A model generated the notes under the pieces. That model worked only from the letters and a program-made list of their open reading frames with translations, was not told the origin of the DNA and did not search any database. The position numbers were made by a program, and so were the translations under genes. From contig NC_085844.1 of the NCBI RefSeq assembly GCF_035594765.1, forward strand, positions 218,194,107 to 218,258,106: a DNA stretch of 64,000 nt, written 5' to 3'. Of the stretch, positions 1 to 64,000 are shown piece by piece; position 1 is the first letter of the stretch; every line of letters begins with the position of its first letter. This stretch comes from Anolis carolinensis (taxonomy: Eukaryota).

Positions 1-420
1 CCAGGAGCGACTTACAGTTTCTCAAGTTGCTCCTGACACAAAAAAAGTCAATGTTTCCATTGTGATGTGTGAATACTTAAACACCTTCTTTTTATGAAAA
101 TCTGCATCCCTCCTCTTTTTAGATGATATATTTCCTTTATTTTCTAGGGAATACATTGTGTTGACTGAGAATAACTTTGTGAAAATTTCTGTTTTTGTAG
201 TCCAAACCTATGGTATCAACCCATTCTCCTTCTCTTTTAGAATTTCCTATGACTTGAAGACACATGCATAATAATCCTAGTGCAGGAGCAGTAGGAAAAA
301 GATGGATGGCAGCCACCTACCCTCATTATAGCAGTCCCAGGAAACACCCAAAGCAACCTTTATACACACATACATCTATCTCTGGTTTATATATCAAAGA
401 ACTTAAAAGTGGGCACATAC

Positions 421-572
421 CCGCCGAGACCAGCTGTATGTGGATTAAGAATTCCTGAGCATAAGGCTGAGGCGATGGCCGCATCCACTGAGGAGCCTTG
501 CTTGTTCAACACCTCGATCCCCAGAGCAGTGCACCGGGCAGCATCAGTGACTACGGCACCCTGATGGAATAT
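421..572 (-). CDS. GGT7: GGT7 coding exon 3
   Basis: cag|ATATTC...GGCGG|gtatg; encodes IFHQGAVVTDAARC...PHTAGLGG (GGT family N-terminal motif). Confidence 0.96.
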
Positions 573-1193
573 CTGTGGGTGATACCACATTGGGTGATAA
601 TGACACTCTGTGATGGCAACTGGTTCTTCAGAAAGGGAGAACATTGCTAAGACTTGATTTTATCCATACAAATCATTTTATTTTAGCCAGTAGAGTTGAG
701 TAATTCCACAATAATTTCTGCAATTTTTCTATGCCAATATGCATTTCTTCCTGAGACTCTGGAAAGCTCCTATTAGTCACTGGTCTGTTTGAGGAAGTAT
801 GGTTGGTCTTCTGTGTCTATGGAATATGCATCCAAGAATTCAACCATCCACAGCTTTGCCATTTTATATAAAGGACATCATTTTACTATGCCATTGTATA
901 TAATGGGACCTGTGGTGTCCTGGAACTAAGCCTCAGCGGAACCACTGAATAAAGCAATTTCTTATACTGCAATATCTTGTTTGGCTGGAAAGAGCAACAT
1001 ATTTCACTATTTTTAATCTACCAATTATTTGTCTCTCAAGATTGTTGTGAGAATAAAAACTGGGAGGGGGAATTGTCATGGAAAAGAATTTTCTGGGATC
1101 ACATCTTCCTAGAGAAATATCCATTTTGTATTTCCTCAAACTAACTCCTGGGAAAGTGTGTGCTTTCCCTCAGAAATCTTCACATTTCAAAAG

Positions 1194-1243
<50 letters not shown>

Positions 1244-4200
1244 TGTATAGACAGCCCTCTCTCCCCAAGGGGCTCAGAGCGGTTTACATACCAAAAAAGG
1301 CAGACATTTGATGCCATAAAATGCATGTTGGCATAGAAAAATTGCAGACAGCTGTGCATCTGAAAAAACGAGCAAGGCTAAAATGGATATATTTGAAAAA
1401 TGCACACAAATATATGCAGACCAGTGGAGAAATTGATGAGAATATGTACATTGCATCAAAAACAAAAGCATATTTTATATGCAGAAATTTTAGAAAGATC
1501 ATAACCTACTATAGAAGTGGAACAGAACAGGTACAAAATGGAACACACCCAAATTTTATACTTAGGTGAAAATATATACTGCCTGAAGTGGCATATATTT
1601 TCACCTAGTAACAAAAGGATGAGATAAAAATGTACTTTTTAACAACTCTTGAAACAACAACACTGGAAGTTGTTTATTTAGGGACCTTCTACACTGCCAT
1701 ATAATCCAAAATATCAAGGCAGATAATCTACATTATCTGCTTTGAACTGGATTATATGAGTTTACATGGCCATATAATTCAGTTCAAAGCAGATAATGTG
1801 GGATTTTATATAGCTGTGCAGAAGGGGCCTTAGAAGCCAGAACAGTATTTACTGTGAGAAAAGCCCATCATGAGATGTGTCAGGTTGCACTTGTGCATAC
1901 AAAATAGCATGTATCCATGGAAGACTAACAGTGAGGGTAGTGAAACGTGAATGTTAATCTAAACTCCTTGACAAATAGTTCCTTCAAATGCTTCCTGATA
2001 AAGGTAAACTCATAGCATTGAATATACCAATAGCTATTTTAGCTGCTAGAATTAAGTAGATATGCAAACTTAAATCTCTTTCAAAACTTGTGCAGTAGAA
2101 TAAGTACAGCAGTTGCCATAGTTATGCTTTCCTTACCAGGCTTTACAATACAAAGAACAGAGTGTGCAAAACTAGAAGAAATTGTTATTTTTTCCCACTT
2201 CGATGTATGTACTCTTCCTATCAAAAGTGGAGGGGAATCCTCAGTCAAGTCGTTCTTCTTACCTGAGGGTCTCCAAAGTAAATCTGCATGATTAAGGCCA
2301 CCGTGACTCCTGTAGCAAACGTTAGGCAGGCGGTGATAATCACAGTCAAACCATCCTGGCGACAACTGCAATCCCCAGAGAATGGGTCCTTGGTGGTCTC
2401 CTGAAGGGGCGAGCCGTCCTGGCTGCCCATCTCCGATGAAGAGGAAGGCAGGCGCTGAAGGCGAGCAGATTTTAAGAAAGAATCGGGGTCTTTGTTCAAA
2501 AAGGAGAGAAAAGTGATAGGTGTGAATGAGAAAGAGAGATGCTCAAACAGAAACAAACTCAGATTCTTAATATTCTTCCAAAGCAAACACAATGAGATAC
2601 TCGTATTAAGCCTGCACTGCTTCCAATGAGATCACGGCTTTTCTGCATGCTCTGAGTTTTTAAAAAAACTTTCAGGCTCAGGTGCCACTATTATGCAGTC
2701 ATGTTACATGGACTTCCTATTAACCCTGTTGACAGTCTTATGACTGTAAAAAAACAAACAAACAAAAAATAAGCCCCTGTGATGCAACTATTTTGTAGTC
2801 GTATTACATAGAGTTTCTATTAACCTTGTTGACAGCCTTATGACGGTAGCAAAAAAAGCAAGCCCCTTTATACCCTCATTTGCCACTTGACTGATGTACA
2901 AAGTGGTTGGGGTCATCTAGAACTTGGGAGCAATTAGTTACAATTAACCAGTTACTGGTAAATATTTCCCAATAGCAACAATATAACTGAAATATCTCAC
3001 AACTATAAACTAGCCTCACTTCTTCCATGGTATATTTGCATTGTTTCAGTTACCTTGACAGTGTGTCATGGTAAACTGATGGAGAAGAAATGTCAGCTGG
3101 TTCAAATGTTGCCTTGTTTTTTGTTATGAAAGTTGAGATGACAATTGGGTGGAAAGGAGAAAAGTGTACTGCATTCCAATTCAACAGTTTGTAGCATTTG
3201 GGTTTTAAGAAAATAACTAAAGAGCAACTATTTTAGTTATTTTTGAGAAATTGGGAAATTAACTGTTACTTTAAGTGTATCTACAATAGTAACCAACTTG
3301 GGGTGTGCCCATAAGTGTAACTACAGTAGAGTCTCGCTTATCCAACATTCACTTATCCAATGTTCTGGATTATCCAACACATTTTTGTAGTCAATGTTTT
3401 CAATACATTGTGATATTTTGGTGCTAAATTTGTAAATACAGTAACTACTACATAGCATTACTGCGTATTGAACTACTTTTTCTGTGAAATTTGTTGTATA
3501 ACATGATGTTTGGGTGCTTAATTTGTAAAATCATAATCTAATTTGATGTTTAATAGGCTTTTCCTTAATCCCTCCTTATTATCCAACATATTCACTTATC
3601 CAACATTCTGCTGGCCCGTTTATGTTGGATAAGTGAGACTCTATTGTAATTATGTTAAAAAGCAACTTTCTCATCTCTAGTGTTGCCATCTCCAATATAA
3701 TTATTGAATGTACTTGAGAACATGCAATCTTATTTTCCCCTGCTCTGTGAAATTCAGTGCCAACAAGATGGATTGACGATCTGTAGGTCATTTGCCTGAC
3801 TATGGAATGATCTGTAGGTCATTTGCCTGACTGTTTCAGATGAAGTGACACTCATCTGCAGGATGATGTTTGCAGATTGGAAGTACCAGTTGATCTAAGC
3901 CTTGTTACCCATGGTTCAAGGACCTTCCAACATCTATGACTAGAGTGATAGTTGCAACCATTCTTACACTAAGATATTTTGACCACAGTTGCTCCCAGGA
4001 CTTGCTAATTGAGGTGTACTCATGTAAAGACTTGCAAGAAACACAGTCATTTCAGATGCTAGGCTTCTAACCAAGGGACATTATGATGCCAGTTTTGAAC
4101 CAGCTGGCTGCTGTTCCAGTTCTGAGCATCATTCAAAGCACTTGTCTTCTTAGGATATAAGATGAAAAGCCTTCTTTCTATACACACAGCTCCCACGCAC

Positions 4201-7200
4201 TGAATTAACATGAGAAACTTGTCTCTGGATGTCTTTGCTTTCCAAAGTTACGTAGGTGGCCAGAAGAGAAATGATATTTTCATTACAGTGGCCAAGTATT
4301 GAATCTAGAACCTTATTGGACTGTAGGGGTTACAGTATTTGTATTTGCCATCCTGTTACTATTTTTTCATAAAAACACTAGAAGCGAACACTGTATCCAT
4401 CATGAACAGTGTTATCTCAATGAGAGGTATGTAAAATAAATGCATAGTTACTGCTCTGCAAAATTTTAATGAGTGATTTTTTTCATCTTAAATTTTCAAA
4501 ATCATTTATATCTATGCTGGCTGAGGAATTCTGGGTGTTGAAGTCCCAAAGGTAGCTCATAGAAGTTCTGATCTAATGCAAGATATTCTTAGATCAAAAC
4601 ATTTACAACTGTGTTCACTGCAGAGTATTTGTTCTATAGCACCTGTATCTACCATGTGGATATGGATGACTGATGGATGAAGCCCACAATCCACACTGAT
4701 TTCAGACATGATAGATGATTGACATGAGAACCTTGAAATAATCGCTTTCCCCAAAGTGGTCAATTCCTTCTTTACACCCAATGCTTTTCCTTTAAATCAT
4801 CCCACAAGAAAACCTGGGATCCAAAAAGTGAAAGATTCCCATGAAAGTAAACAGAGGATTAAGGTATTTCTCTTGTATTTGGAAGTTGAAAAAAAAACAC
4901 CTGCTTTGAGGAAATTGTTCCATCCCTCTTGGATGGAAAGCAGAGTGTCATGCCACACCTCCAATCAGTATGAAGTTGGGCACTGAGCCCCACCCTTGGC
5001 CATGACTACAAATTCTAAGCAATGGGAACAATTGTCTGTGTTTATTTTCTTCCTTCAAACTAATCTTCAAGTATAACATGACATAAATTAAACTCACCCA
5101 AGACGTCTAAGTTTAACCCATCTCGGTTCATTAAACAACATGACTTGGACATTTTTTCATGAATACAGGAGGAAAAGCAATTCATATTGTATTTAATTCA
5201 TATTAGATTATATTTACTTAAAGCTTGCATACAATGTTTCCTAATAAAATGAGCATGTTTCCATAATGTACATTATAGCATAATAGCTATAAAATGAGCA
5301 TGTTTCCAGAATGTACATTGTAGCACAATAGCCTGACTAAACATTAAAGGCAAAAGTTCCTCTAATCAAGTCAGACTTAGTATTTGGAATGCCAAGTATT
5401 ATGAGCTGTATTTCTGTGGAAGGAATTGGCAAACCACCTCTGAGTATATCTTGCCTAAGAAAAAACTTTTTTTTTCGTGTCAGGAGCAACCGGAGTTGCT
5501 TCTGGAGTGAGAGAATTGGCCATCTGCAAGGACGTTGCCCAGGGGACGCCCTGATGTTTTGATGTTTTACCATCCTTGTGGGAGGCTTCTCTCATGTCCC
5601 CGCATGGAGCTGGAGCTGAAAGCGGGAGCTCATCCACGCTCTCCCCGGGTGGGATTCGAACCTGGCAGCCTTCAGGTCAGCAACCCAACCTTCAAGTCAC
5701 GAGGCTTTTATCCCCTAGGCCACCAGAGGCTCCTAAAAACTATGAAAAGGAGACTTCAAGGTACATACACTGTACATTGTGTCTGAATGTACTTTGCTAG
5801 AATTCTAGTTGCTTCAGAAGAACACATGGAATTAAAAGTCAATCAAGTAAAAAAGAAATAGTAACCAAGATATCTCAATTTTGTCTTCTTTCTGCTAAAC
5901 AGGTACTCAGGTCAGCTTTCTAGTACTGAAAATAACATTTTTAAAAAATCACAAATGTGTATATTCAAGAGACATTAAAGTCTAATATTGGTTCCCTACA
6001 AATACTTTTTTTCAAAGACAATAAATAATTTTAGATATCCGAGAGCATGACAATTAACCAATGATGACATAAAATAACACCATTATGTTACCATTAATGA
6101 GAAAATGCCAAAACTGGCACAGAACTGTCACTTTCTAGTCAATATTTATCAACACATTGCCATTAATATATAATTAGTGGACAGAAGGTAAAAAAATTCA
6201 CACAAAATCAACAGCCACGAATTACAAAAACTATGCTTGGGCTTCAGGTTTAGGGCAGTTTCAGATATTAGTCTTCTTCAACATCTTTAGAAATTTCATG
6301 GACATTTGACACACTGGCATGTCAATATCTGAAAAACTAGACATCTGCTTTACTGATTTTTATCCCAATGTCTGTGAGTCAAAAGCTCAAATCATGCATG
6401 TATTTTCAAGTGCTTTAACAAAGCTTTTAAAGCTTTAGATGTTACCTAGAAACTTAGACTTCCAAAGTTGGAAGGGCCATCCTGAGTCTTTCAAGTTCAT
6501 ATGTGGAGGGGCCAAGCATTTTCTCCTGACTGTCCCCAGGGCCCTTCTTGGCAGTCTCTGTATCCCAGGATCTGATCCCAGGTTTTCTGCTTTAGACTGG
6601 ATTATAGGAGTTCCCGTTGCCAGATAATCTGGTATATACAGAAAACCTAGGATCAGATCTTGGGATATAGGGACTGCCTGGAAGGGCCTAAGGAAGAGTA
6701 TTATAGTTGTATCCATTGTCTACACCATTTTGCGTTCCTGGAAACTCACCAGGGACTGGTACTTGGGCCACTATTTTGAGTGGCAATGATCTTGTTTAAC
6801 CCTTTATTCCAAACCACACATAACTCTTTTCTCATTTTAAGTGTCACTACTTCCTTTCCAACTAGTGTAGACAGTTCCTTACCTGTTGTCGTGATGTGCC
6901 TTCAGCCACTTCCAACTTACGGCAACCCTAAAGTGACTTTATCTTTGTTTTTCTTATTCTATGACTATTTCTTATTAATTAGATGTCTTTAAAAACAATA
7001 AAAATAAGGCTTGTGCGATGCTTAAATGTCCTTTGAGTAAAGCAACCAGGTAAAGACAATGAAATGACGCAGTATTTAAAGCAGGGGTAGGGATCATGTG
7101 GCCCTCCAGATTTTGATGGGCTGCAATTCCCAGAATTCCTCACCACTGGCTATGCTAAGAGGGACTATGCTGGAAATTAGATTTCCAACATCTGTACTGG

Positions 7201-10200
7201 GATGTATAATTCCCACCTTTAAAGCAAATTTGCTTCTTTTCATTTCCAACCAAAAATACACATGCATTCATGCAACCTAAGTTAAAATGTTTAAAAAGCC
7301 AATCCCGTGAGTATGGTTAAAAAGAAGTGGGTTAATGGGGATTGAAAATAAACTTCAGTTAGACTGGTTGGTCACAGGATGATACAGAAAAGCTAAAACA
7401 CACAAATGGAAATGTTTCTTCCTGCATAACCAATATGTTTAGATGTAATATTCAAGTACTGTACATTTGAAATTGCATTTCTTTCTCCCAAGCGCCAACA
7501 ATGGGAGAGAGACTCTTAGAACTTTCCAAGTGTAAAGTCATTTCCACTATTTTATCAGGGTCAAGACCCATTTACTAAGGAGGAACAGGAGAAAGCAGCA
7601 TTTCTTTAACTCACTCAAAACATGACAATAAATTATCAGATGTTTCTTGTTTTGTAGTTATAGTGACCAGGAAAATTAATGTCTGCCATTAAAATGTATT
7701 GTGAACAAAAGAAATGATGATTAGGTCTCTAAAGAGAAATGTGTTTATACAAAGGAGAGACATTTTTATTGCTTATGAATTATATTTAGCAGTAAGATCA
7801 GTAATTCCCAACCTGTGGTCCATGGACCACCAGTGGTCCCCAAGAAATAAAATATGGTCTGCGGCCTCACCGTTACTACACCGTTGCAACGAGAGCAACT
7901 GGTCTCACGAAACCCCCTTATAGTGCTGAGGCAATGGAGATATCAGGAGGGGGGAGGCTGACTACCCACAAAAGGCACGACAACAAGCCTCCTGACTGTT
8001 GCTTCTCCCCCCCTCCTTCCCCTTGAACAGAGCAGTTCTATGTGATGCCTGGAAGTGGGGGCGCCTTAGTGTCTTCGTTTTTAGACCTGTTCCTAGGGTT
8101 TTTTGTGGCGCTGATTCAAAAAATTGCACTGGATAGATCACATCAGCTCTAGATTATTAAAAACAGTTTTGTTAAACATGGTTTTCTGTGGGCAAGCAGA
8201 TGGCAACTACTGGATGGTATATGTTCTGTATCAGAAACTAGAAATGTATTTATTTATTTCTCACATTTATATCCCACCCTTCTCACCTGAAGGGACTCAG
8301 GGCGGCTTACAGTAATGGCAGGAATTTGATGCCCATACAAAATCAATATCAAACAATGGGTAAACAGTTAAAAACTATTAAAATACAATATAAATTACAA
8401 TATATAATTTCAAACATAAAATCATATCCGTTTATCTTAGAGAAACCTCATACTTTGTCTGTAGTTCAGTCCGTGTCATCTTTGCCATTTATTGATTAAA
8501 AGCCTGGGCACACAGCCACATCACGAAATGATGTGGTCTATCAAATGCAATTTTCTGAATCAGCACCCCAAATAACCAAACTGAACCTAAAGTTGACCAA
8601 AAACTGATTTGGTACCCTTTTGGTACTAATGTTGGATAGTGGTCCCTTGTCAAAGTGGTCCCTGGTCATGTAGTCTCTGGTCAAAGTGGTCCCTGGTTAA
8701 AAAAAAGGTTGGGAACTACTGAGTAAGATGAAGTAAAAATCTCTGAGCATTTGAAATAGTATTATTATTTCTACCCTGTTTTCTCTCTCTAAAAAGAGAG
8801 GTTAGTGAAAATACTTGCATGGGATCCCATCAGGTATTTTACACACTGTCAAGCAATGGAGCAAAGTCCAAAAAGCAATCTTTCATAACTTAAATCAAAT
8901 GATGCACAGGCACATGAAAGAAACAAATGTAAAATATTGACATATAAACCATGGGTTTATGGAAATAAAATATTTATTGACATGTACAAACTTTAGACAT
9001 TTAGGATGATAACAATAAAACAAAGCATGACTTCATTTACAGGATGGGAAGATCAGACCAAATTGAAAATAAATATGAAAGGGAATGATGATGATAAAGT
9101 CAGGATGGAACAACAAAATGAAAGAAAGCACTGTCTTTATGCATCAGTTTTGATGTCCTGAATCAGACATACTTCACATGTTCCAAATCAGCAATGGAAG
9201 AAGCACCTGTGACTTGTGCTACCTATCTCCTTCTGTGTATTTTAAAGCAGGGCTGGAATACTTTGCCCAGTATAACTGCTGTAAGTTCCTGAAGTGATCT
9301 TCCAAACTCACAAATCTCCTATGGGTGAAAAATCAATATACTTCTCTTTCTCCATTATAAGTAGAGGCAATGAAAGAAAAGGTATGTGGTTCATTTTTAT
9401 TACAGTGTTGGGCTCAACACTTATTTTACAACCATTTGTTAGATAGATAGGGACAACAAGCCTAACTTATATGAAGCAACCCAGTGAAAGAAAGTAGTCA
9501 ATGAGAAAGGTTAAAAAGCCCTATCTGAAGATGCTGGGAAATGTATACTTTGCCTATTTAGTTGGCTTTGGCTGGCATCTTGCTTGTTAGTCTCTAAAAT
9601 AGACTCATTCAATCTATTCTTGAATGGTGAGTCAACACATAGTTAAATGTAATGAATTCAATTGGTTTATTCTATTCAAGACTATAATAGGATTTAGACC
9701 CTATTTTTACAGGTGGCAATCAATACCTGTTGGCTTGTTCATTGATTTGAATGTGTTGGATTGCTTTTGCAAATTCTCTGACTAATGATTTCCAATCTGA
9801 TGACTTTCCAGAATAGAGTATGCTAAGAGCTCTAAATACGTAAGGACTAAAACTGTAGAACAGACAGGGAGTATACAAACCCCAAGGTCTGTATGCAATC
9901 TGGCCCCACTGTAGAAGTGCATCTACACTATAGAATTAATGCAGTTTGACACTTCTTTAACTTTTATGGCTCAACACTATGGATCCATGGAAGTAGTAGT
10001 TTAATGAGTTCTTTAGCCTTCTCTGCCAAAGAGTGCTGGTGTCTCACTAAACTACAAATCTCAAAATTCCATCGTATTAAGCTAGGGCAGTTAAAGTGGC
10101 ATCAAACTGCATTAACTCTACAAATGCACCCTCAGTGATAAGAAAACTCTGGTAGGACAATATTTCAAATTGAAGTGAGGCTTTTAAGGGTATCCACCTA

Positions 10201-13200
10201 ACTAAATAAAGTTTAGAAGATGCATTTGCAGTAGGAAGACAATGCAACAGACTCGGCACCTCTCTGAACAATCATAAAACTAATTATCAAAATGGCTCGA
10301 AGTGTCAAATATGACTTTCTTGCCATCCTTTGTGATTTAACTCAGCACTTGGCATTCACAGGTATGTTCTCTCCACAGTTGGGTCCAAAGCTAATGGTTA
10401 AATGGGGACTGGGCCAAATGGAAGAAAATTCCCTTCTTTCTCCACTACCCCTCCTCTATTTTATCTCCCTCTCTACTTCCAGCGAATGAGCAAAGGCCAG
10501 ATTATTCCTGCAGAGCCCTGAACTGTCCATTGAAGGATGTTTTCTAAAATATAGGCCAAGGGCTTCATGAGATCAGAAGAAGGACTGAGCACCAAAAGGG
10601 TGAAAAATACCTGCACTGTCCTCTTCAGCCCCGACCTTCCTATGTCAGGTTTCTTGACACGTTTCCAGAGAGATTTCCATGCACTCTCAAATGCATGTAA
10701 AAATTTCCACACTTTCAGATAAACATGGAAATGGAGGCCAGCATGCAATGGGATATCATAGTTGCAAGCATATTTTACACCCTGAAATCATCCTATGTTC
10801 ACCTGGATACTTACAGAGGATGAAGATCTCTACATTCTTTGTGATAGAAAGAACTAGACCCAACTAAACCTAGCTTTCTGAAGCTTTCAAAGTTGTGAGA
10901 CAGCTCCATTGTAGAATTAAGACTGTGTGGCACCACTTTAACTTTTTTTTTTTTTTCGTGTCAGGAGCAACCGGAGTTGCTTCTGGAGTGAGAGAATTGG
11001 CCGTCTGCAAGGACGTTGCCCAGGGGACTCCCGGATGTTTTGATGTTTTTACCATCCTTGTGGGAGGCTTCTCTCATGTCCCCGCATGGAGCTGGAGCTG
11101 ATAGAGGGAGCTCATCCACACTCTCCCCAGGTGGGATTCGAACCTGGCAGCTTTCAGGTCAGCAACCCAACCTTCAAGTCACTTAGTCCACTACGCCATC
11201 TGGGGGCGTACTACCATGGCTCAATGTACTGGAATCATGGGAGTTGTAGATTTACAGGTCTGCCCTTCTCTGCCAAAACATGCAAGTGCCCCACCAAATT
11301 ACAAATCCCAGGATGCCATAGCACTGAGCCAGGGCAGTTAGAGTAGTGTCAAACTGAATTAATTCTATGGTCTAGATGCACCCTAATAAAGCTTTTTTTC
11401 ATATTAATGTTAAGATTTCTCAAAAGATCTTGAAGAGTTCAGAAGATAATGATGGAAAGCAGGGGACTGATCTTGTGTAGTTTGTTGGGCAAGGGGGATA
11501 CTTAAACCAAGAATAATGTTCTTCAGAAACGACATGTTATCAATGAATATGGAAGAATGACAGTTACTTAACAACAAAGTCTGGAAAAGTAATTTTGGAC
11601 TACACCTCTCAGAGTCCCTTAAATGGCTGGGGAAAGACAGATTCTGGTAGCTAGAGTCTCCCAAAAAAGTAACTTTCGTAAGTTCTAAGGTATCCTAGGC
11701 TGCAGGACTGAGAGAGATTGTCTCATCTTTTTCCTAGTAGAGGGAAAGCTGTTTAAGGGACTCAAAAAGATAAGAAAAGGTTGAAGACAATAGGAAATGG
11801 CAAGATACATGAAAAGAGGCAGCAGCAACCTGGGGTGCACTGATGTTGTAGAATTAATGTCATGGCTCACTGCTAGGGAATCATGGGAGTTGTCGTTTTA
11901 TGAAGCCTTCAGCATTCTCTGACAAGGAGGGCTGGTGTCTCACTAAACTACAGCTGTGGCTGTTAAAACCCTATCAAATGCTATTCACTCTAGAGTGCAG
12001 ATCAGGCCTCCTCAAACTGCGACCTTCCCGCTGTTTGGGTCTCCAACTCCCAGAAGCCCTAGCCAGCTTGTTCAATAGTCAGCAATTCTGGGTGTAGGAC
12101 GGCAACGTTTGAAGAAGCCTAGTGTAGATGCCCCCCAAAGTCTTTAGCCTTCTCTGCTAAAGAGAGTGTTAGTGCCTCACCTAACTATTCATAGCACTAA
12201 ACCAACAATGTGATGTGACAGCTAAAAAGCCAATGGGATTTTGGGCTGCATAAACAGAAGTATAGTGTCTAGATCCAAGGAAATCATGCTACCCCTCTAT
12301 TCTGCCTTGATCAGACCACACCTGGAATACTGTATCCAATTCTGGGCACGGCAATTGAGGGGAGATGTTGAAAAGCTGGAATGTATCCAGAGGAGGGTGA
12401 CTAAAATGATCAAGGATCTGGAGAACAAGCCCTATGAGGAGCGGCTTAAGAAACTAGGAATGTTTAGCCTGCACAAGAGAAGGCTGAGAGGAGACATAAT
12501 GGCCATGTATAAATATGTGAGGGGAAGTCATAGGCAGGAAGGAACAAGCTTGTTTTCTGCTGCCGCTAGGACAGAACATCTTCAAACTACAGGAAAGAAG
12601 ATTCCACTTGAACATCAGGAAGAACTTCCTCACTGTGAGAGCTGTTCAGCAGTGGAACTCTCTGCCCCGAACTGTGGTTGAGGCTCCTTCTTTGGAGGCT
12701 TTTAAGCAGAGGCTGGATGGCCATCTGTCAGGGGTGCTTTGAATGTGATTTTCCTGATTCTTGGTGGGGGTTGGACTGGATGGCCTATGAGGTCTCTTCC
12801 AACTCTATGATTCTATGAGCCAGGACACTTAAAGTGGTACCAAGCTGCATTCATTCTACAGTGTTTCCCAAATTCTGGCTTTTCAAGGGTTTTGGACTCC
12901 AGCTCCCACCAGTCCTATTCATTGGCCAAGATAGTGGGGTACACTGCCTTAGAGTGTGATGGAGTCTACTTCTCTTGCGGGGGTTTTAAGCAGAGGCTGA
13001 ATGGCCATCTGTCAGGAGTGCTTGGGTGGTGTATTACTGCCAGGCAGGGGGATGGACTGGATGACCTTTGGGGGTCCCTATTGGGAGTTGAACTCCATAG
13101 TGCCCCTCCCCTCCCGCTCTGGAACTCGCTCCCTAGGGAGACCAGGCAAGCCCCCACCCTGATGGCATTTCGGAAAAGCCTGAAAACTTGGCTTTTCACC

Positions 13201-13580
13201 CAGGCCTTTGGTTAAGATCGCCCATCCCCATTATAATCATAATTATATTCCTCGACCTTTTATGTTGGTCGCACTTCTCCTGGTTAATTGATATTGGCTC
13301 AGGCCTCCTCTCTTCCCAGATTGACCTCAAATGAACTTGTAGCACTTTATCTAAGTTTTAATCCGCAACTTATACTGTGCACTTTGCTAATCTACTATTA
13401 CGGCCTCACTGTTTCTAATAAGTTTTTTTAAAAAAAATTCTGGTTAGTGTGTAAATGCTATTACTGGTGCATGCTATTGTTTGTTGATTTATTGTATATT
13501 GTTATTGTTTTTGTATCTGATATTTCTGTGAGCCGTCCAGAGTCCCCTTTGGGGGAGATGGAGGCGGGATACAAATTAAC

Positions 13581-13627
<47 letters not shown>

Positions 13628-14211
13628 GCCCTTGGAGAAGGAGGAGGAGTTTGGGAGTCCTTGGTGAAGATCAGAGGATGCTGGTGCACTTGACATGGAG
13701 GGAGGAGGGACCGGGGAGGAAGAGGGCTGAGAGGCAGGAAGGGGAGGAGGAGGAGGAGGAGGGGAGGAGAGGGCTGGAGGAAGGGGAGGAGGAGGGTGGC
13801 CTTGGCTGCAGGGGAGCCTGCACCGCGGAAGGGTCCTGGGCAGGTGCCAGGCGCTTCTAGGGCGGGATGACGCAGGAAGGGGCATCCAAGGGAGAAGACG
13901 CTCCGAGGGAGGAGGATGGATGCATGGGTGGATGGAGGGAGGATGGAGGCAGGCAGGCAGGCAAGCGGGTGTCCCTCCTTCCCGCTCTCACCGGTCTCCT
14001 GCTCCCCGAGGAAGGCGTCCTCCTCCTTGCGGGAGCGGAGGCAGCTCTCCGAGCCTCCTCCTCCCGCCACCGCCGCCTCCTCCTCGGGCAGCCGGGGGAA
14101 GCTGGTGATGCTCATGTAATCCACGGGGGAATAGGCGCCCAGGCTGCTCTGCTGGCTCGCCTCCTTCTCCGCCGCCGCAGCCGCCGCCGCAGCTGCTGCC
14201 GTGCTCGCCAT
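421..14211 (-). CDS. GGT7: Glutathione hydrolase 7 / gamma-glutamyltransferase 7, 5' part; join(14211..13992, 2489..2263, 572..421); the gene continues beyond the left edge
   Basis: Spliced translation MASTAAAAAAAAAAEKEASQQSSLGAYSPVDYMSITSFPRLPEE...FLGEQETD|PDSFLKSARLQRLPSSSSEMGSQDGSP...LTFATGVTVALIMQIYFGDPQ|IFHQGAVVTDAARCTALGIEVLNKQGSSVDAAIASALCSGILNPHTAGLGG matches mammalian GGT7. All junctions are GT-AG and phase-consistent (1, 0, 2). Confidence 0.97.
1195..1243. repeat. (AAT)n microsatellite; similar tracts at 13581-13626, 27889-27931, 36038-36099, 56571-56627
   Basis: Direct reading; mostly L2 tails. Confidence 0.95.
2263..2489 (-). CDS. GGT7: GGT7 coding exon 2 (includes the type II transmembrane anchor)
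   Basis: aag|ACCCCGAT...CCTCAG|gtaag; encodes DPDSFLKSARLQRLP...VIITACLTFATGVTVALIMQIYFGDPQ. Confidence 0.96.
3324..3646. mobile_element. Tc1/mariner-type MITE (other copies 21791-22098, ~34098-34411, 41627-41914, 61060-61382)
   Basis: TIR CAGTAGAGTCTCRCTTATCCAAC with TA TSD. Confidence 0.9.
5467..5733 (-). mobile_element. Poly(A)-tailed tRNA-derived SINE (second family; other copies at ~1-46 +, 10943-11207 -, 51305-51540 -, 59795-60048 +, 61898-62155 -, 63035-63270 +)
   Basis: B-box GGTTCGAATCCC, shared body ...GAGAAGCCTCCCACAAGGATGG...CTCCTGACACG(A)n. Confidence 0.88.
7799..8721. mobile_element. Non-autonomous hAT element interrupted by an L2 tail (~8245-8520); related copy at 63429-63863
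   Basis: TIR CAGTAATTCCCAACCT / AGGTTGGGAACTACTG; perfect 8-bp TSD AGTAAGAT at 7791-7798 and 8722-8729. Confidence 0.9.
9916..10131. mobile_element. Palindromic MITE family (Harbinger-like ends G(G)TGCATCTACAC); other copies ~19755-19970, 28870-29070, 50581-50790, 58760-58975
   Basis: GTGCATCTACACTATAGAATTAATGCAGTTTGACAC...TCAAACTGCATTAA...ATGCACC. Confidence 0.75.
12203..12818 (+). mobile_element. CR1 LINE 3' fragment
   Basis: LGCINRSIVSRSKEIMLPLYSALIRPHLEYCIQFW RT C-terminus; (ATTCTATG)n-type tail. Confidence 0.93.
13105..13626 (+). mobile_element. L2 LINE 3' fragment with (TTA)n tail
   Basis: LWNSLPRETRQAPTLMAFRKSLKTWLFTQAF; 3' stem GAGTCCCC..GGGGAGATGGAGGCGGGATACAAAT; related tails at ~1245, 8250, 24290, 35990, 43530, 52120, 55900, 59180. 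Confidence 0.88.
13992..14211 (-). CDS. GGT7: GGT7 coding exon 1 (with poly-Ala tract)
   Basis: ATG at 14211; LGAYSPVDYMSITSFPRLPE motif; donor G|gtgag at 13992/13991. Confidence 0.95.
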
Positions 14212-14229
14212 CCTTTTGCCGGGAAAGCC

Positions 14230-14345
14230 AAGCCAAGGCAGGCAGGCAGGCAAGCAAGGAGGCAAAGGAAATGACGTCAAGGGGAGGCCCCACGGAGCAG
14301 GTGTTTGATGGAAGGGGCGGGGCAAGGGAAAGGGGCGGGGGCCTC
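14230..14345 (-). promoter_or_regulatory. GGT7 proximal promoter within a CpG-rich region: perfect CRE with abutting ETS-like core, plus two GC boxes
   Basis: GGAAATGACGTCA with palindromic TGACGTCA at 14272-14279; GGGGCGGGG at ~14314 and ~14332; 60-130 bp upstream of the ATG. Confidence 0.65.
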
Positions 14346-14459
14346 ACCTGTTGCCCCTTTAAAAAAGGGAGCAGCTCCCACTCTGTTGGAAATAACTCTT
14401 CCTATGGATGCGAGAGCTGGACCATAAGAAAGGCTGAGAGAAGGAAGATAGATGCTTTT

Positions 14460-15495
14460 GCGGGCTGTGGCGCAGGCTGGTAAACTGCTGCTGCTGCTGC
14501 AATAAATCACTCTGACCATGAGGTCATGAGTTCGAGGCCAGCCGGTGGCGGGGTGAGCACCCGTCAATTAAAAATAAAATATAGCCCCTGCTCCTTGCTG
14601 ACCTAGCAACCCGAAAGATAGTTGCATCTATCCAGTAGGAAATAAGGTACCACTTATAACAGTGGGGAGGCAAGTTTAACTCATTTACAACGTTGGAATG
14701 AGGAAGTGAGGAAGTGCCATCAGAGTGGATGATGAAGCAGCTGCTCCCCCCTGTGGCCAGAATTGAACATCCCCTCAGGAGAAGGTTAAATTGCCTCTGC
14801 GTCTGTCTGTCTGTTGTCTCTGTCTCGGTTTGATGTGTTTATGGGCATTGAATGTTTGCCCTATATGTACATAATGTGATCCTCCCTGAGTCCCCTTCGG
14901 GGTGAGAAGGGCGGAATACAGGGCCGGCCGGAGATATTTTTTAATGTGAAGCGGGGGTGCTGAAAAGCGCCCCCGCCACCGGCCCCGCCTCCCGCGCCCT
15001 GGCCCCGCCCAGCGTGCCCTGGCCCCGCCTCCCATGCTGCGTGGGAGGCGGGGCCAGGGCGAATAGTGAGGGGGGCGGGGCCAGAGTTGGCCCCGCCCCC
15101 CGCCCAGCGTGCCCTGGCCCCGCCTCCCACGCAGCGTGGGAGGCGGGGCCAGGGCACGCTGGGCGGGGGGCGGGGCCAGAGCTGGCCCCGCCTCCCACGC
15201 TACACCCGCTCGCCCGTCTGGCCTTTTCTAGCTGGCCAGACTGCAGCGGAGGTCCCTGCAGGCTGCGATTGCGGCCTGCAGGGACCTCCGCTGCAGTCTG
15301 GCCAGCTAGAAAAGGCCAGACGGGCCAGGGCGCACTGGGCGGGAGGCGGGGCACCGTCAGGGCGGTGCCCCGCCTCCCGCCCAGCCTGACGGCGCCCCCC
15401 CGGGCCTGCGCCCGAGGCGGCGGCGTCAGGTGCCTCAATAGTGGGGCCGGCCCTGGCGGAATATAAATACTGTTAATAATAATAATAAATAATAA
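14460..15495 (+). mobile_element. tRNA-derived SINE with an L2-type 3' tail (Anolis SINE2-like), itself interrupted by a hAT MITE
   Basis: A-box TGGCGCAGGCTGG, B-box GAGTTCGAGGCC; 3' CCCTGAGTCCCCTTCGGGGTGAGAAGGGCGGAATA...(AAT)n. Confidence 0.75.
14919..15455. mobile_element. Young GC-rich non-autonomous hAT element (MITE)
   Basis: TIRs CAGGGCCGGCC / GGCCGGCCCTG; perfect 8-bp TSD GCGGAATA at 14911-14918 and 15456-15463. Confidence 0.92.
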
Positions 15496-15600
15496 CTTTA
15501 GTGCTGGAGGAAAATCCTGAGACAGCCTTGGACCGCAAGGAGATCCAGCCAGTCCATCCTCCAGGAAATAATGCCCGGCTACTCACTGGAAGGAAGGATA

Positions 15601-16019
15601 GGGTAAAGGTTTTCCCCTGACGTTAAGTCCAGCCGTGACCGACTCTGGGGGTTGGTGCTCATCTCCATTTCTAATAATAAATAATAAAATAATAATAAAA
15701 CTTTATTTATACCCCGCTGCCATCTCCCCGTGGGGACTCGGGGTGGCTTACATAGAACAAAAGATAGGCAACATAATACAAATCACACTATAAAAAGATA
15801 AAATAGTAATGCAATATATCAATTAAAACAAAAATACAGGATAAAAAATGCATTTAAAACACATAAATGGTAAGCCAAAGTAGCCGGCGTTGTCCGTAGA
15901 CACACCTCCAAGGTCATGTGGCCGGCATGACTGCATAGAGTGCCGTTACCTTCCCACCGGAACGGTACCTATTGATTCACTCACATTTGTATGTTTTCGA
16001 ACTGCTAGGTTTGTCAGGA
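15601..16019 (-). mobile_element. 5'-truncated Sauria SINE interrupted by an L2 3' tail (~15675-15870)
   Basis: Sauria tail GGTAAAGGTTTTCCCCTGACGTTAAGTCC; TSD GGAAGGAAGGATA (15588-15600) / GGAGGGAAGGATA (16020-16032). Confidence 0.88.
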
Positions 16020-19000
16020 GGAGGGAAGGATATTAGAGGTAAAATTGAAGTATTTTGGCCACATCATGATAAGACAGGAAAGCTTGGAAAAGATCATGAT
16101 ACTGAGGAAAGTGGAAGGAAAAAGGAAGAGAGGTTGACCAAGGGCAAGATGGATGGACGGTATCCTTGAAGTTACTGGCATGAACTTGAAGGAACTGGGG
16201 GCGGCGACGGATGACAGGGAGCTCTGGCAGAAACTGGTCCACTAGGTCACGAAGAGTCAGAATCGACTGACCGAATAAAGAAGTCATCGTCTCTGGGCAC
16301 ATATCCCTTTGGCAATCATAACCTTACTGAAAAAGAAAAATGATGTCAGATTCCTTTGGCAAATGTGAATCTCCATGAACCTTCTGAAAACCACTGGTCA
16401 AGAAAAGGACGACTCGTTTGAGAAGTCAACCCTTTGAGCAAGTGATATTCATAAGCATTCATGTAATGGCACACAGGGAACTCAGGTGTTAAACTGAAGG
16501 ACCATGTCTTTGAACTGCCCAGGACAACAACATGGCACTACAAAAATATATTTGGTTAGCAGAGGATGGTTGTTTCTGTGACATAATGAAAAATCAAATG
16601 TGTATTCCACACACCGCTTTGCCAGAGAAAGAAGATATGTGCCACGCAGGTGAACAATGAAGAACAAACTATTTATTCTTCTTAAATCCAGAACAACATA
16701 TGTATAATGTGCTCAGTTGTACCAACTTTTATGAGAGATTTAAAATAGTCTTTCCTTTTCCAGGTGGATAAATTCTTTCCAGTAGCTCATGAAGCAAGAG
16801 CACACTTCAAACTCTGTCTCTCTCTCTCTCTCTGCTTCTTTCTTCCAACTGTCACTCTGCACCTGCTTAACTCAGGCCTGAACAAAATTGCAACAGTATC
16901 AAAAACTCCCAGGCTTACCAGCTCATCAGACATGGCTCAATCAATCAGCTTCATGCATCTTATTTCGCAGTTGACACACATTAAATGACTTCTTACATAT
17001 CGCAACAGTTTCTTTGAAGTTGCCCAAAAGATATACACTCCCTTGAAACCTCTTAGTTTAAAATATGCACTCAGAGATAAAAGAAACAAGTCTTCTTTTA
17101 AAAACAACATATCTTGTTTATTCACGAACATCTTGTATTATTTCACCATTTCTTATTAAAGTTCAGTTATATATAAGCTGTAGTTCTCTATGTGAGTACA
17201 CAGGGTATCATTCTTAGTCTATCAATAGTCCATAGTCTTTAGGTATAGTTGTACTCACTGAAGTCCATAAGTCACATATCTCTACTGAAGTCCAAACAGC
17301 AACATGCATCCACCTCCACTGAGGTGTAAAGCAGACAGAATAGAAAAATGGAGTCCTGAGTCTGAACATGCTCAGTACAATCACATGTCCTTAACCCCTC
17401 CCACACTAAAGAGGTACAGTCAAACTGGCAAATCAACACACACATAGAATACAGTATAGGCTAGCAAATGCATTAACAAATAATGAAAGGCTTGGGAGGT
17501 TGCTATTTCCAACACATTCTCCTCACATCTTCTTAGGGAGAGGGCTGATATGGGTCAAGGGCAGGCATGAGCAAACGTGAGCCCTCCAGTGGTTTGGACC
17601 TCAACCACTCCTGGTAGGCTGTTAGGAATTGTGGGAGTTGAAATCCAAAACACCTGGAGGCCCCAAGTTTGCCCATGCCTATTTTAGATTAACAGAAGTG
17701 TCCGTACTTGGTGTCTTCAGACGGGTGTTGCTACACTGCTGCCAAAATCCAAAATTTACTGCTATATACTGGTCTCATCTCAGAACCATTAATAGGTTAC
17801 AGTAGGTTACAACATACTCATCAAATGTGCAGTTAAAAACTAATGAAACCCATAAAGGTAAAATGTAATATATTAGTTTGGCCTCAAGTTGTAATGGCTT
17901 GCCCAATTAGAATGTTTTCCAAGAAGAGTTTTGACTAGACCTTTGCTGGCTTTTAAATCACCTTCATGTCAATTGACCTTGTATACATGAGAAACTGTAT
18001 GCAGGACACAGACTCTCCTTCCAAATGTGAAGAGAGTTTTGAAAAGTTACTTTTGAGGACTGTGACTCCCAGAATCTGGCAGCCACCATGACCATACCGT
18101 GTGAAGAATGCAGAGAGAGGTAGCCAGGGGATTTTTTTTTCTTACAAAAGGGAACAGGAAACTCCTCTGAGGATATATGACTGTAAATACAGGGAAAGGG
18201 GATGAATTTTGTTCTGTTTGATGTTTCAGACATTTTCTGAGTCTTTGGCCATTAGCCATGGAGGCTCATGTTCTTGGGAAATAAAATTCAAAACCTTTGA
18301 AGGACATACATCACACCACGTGGTCCATTCCATGTTCAGTTTTGCACAAAATCAACATTTTGAAACTAAGCAATAGCAAGAGGGCTACCAAAACTAGTTT
18401 TGCTCTATCGTTCATCCTGTCTACCCCTTTACAGTGTATATCATACAAAGTTTGTGGCGCTGTAACCTTGATGTTGATGGAAATCTCACTAGGAAAGTGA
18501 ACACACGCAATATAGTTGGTCCACCATATTTGCAGGGTTGACTTTTGTAAATTTTGTTTTTCATGGATTGAATTTAAAATGTTCTTTCTAGGAATGTCAG
18601 TTCTCCAGTAGAATTCCATAGTCAACATCTTTCATCATGCTTGAAGACCTGTGCATTTCTAGTGAGAACATCTCTCTAGATCCTCCAGTGCAAATGTATG
18701 GTCAGCTTCCAGCAGAAGTTTACCATAGTCTCATGCTAGAGGTTTGAAAAATTCCTACAAAATGTTCTCTCAGGTTAAAAAAATAGCAATTTTTTATTCA
18801 CAGATTTTTTTTACTTTCATGCGGGTCTTGTGCCCCAAATTCTAGTGAACGTGAAGGACTGACTAATGGGAGATACAGTAGGATAATAGAGCACTATAGC
18901 TGGGACTTTGGAGATCCAAGTTCAAGTCCCCAATGGAACCATGAAATGTAATGGGTGACCTTAGGCTACTCACTTTTCTTTCATTATTGTTGTGAAGGTA

Positions 19001-20329
19001 AAAAGAGGAGGAGAGGGAGTAGAAAAATATAGCTAAAAATAAGAAATACATCAATAATATTTTCAACAGCAACAATTTCAGTGTGCACACAATATTTCTG
19101 TTTTTATATGACCTGCTTCTTTATTACTGATGCAATTACAGAATATCATATATGCACCCAATGGAACATAATGCACAATCTCTGATGAATCTGACAGAAT
19201 GAGGCTACCATAAACAATAATTATCTGAACTGGTATTGTGTGGTGTTGTTTTTAGAGTTACATAAGTGCAAATTCTCTGAATTAACATATCTTACATAGA
19301 ATTGGCCTAGAGGTTGATTGTCAGTCATGACTTTGTCTTGCAAATATGTTGGTTTCCATGGAGAAATTCTGGAGTCTCTATTTTTTTTAATTCTTTGTAC
19401 AATAACACACCTTTGAGATGAGGATTAGATGATTCAGAACAGGAAATAAACTAGCAGAACAGCACCTAGGTCAAGCAGAACTAATGTGAAATAAGAAGTT
19501 CACCTGTTTAACATTGCTTTCTTGGAGAGCTTGGGAAAAAGTTACTTTTTGGACAATAAATCCCAGATTCTCAAAACCTACATGTTTATTAGAATCTAAA
19601 AAGTAACTTTTCAAGTTCTGTTTTTTTATGTGTGCTACAGGGTACCTAAAATTAATAAAGGTTCAGGCTACAATTTTATTTACTATATTACCAGACATTG
19701 CACTGAAAGACTGAGCCAGATCTAAAGTCATTTGGTGGTCTTTATGAATGAAGATGCATCTACATTGCAGAACTGATACAAGTTGACACTGCTTTAACTG
19801 CATTACTCAATGCTGTGGAATCATGGAAGCTGTAGTTTTGCAAGATCTTTAGACTTTTCTGCCAAAGAGCACTGGGGCCTCACCAAACTACAGCTCTCAT
19901 GATTACATCACCCTGAGCCAATGCAGTTAAAGTGGTGACAGCCTGCATTAGTTCTACAGTGCAGATCCACTCAAAGTAAGAATTTAAATCTAGACTTCGA
20001 ATCTAGACTCTAATCTCTACATCTGTATCTGGCATGGCATTTGCTCCCTCTGCACCAAGTGCTTGGTTTGGGTATGATGCAGCTAGAATCTGAACGTTGT
20101 GATCCAAAAAAGTAAAAAACTGGTAATTAAGAGAGAAAAGATGCAAAGTTTGCCAAGTGGAAAATCTCTGGTTCTGTAAAGCAAGGTAGGGGGAGATTCT
20201 GCACGGCCATACTCACATATGAATCTTGTTAAGTATTTCAACATTGCAAATAACTTACAGCATTGATTCAAAAGTAATATGGGTCTCATATCAAGAGTGT
20301 AACTATGCCAGAATTGCGTTGTCTTTTAG

Positions 20330-20460
20330 AATCCACCCTGGAGGGTGTCCTGTCCTGCTACGCAAGAGGCAAGGCACACCCTTGGTACTATTTATAAAAA
20401 CTGCAAATCAGGCTTTTAACAGTAACAGACAGACCAGAAATAGGATCCCTTCCAGTCCAG
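20330..20460 (+). promoter_or_regulatory. Candidate promoter and short non-coding first exon of the CYLD-like gene (overlapping MEF2/TATA element)
   Basis: CTATTTATAA at 20388-20397 overlaps TATAAAA at 20393-20399; CACCC boxes just upstream; donor CAG|gtaggt at 20460/20461. Confidence 0.4.
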
Positions 20461-20734
20461 GTAGGTAAAGTTCTGCTTTATAGAGTTAAGGAAGGGCAGA
20501 TAGTAGAATGGAAAGATTTGATTTAAAAAATAAAAATGAAGTCAAGAAATTTGTATGTTTTTCCTAACATTTATGTATTTAGTTTCCTGCTGAATATTAG
20601 AAAGAAAGAACAAGCAAGTAAGCATGCAGGCAAACAACCAGCTTGAGCTAAAATGTGAACGAAAACTACTTTAATATCAAAATGCAATTACAATGTTATT
20701 AAAAATCCTGTGGTCACTTGTCTTCAAATATCTA

Positions 20735-20975
20735 GCATGGTGTAATGGTTTGAGCATTGGACTGAAGGGGCAAAGATATAAAAGACTATGACTCTGGAGA
20801 CAAAGGTTTGATTCTCTACTTGGCCATGAAACCCACTGGGTGGCCTTGGGCAAGTCCCACTCAGCCTCAGAAGAAGGCAACCCCCGGACCCCAAACAAGT
20901 CTGGCTAAAAACCTATGATAGGTTCACCTTAAGGTCACCATAAGTTGGAAATGATTTGATAGCATACAAAAACAA
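20735..20975 (+). mobile_element. Older tRNA-derived/CORE-like SINE (pieces also at ~41930-42115, 56200-56345, 60590-60745, 62160-62270)
   Basis: TGGTGTAATGGTTTGAGCATTGGACT...CCCACTGGGTGGCCTTGGGCAAGTC...CCATAAGTTGGAAATGA. Confidence 0.7.
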
Positions 20976-21107
20976 CTACTACTGATTTCCAGCATTTAAA
21001 GAACTGAGGCAACTGAAGCAGTTTGCTGAATGCTGACCTGGGGAATTTCATAATCTTGGTTTAGAAGTCCTGCATTCATACAAATTATTTGTGACTGTAT
21101 TGTACAG

Positions 21108-21204
21108 GTATCAGTTTAGGAGAAACCAAAACTGCAGTCTATCACAGTGTGGTACAGAAGATCTATGAGGCAGAATCAAAACATCTTTCCTCCTAAGGTA
21201 AAGG
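21108..21204 (+). other. Candidate upstream exon of the CYLD-like gene; ATG at 21165 would add MRQNQNIFPPKVKGAIPA in frame
   Basis: Acceptor gtacag|, consensus donor AGG|gtaagt at 21204/21205; the phase-1 join to 23362 keeps the frame; in-frame TAG upstream of the ATG; weak Kozak context. Confidence 0.4.
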
Positions 21205-21503
21205 GTAAGTTACTGGTTTTTCTGTATTCAAACATGAGCTGAACTTCATTCCATGTTTGCAGTGGGACAGAGTTAATCACACTTAAGATGATACAGGATG
21301 AGCTTTTGTGTCACAAACAGCTCTGTCTCCCTACAGAGAACAATGGCAAGGAGGCTCTGGAAGAATGGCTGTTGGGTCTGTCACTGCTGTCCCCAAACAT
21401 TGGCCACCTGAGGTGGTTGCATGAGTCTGCCTAATGAAAGAACTAGCACTGATGTACAGGTTATATGTTTATCGTATCAGAAGCAATCTGAGGGTACACT
21501 TGT

Positions 21504-21776
21504 CAGGCCCATAGCCAGGATTTTGATTTTGGGGGGGGGGGGTTGATTGGGGGGGGGCTGAGTCAGAGTGAGAGAGGATCTACCCTAGCAAACCTTTTGT
21601 ATCATTATCCAAATACCCCCATGCATATGGGATATATTGAGCATGGTGATCAGATCATGATATGAATAAACATAACAGTTTAAATAATAAATGTAAGGCC
21701 TTCTCGCAGACCACCCTGAGAATTTCGGGGGGGGGGGCTGAAGCCCCTCAAGCCCCCTCCCCCCACTACATGCCTG
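21504..21776. mobile_element. hAT MITE
   Basis: Ends CAGGCCCATAG / CTACATGCCTG; TSD ACACTTGT / ACAGTTGT. Confidence 0.8.
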
Positions 21777-22104
21777 ACAGTTGTAATGTACAGTAGAGTC
21801 TCACTTATCCAAGCTAAACGGGCTGGCAGAAGCTTGGATAAGTGAATATCTTGGATAATAAGGAGGGATTAAGGAAAAGACTATTAAACATCAAATTAGG
21901 TTATGATTTTACAAATTAAGCACCAAAACTTCATGTTATACAACAAATTTGACAGAAAAAGTAGTTCAATACGCAGTAATGTTATATTGTAATTACTGTA
22001 TTTACGAATTTAGCACCAAAATATCACGATATATTGAAAGCATTGACTACAAAAATGGCTTGGATTATCCAGAGGCTTGGATAAGTGAGGCTCTACTGTA
22101 TTTA

Positions 22105-22500
22105 AAAACACAAGCAAAGTTAAATACTTGGCATTATACTAAATGTCCTTTGACCAATAGCTGGCCACATGGAGTGCCTCTGGTTTTGCTATAAGAAGGT
22201 CCTCCATTGTGCTTGTGGAAGGGCTCAGATTGCATTGTAATAGGTGGTCTGTGGTTTGCTCTTCTCCACACTCGCATGTTGTGGACTCCACTTTGTGGCC
22301 CCATTTCTTAAGGTTGGCTCTGCATCTTGTGGTGCCAGAGCACAGTCTGTTCAGTGCCTCTCAAGTCACCCAGTCTTCTGTGTGCCCAGGAGGGAATTTC
22401 TCATTCGGTATCAGCCATGGTTTGAGGTTTTGAGTTTTAGACTGCCACTTTTGGACTCTCACTTGCTGAGGTGTTCCTGTGAGTATCTCTTAGAATCCTG
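22105..22500 (-). mobile_element. Non-LTR retrotransposon 3' fragment (Vingi/I-group-like)
   Basis: Minus-strand EALNRLCSGTTRCRANLKKWGHKVESTTCECGEEQTTDHLLQC with a C-terminal CCHC knuckle. Confidence 0.75.
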
Positions 22501-22681
22501 CTTCTTCAGCCTTGAACAAAGCTTTTACTTTAATACATTGTTTCTATAGGGGAACCTAATAATGCACAAGATACCAATCGAATTCTAGGCAGTTTGTAGA
22601 TTTGGTTTAGCTTTTTATTGATATAGTAAAAATAAAACATAGAACATATATATATAATACATAACCCAATAAAGCAACATA

Positions 22682-22990
22682 AAGGTAAAGGTAAAGGTTT
22701 CCCCTAACGTTAAGTCCAGTCGTGACCGACTCTGGGGGTTGGTGCTCATCTCCATTTCTAAGCCGAAGAGCTGGCATTGTCCATAGACATCTACAGGTCA
22801 TGTGGCCGGCATGACTCCATGGAGCACCGTTACCTTCCCGCCGGAGCGGTACCTATTAATCTACTCACATTTGCATGTTTTCGAACTGCTAGGGGCTAAC
22901 AGCAGGTGCTCATTCCGCTCCCAGGATTTGAACTGGCACCTTTTGGTCCGCAAGTTCAGCAGCTCAGCGCTTTAACACACTGTGCCACCA
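22682..22990 (-). mobile_element. Sauria SINE
   Basis: (AAAGGT)n tail, full body, flanked by repeated AAGCAACATAA. Confidence 0.92.
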
Positions 22991-23375
22991 TAAGCAACAT
23001 AAGATACCACAAAAACAATTACAGTTTTCAGCTATGAACACAAAACACATAGGTACACAAAAAAATTAAGTTGATGTCCAACTTCCTTGTAATTGGTTTA
23101 CATGTAGTATTAACTATTTTTCTTACATGCCTACAGAAAAAATACTATGTATTTCTACTAATAATCTAAGGAAAAAACAGACAATTAATTCTCAAAACCT
23201 GCCAGTGTTTTCTCATCTCTCCAACAGGAGTTTCTTCTGTAGTGAATCTTTAGACATGAGACACCAACAAGATTCTAGCTGGTGCAAACTTGTTATCTCT
23301 TGTTTTAGCTTTTTAAAGCCTTGAAGCAACCTTTTTTGACCACAATTTTCTGTATTTACAGGTGCCATTCCAGCC

Positions 23376-23789
23376 ATGCAGTTTGCAGCTGAGAAAAAAG
23401 AGGCTTTTATTGTCACTCGAGAGATCCATGCAGGCCGAAAGAAGATCCCTTTGGGATGTATAGGTTACTTTCTGGAGGACAAACACAGCATGGGTCGCAT
23501 TGTTGACCTGAAATCAAGGCCTGTCATAACCCTGATGAGTAGTCACATCAAACCTCTCAGCTGTCATGAAGCTGGACTCTTACTCACTGTTGAGAGCCCA
23601 CAAAAAAGGCATGACCTGCTTTCCAACGAGCGGCTTTTCTCTGCTATTTGCTGCCTGCAAATCTATGATGTGGTGCGTGTGAGATACAATAGAGTGGTGG
23701 CAGTCGGCATTGTGAGAAGCTTCTGGGAACAGCACAGGAAGCCTGGCAATGGAGAGCTGAAGATGCTCCTTATTGAGGTGGAGCTGCTG
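23376..23789 (+). CDS. CYLD-like exon A (N-terminal region plus first half of a degenerate CAP-Gly fold)
   Basis: Acceptor ttacag|G at 23362; GCCATG at 23376; ends IEVELL|gtgag, equivalent to CYLD FGVELL. Confidence 0.85.
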
Positions 23790-26700
23790 GTGAGGCCTCA
23801 ACAGACTGGTTTAACAATATTCTGGATGCTATGCTGATATAATTGTAGTACATTGTATCATATACATGTCTATTCAGAAACAAATCCCATCAACTTCAAT
23901 ACAGTTTATGCCCAAGTAATAGGGGATAGCTCTATAGATTTAATGACTAATTAATACAGAGCACAAGCCTTAACATTTCTTACTCCTGCCCACCCCAAGT
24001 TAAATATCTGTAACTCACCCTGGGACCAAATTCAAATTTGAGAAAGGTCCTGAAGACCACATTTCCCCTGTGGGTGAAGATAAGGGCACTGGGTAGGACA
24101 GAGCAATATACCTGATCGCCCCCCCATTTCATCCATTACTGGTGATGTTTGTTTTATACCATTTTATTTTGCTATTATTGTGCTTACTGTATTATTGTGT
24201 TTTTAATCTGTTTTATTTTCTATTTTGCTGATATTGTTTACTTATGTTTTAATTCTGCTTATGTTTTGTTTCTGGGCTTGTATCCATGTTAGCCGCCCCA
24301 AGTCCCTTCAGGGAAATGGAGGTGGGATAGAAAAATAAAGTATTATTATTATTACATTTCTTACCAATGTGTTACTGGTTGTTTCTATAACTGAGGATAC
24401 AATACATATGTCAGTTATGTGTATGTTTATTGAGGGGTGAGCATCAGTACAACAGCCTTCTGGACAGCAAAAAATTGTATGTGTGTAGCATTGCAGCTTC
24501 TTCATATCTGCACTCTTGTTTTGTAAGTTATGATCACTGTTATTAATTTTGTAATATAATTTGGAAAAGTAGAATTGCTTCTAAGCTTAGTCAGTATTAT
24601 CATACAGCAACAGTATAGATTTTAAAGAATTAATTGCAAAACATGCCTGCTTAATCCTTCTTTTCTTTGTTTCTCAAACTGCATCAGGATTCAGGGATTA
24701 TTTCCCTCCGTGACCGCTATTCTAGACTGAAGGTTGATGCAAGCAAGATCATTGCTGTTAGCTCCAATGTTACACATTCCATTGGATGCCAAGAGATCAG
24801 CCAAGAATCTTACAAGAAAGGTGAGAGCCAGTGAGGAGTGTGAGTAGAGGGCTACCTCCTTTCCCTAGCTCCTGATATTTTCAATTTTTACAATATTTAC
24901 AACATAAATCTTCATCTTAAAGATAACTGTATTCTCATTAATTTTGAGGCTAGTAAGGTCATCCTTTGTGTTGATGCAACTTTAGCATGTCAGAAATGGC
25001 TGCCCAAACAACACAAGGAACTCCCACAAATCTCTTCCAGTAACAGAGAATGTTATAGTGCAACTATAGGACTCCATACCAGTATATTGTCCCCCTGTAA
25101 CAAAGATCATTTATTAATTTAAGTAAGTTTCTCAGGGCTCTTTCTAGCTTTATGACTCATATTAACTGCTATGGCAATATTTGGTGGAATCCTGGGATAT
25201 GCAATTTTGGGAATGATATTTAGAAAAGCAAGATGAAGGCAAATGCAACCTCTCTCTGAACAGATCGTGTCAGGAAACCCCATGATAGGGTTGCCATAAA
25301 TCAGAAATAATTTGAAGGCCCACAACAACAATTTAGAAAGATAGGGCTGATAAAAGAACCCACTGCCTGATACATTTACAAATTATTCTTCCAGAGAACA
25401 ATCACCCGAACCAATACTTGGCAGAAGTCAGTGCTGCATCAGTCTGGGAACAGGAAGTCCTCAAGAAGATGGAAGGCACTATGAGGGGCATCCAGGGGCA
25501 CTGCAACTCCTGCTACCTAGACACAACTCTCTTCAGGTGTGCCAAGTGTCCGTGGAAGATGGTGTCTAGTTCTGCAATTTCTTGTTTATTACACAATATT
25601 TTTTTTGGATCTCAGGAAAACAATTTCTCCCACCTAATTAATAATGGCCAATTGGACAAGGCTGCTAGAAGTCCTCTGGAGGATGTTATTATCTGAAGTT
25701 AACCCAATGGTTAGACCAGCTGCAACCAGCTTACAGCAGTATGCGATTGTCATTTTAAACTTCATGGAAGCTATGAGCATATTTCATATTTCAGCTGATT
25801 GGTTTATCATGTGTTATGTGTTTTTTCCATTGCAGTTTATTCAGTTTCTCCTCTGCCTTGGATGGCATCCTGTATTCTACTGAGGTGGATGACAAAACAG
25901 CACAGCAAATCCTGAGAGAGCAGATTGTGCAGCCTTTGAGACAGTGAGTTTCATCATTTCATCATTTCTCTGTGGCCCTAACTCTTATGACAAGATTTGG
26001 TTTTCATGTTTTCAATGTTATTTCTTACTTACAAGCTCAATGATATGGCTATTGACTGACAGTGGAAAACCTTTTGTGGAGAAAAATACTATCTTATTCA
26101 AAGCATGGACACGCTTGTTGTTCTGGGCTACTGCTTTCAGAATCTCAGGTCCCTTCCACACAACTGAATAAAATCCCACATTATCTGCTTTAAACTGGAA
26201 AATATAGCAGTGTGGATTTGGATAACCCAGTTCAAAGTAGATATTGTGGGGTTTTCTGCCTTGATATTCTGGGTTGTCTGTTTGGAAGGGCCCCCAGTGG
26301 CCGTGCTGTCTGGAGTTGTGATTCAGACTATAATTTTTCAAAGATTTTAATTGTTTTGATATACTAGAGCAGTGGTAGAAAGAAGATAGATTGGAGGATA
26401 GATGAGACAGTCAACTTCTAAGCGTTTTGCCATAGATGAGCAAGAGTTTCTGAACTCAAGTGGCAATTTTCATAGAGATAATTTTTGTAGTCCAAACAAC
26501 TGCCTGTTCTCTCAGTTTTTTTTTAAACATATCAGCCTACTCTTCCAGCTCTGCAAGGCATGTACTTGCAAAATCATGCCCAGACACTGCACTCTCCACT
26601 CTTCCTATGACTAAATCCTAAACTGTGAGCAAGTAGGAATGGCCTGTACTCTTAGTTGATCTGGATTATCTACTAACTGGCATTCGCTGTACCTTACCTA

Positions 26701-27886
26701 TTAAGTATGCATGGGAATAACAACTGCCATAAATCTCTCGAATCTTCATAGACATGGTTATGTGGGAGCCAATGAAGTGATGAACTTGAGGAAATTGCTG
26801 AGATGCGACAGTTTTATTACAGAAGAAAAAGGTGAGTGATAGTGGCATGATACCGTATTTAACAAGGGACAGCTCTTGTCAAGCTTGATCTCCTAGATTC
26901 TTTTCCAAACCACCCCTTTTCCCCCTTCACCACCAATCTTATTCTATCTTTATGAAAGCTAGGAAAATATACTGTTTGGGTCTGTAGCTCCCACAGTCCC
27001 TAAACCAGCATAAGCAATGTACATATGTTTGTGCATTTTTGTGCATGTCCATTTTTCAAATTTTGGGAATATATTGGGGTTTCTTGGCATTTTTCAACAT
27101 TATCGAGCATTGTTTTCTTATGTGAAGCACACTGCAAATTGAGAGACCTGATGCAAATTTTCAATCAAAATCTTTGTTTGATTTTACATCTGAGTGCAAA
27201 TCTCAGAGAAAACTAATTTCTAACTAGTTGTATTATGGTAATTGCATCATATGCAGTGCTTAGTTCTCTACCTTTCCTTAAAAATACAGATCCATTGTGC
27301 AAATACTTTAAAATATCTGCAGAATATATCCACAGCAGAGGAGTAGGCAGATGATAAATGCTCAAAGAGTATTTCAGCATATTATGCTCTTCTAATGGCT
27401 ATTCTGTTTTATAGACCCAGAAGAATTCTTGAATGCCCTTCTAGGAGAAGTCTTGGCTGTAGAACCCTTGCTCAAAATCAGGTAAGAGTTCATCATGGTG
27501 AGGGATGCTAACATTTGAGAATGGTGAATTCTAGTTCTCAATTCTGCTACTTGTGGTGAAACTCAGAGCAGACAGAGAAGTGTAGCCAAGAGGGGAGTGC
27601 AAGAGGGGAGTCTAGCTGCTGTAATTAGAATATGGTAAATCCAATCTGTGGCAACCTATAAGAAACAAGTCTATATTTGTCAGTCAGTTGGTAACCCAAC
27701 TCATGGTTGCCCAGTGTCAGCAAAAGGCAAAGCCAAGCCCTGGAACCCACAGATTTGCCTTAATTAGTAAAATGAGCAATGGGTGGCTCCAGTATTTTGC
27801 TGTCTCCTTGGAATGTCTGTGCATGCGTGTGATCATTTCTATAGAGGCAGCCCTATATACATCTCCTCAAAGTTGTTGCTATTATT

Positions 27887-27931
<45 letters not shown>

Positions 27932-30900
27932 TCACCTTACCCCCCAAAATTGGGATCCACAATTGCTTACAGCTATATATCAGACTGGAGCCCCCAGTGG
28001 CGCAGTGTGTTAAAGCACTGAGCTGCTGAACTTGCAGACCAAAAGGTCGCAGGTTCAAATCCAGGGAGCGGAGTGAGCGCCTGCTGTTAGCTCCAGCTTC
28101 TGCCAACCTAGCAGTTTGAAAACATGCAAATGTGAGTAGATCAATAGTTACCGCTCTGGCAGGAAGTTAACAGCACTCCATGCAGTCATGCCGGCCAAAT
28201 GACCTTGGAGGCATCAATGGACAAAGCCAGCTCTTTGGTTTAGAAATGGAGATGAGCACCAACCCCCAGAATTGGACACGACTGGAGATAATGTCAGGGG
28301 AAACCTTTACCTATGCCAGACTAGAGCTCCCATCATTCCCTCAGATTGGACAATTGCTAGGCATGCTCGGTTGATGAGCATTTTAATCCAGTATATGTGG
28401 AAGGTACTGATTTAAAGTTGCCTGTTGCCTTATGGCAAACCTATGAATTTCATAGTGTTTTCTTACATAAGGAATACTCAGAAGTGGTTTTGCCAGTTCC
28501 TTCTTGTTGCCAATCTCCCATCTAAATGCTAACCAGGGCTGAACCTTGATTTGCTTCCTTGATCAGCTGGAATCAGCTGCCTTTAGAATATTTAGGTAGG
28601 TAAAATACATGCTTTTGAACAACTTTCCTATTCCTTCTTCTCTGGAAAAATGTAGAGCAGACAATGAAGTCCTCAAGTATAATTGCTATCAGATCCTTGC
28701 AGAGAACAATGCAACGGTTAAAGTACCTACTGTGCAGCAACTCCTGGAGCAGTCTCTACTCTCCTACGGTCTACATCTGAATGAGGTACACAGTGACTGC
28801 AGACAACATTGTGCATATTTGTGCTAGGGATTACCCCTTCCTGATTTGAGTGAAATGCCCTTTCTGAGGATGCATCTAAACTATAAAGTTAATGCAGTTT
28901 GATTGTAGTTTAACTTTCATAACTCAGTGTTATGAAATCCTGGGATGAGGTACCAGTCCCCTTTGGCAGAGTAGGTTAAAGACCTGGTAAAATTTCAAGT
29001 CCCATATCATAGAGCCAGGGAAGTTAAACTGGTCTCAAAGTGCATTAATTCTATAGTGTATGTGCACCTTCTGTCTTTTTTCAGTCAATTCTTTCCAGAG
29101 ATCAAGGAAGATGATGGGCTAGAAAAGTATGCAGTGGGAAAATAGAGTCATGGGGAAGGGAGACTTACAGAGATTCCTTGCACTCATGTTGGGAATAAAC
29201 GGAGCTTGGAAAAAATTCTTTTTGGAGTTGTTGTTCTCAGATTTCCTCTGAGAGATTCTGGATGCTGTAGTAAAAAAAATGTAACGATTCCAAGCTCTGG
29301 GAATGATGACTAACCTAAGGCTTCGAGAACAGTATGTAGTAATGTTTCATTGTAACATTCAAAATACTTTATAATGTTTCATTTTATTTGATCTGATGAT
29401 ATTCCTTTGGTTGCCATTAATCTCAACCCACATACAGAAAATGGAAGGTCAGATATAATGGTTGTCTGTGGATGTTCCGTAGATGACCTGCTATTTGAAC
29501 GCAAATCACTATTTCATTATTATTTAATAGCTACGGGCAATGATGTAGATGCTGTTGGACACGAACTCTCATAGGCCTCAGCCAGGGAATACTATGGGGA
29601 GATGGGAGGTGCAGTCAAACAGATAAAATCTATTAAGATCCATAGACCCCCACAATTTTTCAAACTAGATGTCTTTATTTTTGATATTTTAAACATCTCA
29701 AAACACAGATAACTTTTAATTTTTATATTTTGTCCTGAGCCAACTGCTTTAGCATGCCTAAAACACTTTTAAAGAGAGACACTTCTATTCCAGATTCCTT
29801 CGTGCTTCATCCTACAGATGCCTAGATTTGGAAAGACATATAAGAAGTTTTCGCTGGTGTATCCTTCTCTGCATCTTGACCTCACAGACTTGGTAAACCA
29901 AGGTAAAGAAGTCCAAAAACTAGTTACATTTTTGATGTTGTTCCCATCTGCAAATTTATAATGGTTACTATCACTTTCCTCTGATTTTACAAATAATGAA
30001 GATTTTCTGGGTGTTTAGGAAGTGAGGATAAAGTAACATGCAGAAGTGATATCTATGGAGTTACAACACAGAATGAAATGTTTGTTCAGCAGTGAACAAT
30101 AGTAAACTAGATGCCCTCTAAATATTAGACTACAGCATCATTCATACACAGCAGAATAGATAAGTCATTTACAGTGGGCAAGGCTGGGAGGTGCCTGATC
30201 ATGGAAGGTGAGTATTTTGTCTCACTTACAAATATGGAAGCTGTAGAGTACTAGGCCTCTGTCACTAGATAGATGTTTTAAAGTCCTTTTTAGTATCACA
30301 ACCAAGTATTGACAGCTATCCAGTGGTGTGAAAGGAATGAGACAGATGTTTCCATTTTTAAGAAAGAACCTAATATTAACCCTAAATTCTTCTTATTTGT
30401 AGCTTCTCCTGTGTGTTGTGTATGTGGTGGGAAGACTTCATATGGATGTTCATGGTGCCAGCCTGACACCCGCCTGCACCCAGAATACATGAAATTATTT
30501 GGGAACATTTCTAAGGTAGGGGCAAGGAAATAATATCAGTGGGATTAGAGGAGAAAATATTGCTACCAGACCTCGGGGAGGGGGCAGTTCAATGTTTTCT
30601 TTGAGTAGGTAAAGGTAAAGGTTTCCCCTGACGTTAAGTCCAGTCATGTCTGACTCTGGGGGTTGGTGCTCATCTCCATTTCTAAGCCGAAGAGCTGGCA
30701 TTGTCCGTAGACACCTCCAAGATCATGTCGCCGGCATGACTGCATGGAGCGCCGTTACCTTCCCGCCAGAGCGGTACCTATTGATCTACTCACATTGGCA
30801 TGTTTTCGAACGGCTAGGTTGGCAGTAGCTGGAGCTAACAGCGGGCGCTCACTCTGCTCCCGGGGTTTGAACCTGGAACCTTTCGGTCTGCAAGTTTAGT

Positions 30901-33028
30901 AGGCTCAGTGCTTTAACACATTTTGCCACCTTTGAGTGGTAGTCTATATATTTGGCTAGCCAAAGCTACATTTGGACAGATTGATAGCTGTCTTAGGGAA
31001 TCTGCAGCATACTTGTTAGGTGTTCTGACTGCTGATATAACAACAGAAAGCAAAACTAAAACACCACCACCAAGTCTCTACTATGACTGGACACATTGAC
31101 TGCTAATCTCTTAGCCTCTATTTTTTTTACCTGTGAAACAGCAATATTAGTTTGTTGCTTTTGATAAACTATCCATGCATCTCTCTAGCCACTTTGAGTT
31201 TTGCAGTAGAATCCCTGTTCCATAATAACTGAAACATAGTTTTCAGTGCAGTAAATAAATAACTCCAAGCCTTCCACACCACTCTCTCTAATTAATGAGT
31301 ATCATGTTTTTAAGAAAGAAAGAAAGAAAGACAGTAGACTTTGCAAGTCCAAGGCCTGCTCAGCCTGACCTGTGAAGAATTTATCAAATCCTTAGCTATT
31401 GGTCTGGCTTTTCTTTTGGAAATGTGACAAATTGATTTCAATTGGCAACGAAAGTCTTTTTCCACAGCTTCATATTTTGCATATCCTCCTACCTTCCCAG
31501 AAACATAATGATATGAATGCACAGAAACCACCCAATTTTTACTGCTGGGAAATCTAAATTATATCTAAACAGATCAGCTTTCCAGAGTCTAAATTGGACA
31601 CAGGACATTCAGATTATCTCAGACAAAAACACATGTCTCTGAGACAAAGATTTCCAGTTACAGTGCAAAGGCAGCCATAGGAATTTGTAAAGACCAAAGG
31701 AGGCTGAAACTACCAGAGCTGGCCAGCATGAATTGGAAGTGATAATGCTTCACTTAATTTCTCAAAATCAGAGAAGTTGGACTGTTTTCAGTATTTTGGT
31801 AGTGGAAACACTGTAAGAGGTGCCAGGGTTCTGCTAACAGAATTTGAACAAAGAGCAGAAGGAACACTGAACCCAATGTCATTGTGCTAAGCACTGGCTC
31901 AAACAATCAGAATTAAACTCTTTCTTCCTTAAACATAATTACCGTATCTAGATATTTTAATATTTAGTATTGCCAATTGAACAAGCTAATTATAAAGCAA
32001 CTGAATAGAAATCAGCAGGCTAAAATAGTATGAAAATCAAGCTATGGTTATCCCAAAAGCTTGGGTGAAGAGACAAGTTTTAACTTGAATTGAATTGAGA
32101 GTAGCATCAACATAAACCAGGCCTTCAAATGAAACCCTTCTTCAGGGGATTTGACACCTGTTCACAGCTGAAAAAAGTTTCCACGAGTGGTACAGCTTTC
32201 TTCAATGGGCATGACAGTATTGGATAAAACTCAAAGATTTTGATATATTCTATTGTCATAGAGAGAAAGAGACAGGATTAGGATTGTAATCACTGTTTAT
32301 TTCACCCAGGCACATTCTCCTTTGACCAGACTGAAGCATTCTGGTAAAGAACTGAAATCCAACAGCCCTTCTGCTAAGCAGCCCACACTGGATTTGTTTG
32401 CAGTTCTCTGCATTGAGAAGAGCCATTATGTTGCTTTTGTAAGATATGGCCCATCTCAAACATCCTGGCTTTTCTTTGACAGCATGGCTGGCACACTGAG
32501 TAAGGAAAACTTTTGGTACTTATTTATCCAGTTATTTAAATGAAATACGTTACAAAACTAAGTGTAAAAGACAAACAATATGTCAAAGATGTTATTTCCA
32601 AAATAAGCTATTAGAGAGTATCAACTGGAAAATTTAGGATGCTAAGATGTGTTAAGGAAAGTACTTGATCAAATATAAGTCAGATGTATGCCTATTTGGA
32701 CCCCATAGCTACAAAACAAACCAGATAGCATACTTAAGTCATACATGAACACAACTTGACAGTTGTTTTATTGCCAATTATAGCATACTTTTGTTTCCCT
32801 TTTCAAAATTGTTCTTAATGTCCTTGCTCTTATTTTTCTTTAGAGAATGAGAAACAAACAAATATCCCTGTGGTAAAAGCCTGCCCTCAGATTGGACACT
32901 ATTTGGCTATGTCACCAACAGAATTTGCCACTGTTGATACTAACCAGATGGACAAGCTTTCCAGAAGATTCTTTTGTGACGCTTACACATTCATGTACCA
33001 AGAACCAAAACACAGCTCTTACAAATAG
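23376..33028 (+). CDS. CYLD-like USP-family deubiquitinase, compact paralogue, 556 aa; join(23376..23789, 24688..24820, 25395..25536, 25836..25943, 26752..26831, 27415..27481, 28656..28785, 29794..29902, 30403..30515, 32310..32499, 32844..33028)
   Basis: The 11 GT-AG exons splice into one open frame of 1671 nt. Motifs [16 protein letters not shown] (Cys box), [41 protein letters not shown] (His box), WLFFDSMA (Asp), CDAY and C-terminal YK* are diagnostic of the CYLD USP domain. Too short and diverged to be CYLD itself. Confidence 0.93.
24688..24820 (+). CDS. CYLD-like exon B (linker)
   Basis: catcag|GAT...AAAG|gtgag, phase 0 to 1, open: [44 protein letters not shown]. Confidence 0.75.
25395..25536 (+). 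CDS. CYLD-like exon C (catalytic Cys box)
   Basis: [21 protein letters not shown]; ccag|AG ... AG|gtgtg. Confidence 0.93.
25836..25943 (+). CDS. CYLD-like exon D
   Basis: [36 protein letters not shown]; tgcag| ... CA|gtgag. Confidence 0.92.
26752..26831 (+). CDS. CYLD-like exon E
   Basis: [27 protein letters not shown]; catag| ... G|gtgag. Confidence 0.92.
27415..27481 (+). CDS. CYLD-like exon F
   Basis: [22 protein letters not shown]; atag| ... AG|gtaag. Confidence 0.94.
27987..28313 (+). mobile_element. Sauria SINE
   Basis: GGAGCCCCCAGTGGCGCAGTGTGTTAAAGC...GGGGAAACCTTTACC. Confidence 0.92.
28656..28785 (+). CDS. CYLD-like exon G
   Basis: [44 protein letters not shown]; gtag| ... GAG|gtac. 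Confidence 0.92.
29794..29902 (+). CDS. CYLD-like exon H
   Basis: [36 protein letters not shown]; ccag| ... G|gtaaa. Confidence 0.94.
30403..30515 (+). CDS. CYLD-like exon I (B-box-derived Cys cluster)
   Basis: [38 protein letters not shown]; gtag| ... AAG|gtagg. Confidence 0.9.
30608..30930 (-). mobile_element. Sauria SINE
   Basis: Same family as 22682 and 27987. Confidence 0.92.
32310..32499 (+). CDS. CYLD-like exon J (catalytic His and Asp)
   Basis: [10 protein letters not shown]...[37 protein letters not shown]; ccag| ... A|gtaag. Confidence 0.94.
32844..33028 (+). CDS. CYLD-like last coding exon
   Basis: [61 protein letters not shown]; TAG at 33026-33028. Confidence 0.93.
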
Positions 33029-33254
33029 CAGTCCAGAAACTGAGGTCTTAGTGAGACTTCAAAAGCTCACAAGGACCAGTCTATCTTTGTAGCAGACAGA
33101 ATCACTGATGTGACCAGAAGCTATAGACTTTCAACAGTCAGCTTGGAGTTAAAGGCATTGGCTTGTGTTGTAGCAACTCAGTGCTTCGAATGCCAAATTT
33201 CCTGGACAAAATAATAACACAATCATATTCTAGATTTCTCCCCAGGGAGACACA

Positions 33255-33563
33255 TTGGCATCAGGTTGTTGGTTGTGTGATCCAGTGTGTTTATCATCCC
33301 CACTGATGTGTTATGTTACCATGCTCCAGAAAGGGCCCAGGAGAAAGTACTCTTACAGCAGGGAGAGACTGAATGTAGAAAGAGCTTTTGAAGATGGAAG
33401 TCCTTCTGCTGATGTCAAAGACGTGGTTGCTAATGTGATCATGGTGTGCTGCATCCTTCCAAACATGCAAGACAATGGGGAAATGTTTTCTAAGGATGTT
33501 ACTAACAAAGCATTACAGAAGATAGAAGCCAGCATCAGTTTGAAAAACCATCTTATTCACTAA
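33255..33563 (+). mobile_element. Degenerate PIF/Harbinger DDE transposase C-terminal fragment in the probable CYLD-like 3' UTR
   Basis: Translation LCDPVCLSSPLM...YSRERLNVERAF...DVVANVIMVCCILPNMQDNGEMF resembles the Harbinger/HARBI1 motifs GDxAYPL..WLM..Y, R.R..VERAFG and I.ACC.LHN. Confidence 0.6.
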
Positions 33564-34606
33564 ATCTTTAACCTAAGGTGGCCTGTTTTCATCAAATACG
33601 GAATGTCAGAATTTCCTTTGGACAATTCATTTGGAATAACTACTTCAGTGTTGCCTATGGCTCTGGTTCAAGGCTTTTTTGGTAAATGTATGCTAAAAAC
33701 CAAATGATCTCTTCATAGTCGTTGTCAAACCCCTCCTCAACATACTGAAAGAAATCCTAGCTTTATGGACCCTGTCAAGTATTCTTTCACTATATCATGC
33801 AGAGGCAGAAATGAGTTAACAACTTTCTAGGTTTGTTATGTAACAGAAACAGTTTTGGGTAGTTCAGTGTCCAAATATTTCACACATCTCTTCAAACCAC
33901 TTTTCTGGGTTGATCTTTTTGGGCTGAAGTTGCGGACTACTGATTGGCCAGGTATTGTGAGAAGATCATCCTTGCACGATATTTTAAAATATCCTCTAAA
34001 GGCCCTAACATAAAATCAGGCTGAAATATTTTGGGAATAAAATTAATATATTTCCAGCATCTTAAATTTGGTCTCTTTCTTGTGGACAGCAAACTTAGTA
34101 GTCTCGCTTATCCAACATAAATAGGCCAGCAGAACATTGGATAAGCGAAAATGCTGGATAATAAGGAGGGATTAAGGAAAAGCCTATTAAATGTCAAATT
34201 ACGTTATGAGTTTACAAATTAAGCACCAAAACAATGTTTTATAACAAATCGACAAATAGACAGCAGTAATTACTGTATTTGTGAATTTAGCACCAAAACC
34301 TCGCAATGCATTGAAAACATTGACTACAAAAACATTGACTATTAAAAGGCAGACTGCGTTGGATAATACGGAATGTTGGGTAAGTGAAGGTTGGATAAGC
34401 AAGACTCTACTATACTTGAAAAAAAAATCCCATCTCCCACGTTTGTAACCAGCTAATAATCAGAGAACTGGTGATGGAGAGAAGCTCTTCTTCCCAGCAG
34501 ATGTTCTCCTGGGAAGCAAAGGAAACACAAGAAACATTCCCTACAATCCTAATGCTTTCTTCTAGGCCATTTTTTTGATTCTGCAGGAGGAAAAGCCATC
34601 CACTCT

Positions 34607-34826
34607 AATAAAGTATAATGCTCTGAACTCAATTAATCTTATATTAATCTTCTGCTTTAACCTGGCATTCTAGAAAGCTAAACTATGAGTAAAAAATTCC
34701 AGCGGTCAGTATCTTAATGACTTAATTAGGAAATCATGTCTAGGTTTTGCTTTAAGCTATGTTTATGTTTTTATTTATTTTAAAATATCATTAATGAAAT
34801 GTACTTATGATTTTTTCTAAAATAAA
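34607..34826 (+). terminator. Candidate poly(A) signals of the CYLD-like gene
   Basis: AATAAA at 34607-34612 and 34821-34826 (also 34036-34041), the latter followed by T-rich sequence. Confidence 0.4.
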
Positions 34827-36035
34827 AAGTCTTAATTTTTTCTAAATTCTAACTTCATTGTGCATCCACTCTGTTTTAAAAGAATCAAGTTAAATTATTT
34901 TGGGTCATTACACAAAAACTAAAGGATTTCCATGTTATACAAGGTGAGGAAAACTTCTGAAACTCACTGAAGTTTTAGCAACGGATTATAATGTGATGCA
35001 CAGTTGAGGACTTTTTCCTCATGAATGTCCATTAGGAATTCTAAATCTCAGCAGAACGCCTCTGGATTATTTTATCCAAATACTAATGGAATTTTTCAAT
35101 TTGTGCAAGAGCTTTTAGATAACAGGTTACTTTTAGCCAACAAATTGCAACTGGATTTCTGTACCACTTATGAGAAATTTGTTCCTATGTAAAAAGAGTG
35201 ATGATCAGCTGAGCTTACATTTCTAAAGTCGTTCCTGCTTTAAAGTCATGTCATCACAATGAGCTCCAAAATAGAAACACGTAAAAGCTCTAGTCACATG
35301 AGTGCTTCAAAAGCCGGCATAGGGATCTTTGAGTAAGCGGAGGATGTATTTATCTGATACAGAATGTTTATGCAGTGACAACATATTGCAAAATACAGGC
35401 CTGAGGAAATGTTTTTGTAGTGCAAATTGTGAATTAGTTCAAGCAATGCAGTTTTTTTTCTTTCTACAACCATCTGCACTGACAAAGATGAGACACTTAG
35501 TAGGACAAAATGAATCACACATCCAAATAAGATGTGACTCAGCTCATCCTATGTATAAGCTCAGCACATGTCCGCTACTGGTATAACAATACAGAACATT
35601 GTATTGGGAGAAGTTTATTAATTCTGGGTGAGATTCATGCATTTATATTGCTGGTAGAGTAATATATAGTAAGACCTTTCACTTCTCAATTTGTGGGCCA
35701 CTGTTACCATGCTGATCATGACAGGTGCCACAGAGTGAAACAGTATTTACTTTATTCTTATTTCTCCTCTTTACTACAGCACTTTTTATTTATCTCATGA
35801 GATTTTAATCATGCATTCTTTGCACCATTGCCCAGCCTTTTATTTTAACCTGATGTACTGTTCTTATTTGGTGGTTTAACTTACCATTATATTGTTATTA
35901 AAATGTTGGTTTAATATGTGTAATGTCAATGATGTCTGTTTTATTGTGAATGTATTTTGTTTATTGTGGAAATTGGGCTTGGGCCCATGTTAGCTGCCCT
36001 GAGTCTCTGCGGGGAAATGGAGGCGAGGTATAAAG

Positions 36036-36092
<57 letters not shown>

Positions 36093-36800
36093 TATTATTC
36101 AGCATCACACTCATAAATGGGACACTGCTGTTCTAATATAGGAAGCCATGTTGAGCAATGACCTATGCTCAACTCACCCTGCAAATCATTGCCTAACCTG
36201 GGAAATGTGGCCACTAACCCAACTGTATGTGGCTACTAGTTGCCGAAGTTCTTTGATGGAAGAAGGGAATCTTTCACACACTTTTGTTCAATCCAAAATG
36301 AAGACTTGTCTCAAGTTAGATTATCTACTTGCCAGAAGAAAAACCAAACTTTGACATAAGCTATTTGCATGTTGCGGAGTGTTGTTTCCACTAATTTCTC
36401 CTCTTTTCAGCTGCAGCACTCTGTCTCCAACCAACACGGAGCATCATTCCAGAAAGTTCCGCAGGCTTTTGTAGGGACAGAGGATGAATGAAACTTCATT
36501 CAAGGAACTTCGGATCCAAACAATTATTCCTAGAAATATTGCCTTCTGACATGATCAAACACACTGGAATTGTACTTTCTTGAAGCTGGAATGCTCAAGT
36601 TACAAAGTCAGCGTCAGCAAACAAGTCTATAATCAGATTGTTCAACTAAATGCTGCAACAGGTACCCACTGCAACGATAAGAGATTTGATGCACAAGTTT
36701 TAAGGAATGCCAGAACTAGAAAATGTAATGCCATTTTTTGAAATAAGAGAATGCCACCAAGTTAAACAATATCTCATACCAAATTTTTAACCATGTGACA

Positions 36801-36806
36801 TTTATT
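36801..36806 (-). terminator. Candidate distal poly(A) signal of RAB5IF (about 2.5 kb 3' UTR)
   Basis: TTTATT on + (AATAAA on -), followed on the minus strand by GT/T-rich sequence. Confidence 0.4.
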
Positions 36807-39258
36807 AGAGAGAGTTCATGTATAAAATGTGGTGTATGAACAATGTTTTAAGTAAACAAAATCAAATGCAACTTAAGCTCAAAAGAGGGGAAAAGGACAG
36901 TTCCCAATTGAGGAGGGTAATTTAAAAATTAAGCTACATCCCAAAAGAGACTTCAAAGAAATAGCAGTGTTAGTTTCTTCCAGCTCAAAACGGAAGAAGG
37001 GGGGAGAGAGAAAAACAGGGCAGCACTTTTAACACTAACTGGTTTTAGCATGAGCTTCAGATGCAGCAGATAACAATACCGGTATTAAAGCTCCAGGTAA
37101 TAAAGCATATTTCTACAGTTGTGGGCATGAAACAGGTTATAGAAATATGGAAATGTAAAAGTCTTCAGAATGTCCCTTGCCTTACAACATTCTCAGAGAG
37201 CTGCGTGAGGTGATACAGGTCTTTCCTATCCCTACAGTGGGCAGTTAGTGTTGATATGTGAAAGTAATAAAACTGCATACCAGAAATCAGTTTCAATGGG
37301 TTCAAAATTCTGAGAAAATTCCTTTTTCTATACCACTGGTTCTCCAGGTATTTTGGATTTCAGCTCCCACAATTCCTGACAGCTGAAGAAGGAAAGATTG
37401 GGAACTACTGCTCTACAGTAGACTCTCGGTTAACTGGCACATATGGGGATTGGTAGATGCCGGACAATAGTAGTTTCTTGTTGCTTAAGAATTACTATTC
37501 AAGTAGCTCTAATACTATAATCCAAGATATACTATACTGTAAACTCTGTATTGACTTGATATTAATATTGCAATATAGTCATTGAAAGGAAATTATAACA
37601 GATAAACAAATTTAACTTAAAGTAGTACAATTTCACTGTAATATAAAACTGGTTTTATTTTATTATAGTATTGATTTTATTGATTATTTCTTTGATTTTT
37701 TGTCAGTTGCTTGCGACTTATGGTTAACTGAGAGGGTAGGGGACATAATCTGCATCTTTCTGAAGCCTATTACACTTTCTATGTTGCACTTTGTGCTGAA
37801 TCTGAAGAAATGGTGTTATATCCACTTAATCTCATGATAAAAATTTTAAAAATTGTCTTAAAAGTGCTGCAGCATTTCTTTCTTTCCATACCAGAAGAGT
37901 GTTTGATAAATTGTGTTTCATAACACAGATCTTCAACAGCAGCCACTACTATGATTATTAGCAACGGCTGTGCTTCAGCCTTCCATGTGCTCCAGAATTC
38001 TTCTCTAATGTTAGGTCCCCATAGTAATGGGTGAAAAGATAAAATGGTGTTCGAGAGATCATGTAGAAAACTACCTTGGGATTTCCAAGTATGTCAGAAT
38101 TTTGAGTTAGGAAAGAGGCAAGAGAATTTAGAATTCATCCAGTTAAGATTCAAGTCAAGATCTCTTCATAAGGCAGTTTTACTGCAAAGCTTCTCTTTCA
38201 TGTTAGATTTTAAAAACAGTCTACTCCAAGAAGATGTCAGTCCTAAGCATACCCATGTAGACAAAAATGAATATATAAAATTTTATTTAGACAACATCTA
38301 TATTTATGATTCATAAGTGTGCTAAACTAGCGTACAGTCAATGTCATTATCTTTGATATTGTTATTTAATAGTCACAAAGATCAAAACTGAAACTATAGG
38401 TCAATGTACTCTCACTCTGGAAGAGTTGTAGAAGACAATAGCTGCCTTAATTAATCTATGCTATGTTTCAGTTTCAGAAACCTATCAAGGTCCCGAAATA
38501 ACTGAGTTCTAAAATACATTTTTAATTATTTTGTGCATTTAGACTATCGAACTCTGAGGTAGGCACTGAATTAGTCGGCTGTTAAGGTGTTTCTAAATCA
38601 CTGTGACCATTCTGTAAGTTCAACAGTCAAGCCAGGTAAGCCTAGCATTTTTCATTAAGGAGTCAACATCCCAAGTTTCAGAAACAATCTGATTATGTTT
38701 GTAATACGTACACAACCCAAATCTGAGAAATCCTCAAGGAACCCGTTAAAATATTAATACTTAATACAATCAATTAAATCAGATCAATTCTTTAATTATC
38801 TTAAAACAGAGACAACCATCAAACCTATGCTAGATAACCAATTCTGTGGATTTTTCTTCCTGCCAAAGGTCCCATGATGTTACAGTTTTAAAAACTGTAT
38901 ATCTAGCAAATGGAAGACAAGTCAAAATTTAAATATAGCTCATTCAGAGGACGGTACGATGGGCTCAAATTAAATAACATGGCCACCTTTTTAGGACATT
39001 AACATTTGTTGTTGCCATATTGGATAGTCACAGAAAGGACCAAAAGATTGAATAGTCTTTTGATGGCTTTTTTGTGTTTTGGAATATTTTTTAAAATAAT
39101 CAAGACTGACTCAACTTCTCTTCTCAGAAGGCATATGACTTGTCCCGTATCCTTGGACCATAGGTATAAAAGCCATCTTATTTTACTTCCCTCCAGTTCA
39201 AAGGCTGCATCTTAAAGTGTTCTTCAATCTATTAAGACAATTGATTTGGCTGACTCGG

Positions 39259-39300
39259 TCAATCATAATGGATGGCAGTGTAGAAGATTATCCAAACAAC
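39259..39300 (-). CDS. RAB5IF: RAB5IF exon 4 (coding part)
   Basis: ttttcag|GTT...YTAIHYD TGA. Confidence 0.95.
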   Translation of the reverse strand, partial: VVWIIFYTAIHYD

Positions 39301-42300
39301 CTGAAAAAAAAAACCCACAAGAAAGGATATCAGCAAGAGACCAATGACTAGACACATCAGCTACCAAATTCAGACTGAACAGACTTTTTGAATACTAGCA
39401 TAATCAATAGCGATCAACATTTAAGAAGAGCCCATTTGAAACCCTAATCTAAGTTAGAAAGAGTGGAACAGTGTAGACTAATCCCTCTCCACCAGTTTCT
39501 GTAATATGCCGCACATACAAAAACTCAGGGCAAAAGAGATGGAATACCTGGATTGTGTTGTTTTATTTATGAACAAAGTAAAAGGGGATATTTAAAACTA
39601 CACAGAGCTATCCAAGTTTAGGGATTAGCTTTTGTTTTAATAACATGTGAAACATCTTCTAGTTTCAATTATCTTAATGTTGTATTTTCAGTCAAACCAG
39701 CTAGTGAAGTTTTTCTTGCTTACTTTTGAATTGTAGACCAAGAATGGCATTTTGAAACCAATGTTGGTGCCAATAGGAAACCAAAAGGAAAAAAAGGGAG
39801 AAGACTAAGTTGGGTTTTTATATGTAGGTAGATTTTGTTATTGGGGGATAGTGGTGGTAATAGAGAAACAATCAGTCTCAAGTCTCTCTCTCGCACACCT
39901 TCTTCAATAAGATGTTGTACAGAGAATGAAAGATTTTACAGTTTGATCAATGAGAAAGACACTTCAGTCCTCCAAATGTTTTTAGTTTCCAATCACTATA
40001 ATTCCCTGCCACTGATCATTCTAGTTGGGAATGGGGAATGAAGTATTTAGTGAACAAAAGTTAACATTAACTTTGGGATGGCAGCAGGGACCACAAAATC
40101 ACCTTGTAGTGTTTTCCCAGATAAAGATTTTTATATATCTTGGACCTCTTAAGTCTAAATGCATGGTGACAACACTCTATAAAAATTAGAATAATTACCA
40201 AAAACAGTGCAAAAGATGTCACAAATCCTTCCTTTGTTAGCTCCCATGTTCCACCATATTCTTCTTCATCTATCTGCTGAAAGCTACTAAAATAAAGGTA
40301 CAGCACTCCAGCATTTATAAGACAGAATCTGTGGAGGTGAGTAAAAAATTATATCAGAATGTGTTATCAGTTATTTCTCATTTATTTACATCCTGCCTTT
40401 CTCCAAAGATGGGGTTCAAGGCAATGTATAACAATTTAAAGAGATCAAACTAAAGTATTTACAAAAGCTGAAAAATGATAACAAAATATTATTTTTAAAC
40501 ATATCCAAACAGTTGAAAACACGTAAAATAATTTCAAAAACACAATTTCCAGTAAAGACTACACAAAAAAATTTCAACTACCAATAGAAAGAAAGCAGCA
40601 AGGGGGCCAAGAGTTCCGCGGCATGGGAGCAGCCAGAGAAAGCTGTCTCCCAAGTCCTCACCAATTATAACTATGAAGGTTGTGGGATTGAGAAAAAGGA
40701 CTCCTTACCAAACTTAAAGCTTACACTGGCTTATATGAGGAAATAGTGTATTTCAGATAGTCTGAACCAAGCCATGTAAGGCTTTAAAGGTAAAAAAAGT
40801 AGCACAGTACTTTGAATTCTGCATGGAAACAGACTGGGAACCAATGGATGTGTTTCCACAGGGGAGACACATGAACCTAGCCCCAGTCCGCAGCAGCACT
40901 TTGGACCTACTGACATTTTAAACTACTTTTTGATTTAAATCAAAAGCTCTTCTTTTGCTCTAGAAACTTTCAGAGTATTTGTGAGTGTGTCTTGTCTGTT
41001 TGCATTATCTTCGACTTCTTTTTATTCTCTCTACAAAGAAATCAAAAACAAATCTTTGTTTTTTACCACAAATTGAAGTTCTGCAGAACTGCAGACTCAC
41101 AATTTAGGAGCTGCTGACACACATCAATGTATAATGCAAATTACATGAGAATTTAATGTCAATATTGAGAGACACACTCAATTTATGACAACTATTTCAA
41201 CTTCAACCTGCATCAACCTTTCAGTGTTTAATAGAAAACAAAGAGGAGAACAACAAAAACAACTTACATTGCTATGCCCACAAATCCCTTCAATGGAACA
41301 ATGCCCCAGATCACTCCCAAAATAACAGCAATGATCTGCCGGAACCAGTAAATCACATCTAGAAATTCATCCTGCAGAAAGGAGGCAAAATAAAAGTTCA
41401 GAAGATCCATAATTCATAGGCAACATATTTGGCAAAATGCCATTTGTGATAACAGGAAATCTGGACTCTGTTCCTTTGTTCAACCTGGAAGCATTTGAGA
41501 GAATGGTTTCTGATGCACAACTCTAAAAGATGGAAAGAAGCAGAAAAGGGAACAGAAGCAGGGAGTGAGAGGTATCACTACTGTAAACTGAGATGTAACT
41601 TTGTACTTTCTAAATATGTATGTGTACAGTAGAGTCTCACTTATCCAACATTCTGGATTATCCAATGCATTTTTGTAGTCAATGTTTTCAACACATCATG
41701 ATATTTTGGTGTTAAATTAGTAAATACAGTAATTACTACATAGCATTATTGCACATTGAACTACTTATTATGTCACATTTGTTGTTAAACATGATGCTTT
41801 GGTGCTTAATTTGTAAAATCATAACCTTTTCCTTAATCCTTCCTTATTATCCAACATATTCGCTTATCCAACATTCTGCCGGCCCATTTATGTTGGATAA
41901 GTGAGACTCTACTGTATTTCAATATTGTTGTGCATCTTCCATTTGTTTCTGACTTATGATGATTCTAACACAGATTTTTTCTTGGCAAGACTTGTTCAGA
42001 AGGCTGAAACTGTGACTTGCACAAGGTCACCCAGTGGGGTTCAGTGGCCGAGCAGGAATTTGAATGCCAGTTTTCAGAATTGTAGTCCAAGGCTCAAATA
42101 CTATATCATGTTGGTTCTTGTGTATTTTAATACTTCTGTCCAAAGCTCTCTCAATAAGCTTTTAAAAAATCTCTGAGGCTGACATCGAGACAGTCCAATG
42201 CAGTCTGTCTCTCAGACTGATAGCCAATGTGGAATTCTGCTATCCAGGTTCAAAACTAATCACTATATCACACTGTCTTTCATAGATAAGTGGGCTGATC

Positions 42301-45300
42301 AAGCAGATCAATTTTTCTTAGCCCTGATAACGACTGTCCAAATTACCACAAGAAAAATACTATTATACAGTTCAGTTTGTAACAATTTAGGCTTATATAG
42401 TGTAGATCTTAGGGGGAACACCTTCTACATTATTCTGTGTCTAATACAGTGGTTCTCAATCTGTGGGTCCCCAGATGTTTTTGGCCTTCAACTCCCAGAA
42501 ATCCTAACAACTGGTAAACTGGCTGGGATTTCTGGTAGTTGTAGGCCAAAACACCTGGGAACCCATAAGTTGAGAACCACTGGTCTAAAAAAAGCCTAGA
42601 TACTTTGGTCACATGCAATGAGAAAAAAATCACAAAAATATTGATATACAGTGTTCCCTCACTTATCCAAATTACGTTCCAGGACCACCCAGTATAACTG
42701 AAAATCCACAAAGTAGGGACACTATTTTAATTTTAACATTTATACATTATATTGAAACCTTTCCTACCAGCGCCGGTGGGCCCCTTGCTCCATGCCCGCC
42801 ATGTTGCTCTGGCTGCCTCTGCTCCTGCAGCTAGGGAAGAAGGAAGGCCGCTCCGCCCGGTAAGTGAGCGAGTGAGAGAGTGGGTGAGAGTGTGAGGGCG
42901 GGCGGCAGCAGCAGCTGGAGCCTGGAAGAGGAGGCCAAGCTCCTGTTTCTGTCGCCGCTCCAGCTGGTCACACCGGGAAACATGGAAGACTCGGTAGAGG
43001 GGACGGAGTCTTACTGTATCCCCAAGGGCTAGCAACGTAACTGAACCCTCACTCTCTCACCCTCCCTCCCTCGCTCGCTCACTTACCGGGCAAAGCAGCC
43101 TTCCTTCTTCCCTGGCTGCAGGAGCCGAGGCAGCCAGAGCAACATGGCAGACACGAAGCAAGGGGGCAGCAACGGAGGAAATAAATAAAATATTTTCCTG
43201 TGAAACAATAAGCGAACCGCAAAGTAGCGAGGGAACACTGCAAAAATAAAAACATACAACACAACCCCCTTCCCCCATCCAGTCATCATACCTTTACTGA
43301 CAATTATAGACAGTGCAAACATCAAACATTGTCACTGTGTCTAAATAAGAAATACTATTTTATTATTTGTTTTAATCTCTGATAATTTTTAAACCAACAT
43401 CTGGTTATATACAGAGGGCAAAGCTTGGGTATGTTACACTGCAAAATATTCTACTTTCTTTGAGAGGATCTTACTATGTTCTGCACATTTATTGAACTGT
43501 TGAACACATTTATTTGAATTGTTGCCAATTTGTACGCCGCCCTGAGTCCCTTCGGGTGAGAAGGGCGGGATATAAATGTTGTAAATAAATAAATAAACTC
43601 AATTATCACCATAATATTTTAACATCTTCCTGAATGTAATCCAGTCCCATTTTTCTTTCTGATCTTACTTTCAAGTATTTTAGTGATTTACAATGATTAG
43701 TAAAGCATTGTAACATTTATCAAAGGCTGTTCAACAAGGCCACAGTATCATCAGAACAAAGATCCAGTCTCTCTCAGAGGTTGTGAGGTGTTGGAAACTA
43801 GGCAAGTGGGCTTTATCTATCTGTGGAATGTCCAGGGTGGGCGAAAGACCTCTTGTCTGCCTGAAGAAAGTGTGAATATGGCAATTGGCCAGCTTGGTTA
43901 GCATTGAATAATCTGGCAGCTTCAAAGTCTGTCTGTCTCCTGAAGGGGAGTCCTTTGTAGGGAGATGTTAGCTGGCCCTGATTGTTTCTTGTCTAATCAA
44001 GCCGGCCTATTGCTACATTCACACTTGCCTCAGGCAGACAAGAGTTCTTTCTCCCACCCTGAACATTCCACAGATATAAAAACCCCAGTTGTCTAGATCC
44101 CAACAGACTTCATAACCTCTGAGGATGCTTACCACAGATGTGGGCGAAATGTCAGGAGAGAATGCTTCTAGAACATAGCCATACAGCCCGGAAAATTCAC
44201 AGCAACCCAGTGATTCTGGTCATGAAAGCCTCCGACAATGCATAAATAAAATTGTTGTTGTTGTTATTATTATTATTATTAAGGCAGCCACAAGTAGGTC
44301 TAGCTCAGCTCAAACTCTGGTCTTGCAGGTGCTTTGGACTTCAGCTCCCAGAATCCTTCATCACTGACCCAAAAAGCTGAGGCTGCTGGGAGTTGAAGTC
44401 CAAAACATGAGGAGAATTTAGCCCAGCTTTTCCCTCTGATCTACCAGGTTTTTTGGACTTCAGTTCCCAGGATCCCTCTTCATTGGCTGAGGCAGCTGAG
44501 GCTGCTGGGAGTTAGAACAAAAAAAAACTCTAAAGGGAACCCACTGAAATGCAAAGATACAGAATGGGGGACGCTTGGCTCGACAGCAATACATGTGAAA
44601 AAGATCTTGGGGTCCTTGTGGACAAGTTAAACATGATCCAACAATGTGATGCGGCAGCTTAAAAAGCCAATGGGATTTTGGCCTGCATAAATAGGAGTAC
44701 AGTATCCAGATCTAGGAAAGTCATGCTACCCTTCTATTCTGCCTTGGACAGATGACACCTGGAATCACACTGTGTCCAATTCTGGGCAATGTAATTTAAG
44801 GGAGATATTGACAAGCTGGAATGTGTCCAGAGGAGGGCGACTAAAATGATCAAGGGTCTGGAGGACAAGCCCTATGAGGAGCGGCTTAAAGAGCTAGGCA
44901 TGTTTAGCCTGGAGAGGGAAGGCTGAGAGGAGACATGATGGCCATGTATAAATATGTGAGGGAAAGTCATAGGGAGGAGGGCACAGGCTTGTTTTCTGCT
45001 ACCCTGGAGACTAGGACACGGAACAACCTCTGGCTGGATGGCCATCTGTCGGGGTGCTTTGAATGCGATTTCCTGCTTGTTGGCAGGGGGTTGGACTGGA
45101 TGGCCCACAAGGTCTCTTCCAACTCTATGATTCTACTGAGAGAAATGTGGAAGGCCTGAATGCCTCCACTGTCAGACATGGGCCCTCCAGGTGTTTTGGA
45201 CTCCAACTCCCACAATTCCTACCAGCCTACCGACTGTTAGGAATTGTGGGAGTTAGAATCCAAAACACCCGGAGGGCCCAAGTTTGCCCAGGCCTGTTCC

Positions 45301-45518
45301 ACACTACTTCATGACCTTTCTGACAGGCGGCCTGATGACGATGTGGCTCTAGGCCTCACCTTGTCTTCCCAGGAGGAGTCGCTCCGCAGCGCTTTGCTCC
45401 ACAGCGAGGCCTTCAACGCGCCGCCGCCGCCCCCACCGTTGGCCACCAGGTGCGGATGGTGCTGGTGCGGCTGCGAGGGCGACGTCAGCTCCTCCTTCCG
45501 CCGGTGGCCGCCGCTCAT
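39259..45518 (-). CDS. RAB5IF: RAB5-interacting factor (C20orf24/RCAF1/OPTI), 144 aa; join(45518..45360, 41371..41268, 40328..40199, 39300..39259)
   Basis: [10 protein letters not shown]...[20 protein letters not shown]|[35 protein letters not shown]|[43 protein letters not shown]|[13 protein letters not shown]; all junctions GT-AG, 435 nt in total. Confidence 0.97.
40199..40328 (-). CDS. RAB5IF: RAB5IF exon 3
   Basis: [17 protein letters not shown]; cacag| ... TTG|gtaat. Confidence 0.96.
41268..41371 (-). CDS. RAB5IF: RAB5IF exon 2
   Basis: [15 protein letters not shown]...; ctgcag| ... AT|gtaag. Confidence 0.96.
42447..42582. mobile_element. hAT MITE with SPIN-like TIRs
   Basis: CAGTGGTTCTCAA / TTGAGAACCACTG; TSD GTCTAATA / GTCTAAAA. 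Confidence 0.85.
42648..43300. mobile_element. Tigger/pogo-like non-autonomous element with a GC-rich internal inverted repeat
   Basis: TA|CAGTGTTCCCTCACTT... and ...AGCGAGGGAACACTG (~43240); internal inverted repeat ~42799-42880 vs ~43065-43147. Confidence 0.7.
43773..44240. mobile_element. Penelope-like element remnant with inverted pseudo-LTR arrangement
   Basis: Left and right parts are reverse complements of one family; contains a hammerhead-like core at 44116-44156. Confidence 0.75.
44545..45137 (+). mobile_element. CR1 LINE 3' fragment
   Basis: Highly similar to 12203-12818, ends CAACTCTATGATTCTA. Confidence 0.92.
45360..45518 (-). CDS. RAB5IF: RAB5IF exon 1
   Basis: ATG at 45518; AAG|gtgag at 45360. 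Confidence 0.95.
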
Positions 45519-45760
45519 CGTCCCCGCAACCAGGCCGCCCACCAGCCGAGCGCGCTGTCGCCACCGGGGAGGCACGCATGCGCGCAGGCACGCACGCGCA
45601 CGCCCACCTGAGCCGCTTGGCCAATGGAGTCGCCGCCAGATGCTCTACGGCGCGAGGAAAGGGACAGTCCGGAAAAGGCGTTACGGGTTTTTACTCCCTC
45701 TTTTCGTTTCCAACAGCGCAGACTAGAGGCTGGCAGTGACGAGGCTCTTCCAGAGAGAGA
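45519..45760 (-). promoter_or_regulatory. RAB5IF CpG-island promoter with NRF1-like and CCAAT elements
   Basis: ACGCATGCGCGCAGGCACGCACGCGCA (~45574-45600) resembles NRF1 GCGCAYGCGC; TTGGCCAAT at ~45617-45625; CpG-dense. Confidence 0.6.
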
Positions 45761-45916
45761 CACACACAGGAAGAAAGAGAGAGAGAGGGCTGGATGCTCT
45801 TTCCCGCTGTTTGGAGCCAAGGGGTACATCTATACCAGGCCTGGGCAAACTTGGGCACTCCAGGTGTTTTGGACTTCAACTCCCAGAATTCCTAACAGCC
45901 TCAGGCCCCTTCCTCC

Positions 45917-46520
45917 CAGGGCCCGTTTTGCCGGTTTGGGGCCGTTTAGAAGTTGTTTAGGACCCCTTAGGGTGGCCCAGAGCCCGTTTTGCCCCGTTGT
46001 GCCTGTTTTGCCCCGTTGTGCCTGTTTAGAAGTTGTTTAGGGACCCTTAGGGTATCTAAAAGTCCGATTTGCACACTTGTGTTCATTTGCAAGTTGTTTA
46101 TAGCCCCCTTAGGGTGGCCCAGGTCCCGTTTTGCCCCTTTGGGCCTGTATAGAAGTTGTTTAGGGCCCCTTTAGTGTGGCACAGGGACCATTTTGCCCCT
46201 TTGGGCCCATTTAGAAGTTATTTTGGGCCCTCTTAGGGTGGCCCAGGGCCCGTTTTGCCCACTTGGGCCCATTTAGTTGTTTAGGGTCACTTTATGGTGG
46301 CCCAGGTCCCGTTTTGCCCCTTTGGGCCCATTTAGACGTTTTTAAAGGCCCGTTTAGGTTGGCCCAAGACCCCTTTTGTCGGTTTGGGCCCGTTTAGAAG
46401 TTGTTTAGTGCCCCCTTAGGATGGCCCAGATCCTGTTTGGCCCTGTTCAGAAGTTGTTTACAGCTTTTTTAGGGTGGCCCAGGTACCATTTTGCCAGTTT
46501 GGGCCCCATTAAAGTTGTTA
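45917..46520. repeat. Minisatellite, about 10 diverged copies of a ~60-bp unit
   Basis: Unit approximately AGGGTGGCCCAGGGCCCGTTTTGCCCCTTTGGGCCCATTTAGAAGTTGTTTAGGGCCCCTT, repeated in tandem. Confidence 0.9.
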
Positions 46521-46639
46521 AGCAAGGAGTTTTGGACCCAGAAGCCCCATTGAGCTTGGTCAGCAATAGGAAATTCTGGGAGCAGAAGTCCAAAATGTCT
46601 GGAGCTCCATAGTTTGGGAACCACTCAGGATCCAGTCAC

Positions 46640-47530
46640 AGAATCCTAGAGTTGGAAGAGACTCCAAGTGCATCCAGACCAAGCCCAATTTGCCATGCAG
46701 GAATACTAGATCATAGTATCCCTGACAGATGGCCACCTAGCCTCCGTTTAAAACACCTCCAGAAGACGAAACTCCAACAGACTCTGAGGATACAGCTTTT
46801 TCTACTGCCAGACAGCTCAATCCATCAGCTCTTTCTAATGTTTATGTGGAATCTTTTATCCTGTAGTTTGAGGCAAAAAAGGAGTTGAGTTATTCTGCCT
46901 CATCTCTATCCCCTGTTAGCATTTCAACATCTTTTTGCAATGGCCCAACATTTTCTTTGTTCTTCCTCTTGCTGCAAACATAGCCAAAAAGCCTTTTCAA
47001 TTTTAGCAAGTCTGAGCTTGTTCTGTGTTTTAACTATCCTGACATTTTCCCTATGTGTGCCTTCTATTTTCTTTAATTCCTCTTTGTGATTTTCCCATTT
47101 TCAGTTCTTGTATGAGTTACATATCCCTTTTAAATCTTAGCTCAATTGAACATTCTTTAGACATGTATCCTGTTGTTTAAGATACTTCCCATTTCCCCTC
47201 TTCATTGGAAGTTTGAAATTGTGCTTTTAATATCTCACTTTGAAGAAATTCCCATCTGTCATGAACTTCTTTCTCTTTTAGCATTCCTGATCACAGAATC
47301 TCCACTGAAATCCAGTTTCTTAAAGACTAGAATGTGTGTCTGATTATGCTTGGCTTTCCTTTCCACTGTATAGAACCCACTCCATGGTCACTCCCACCTA
47401 AGGTTCCTGTCACTTCCATCCTATTGACTAAATAATCACTGGTGATTAGAATCAGATCTAAAATAACTGATTCTCTTGCTTCTACCTTCTGGAGAATGAA
47501 ACTGTCTGAAAGGCGGGTCAGGAATTTGTC
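46640..47530 (-). mobile_element. Degenerate CR1 fragments (3' end and ORF2)
   Basis: Minus-strand ADKFLTRLSDSFILQKVE...ILDLIL...LGGSDH matches the end of the CR1 endonuclease; CR1 3' UTR at ~46640-46870. Confidence 0.8.
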
Positions 47531-49120
47531 AGCTAACAACAACAACTCCCACTTTTGTCCTTGAGTGGCCTGAAGCCAGAACAGAATGGCGAGGGAGAGA
47601 AAATGTAACAGAATTTGAAAAATGTGATAAGTGCTACCTTATCATTCTACTAGGGCTTACTGTGTGGGAATGTAGGCAGTGTACTCCAAAACATCTAGGC
47701 AGACAAAATTCCCATACTTCTAGGAGTTTTATGCACAAATACCTAAAGGTAATCACTAATTATGGTAATAATGTAGGACACAATGGGAATTGCACATCCT
47801 ATAGAGGACCTATTTTACAAAGGTATCCCATGTATCAATATAAAAACCTTGTTTAGGGTTACCAATTTAAGGCATTTTACTCTTTCAGTTCTATTCCAAG
47901 GTGATTTACCAAAACAGTGTTAGAACAATATAACTATCTGATATCCATAGTATCATAAAAAAGGGATACAAACCAGTCAGCAGGATTAAATATTTATTTT
48001 AAAAGCCAAAGAAAATAGGGAAGCTTTTATTTGATACTAAAACATCCATATCTCCCATTGCCACATTTGCAATACTGAGAATCTCCAGTATTCTGTCCTT
48101 CAAAGAAAATAAGGCTTTGTATTATGTCCTTTGAAGGAACAAAAACTAAGTAATTTCTGATTTTTGTATGTTACATTTGTTATAAATAGATACTATATCC
48201 AAAAACATAAACTGTAGATCTGACAAAAGGTGTTTTGAAACAATTGTATCATATTAGCACAGAGTTGCAGACAGTACAGTTTCCTGCTGAGCATATTCTC
48301 AAACTACATTGGTTGGTGATATAGAATAGCAGTTTAGGCTGTTGCCCCAGTCTGGGTATACAGGTATGTTGTATTGATGCAGATGTTTTCCAGAGCAGAT
48401 AGTTTAGCACCACAAGCAGAAGCACATAGAAGGAAGAGAAATAAATCTTTAAACCACCATAAAAGAAAACAGTAGTTCAAAATATTCCAGCAGGCTTCCT
48501 CTCAAAAACTAATATGCCCATACAAAATGAAACAACCAGGTCATATAAGGAAAAATCTTACAAATCTTCTAGAGACCACTTCAAAGCTTCTTCCACAAGT
48601 GTTCACTTTTCTCTCTCCCAAGACTCACTTTTCTTATAATTTTAATGATGTACAAATGAGCAAGGTTTATTTATTGGCCCAATTTCTGTTTTCCTGTTCA
48701 GCCATACTTAATAAAGGATTGTGGAGGCAGCTGCTGTTTATCTTGCCTGTTGAAGGTGAGGTGCTCACTGCTACAACAAGATTGGCTAGTGTATAATTCT
48801 ATTCTTTCCAAGTCCAATAGTTATTGTATTTTTAATTACAGATATCCTACTGTGTTTTTCTAACACATGTTGACCATTCTCTCAATACTGATGGTACTAA
48901 AATCTTTCAGCTAGACAGAGGGCAAGAATGAAAAGGATAGGCATAGAATGACTTTTTAAAATGATTGTCTTTGTGAGAAGCTTTGTTAATTGAAATATAC
49001 TTAGAGTTACAGTAAATACTGGTATATCTGAGTAGGGATATATACTGTAAAACTGAATCACTAGAGAATACAATTATCCTTCTCCAGAAAATTTGGTACT
49101 GTACATATGCGGAGATGCAT

Positions 49121-49121
<1 letters not shown>

Positions 49122-49200
<79 letters not shown>
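49122..49200. repeat. Compound (CT)n(AT)n microsatellite
   Basis: Direct reading. Confidence 0.97.
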
Positions 49201-49201
<1 letters not shown>

Positions 49202-52105
49202 CATTAATATTTGCAAGCAGGGCAAGGTCTGCTATTAGGAAGAGAGAGGGGGAGCCACCTCAACTGGCACATGGTAGAGAGCTATATCCTGCATTTAATG
49301 ACAGGAACTGGGATCCATGGAAACAGGAACACATCAGTTTATATGGCTCCACAAAAGTTTTTGTTCTTTTAGCTCCCCAGCTGTCCTTCCTGGACCCCAT
49401 GCCCATTCTCCTCTTTGGAGAACAAGGCCATGTGTGCCACACAACCTGTCCTGCACACTCACCTCATTGGCATTGCTAAAGTGAGTTTGATAATATTTGC
49501 AGGGAATGTTCCAATTAATCCTGTCTTCTGACTTTTCCAGTTGCTTTTTAAATGTCCCAGTTTCTCCTCCTCACTCCTTTGTCCTCAGCTTACTTCAGTC
49601 GCTGCCAACTGAGTGCAGAATTAGTCTGCACTCAACTAATTCTGTAGGGAGGAGATGAGAGGTAGCAAAATATTGTTCATCCCAATGGGTTCAAGAAAAA
49701 AGCAAACTGCTGCACCCTTGCCCAGCTTGCGTGTTTAATTATTTTTGCCTTCTTGTCCACACTGTGATGTTGTTTGGCCCTACTTGCCCCAGTTTATATC
49801 TCTGAAATGTTGGAGGCTATGCAAATGGAATGGAGTAGTACCATCCTGTTTGAGATAGCAAAGTGTCATAACCCTGTTTGTAGCTATTAAGCAAAGGGTG
49901 AGAAAATATGGGAGTTGCAGACCAGGCAGTTTGGGACTGCAGCTCCCAGCAGCTTTCAAAATTGTTTTGGGCCAACTAGCATTGCTGGTAGTTGTCAGCC
50001 AATAACATCTGAAGGGCCACACGATTCTCACTCTGCATTAAGCCCAGAAATTTTTTCCTACTGAATGTAGGTGTTTGCCTTTTCATTAAGATAAATGTAC
50101 ATTTGAACGGGACTCTTCCATTATGTTCCTTTGCCACAAGATGGCAGAAAGGTCTCATATTCTGCTGTATCTTCCAACAGGCTATTTATCCTGCCTTACT
50201 CTGACTGGGAGGCTGTCTAAGGGCTGCAAATACTGCTATTAGAGATAGAAGAGAAAGCATTAAGTGTTTACAATATTTGCTTCACCAGCTGCTCTCTCAG
50301 TGGAAACATTATTCCAAAAACTCTCGCTGTGTTTCAGCCCCAATCTGTGGTGAAATATGAAAACTATGAAATTCATAATAATATCTAGAAAGGGTCAAAG
50401 CCAAAACTTCCTGAGTGTGTGTGTGTGTATGGGGGGGGGGGGGGGTAGTTAAACTTTAAGTAATAACAAAAAAATCTGGGTTGTGGATTGGATTCCCCAC
50501 ATTGGGGGAGGAGGGGGGGCTGAAAAGGAAGTTGTTACTAACTGCTATCAAGTCAACCTTGAGATATCTCCAAGTCACCTGGGGTGCATCTTGACTGTAA
50601 AATTAATGCAGTTTGACATCACTTTTAACTGCCATGAAGACAAAGCTATGAAATTTTGGAGGTTAATAATGTGTAATTTGGCAGAAAATGCTAAAAGGTA
50701 TTTTAAAACAACAACTTCCATGGTTCCATAGCATTGATCCATGGCAGGTCATGAGGTGTTAAATGGCATTAATTCTACAGTGTAGATGCAACTCCTTATC
50801 ATTAGCAGTCTTGTTCAGATCTTGTAGACTGGGACCATAGGACTCCCCCCCTCCCCCCAAATCAGCTTTCTTCACTATTTTGCTTCTATACATAGAAATT
50901 AGAAATATGATGGTACAATCATAACCTTGGTATTCAGTAAAATAGTTTTACACTTCAGGATCATGATTTCTATATTGGCCATTGGGTAATATTTTTATAC
51001 TCATAATTATGGGTAAACTCTTTATTGACATAACATGATGAATTTATATTGAACATCAATTGAGGTCTACGTTGGCCTCCAGGTGATTTCTTATAAAGAT
51101 TTATAAAGAAAATAAAGAGTGACTACTCTTAACGGTCATTTAGATATGAGTTACATAAAACATCCCTGTTGGAAAGAGATATTTCTCAGTGGGTTTAAGA
51201 ACGGATACCTAGTGAATTCTGTATAATGGTCCTTACTGTTGGAACAGCAACCTTCTACAAGCCTCCTATAATAGTTCTTTGTTATGTATATTGTGATTGC
51301 TTACTTTTTTATTGTATCAGAAGTGACTTGAGAACATACTGCAAGTCGCTTCTGATGTGAGAAAATTGACCGTCTACAGAGACATTGCCCAGGGGATGCC
51401 CAGATGTGTTGCTGGGAGGCTTCTCTCATGTGCCTGCAAGCTAGAGCTGACAGACAGAGCTCACTCCATCTCGTGGATCTGAACCGGAAACCTTCAGGTC
51501 AGCAGTTCAGCTGGCAGACCCATTGTGCCACCGTGGCTCTCTCTCTATATATACAATACATAAATACATACAATCATATACATACAATATTGCTTACTAT
51601 ATTGTATGCATGTGATTTGGTATGCAGTTTTCCCTTAACTTTATGTTGTTTGAGGTTGTGGGATGGACTGCAGACCATGTGACCAGGTTTGGGACTTCAC
51701 ACAGATTCCATTTTAGAAGTCAGTACAGTTTATGAAGTCAGCAGTGTTAATATGCAGTAATAAGTGTCAGTGTGCTGCAGTGTATAATCTTTATTGAGTC
51801 TGTTCAGTAATGTCTTACACTGAGGAGAGTGTTAATCTCTATGCAAGAGAGAAGAGACTTAAAACACAATGCTTTAGAGAACAGATTGTTTACACTACCA
51901 ACCAATAAGAAATATACCTGTATGCTGAATACATGAAGTTTGTAAATAAATCAACTATGTTACTTTTAACGAAGACTGCTTATTTTTGGTCTCTTGAGAG
52001 CATGATTTAAAACTAATATTTTTATGGGAGAGAAGTGTTTTGGGGGGCGGGAGATGAAATAACACTTCTGAAGATCTGCTATATATTTTGTGCATTAGCA
52101 TATCT

Positions 52106-52270
52106 TTATTTTTATTTTTTATTACAACATTTGTATCCCGCCCTTCTCACCCAAGAGGGGACTCAGGGTAGCTTACAATAAAACACACATATATAAAAAA
52201 TATAAAATACAATGCAAATCAAATTAACTAATTAATTACAACAACATTCATAAAATACAATACTAAATAA
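52106..52270 (-). mobile_element. L2-type 3' tail abutting the 3' end of the chimeric ORF
   Basis: Reverse complement reads TTGTAAGCTACCCTGAGTCCCCTCTTGGGTGAGAAGGGCGGGATACAAATGTTGTAATAAAAAATAAAAATAAA. Confidence 0.85.
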
Positions 52271-52520
52271 TATTCCCTTTTACTCAGGGAGTAAAACTTT
52301 TCCTCTGACAGCCAAATGTTTTGGCTCGGTGAAAACTGAAGAAATTTGTTTTCCTTTCTTTCAGCTGCACACCTGAGAGCTGGCACACATAAAGAAGAAG
52401 CAACCTGCTCCCTTGTACACAATTTCATGTAAATGTTTCTCCACATCACTACAGACTTTTGAGGTGTGCAGAAACAATGGAGAAAAGTGAGCCAGATGGT
52501 GGCTAGAGTATAAACAAAGT

Positions 52521-52879
52521 CTCGACTCTGCTGCCTGTTGACCATCCCTCCCAGTGTCCATCGCCAGTCCAAGCGCCTCAGGTGAGCCTTGCGTCTTTTA
52601 GAAACTTCCCCTCCTTGGGACATGTTAATTTCAGAATCATCTCTAACTCCACTTTGGGATTCCAGGTATGTGGCAGGAACCCAGCCTTGCTCTTCTGATG
52701 TGCTTACAAACCACCAGCCACTTTCATTCTTCTCAATGACATCCACCACCTCTCCAGCCTGCAGGCTGATCTTTGAGTTCTCCTGTTTCTCATAGTTTGA
52801 CACCATCACATATGGCTCCAGGATCATAGATTCAGAGCTAGCATCAGCACCTGATTTCCTTTTTGTGGATCCATAATCC
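52521..52879 (-). pseudogene. SH3PXD2A: Processed SH3PXD2A (Tks5) fragment, several exons joined without introns
   Basis: [119 protein letters not shown] is near-identical to Tks5 SH3-1 and its flanks. Confidence 0.93.
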
Positions 52880-53328
52880 CTGGAATTCCCTGGTTGGGAG
52901 TCTGAGGTGACCCCTCTGGCTCCCTGAGCCGCCTCCTCTTGGCCGGGGCCCCCCCCGGATCTCTCACGCACCCTCATCCTGGGCAGGAGGGTCTTGATCT
53001 CCTCTGGGCGCTTGGCAGTAGCAGTGTCTGTTCCGGACATGCTTGCGGAGAAGGACATTGATTCCTTTGCTTCCTTTCCAGTGGCAGGTGGCTGCTTTCG
53101 TTTTTCCTTCATTTTCTTTGACTTGATTTCCTCAAGTGTCTTCATCCCAAAATCCAAACTACCACTTTTGCCTGGAGGTCGGAAATTTCCGTCCACAATG
53201 GGGTGGGATGTGCAGTGCAGCTTCTGGCATCCCCAGGGCTGTTTCTTCCCATCACATGGACTCCTGCGATGATTTTTCCTGCCATATGCATAATCGTAAT
53301 AAAAATAGCCATCGTCTTGGTTGGACAT
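52880..53328 (-). pseudogene. ZC3H11A: ZC3H11A-derived segment, internally deleted
   Basis: [11 protein letters not shown] ~ MPNQGEDCYFFF; [16 protein letters not shown]...[10 protein letters not shown] ~ PCYWENQPTGCQKLNC...VDGLFLPPSK; [19 protein letters not shown] ~ [19 protein letters not shown]; QEEAAQGAR ~ QHEATPGAR. Confidence 0.8.
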
Positions 53329-56300
53329 GTTGAGTGGAAGAACATGAACTGGTCACAGAAGGACCTGAGGGCAAACAATGATATGTTTACTCTCCTCTCC
53401 GAGCCAGCTGGCCACGGTTGGGTTTATGAGGGCACAGCCTTCTCTAGGCTGAATCTGCTGGGATCTCCCTCACAGTAGGATCATCGATCAGCTCCTTCTT
53501 CAAATACTTCCAGGTATTTTTTCCCTGTAGATCGAATCCACTCTCGGTCGATGAAGTGATAGTAAAGGAGTAGAAACACCTGCCCTCAGAATCCAGGGGG
53601 TGAATAATAACTCCTGATGAGCGTGATCAAAATCTGAACAGACTTGAAGTCTAAAGATCAAGAGATGTTGTGTCCAATCGGCTGCAGAAATCTCTGACTC
53701 CTTGGCCCAAGGCTTACAGGCTTCCTTAGGCTATTAAATATAATGTATTAGGTGCCTAGTTTGGTCTTTTGAGGGGAGCCTCTCAAACCAACCACAGATG
53801 CCGCCTGCCAGTCAGGGAGGGGAAAGCAGTGGTCGGCTACTGAACCCCTCCTTTCGCCAGATGCTACCGGACCCCTCCTTCCCCCAAATACTGTGTGCGA
53901 CAGATGACCAAATGCTGCAAGAACTGCTGGATCCAAAAGCACAATGGACTGCAAAGTGCAATGGACTCTGCCTGGAACAGAGCCTCACCGTCGAGTGAGG
54001 CAGAGGGAGACCGTTGCCACTTCAAGAAGCCCACTGCCATTGTGACATCTTTGTTCCTAACAATTCAGAGAGATAATCAGGTATATCAGTCTAACAACTG
54101 AGAAGCCTAATTTGCCTTGCATGAATACTAGGGGATATTTACCAATAAGGATATGGAGATTCCTGGTTTTCCAAAAAGTTATGATCTCTAAAGAGTCATG
54201 CCTTTCCAAAGATTACTACTGCCATAAGATGGAAACAATTTAAAGGTAATAGACAACAATTCAAAAATAATCATGAACTCATTTTCAGACCTACAACTTC
54301 AGCCAGACTAATAGCCCAATTCCCATGAATTTTACTCCATTACTGACATTCCTAATAAAAAGTTGATATCACAATTTTAGGAGATTCATGTAGTGACTGG
54401 AGAAGAAAAGTAAGTGTTGGCGACCTACACTTTTTCTCCTAGCAGCATGAAAGGTCTGGGGCAATTGTTTTGCAATTGTTCTGGCCCTGTAGCGGGATGA
54501 AAAAAATTAAAGTTTTTAAACACAAAGCTCAAGCAGAGCAGCATATTTCTGAAACTTGATATGATTTGCCCTCTGTCTGGGTTCTGATGAAGCACACTGT
54601 TTCTCTAGATTCAAGGCCTCAGAGTTCAGACTAGGAGCTTAAAGATAAGGTGTCTGTGATCCCACCCACCACTGGTATGCATCCCCAACCCCACCTCTCT
54701 TAGCCAGGAGGGAATGCAGCCCTTCTGCTGAAAAATGATCCCACCATCCTGTTGAAGCTCTAATAAATAAGTTGTGAATGGGTGAGACAACCCAGGCAAA
54801 CACTGCAGAAACAAGAAAGCATATCCTCCCACATTTCACAGACAAAAACTGTGACTTAAGTGACTAAGTAACATCAAACTATAGTCAAGATGGCAAAATT
54901 TATAAATTTAAGTAATGGTTTTATAGATTTATCTGAAAGATTAATATGCAAAGTAAGATTAGAGAAAGAAGAAACAAAAGAGAATTGATTTGAAACTACA
55001 TGGAACCCATTTATTAGTTTTACAGGTCACTGGCATTCTTCCAAGTGAGATTATGGTTAAATGAAGGGGAAGATATGACTATTAATAAAAAAAATTGACA
55101 ATTAAGTGGAGGAAATTGTATAAGTAAGAGAATAGACAATGAACTGATAGTGAATTCTGTATAAGTTTATGATTGGGGGAAGGGGAGGGCAAATGAGATA
55201 GAAGCAAGATTTGAGATCATGGTTTATTCTTACACTGTTATATTGAAAATACTTCTGAAAATGGCAAAAAGTTTTAATGAGGAAGAACACGCAAATGAGC
55301 AGCAGTTTGCTTTTGCCTGAGCCTACTGGAAAGGGCAAGATTCTGCCCCCTTCTTTTCTCTTCCCCTGAATTAATTGGTGTGAAGCACTTTTGCACTTCA
55401 AACTCCATTTGCAGTAAGGAAAATAGGTCAAGAAGAAATTGGGACATTTTAAAAGTAGCTGAAAATGTAGGACAATAGAGGATTCATTTGACCTATTCCT
55501 ACTAAATTGGGACAATTGGAGGAGATGAGAAAGATGACCCAGAGCTTCTCCTTGATTTAATTCACACTCTCTGAAATCTAATCTTTTGGCTGCTTACCAG
55601 AATCTCCAGCCAACATGGCCAATGCTACCTGGGGATTTGGAGTTTTAATCCCCAAAAAGTCATTCATTAGACCTATCATTTGTCTTCTACTAGGCAGAGA
55701 GCCTTCTCGATTGTAGCCCCTTATCTATGGAATGCCTTGCCATTTGAAATTCGAACTACCCGAGACCTACTTGCCTTTCAGAAAGCCTGTAAAACCTTTC
55801 TCTTCCAACAAGCCTTCGATGGGTGAAAACTTGGGGCTATGTCCGTTCTTATTGTTATCTAAAGCTAACTGTATTGTTTTATCTGTTTTTGTAAACCGCT
55901 CCGAGCCAAATTGGGAGTAGCGGTATACAAGTCCAATAAATAAATAAATAAATAAATTTTGAAAAAGAGACTGACAGACCTACTTTTCTGAGAAAAAGTT
56001 GCACAGTATAGCATATGAATTGTCTTAATCAAACATCCAGTATGACTGGCAAGGGGCATGTTCCTCCACCCAAAAACACTTTAGTGCAGCAGGCCTAGAC
56101 TCTTGTTCTCTCTCTCACACACAGCATGGATGCTAAAGTGAGGAGGATGACAAGCCATCTATGCTGCCTGGGCTCTTTGGAGAAAAGGCAGGATATTTTT
56201 TGTTGCTGTGTGCATTCAGGTTTATGGAAACCTAAGGCAACCTGGTGGTTAGTTGCCCAATATCACCCAGTGGGTTTTCCTGACTGAGCAGAGATTTGAA

Positions 56301-56570
56301 CCCTGATCTCCAGAGTCCAACATTCAAACCATTGTGCCACGCTGGCTCTGGGATCAACAGTACTGTACATAACAAGGTTTTGGTGCCAAGATACCCATGA
56401 ATACCAAAATCCATAGATCCACAAATCCCATTACACGTAATAGCATAGTAAAATAGTGTCCTTAATGGCAACACCAAGGTTTGATTTTTGATTTTTTAAA
56501 AAAGGTTTTCAAGCTGTAGGTCAGTATTTCACAAACTCTGGTCTTCCAGGAATTTTGGTACCTAATTTCC

Positions 56571-56627
<57 letters not shown>

Positions 56628-57329
56628 TCTTATCCACCTCTTCTCATGGCTCAAGGTAAGTTACAGAACAAAACACATAAGCACAGCAAAACACCACAAA
56701 TACACAGAAGCCTTTATCATTGGCCAAGACAGCTAAGAGTGCTGAGAGTTAAAGTCCAGGACTTGAGATTGGAAATCACTGCTGTAGGTATGAGCTTCTT
56801 AACTTTTGCCACTCTCAACCCCTTTCTGGCTGAGAAATTTTTACAAAACCACTAGTATATAGATATACAAAAAAGGTACACAAATCAAACATTTATTTGT
56901 AAAAAATCAACATTAGCAAGGTTTGCTAAACAGGCTGTTTTTTGTTTTTATGAAGTTCAACTGAAGTATCTTCTGCAGAGCCCATTGTAAACACTGTAAA
57001 AGAGGGCACCAACCCCCAGAGTCAGACATGACTGGACTTAACGTCAGGGGAAACCTTTGCCTTTTATAATGCAATAGGTACGGGATTCCCGGACATGTGC
57101 AGTACCTCTCCCCGCCAGAAGGGGCGCCCGTGCGATGGGTGCAAGGATGGTCACAGCTGGCTCCAGGGAAACAAAAACAAAACTTTGGCGACCTATCACT
57201 GCATCTTATACCTCGAGGAAGGCAATAGCGGGTGGGTTGGAAAAATGCCACCCATGCTGGTGCCCACCCTGTTTTTCCCTGCTTCCAAATGCCATGGTTG
57301 GACCTCCTCCGGGAGGGAGAGTGGCCCTT

Positions 57330-57737
57330 GCTTGGCTTGTAGCCTTATAAAGGAAGCGCCCGGGCCCGTGGGCTTGGGATGCATTCTCCCTGGGCTTTCT
57401 CTCCCCCGGGCCGGAGAGCCCTGCATCTATATAAGGGCAAACCCGCTCTCCCCGCCCCCTCGGCTCTTTTTCCCGGGCGCGGATGCTCTCCCCTCCAGCC
57501 TCCCGCGTCCGAGGCGCCACAGCTGGGCTGCTGCCACCGCCGCCGCGCTCGCATTCCTTCGCCTTCTATGGCCAAATCCTTCGGGGTGGGAGGGATCCTC
57601 CCGCGGGGAAGCGCTCCTCTCCATTGGACGCTCTTCCCCAAACGGAGGGAGGCTCGACCCGCTCCCGGTGCGTTTCCACCTCTCCGCCGCTCCTCTTCGG
57701 CTCCCGCAAGGCTCCCCCCAGTTCCTCTTTGGCTCAG
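57330..57737 (+). promoter_or_regulatory. MYL9: CpG-island muscle-type promoter plus non-coding exon 1, probably MYL9
   Basis: Near-CArG boxes CCTTATAAAGG (57343-57353), CTATATAAGG (57427-57436) and CCTTCTATGG (57562-57571); MCAT CATTCCT (57552-57558); strong donor CAG|gtaaga at 57737/57738. Gene identity is inferred from RAB5IF-MYL9 synteny and the SRF/TEAD motifs; no coding exon lies in the window. Confidence 0.5.
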
Positions 57738-57919
57738 GTAAGAGGGTCTCCTTCCCTTTCCCCTGGAGACGCCCCACAACCTCTGGGGGGAAAGTAGGCG
57801 AGGATGGAGGTCAGAACTTCGTGTTGCCCCAGCAGATCTTTCTATCCGAGGTACCTTGGTTTTGCTCCCCACACTGTCTGGGATGCGCCATCGCTTTCAT
57901 TCGTCCTGAACGTAGACTG

Positions 57920-58705
57920 CGTTGCTATGAGTTTTCCGGGCTGTATGTTCCAGGAGCATTCTCTCCTGACGTTTCGCCCGCATCGATGGCAGGCATCCTC
58001 AAAGGTTGTGAGGTCTGTTGGAAACTAGGCAAGTCGGGTTTATCTATCTGTCGAATGTCCACGGTGGGAGAAAGAACTCTTGTCTATTTGAAACTAGAGA
58101 AACGAGGTTTATATATTTGTGGCATGTCCAGGGTGGGAGCAAGAACTCTTGTCTGTTTGAGACAGGTGTGAAATGTTTCAATTGGCCAACTTGATTAGCA
58201 TTGAATAGCCTTACTGCTTCAAGGTCTGGCTGTTTACTGCCTATGGGGAATCCTTTGTTGGGAGAAAGGAGGAAACCATAACAATGAACAAAATCTGGCT
58301 ACCAGTAAGTATTTAAAAATAACTCTAAAGTCAGGACAGTAAATAAAGATCAACACTCTGAAAACAGAGAAATTCCAGACATGAATCAGTCAGGGCCAGC
58401 TAAAACCTCCCAACAAAGGATTCCCCCAGGCAATAAGCAGCCAGACCTGGAAACTGAAAGGCTATTCAATGCTAATCAAGGTAGCCCACTGAAACATTCA
58501 CATCTGTTTCAAACAGACAAGCGTTCTTTCTCCCGCCCTGAACATTCCACTTGCCTAGTTTCCAACATATCCCACAACCTCTGTAACCTTTTGCCATAGA
58601 TGTAGGTGAAACGTCAGGAGAGAATGTTTCTGAAACATGGCCATACAGCATGGAAAATTCACAGCAACCCAGTGCTTATGGCCATAAAAGCCTTCAACAA
58701 CACAT
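57920..58705. mobile_element. Penelope-like element remnant with inverted pseudo-LTRs (further pieces at 59586-59720 and 61486-61795)
   Basis: GAGCATTCTCTCCTGACGTTTCGCCC... mirrored by ...GAAACGTCAGGAGAGAATGTTTC. Confidence 0.75.
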
Positions 58706-61700
58706 AGAAAACTACGTTATACTAAGCTTCCCTCCTTAATTCTAACTCAAGGCACATATAAACTGTGGAATTAACACAGTTTGATACCACTTGAACTGCT
58801 GTGGCTCGAGGCTATGGAATCCTAGGAATTATAATCTTACAAAGTCTCCTGCCTTCTTTTTCAAAGAGTGCTGGTGCCTCACCAAAATACAACTCCCAGG
58901 ATTCCATAGCATTTTTGCTGCTGTAGTTAAAATGGTGTCAAAGTGTATTAATTCTGCAGTGCAGATGCACCCCTTAGTGTTGATGATTATAGTAGATTTT
59001 TTGGAATGCACATTCCATCATCATTGGGTTATATTATAATTATTTAAGTTCAATTATGTATTATTTTTATTTAGTTTTATAAGTTTATTTTGAGATCGTT
59101 TTATCTACAGTTTTGATTTGATTTATCATTGTCTGTTTTTGGCATTGAATGTTTGCCATTTTATTATTTTTGTTGGAAACTGCCGAGTCCCCCCGGGGAG
59201 ATAGGGCGGAGTACAAATAAAGTATCATCATCATCATCACCACCACCACCACCACCATTCACCCTGTGGCTCATGGGAACATTGGTCTAAAATGTTGAAA
59301 AAGGCAACCTGGTGTTTTCTGCATGTTTTCAATTCTAGTTGTTATTATTGTTGCCAGTCATTAGCAGTGAGGGCTGGGCGAATAGGAACTGTAGTCCAAA
59401 AGATCTGCTGAGTGTCACACTACCAACTTTTCAACTTCCAACTTGCTGAAATTTCCATGATTGGGCTGAAACTTTAGAAACAGGACTTCAATCAGAATCA
59501 AAACAATGTGAGAAAGATTATTTGTATCTCTGACTTGGGTCTTTTAAAGGGGGCATCATCTGTCCTATATGGTATGTTCTCTTAATGTGTTGTTGAAAGC
59601 TTTCATGGCCAGAATCACCGGGTTGCTGTGAGTTTTCCGGGCTGTATGGCAATGTTCCAGAAGCATTCTCTCGTGACGCTTCACCCACATCTATGGCAGG
59701 CATCCTGAGAGGTTGTGAGGTGACTTTTCAAGGTTAAAGACCTTGGTAAACTACAACTCCAAGATCTTGTAAAGACCTTGTAAAACTTCAACTCCGGAGT
59801 CCCCAGTGGCACAATGGGTTAAAGCCTTGTGCCGGCAGGACTGCTGAACGAAAGGTCAATGGTTCGAATCCGGGGAGCAGGGTGAGCTCACATCTCTCAG
59901 CTCCAGCTTCCCATGCGGGGACATGAGAGAAGCCTCCCACAGGATGGTAAAACATCCGGGCATCCCCTGGGCAATGTCCTTGAAGATTTCCAATTCTTTC
60001 ACACCAGAAGCGACTTGCAGTTTTTCAAGTCACTCCTAACACAGAAAAGTACAACTCCTATAATTCCACAGCATTGAGCCTTAAAGTGGCATCAGACTGC
60101 ATTACTTCAACCTTGTAGATGCATCCCTGGCTCTTTGTAGACATAAATAGGATTGCACACCACATTCAGGTATGCAAAATGCTTCAGACTCCTTGACCAA
60201 TGTGGATTTCAGGAGAAGCAATAGTTTTCAAATGCTGTGTCCATAAGCTTCTGTACTGTCTGATTAAATGCTAACAATGAGGGGATTGTGCTACAATCCT
60301 GTGGATTTCCATAAACTATTAGCTTCCAGAATATCTTAAACAGCTAGATTTGCCACTTGGGCTATTAGAAATTGAGTACATGTCCTTTTTGGCTTGTAGG
60401 CATTAGTCACATTGACTGATGAACCCATCCGGTTAAAACAGATGTGGGCACTATGCAGCTCCTGCCCCCAATAGGGTTGAACTAGATTCCTCACTATTGG
60501 CTGTGTTTACTGAGGATGCTGGGAGTTGCTACTCAACAATATATGCAGAGCCTCACAATCCCCATGACTCCCAAGGAAATTAAGTTCAAGATTTGTTGTG
60601 TGCTTTATGGCAACCCTAAGGTGACCTTATAACAAGGTTTTCTAGGGTTGAGAGCCCAAGGCCACCCTGTGAATTTTCATAGCCAAGTGGGGATCAAACC
60701 CTAGTCTTTAGAATCATAATCTAATTCTCAAACCGCTGCATCATGATAGGTCAACTAAACACTTCTTGATTCTGAACATGCTCAAAAATTGTATCTTTAG
60801 TAGCACTTGAAATATCCCAAAGTTGACAGAAGCCTGGAAAAGCTGAGCCAAGCCCTGTTATATGCAGTTGATGTTTTGTGCACTTGGTGTGGTTCTGGGG
60901 GTGGGAAATGAATTTTCTCCCTATTGGTTGCTTCTCCTGCCTCCATTTCAAAGCTTGGACTTCGGGACTAGAGTTCCTAGAATAATCCAGCCTGCGTGGC
61001 TAACCTCCAAAAGTTGTTTTTCCAAACCATGTTCCTATTGTATTTCATTGGATTATGTACAGTAGAGTCTCACTTATCCAACATAAACGGGCCGGCAGAA
61101 TGTTGGATAAGCGAATATGTTGGATAATAAGGAGAGATTAAGGAAAAGCCTATTAAACATCAAATTAGGTTATGATTTTACAAATTAAGCACCAAAACAT
61201 CATGTTTAACAACAAATTTGACAGAAAAAGTAGTTCACTACACAGTAATGCTATGTAGTAATTACTGTATTTACAAATTTAGCACCAAAATATCACGAGG
61301 TATTGAAAACATTGACTACAAAAATGCGTTGGATAATCCAGAACGTTGGATAAGCGAGTGTTGGATAAGTGAGACTCTACTGTATAACTAATCTTTTCCC
61401 TAAGGCCAGAACTCAAGGCATCTTAAAAAACAAAAACAAAATAGAAATGTGTATAACAAACAAATATATATTTGTGTTGTTGGGGGGACGTTTCGCCCAC
61501 ATCTCCTCAGAGGTTGTGAGGCATGGATAAACTAGGCAAGGAAGGTAAATATATACCTGTGGGGAGTCCAGGGTGTGACAAGAATCCTTTGTCAGTTGGA
61601 AGCCAGTGTTAATGTTGCAATTAATCACCCTAAATAGCATTGGAAAGGTTTGTCTCTTGCCTGGGGGGCATCCTTTGTTCAGAGTCATTAGCCATCCTTG

Positions 61701-64000
61701 GGGCTCCTCTGCCCTCAGAGTGTTGCTTCCCATCTACTGTTCTGATTTTTGAGGTTTTTTTAAATACTGGTAGCCAGATTTTGTTCATTTGTTACATTTG
61801 TTGCTGCCGTGTGCATCCAAGTAATTTCTGGAAATTATTGCAGATTTTTCTTGGGAAGATTTATTCAGAAGGGTTTTGCCTTTGTTTTCCTCTGAGGCTT
61901 TTTTTATCATGTCAGAAGCAACCGCTTCTGGTGTGAGAGAATTGGCCATCTACAGAGATGTTGCCCAGGGGATGCCTGGATGTTTTTACCATCCTTGTGG
62001 GAGGCTTCTCTCATGTCCCCACAAGCTAGAGCTAACAGACGGGAGCTCATCCCATCTCATGGATTCGAACTGGCAATCTTCAGGTCAGCAACCCAACCTG
62101 CAGGTCAGCAGTTCAGCCGGCACAAGAGTTTAATCCATTGCGCTACCGCAGCTCCTTCCTCTGAAGCTGAGCGTGTGTGACTTATCCAAGGTCATCTATT
62201 GGGCCAAGTGGGGATTTGAACCCTGTTCTCCAGTGTCATAGTCTACCACTCAAGTCACTACACTGCTCTGGCTCTCAATTTCATTTAAAGTGCTATTAAA
62301 AACTATTAAAATATATCCATGAGAAAATAACACATATATGATTATACAACTGCACTAAGAAAAGCCATTTTCTTGAAAAATAAATGGGTTCTCCACCCCA
62401 CAAAAACATACAGGGAGGGCCCAATGAAATTGTCTGCCACAGCAATGAGAAGTGAAAAAGCAAACATCGATGCCAACCTGATGGATTCATTGTGACAGAT
62501 CCTTGCCTTACTGGGAAATATTTCTCTCCAGTGATTAAAATAGGTGTGTGTTTATGTATGGAGGGGGAGTGGAAGGGAAGAAATAAATTGGATCTAGAAA
62601 ATATGCAGCAGACTTTGAACGTTCCCAATAGCAATATCAATTGCGTCACCAAGCATGAAATGTGTTTCTTATTGATGAATTGCTGTTATTTCATGTATTT
62701 CAATTCAAAAGAGTGTGCCCCTGGAGAGGAGAACGTGTGCAATATGATGATCAGAAAGCCAGGCAAAGCTTTAGCTCTTTGTGACATCCCTCTCCAATCT
62801 GGTGCCTCTCCCATCACAAGGTCTCAGACTATAATCCTTAATGATGTGTGCTATGGATGATAGGAGTTGTAGTTCAAGAACTGGGGGGTTGGGGAGTGGT
62901 TCTTTAGGATATTGCTATTCAAATGGCATTTCCTGGGCGAGAGTTGGTCTGTAAAAATTGGCTGCTGGTTCACAGAGGGTCTCCAGGAAAAGAAAGAAAC
63001 AGTTAATAGCCAATGGGCAATACATATAGTAAAAGCAGCTGCAGTGGCACAATGGGTTAAACCTTTGTGCTGGCTGGACTGCTGACCTGAAGGTTGCTGG
63101 TTTGAATCCATGAGATGGGGTGAGCTCTCATTTGTCAGTTCTAGCTTGGAGGGACATGAGAGAAGACTCCCAGCAGGATGGTAATATATCCAGACGTCCC
63201 CTAAGCAACGTCTCTGTAGATGGTCAATTCTCTCACACCAGAAGTGACTTGCAGTGTGATTTCAAAAAATGCATATAGTACCAGTACCTGGCACATCAGT
63301 CCCCCTCTTACAAGATATCAAGAAAAATGTTGCTATGGAAGATTGTCTCAAGAGAGCAGAGGAGGGAAAGGAACTAAAATGTATACATCCCAAAACCAAT
63401 CACTTATATGCTTGAACATTGTCTATCCAAGTGGTTCTCAACCTTTTTTTTTTTTTACTAGGGACCACTTTGACCAGGGACCACTTGAACAGGGACCATT
63501 TTAACCAGGGAACACTCTCCAACGTTAGTATCAAAAGGGCTACGAATCAGTTTTTGGTCAACTTTAGATTTGGTTTGGTTATTTGGGTTACTGATTCAGA
63601 AAATTGCATTGGATAGACCACATCAGCTCTAGTTTCTGATACATAACATATGCCACCCAGTAGTCGCCATCTGCTCGCCCACAGAAAACCACTTTTAGTT
63701 ATTTAGAGTTGAGGTGGTCTGTCCAATGCAATGGTCAGCTCTGCAGAAAGGAGCGGAAATAAAATTTAAAAATAAAATAAATAAAGAGGAAGGAGATTTG
63801 TGGACTGAATTTTTGTTGTCGCAGCCCACTGTTGGGCCACAGCCCACAGGTTGAGAACCACTCGTCTAGCCAGAGCAGAATGGGAACCTATATCTTTGAA
63901 TATGCGAGGCTTAGGCAGCAGCAATTTTTAATGGTCTGGGTGCTAAATCTGCTATGAAGAACTGTTGAAAGCTAAGCTCTCCTTGGATCAATAAACAATG

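What the first reader, a model, noticed from the sequence alone, without database searches (positions are those of the whole stretch)
23376..33028. Intact 'mini-CYLD': a compact CYLD paralogue with a complete catalytic triad but almost none of the regulatory half
Seen: 11 exons splice without frameshift or stop into 556 aa, with Cys (GHCNSCYLD), His (EKSHYVAF) and Asp (FFDSMA). Only about 200 aa precede the USP domain, and the two introns there (898 and 574 bp) leave no room for the missing part. Known: human CYLD is 956 aa with three CAP-Gly domains, a TRAF2-binding PVQES motif and an IKK-phosphorylated Ser cluster, and it removes K63/M1 chains in NF-kB and necroptosis signalling; humans have no second CYLD gene beside GGT7 or RAB5IF. 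Inference: this is a separate, probably active K63/M1-type deubiquitinase that lacks CAP-Gly2/3, the TRAF2 site and phospho-control, so it must be targeted differently. It may be an ancient duplicate retained in squamates and lost in mammals. CYLD-like duplicates are annotated in fish, so automated annotation may already list it, but I know of no functional description.
Basis: partly seen in the sequence, partly recalled or inferred. Interest (0 to 1): 0.88.

Follow-up and report, generated by a model that had tools for sequence, protein, structure and literature searches.

The report
Anole CYLD-like (CYLDL) deubiquitinase gene
This is a real, intact and selectively maintained lizard gene for a short relative of the tumour-suppressor enzyme CYLD, but it is already annotated and is the known "CYLD-like" duplicate that mammals lost, so it is sound rather than new.

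Summary
All 11 exons, their GT/AG sites, the 898- and 574-bp introns, the 556 codons and the Cys/His/Asp triad are as described. That gives 574 aa, identical to Anolis carolinensis RefSeq XP_062834881.1 / UniProt G1KVR8.

The gene is CYLDL, the whole-genome-duplication twin of CYLD, already reported as deleted in all mammals (Vlasschaert 2017, PMC5381560). Orthologues lie between a GGT gene and RAB5IF from elephant shark to frog to lizards.

- Fish, shark and lungfish proteins (about 670-775 aa) carry one CAP-Gly domain, the CAP-Gly3 type.
- Amphibian and lizard proteins (about 550-580 aa) lack exactly the two exons that encode it (327 nt in shark, in frame).
- All lizards sampled have also lost one CxxC zinc-ligand pair of the B-box.
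- The leucine that human CYLD needs to bind SPATA2 is not conserved.
- Lizard pN/pS is 0.25-0.31, so the gene is under purifying selection.

Catalytic activity, linkage preference and targeting remain inferred. No RNA reads could be obtained, and no canonical vertebrate CYLD sequences were retrieved for a joint tree.

The parts
21165..21204 (+).
   Evidence: Its translation MRQNQNIFPPKVK(G) matches the N-terminus of P0132/P0178. Donor is GT. The joined product is identical to P0178.
23362..23789 (+). Encodes the N-terminal SH3-like barrel, a helical linker and the first half of a degenerate CAP-Gly1.
   Evidence: hhalign against the invertebrate CYLD N-terminus gives probability 95.9%, E 6e-9. 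The model has pLDDT about 90 over residues 30-140.
24688..24820 (+). Exon 3 (133 nt). Encodes the end of the second barrel and the linker. Same size as shark exon 2.
24821..25394 (+). 574-bp intron at the position where sharks and fishes have the two exons for the linker and CAP-Gly3
   Evidence: Exon maps. No CAP-Gly remnant.
25395..25536 (+). Exon 4. USP start with catalytic Cys240 ([12 protein letters not shown]).
   Evidence: PDB 2vhf hit.
25836..25943 (+). Exon 5 (USP). Holds Tyr261 at the position of human Leu622.
26752..26831 (+). Exon 6 (USP)
27415..27481 (+). Exon 7 (USP, DPEEFL block)
   Evidence: Invariant E309-F315 in alignment A2.
28656..28785 (+). Exon 8 (USP)
   Evidence: PDB 2vhf hit.
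29794..29902 (+). Exon 9 (USP, QMPRFGK). Donor at 29903, phase 1.
30403..30515 (+). Exon 10. First half of the B-box. CxxC...CxxC is kept; the next CxxC is replaced by GNIS.
32310..32499 (+). Exon 11. Rest of the B-box, His489 and Asp507. Left out in RefSeq isoforms X2 and X3.
   Evidence: PDB 3wxf/2vhf hits.
32844..33028 (+). Exon 12. USP C-terminus and stop codon.
11165..14211 (-). 3' neighbour on the opposite strand: a gamma-glutamyltranspeptidase gene (GGT7-like, 676 aa). It runs on to the left.
   Evidence: Gene call with PF01019 in L001. Coordinates.
39259..43028 (-). Downstream neighbour: a RAB5IF-like gene (144 aa, PF07019). It runs on to the right.
   Evidence: coordinates.

Best explanation
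The locus is the Anolis carolinensis orthologue of CYLDL. CYLDL is the ohnologue of the deubiquitinase CYLD that arose in the early vertebrate genome duplications and was lost in mammals.

Shown here:
- It is an intact 12-coding-exon gene encoding 574 aa, identical to the RefSeq/UniProt protein.
- It is under purifying selection.
- It has a CYLD-type USP domain with the complete Cys-His-Asp triad.
- It has an N-terminal module of two small beta-barrels, homologous to the CYLD N-terminus plus the first half of CAP-Gly1.
- The short architecture arose once, in the tetrapod stem, by loss of exactly the two exons that encode the linker and the CAP-Gly3-type domain still present in sharks, ray-finned fishes and lungfish.
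- The lizards sampled additionally lost one CxxC zinc-ligand pair of the B-box.

Inferred, about 60% likely:
- The protein is an active thiol deubiquitinase with a CYLD-like preference for Met1- and Lys63-linked chains.
- It lacks the ubiquitin-binding CAP-Gly3, the TRAF2 motif, the IKK phospho-sites and the Leu622-type SPATA2 contact, and has a weakened B-box (the dimerisation module in human CYLD). It is therefore probably not recruited through SPATA2-LUBAC or TRAF2. Its conserved N-terminal double barrel would instead direct it to partners not yet known.
For: Identity:
- The spliced product equals P0178, which the sources name CYLD / CYLD-like.

Family:
- P0178 against human CYLD USP 2vhf scores 309 bits over residues 225-574.
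- The full-length model matches the CYLD USP structures 3wxf/3wxg at TMt 0.90, rmsd 2.1-2.8 A, E 1e-33. The next USP (USP14) scores 4e-9.

Paralogy:
- The order GGT / CYLDL / RAB5IF holds in two Anolis species, Pogona, Podarcis, Xenopus and Callorhinchus. Paroedura shows RAB5IF only.
- Danio CYLDL against zebrafish CYLD scores 302 bits; amphioxus CYLD against the same chain scores 349 bits.
- PMC5381560 names CYLDL as a WGD duplicate deleted in mammals.

Clade:
- Vertebrate CYLDL has support 100, the tetrapod short forms 99, the squamates 100.

Exon loss:
- Shark and Danio have 13 exons; frog and lizards have 11 core exons.
- The missing pair is 327 nt in shark and 408 nt in Danio, both in frame.
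- Pfam CAP_GLY is found only in the long forms. It matches CYLD CAP-Gly3 structures 1ixd/7owc.

Selection:
- pN/pS is 0.25-0.31, with Fisher p from 6e-8 to 1e-50.
- Between the two Anolis species the CDS is 94.6% identical against 82.6% for alignable intron.

Residues:
- The triad and the zebrafish E674 equivalent are conserved across the family. One full-length frog sequence has Asn at the Asp position.
- The B-box CxxC loss is lizard-wide in the sample.
- The Leu622 equivalent is Tyr, Asp or His. Leu622 and the B-box are required for SPATA2 binding in human CYLD (PMC5031558).
Against: - No RNA evidence for the Anolis junctions could be obtained here.
- No enzymatic data exist for any CYLDL, as far as the paper searches show.
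- No canonical vertebrate CYLD sequences were retrieved, so the CYLD/CYLDL split is not shown on one tree here.
- The presence of canonical CYLD elsewhere in the Anolis genome rests on general knowledge and on the literature, not on a test here.
- The B-box region is modelled with pLDDT below 50, so its state is unknown.
- The N-terminal half evolves faster (pN/pS about 0.47 between the two Anolis species).
Confidence: 0.9

Rival explanations
1. It is an active CYLD-type protease whose linkage preference or substrates have shifted away from Met1/Lys63 chains. The loss of CAP-Gly3, the altered B-box and the long squamate stem branch would mark neofunctionalisation.
For: The squamate stem branch is long, 0.45 changes per column. 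Only 42-46% identity to the CYLD USP structures. An extra Cys sits two residues before the catalytic Cys in most lizards. In human CYLD, CAP-Gly3 ubiquitin binding matters for function (PMC8511506).
Against: The USP core superposes on CYLD-diubiquitin complexes at TMt 0.90. Blocks such as EEKDPEEF, including the E674 equivalent, are invariant across CYLD and CYLDL. In human CYLD, B-box deletion does not change catalysis or specificity (PMC5031558).
Confidence: 0.2
2. It is a decaying or non-functional leftover: transcribed perhaps, but no longer needed, on its way to the loss seen in mammals.
For: The gene was lost in mammals. No bird, turtle, crocodilian or snake protein appears among the best 120 hits of two searches. 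One zinc site is lost. Older RefSeq isoforms skip the His/Asp exon.
Against: The frame and all splice sites are intact in at least five lizards mapped exactly. pN/pS is 0.25-0.31 with p down to 1e-50. The triad is kept in every full-length lizard sequence. Exons are far more conserved than introns.
Confidence: 0.04
3. It is the fast-evolving true orthologue of CYLD, relocated, and Anolis has no other CYLD.
For: The newest RefSeq name for the Anolis protein is simply 'CYLD'.
Against: The same GGT/RAB5IF neighbourhood holds the gene in shark, frog and lizards. The clade coexists with canonical CYLD in Danio, indirectly shown. Many species carry it under 'CYLD-like', a name given beside a CYLD. 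PMC5381560 treats it as a duplicate.
Confidence: 0.02
4. It works mainly without catalysis, as a ubiquitin-chain binder or decoy. For example, the isoforms lacking His/Asp could compete with CYLD for partners.
For: Isoforms X2 and X3 end after residue 450 and lack His489/Asp507.
Against: The triad and the catalytic-cleft blocks are conserved under purifying selection in the USP half (pN/pS about 0.2). The isoforms are computed models without read support shown here.
Confidence: 0.05

Closest known systems
CYLDL / 'CYLD-like' (ohnologue of CYLD; Vlasschaert et al. 2017, Genome Biol Evol 9:558, PMC5381560; RefSeq 'ubiquitin carboxyl-terminal hydrolase CYLD-like' in amphibians, lizards, fishes)
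   Same: This is that gene. It is identical to the Anolis RefSeq/UniProt entry, lies in the same clade and has the same GGT/RAB5IF neighbours from shark to lizard.
   Different: Nothing differs at the level of identity. What I did not find described in the papers read are the tetrapod loss of the two CAP-Gly3 exons and the squamate loss of a B-box zinc-ligand pair.
Human CYLD (956 aa; USP structure 2VHF; zebrafish CYLD-diubiquitin complexes 3WXE/F/G)
   Same: USP fold with a truncated-fingers CYLD shape (TMt 0.90), the Cys-His-Asp triad, a B-box insertion at the same place, and a homologous N-terminal region.
   Different: No Pfam-detectable CAP-Gly. CAP-Gly2 and CAP-Gly3 are absent and CAP-Gly1 is reduced to a barrel without the GKNDG-type loop. 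There is no PxQE TRAF2 motif and no phospho-site region. One B-box CxxC pair is missing. Leu622 is replaced by Tyr. The chromosomal neighbourhood is different.
Fish, shark and lungfish CYLDL (about 670-775 aa)
   Same: Orthologous. Same N-terminal module, same USP exon sizes (80, 67, 130/133, 109 nt ...), same neighbours in Callorhinchus.
   Different: They keep two further exons encoding a CAP-Gly3-type domain (Pfam E 1e-13 to 1e-14; matches 1IXD/7OWC) and a complete eight-ligand B-box.

Membership tests
CYLD-type USP deubiquitinases | USP (papain-like) catalytic domain with the Cys, His, Asp triad | tested here: met
   Pfam UCH is above its cut-off (25.0 vs 23.9 bits). Cys240, His489 and Asp507 align to human C601, H871 and D889.
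CYLD-type USP deubiquitinases | Closer in sequence and fold to the CYLD USP than to any other USP | tested here: met
   2vhf scores 309 bits and only CYLD chains are hit. Foldseek gives 3wxf/3wxg/2vhf at E 1e-33 against 4e-9 for the next USP.
CYLD-type USP deubiquitinases | B-box zinc finger inserted in the USP domain with four ligand pairs (two zinc sites) | tested here: not met
   The insertion is present. But the third pair (human C817/C820) is G..S in Anolis and is absent in all 10 lizard sequences that cover it, while present in amphibians, fishes and invertebrates. The region is modelled at pLDDT below 50.
CYLD-type USP deubiquitinases | CAP-Gly domains N-terminal to the USP domain | tested here: not met
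   No CAP_GLY hit in P0178 at E up to 0.1, against E 1e-13 to 1e-14 in fish, shark and lungfish CYLDL. Only a remnant of CAP-Gly1 is seen by profile comparison; 1whl reaches Z 5.3.
CYLD-type USP deubiquitinases | Hydrolysis of Met1- and Lys63-linked ubiquitin chains | not testable with these tools
   Needs recombinant protein and a di-ubiquitin panel.
CYLDL (CYLD-like ohnologue) | Falls in the vertebrate CYLDL clade, apart from invertebrate CYLD | tested here: met
   Tree of 40 proteins: the CYLDL clade has support 100, and Anolis sits inside squamates (100) and inside tetrapods (99).
CYLDL (CYLD-like ohnologue) | Conserved position between a GGT gene and RAB5IF | tested here: met
CYLDL (CYLD-like ohnologue) | Coexists with a canonical CYLD in the same genome | tested here: inconclusive
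   Indirect only. Danio CYLDL is 302 bits from zebrafish CYLD 3wxe, further than amphioxus CYLD at 349 bits. Canonical Anolis CYLD was not retrieved, and the only note holding 'CYLD' in this scan is on this same stretch.
Canonical CYLD orthologue | Three CAP-Gly domains, a TRAF2-binding PVQES motif, a phospho-site region, about 950 aa | tested here: not met
   The protein is 574 aa, has no CAP_GLY hit, no [PSAT]xQE motif, and the whole region is missing in the alignment.

The most novel reading that the evidence does not exclude
Tetrapod CYLDL would be a natural 'separation-of-function' CYLD. It keeps the Met1/Lys63-type catalytic core. It shed the ubiquitin-binding CAP-Gly3 by a clean two-exon loss in the tetrapod stem. 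In squamates it also lost one B-box zinc site. It never carried the SPATA2-contact leucine. It would then act as a monomeric, SPATA2/LUBAC- and TRAF2-independent deubiquitinase, steered by its conserved N-terminal double barrel to an unknown partner. That would be a branch of NF-kB/cell-death ubiquitin editing present in lizards and amphibians and absent from mammals.
Probability: 0.3. Interest if true: 0.5.

Novelty: already known. Interest (0 to 1): 0.28.

Why it matters
CYLD is a central brake on NF-kB, necroptosis and LUBAC signalling. Its regulation is understood through the very parts this protein lacks: CAP-Gly3, the phospho-sites, the B-box dimer and SPATA2.

A selectively maintained twin that keeps only the catalytic core and the N-terminal module is a ready-made comparison for asking what those parts are for. 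It also shows that non-mammalian vertebrates have one more CYLD-type enzyme than the mouse and human models suggest.

The gene itself is already annotated and named in the literature. The value here lies in the refined gene model, the dated two-exon loss, the squamate B-box change and the evidence of constraint, not in a discovery.

Tried and rejected
- Exon-by-exon Pfam scans gave nothing meaningful; the pieces are too short.
- Exon 1 alone, and the N-terminal profile, found no solved structure by sequence.
- Foldseek on the N-terminal model gave no hit at E up to 0.001. VIA-align gave only generic SH3/Tudor-like barrels (best Z 6.8), with CYLD CAP-Gly1 (1whl) at Z 5.3, not distinctive.
- A Logan fragment from a lacertid (P0189) covers exon 1 only and so does not show splicing.
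- All three homologous-protein searches listed only CYLDL or invertebrate CYLD among their best 120. No canonical vertebrate CYLD id was obtained, and no CYLD+CYLDL tree was built.
- The paper's supplements are not held.
- The Atlas search was uninformative.
- A search for CAP-Gly exon remnants in the introns was negative.
- The absence of snakes, turtles, crocodilians and birds from the hit lists is only suggestive. Some annotated lizards are also missing from those lists.
- I did not send my own joined spliced model to any search tool. The exons were searched singly by reference. The joining was done only inside a script to check the frame and to compare with database proteins. After that, the identical database protein P0178 was used by its id.
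Full report
**Observation**

I rebuilt the gene model from the raw sequence. They sum to 556 codons and a stop. The two introns ahead of the USP domain are 898 and 574 bp, as stated. The motifs [17 protein letters not shown] and FFDSMA are present.

Single exons, searched by reference, hit only CYLD USP structures in the PDB (2vhf, 3wxe/f/g). Exon-wise Pfam scans were uninformative.

**Identity**

A whole-library HMMER search with exon 1 found a 553-aa caecilian protein named 'CYLD-like' and a gecko fragment. Searching from that protein and from the Anolis sagrei orthologue gave a large family:

- Proteins of about 550-590 aa in frogs, a salamander, caecilians and lizards.
- Proteins of about 670-775 aa with a Pfam CAP-Gly domain in sharks, rays, chimaera, lungfish and ray-finned fishes.

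tblastn of these proteins on the window showed that the Anolis proteins start in an extra upstream exon. With exon 21165-21204 spliced to 23362, the 12 coding exons give 574 aa. This product is letter-for-letter identical to P0178, which is XP_062834881.1 / XP_008108218.1 / UniProt G1KVR8 of Anolis carolinensis. The window is identical to assembly GCA_035594765.1.

I did not send my own joined model to any search tool. The joining was done only in a script, and P0178 was used by id afterwards.

**Known in the literature**

Vlasschaert et al. 2017 (PMC5381560) list a CYLD duplicate, 'CYLD-like' or CYLDL, among the whole-genome-duplication ohnologues. [quoted passage not shown] I found no functional study of it.

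**Paralogue, not orthologue**

- The gene lies between a gamma-glutamyltranspeptidase gene (minus strand) and a RAB5IF-type gene (PF07019, minus strand) in A. carolinensis, A. sagrei, Pogona, Podarcis, Xenopus laevis and the elephant shark. In Paroedura only RAB5IF is within reach.
- In a zebrafish relative the neighbour is a TOP1-like gene.
- The Danio member of the clade scores 302 bits against zebrafish's own CYLD USP (3wxe). Amphioxus CYLD scores 349 bits against the same chain. The clade is therefore a separate, faster-evolving copy.
- I could not retrieve canonical vertebrate CYLD sequences: the three capped searches listed only CYLDL or invertebrate CYLDs. A joint tree is missing.
- A tree of 33 CYLDL proteins and 7 invertebrate CYLDs follows the species tree. 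Support is 100 for vertebrate CYLDL, 99 for tetrapods and 100 for squamates, which sit on a long stem.

**How the short form arose**

I mapped exons exactly against eight genomic loci.

| Species | Exon lengths (nt) |
|---|---|
| Elephant shark, 13 exons | 435, 133, 158, 169, 145, 114, 80, 67, 130, 109, 119, 205, 176 |
| Xenopus, 11 exons | shark exons 3 and 4 absent |
| Lizards, 11 core exons | shark exons 3 and 4 absent |

- Shark exons 3 and 4 total 327 nt. The Danio pair totals 408 nt. Both are multiples of three.
- These exons encode the linker and the CAP-Gly domain, which matches CYLD CAP-Gly3 structures 1ixd/7owc.
- Lungfish still has the domain, so one in-frame two-exon loss in the tetrapod stem explains the 'mini' form.
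- The 574-bp Anolis intron at that position holds no recognisable remnant.
- No CYLDL, long or short, has CAP-Gly2.
- P0178 has no PxQE-type motif.

**The N-terminal 200 residues**

A profile of this region aligns to the N-terminus of invertebrate CYLDs through the first half of CAP-Gly1, with hhalign probability 95.9% and E 6e-9. The match stops at the 'VELLD' strand, where the GKxxDG loop would follow.

The AlphaFold model has mean pLDDT 80. It shows two small SH3-like barrels (residues 25-80 and 101-183) joined by helices. Structure searches give only generic barrel matches, best Z 6.8. Human CYLD CAP-Gly1 (1whl) reaches Z 5.3. I read this as a degenerate CAP-Gly1 module. Its function is unknown.

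**The USP domain**

- P0178 aligns to human CYLD 583-956 at 309 bits.
- The full-length model superposes on the zebrafish CYLD-diubiquitin complexes at TMt 0.90 and rmsd 2.1-2.8 A, far ahead of other USPs.
- Cys, His and Asp are kept in every full-length CYLDL sequence examined, except one frog that has Asn for Asp. Blocks such as EEKDPEEF are invariant across CYLD and CYLDL.
- The third B-box zinc-ligand pair (human C817/C820) is replaced in all 10 lizard sequences that cover it, geckos included. It is intact in amphibians, fishes and invertebrates. This agrees with the earlier scan note s1-637229.
- The B-box is modelled with pLDDT below 50.
- Human Leu622 is needed for SPATA2 binding, as is the B-box dimer (Elliott et al. 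2016, PMC5031558). In CYLDL that position is Tyr in most lizards, Asp in two geckos and mostly His elsewhere. The dimer-interface Ile790 is Val.

**Constraint**

- Among five lizards pN/pS is 0.25-0.31, with one-sided Fisher p from 6e-8 to 1e-50.
- Between the two Anolis species it is about 0.2 in the USP half and about 0.47 in the N-terminal half.
- Between the same two species the CDS is 94.6% identical, against 82.6% for alignable intron sequence.
- This refutes decay.

**Expression**

Complete orthologous coding sequences on 2.2-2.7 kb Logan contigs in a frog and in cartilaginous fishes can only be spliced mRNAs. They say nothing about the lizard.

**Mechanism**

Shown: an intact, constrained CYLD-type catalytic core with a stripped regulatory half.

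Inferred, about 60%: an active Met1/Lys63-type deubiquitinase. It is not coupled to SPATA2-LUBAC or TRAF2, is not helped by CAP-Gly3 ubiquitin binding, and is possibly monomeric in lizards. Its N-terminal double barrel would direct it to partners.

Rivals are a shift in specificity (0.2), a mainly non-catalytic role (0.05), decay (0.04) and a relocated orthologue (0.02).

**Distribution beyond this**

No bird, turtle, crocodilian, snake or mammal protein appeared among the best 120 hits of either search. That fits further losses. But some annotated lizards are also missing from those lists, so this is a lead, not a result.

**Verdict**

The gene is already annotated and named in the literature. 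The modest additions are the corrected start, the dated two-exon loss, the squamate B-box change, the non-conserved SPATA2 contact and the selection test. Interest is low to moderate.

Noticed in passing
window 22683-22893, 28023-28317, 30607-30902: Three copies of an interspersed element of about 300 nt, 87-94% alike, lie in introns of the gene. Two are direct and one is inverted. It is probably a SINE-type repeat of the anole genome.
   Followed up: partly
window about 27880-27960: A trinucleotide (AAT-type) microsatellite in the intron between exons 27415-27481 and 28656-28785. It reads as a poly-Asn ORF.
   Followed up: no
window 30516-32309 and 32310-32499: Older RefSeq isoforms X2 (P0180, 476 aa) and X3 (P0132, 460 aa) diverge after residue 450. 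They leave out the exon with His489/Asp507, so they would be catalytically dead. X3 joins exon 30403-30515 directly to 32844 out of frame.
   Followed up: partly
window 11165-14211 (minus strand) and 12000-16000: A GGT7-like gene (676 aa, PF01019) ends here with a G+C-rich stretch (0.49-0.58), probably its CpG-island promoter. A second G+C-rich stretch at 44000-46000 lies just beyond the RAB5IF-like gene (39259-43028+).
   Followed up: partly
P0154, P0196, P0197 (Patiria miniata), P0198, P0199, P0203, P0207, P0219 (other echinoderms), P0235 (a coral): Echinoderm and coral CYLD-type USP proteins carry Death domains (PF00531) fused to the CYLD USP, mostly together with CAP-Gly. Vertebrate CYLD and CYLDL do not show this architecture.
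   Followed up: no
window 52228-53328: Another first-stage note (s1-637092) reports a ZC3H11A-SH3PXD2A chimeric retrocopy with an open 366-codon frame downstream of this gene. I did not examine it.
   Followed up: no
P0051 (Coryphaenoides rupestris, 920 aa): This fish 'hypothetical protein' has two USP stretches and two CAP-Gly stretches and scores far above its identity level. It looks like a tandem duplicate or a fused gene model of CYLDL.
   Followed up: no
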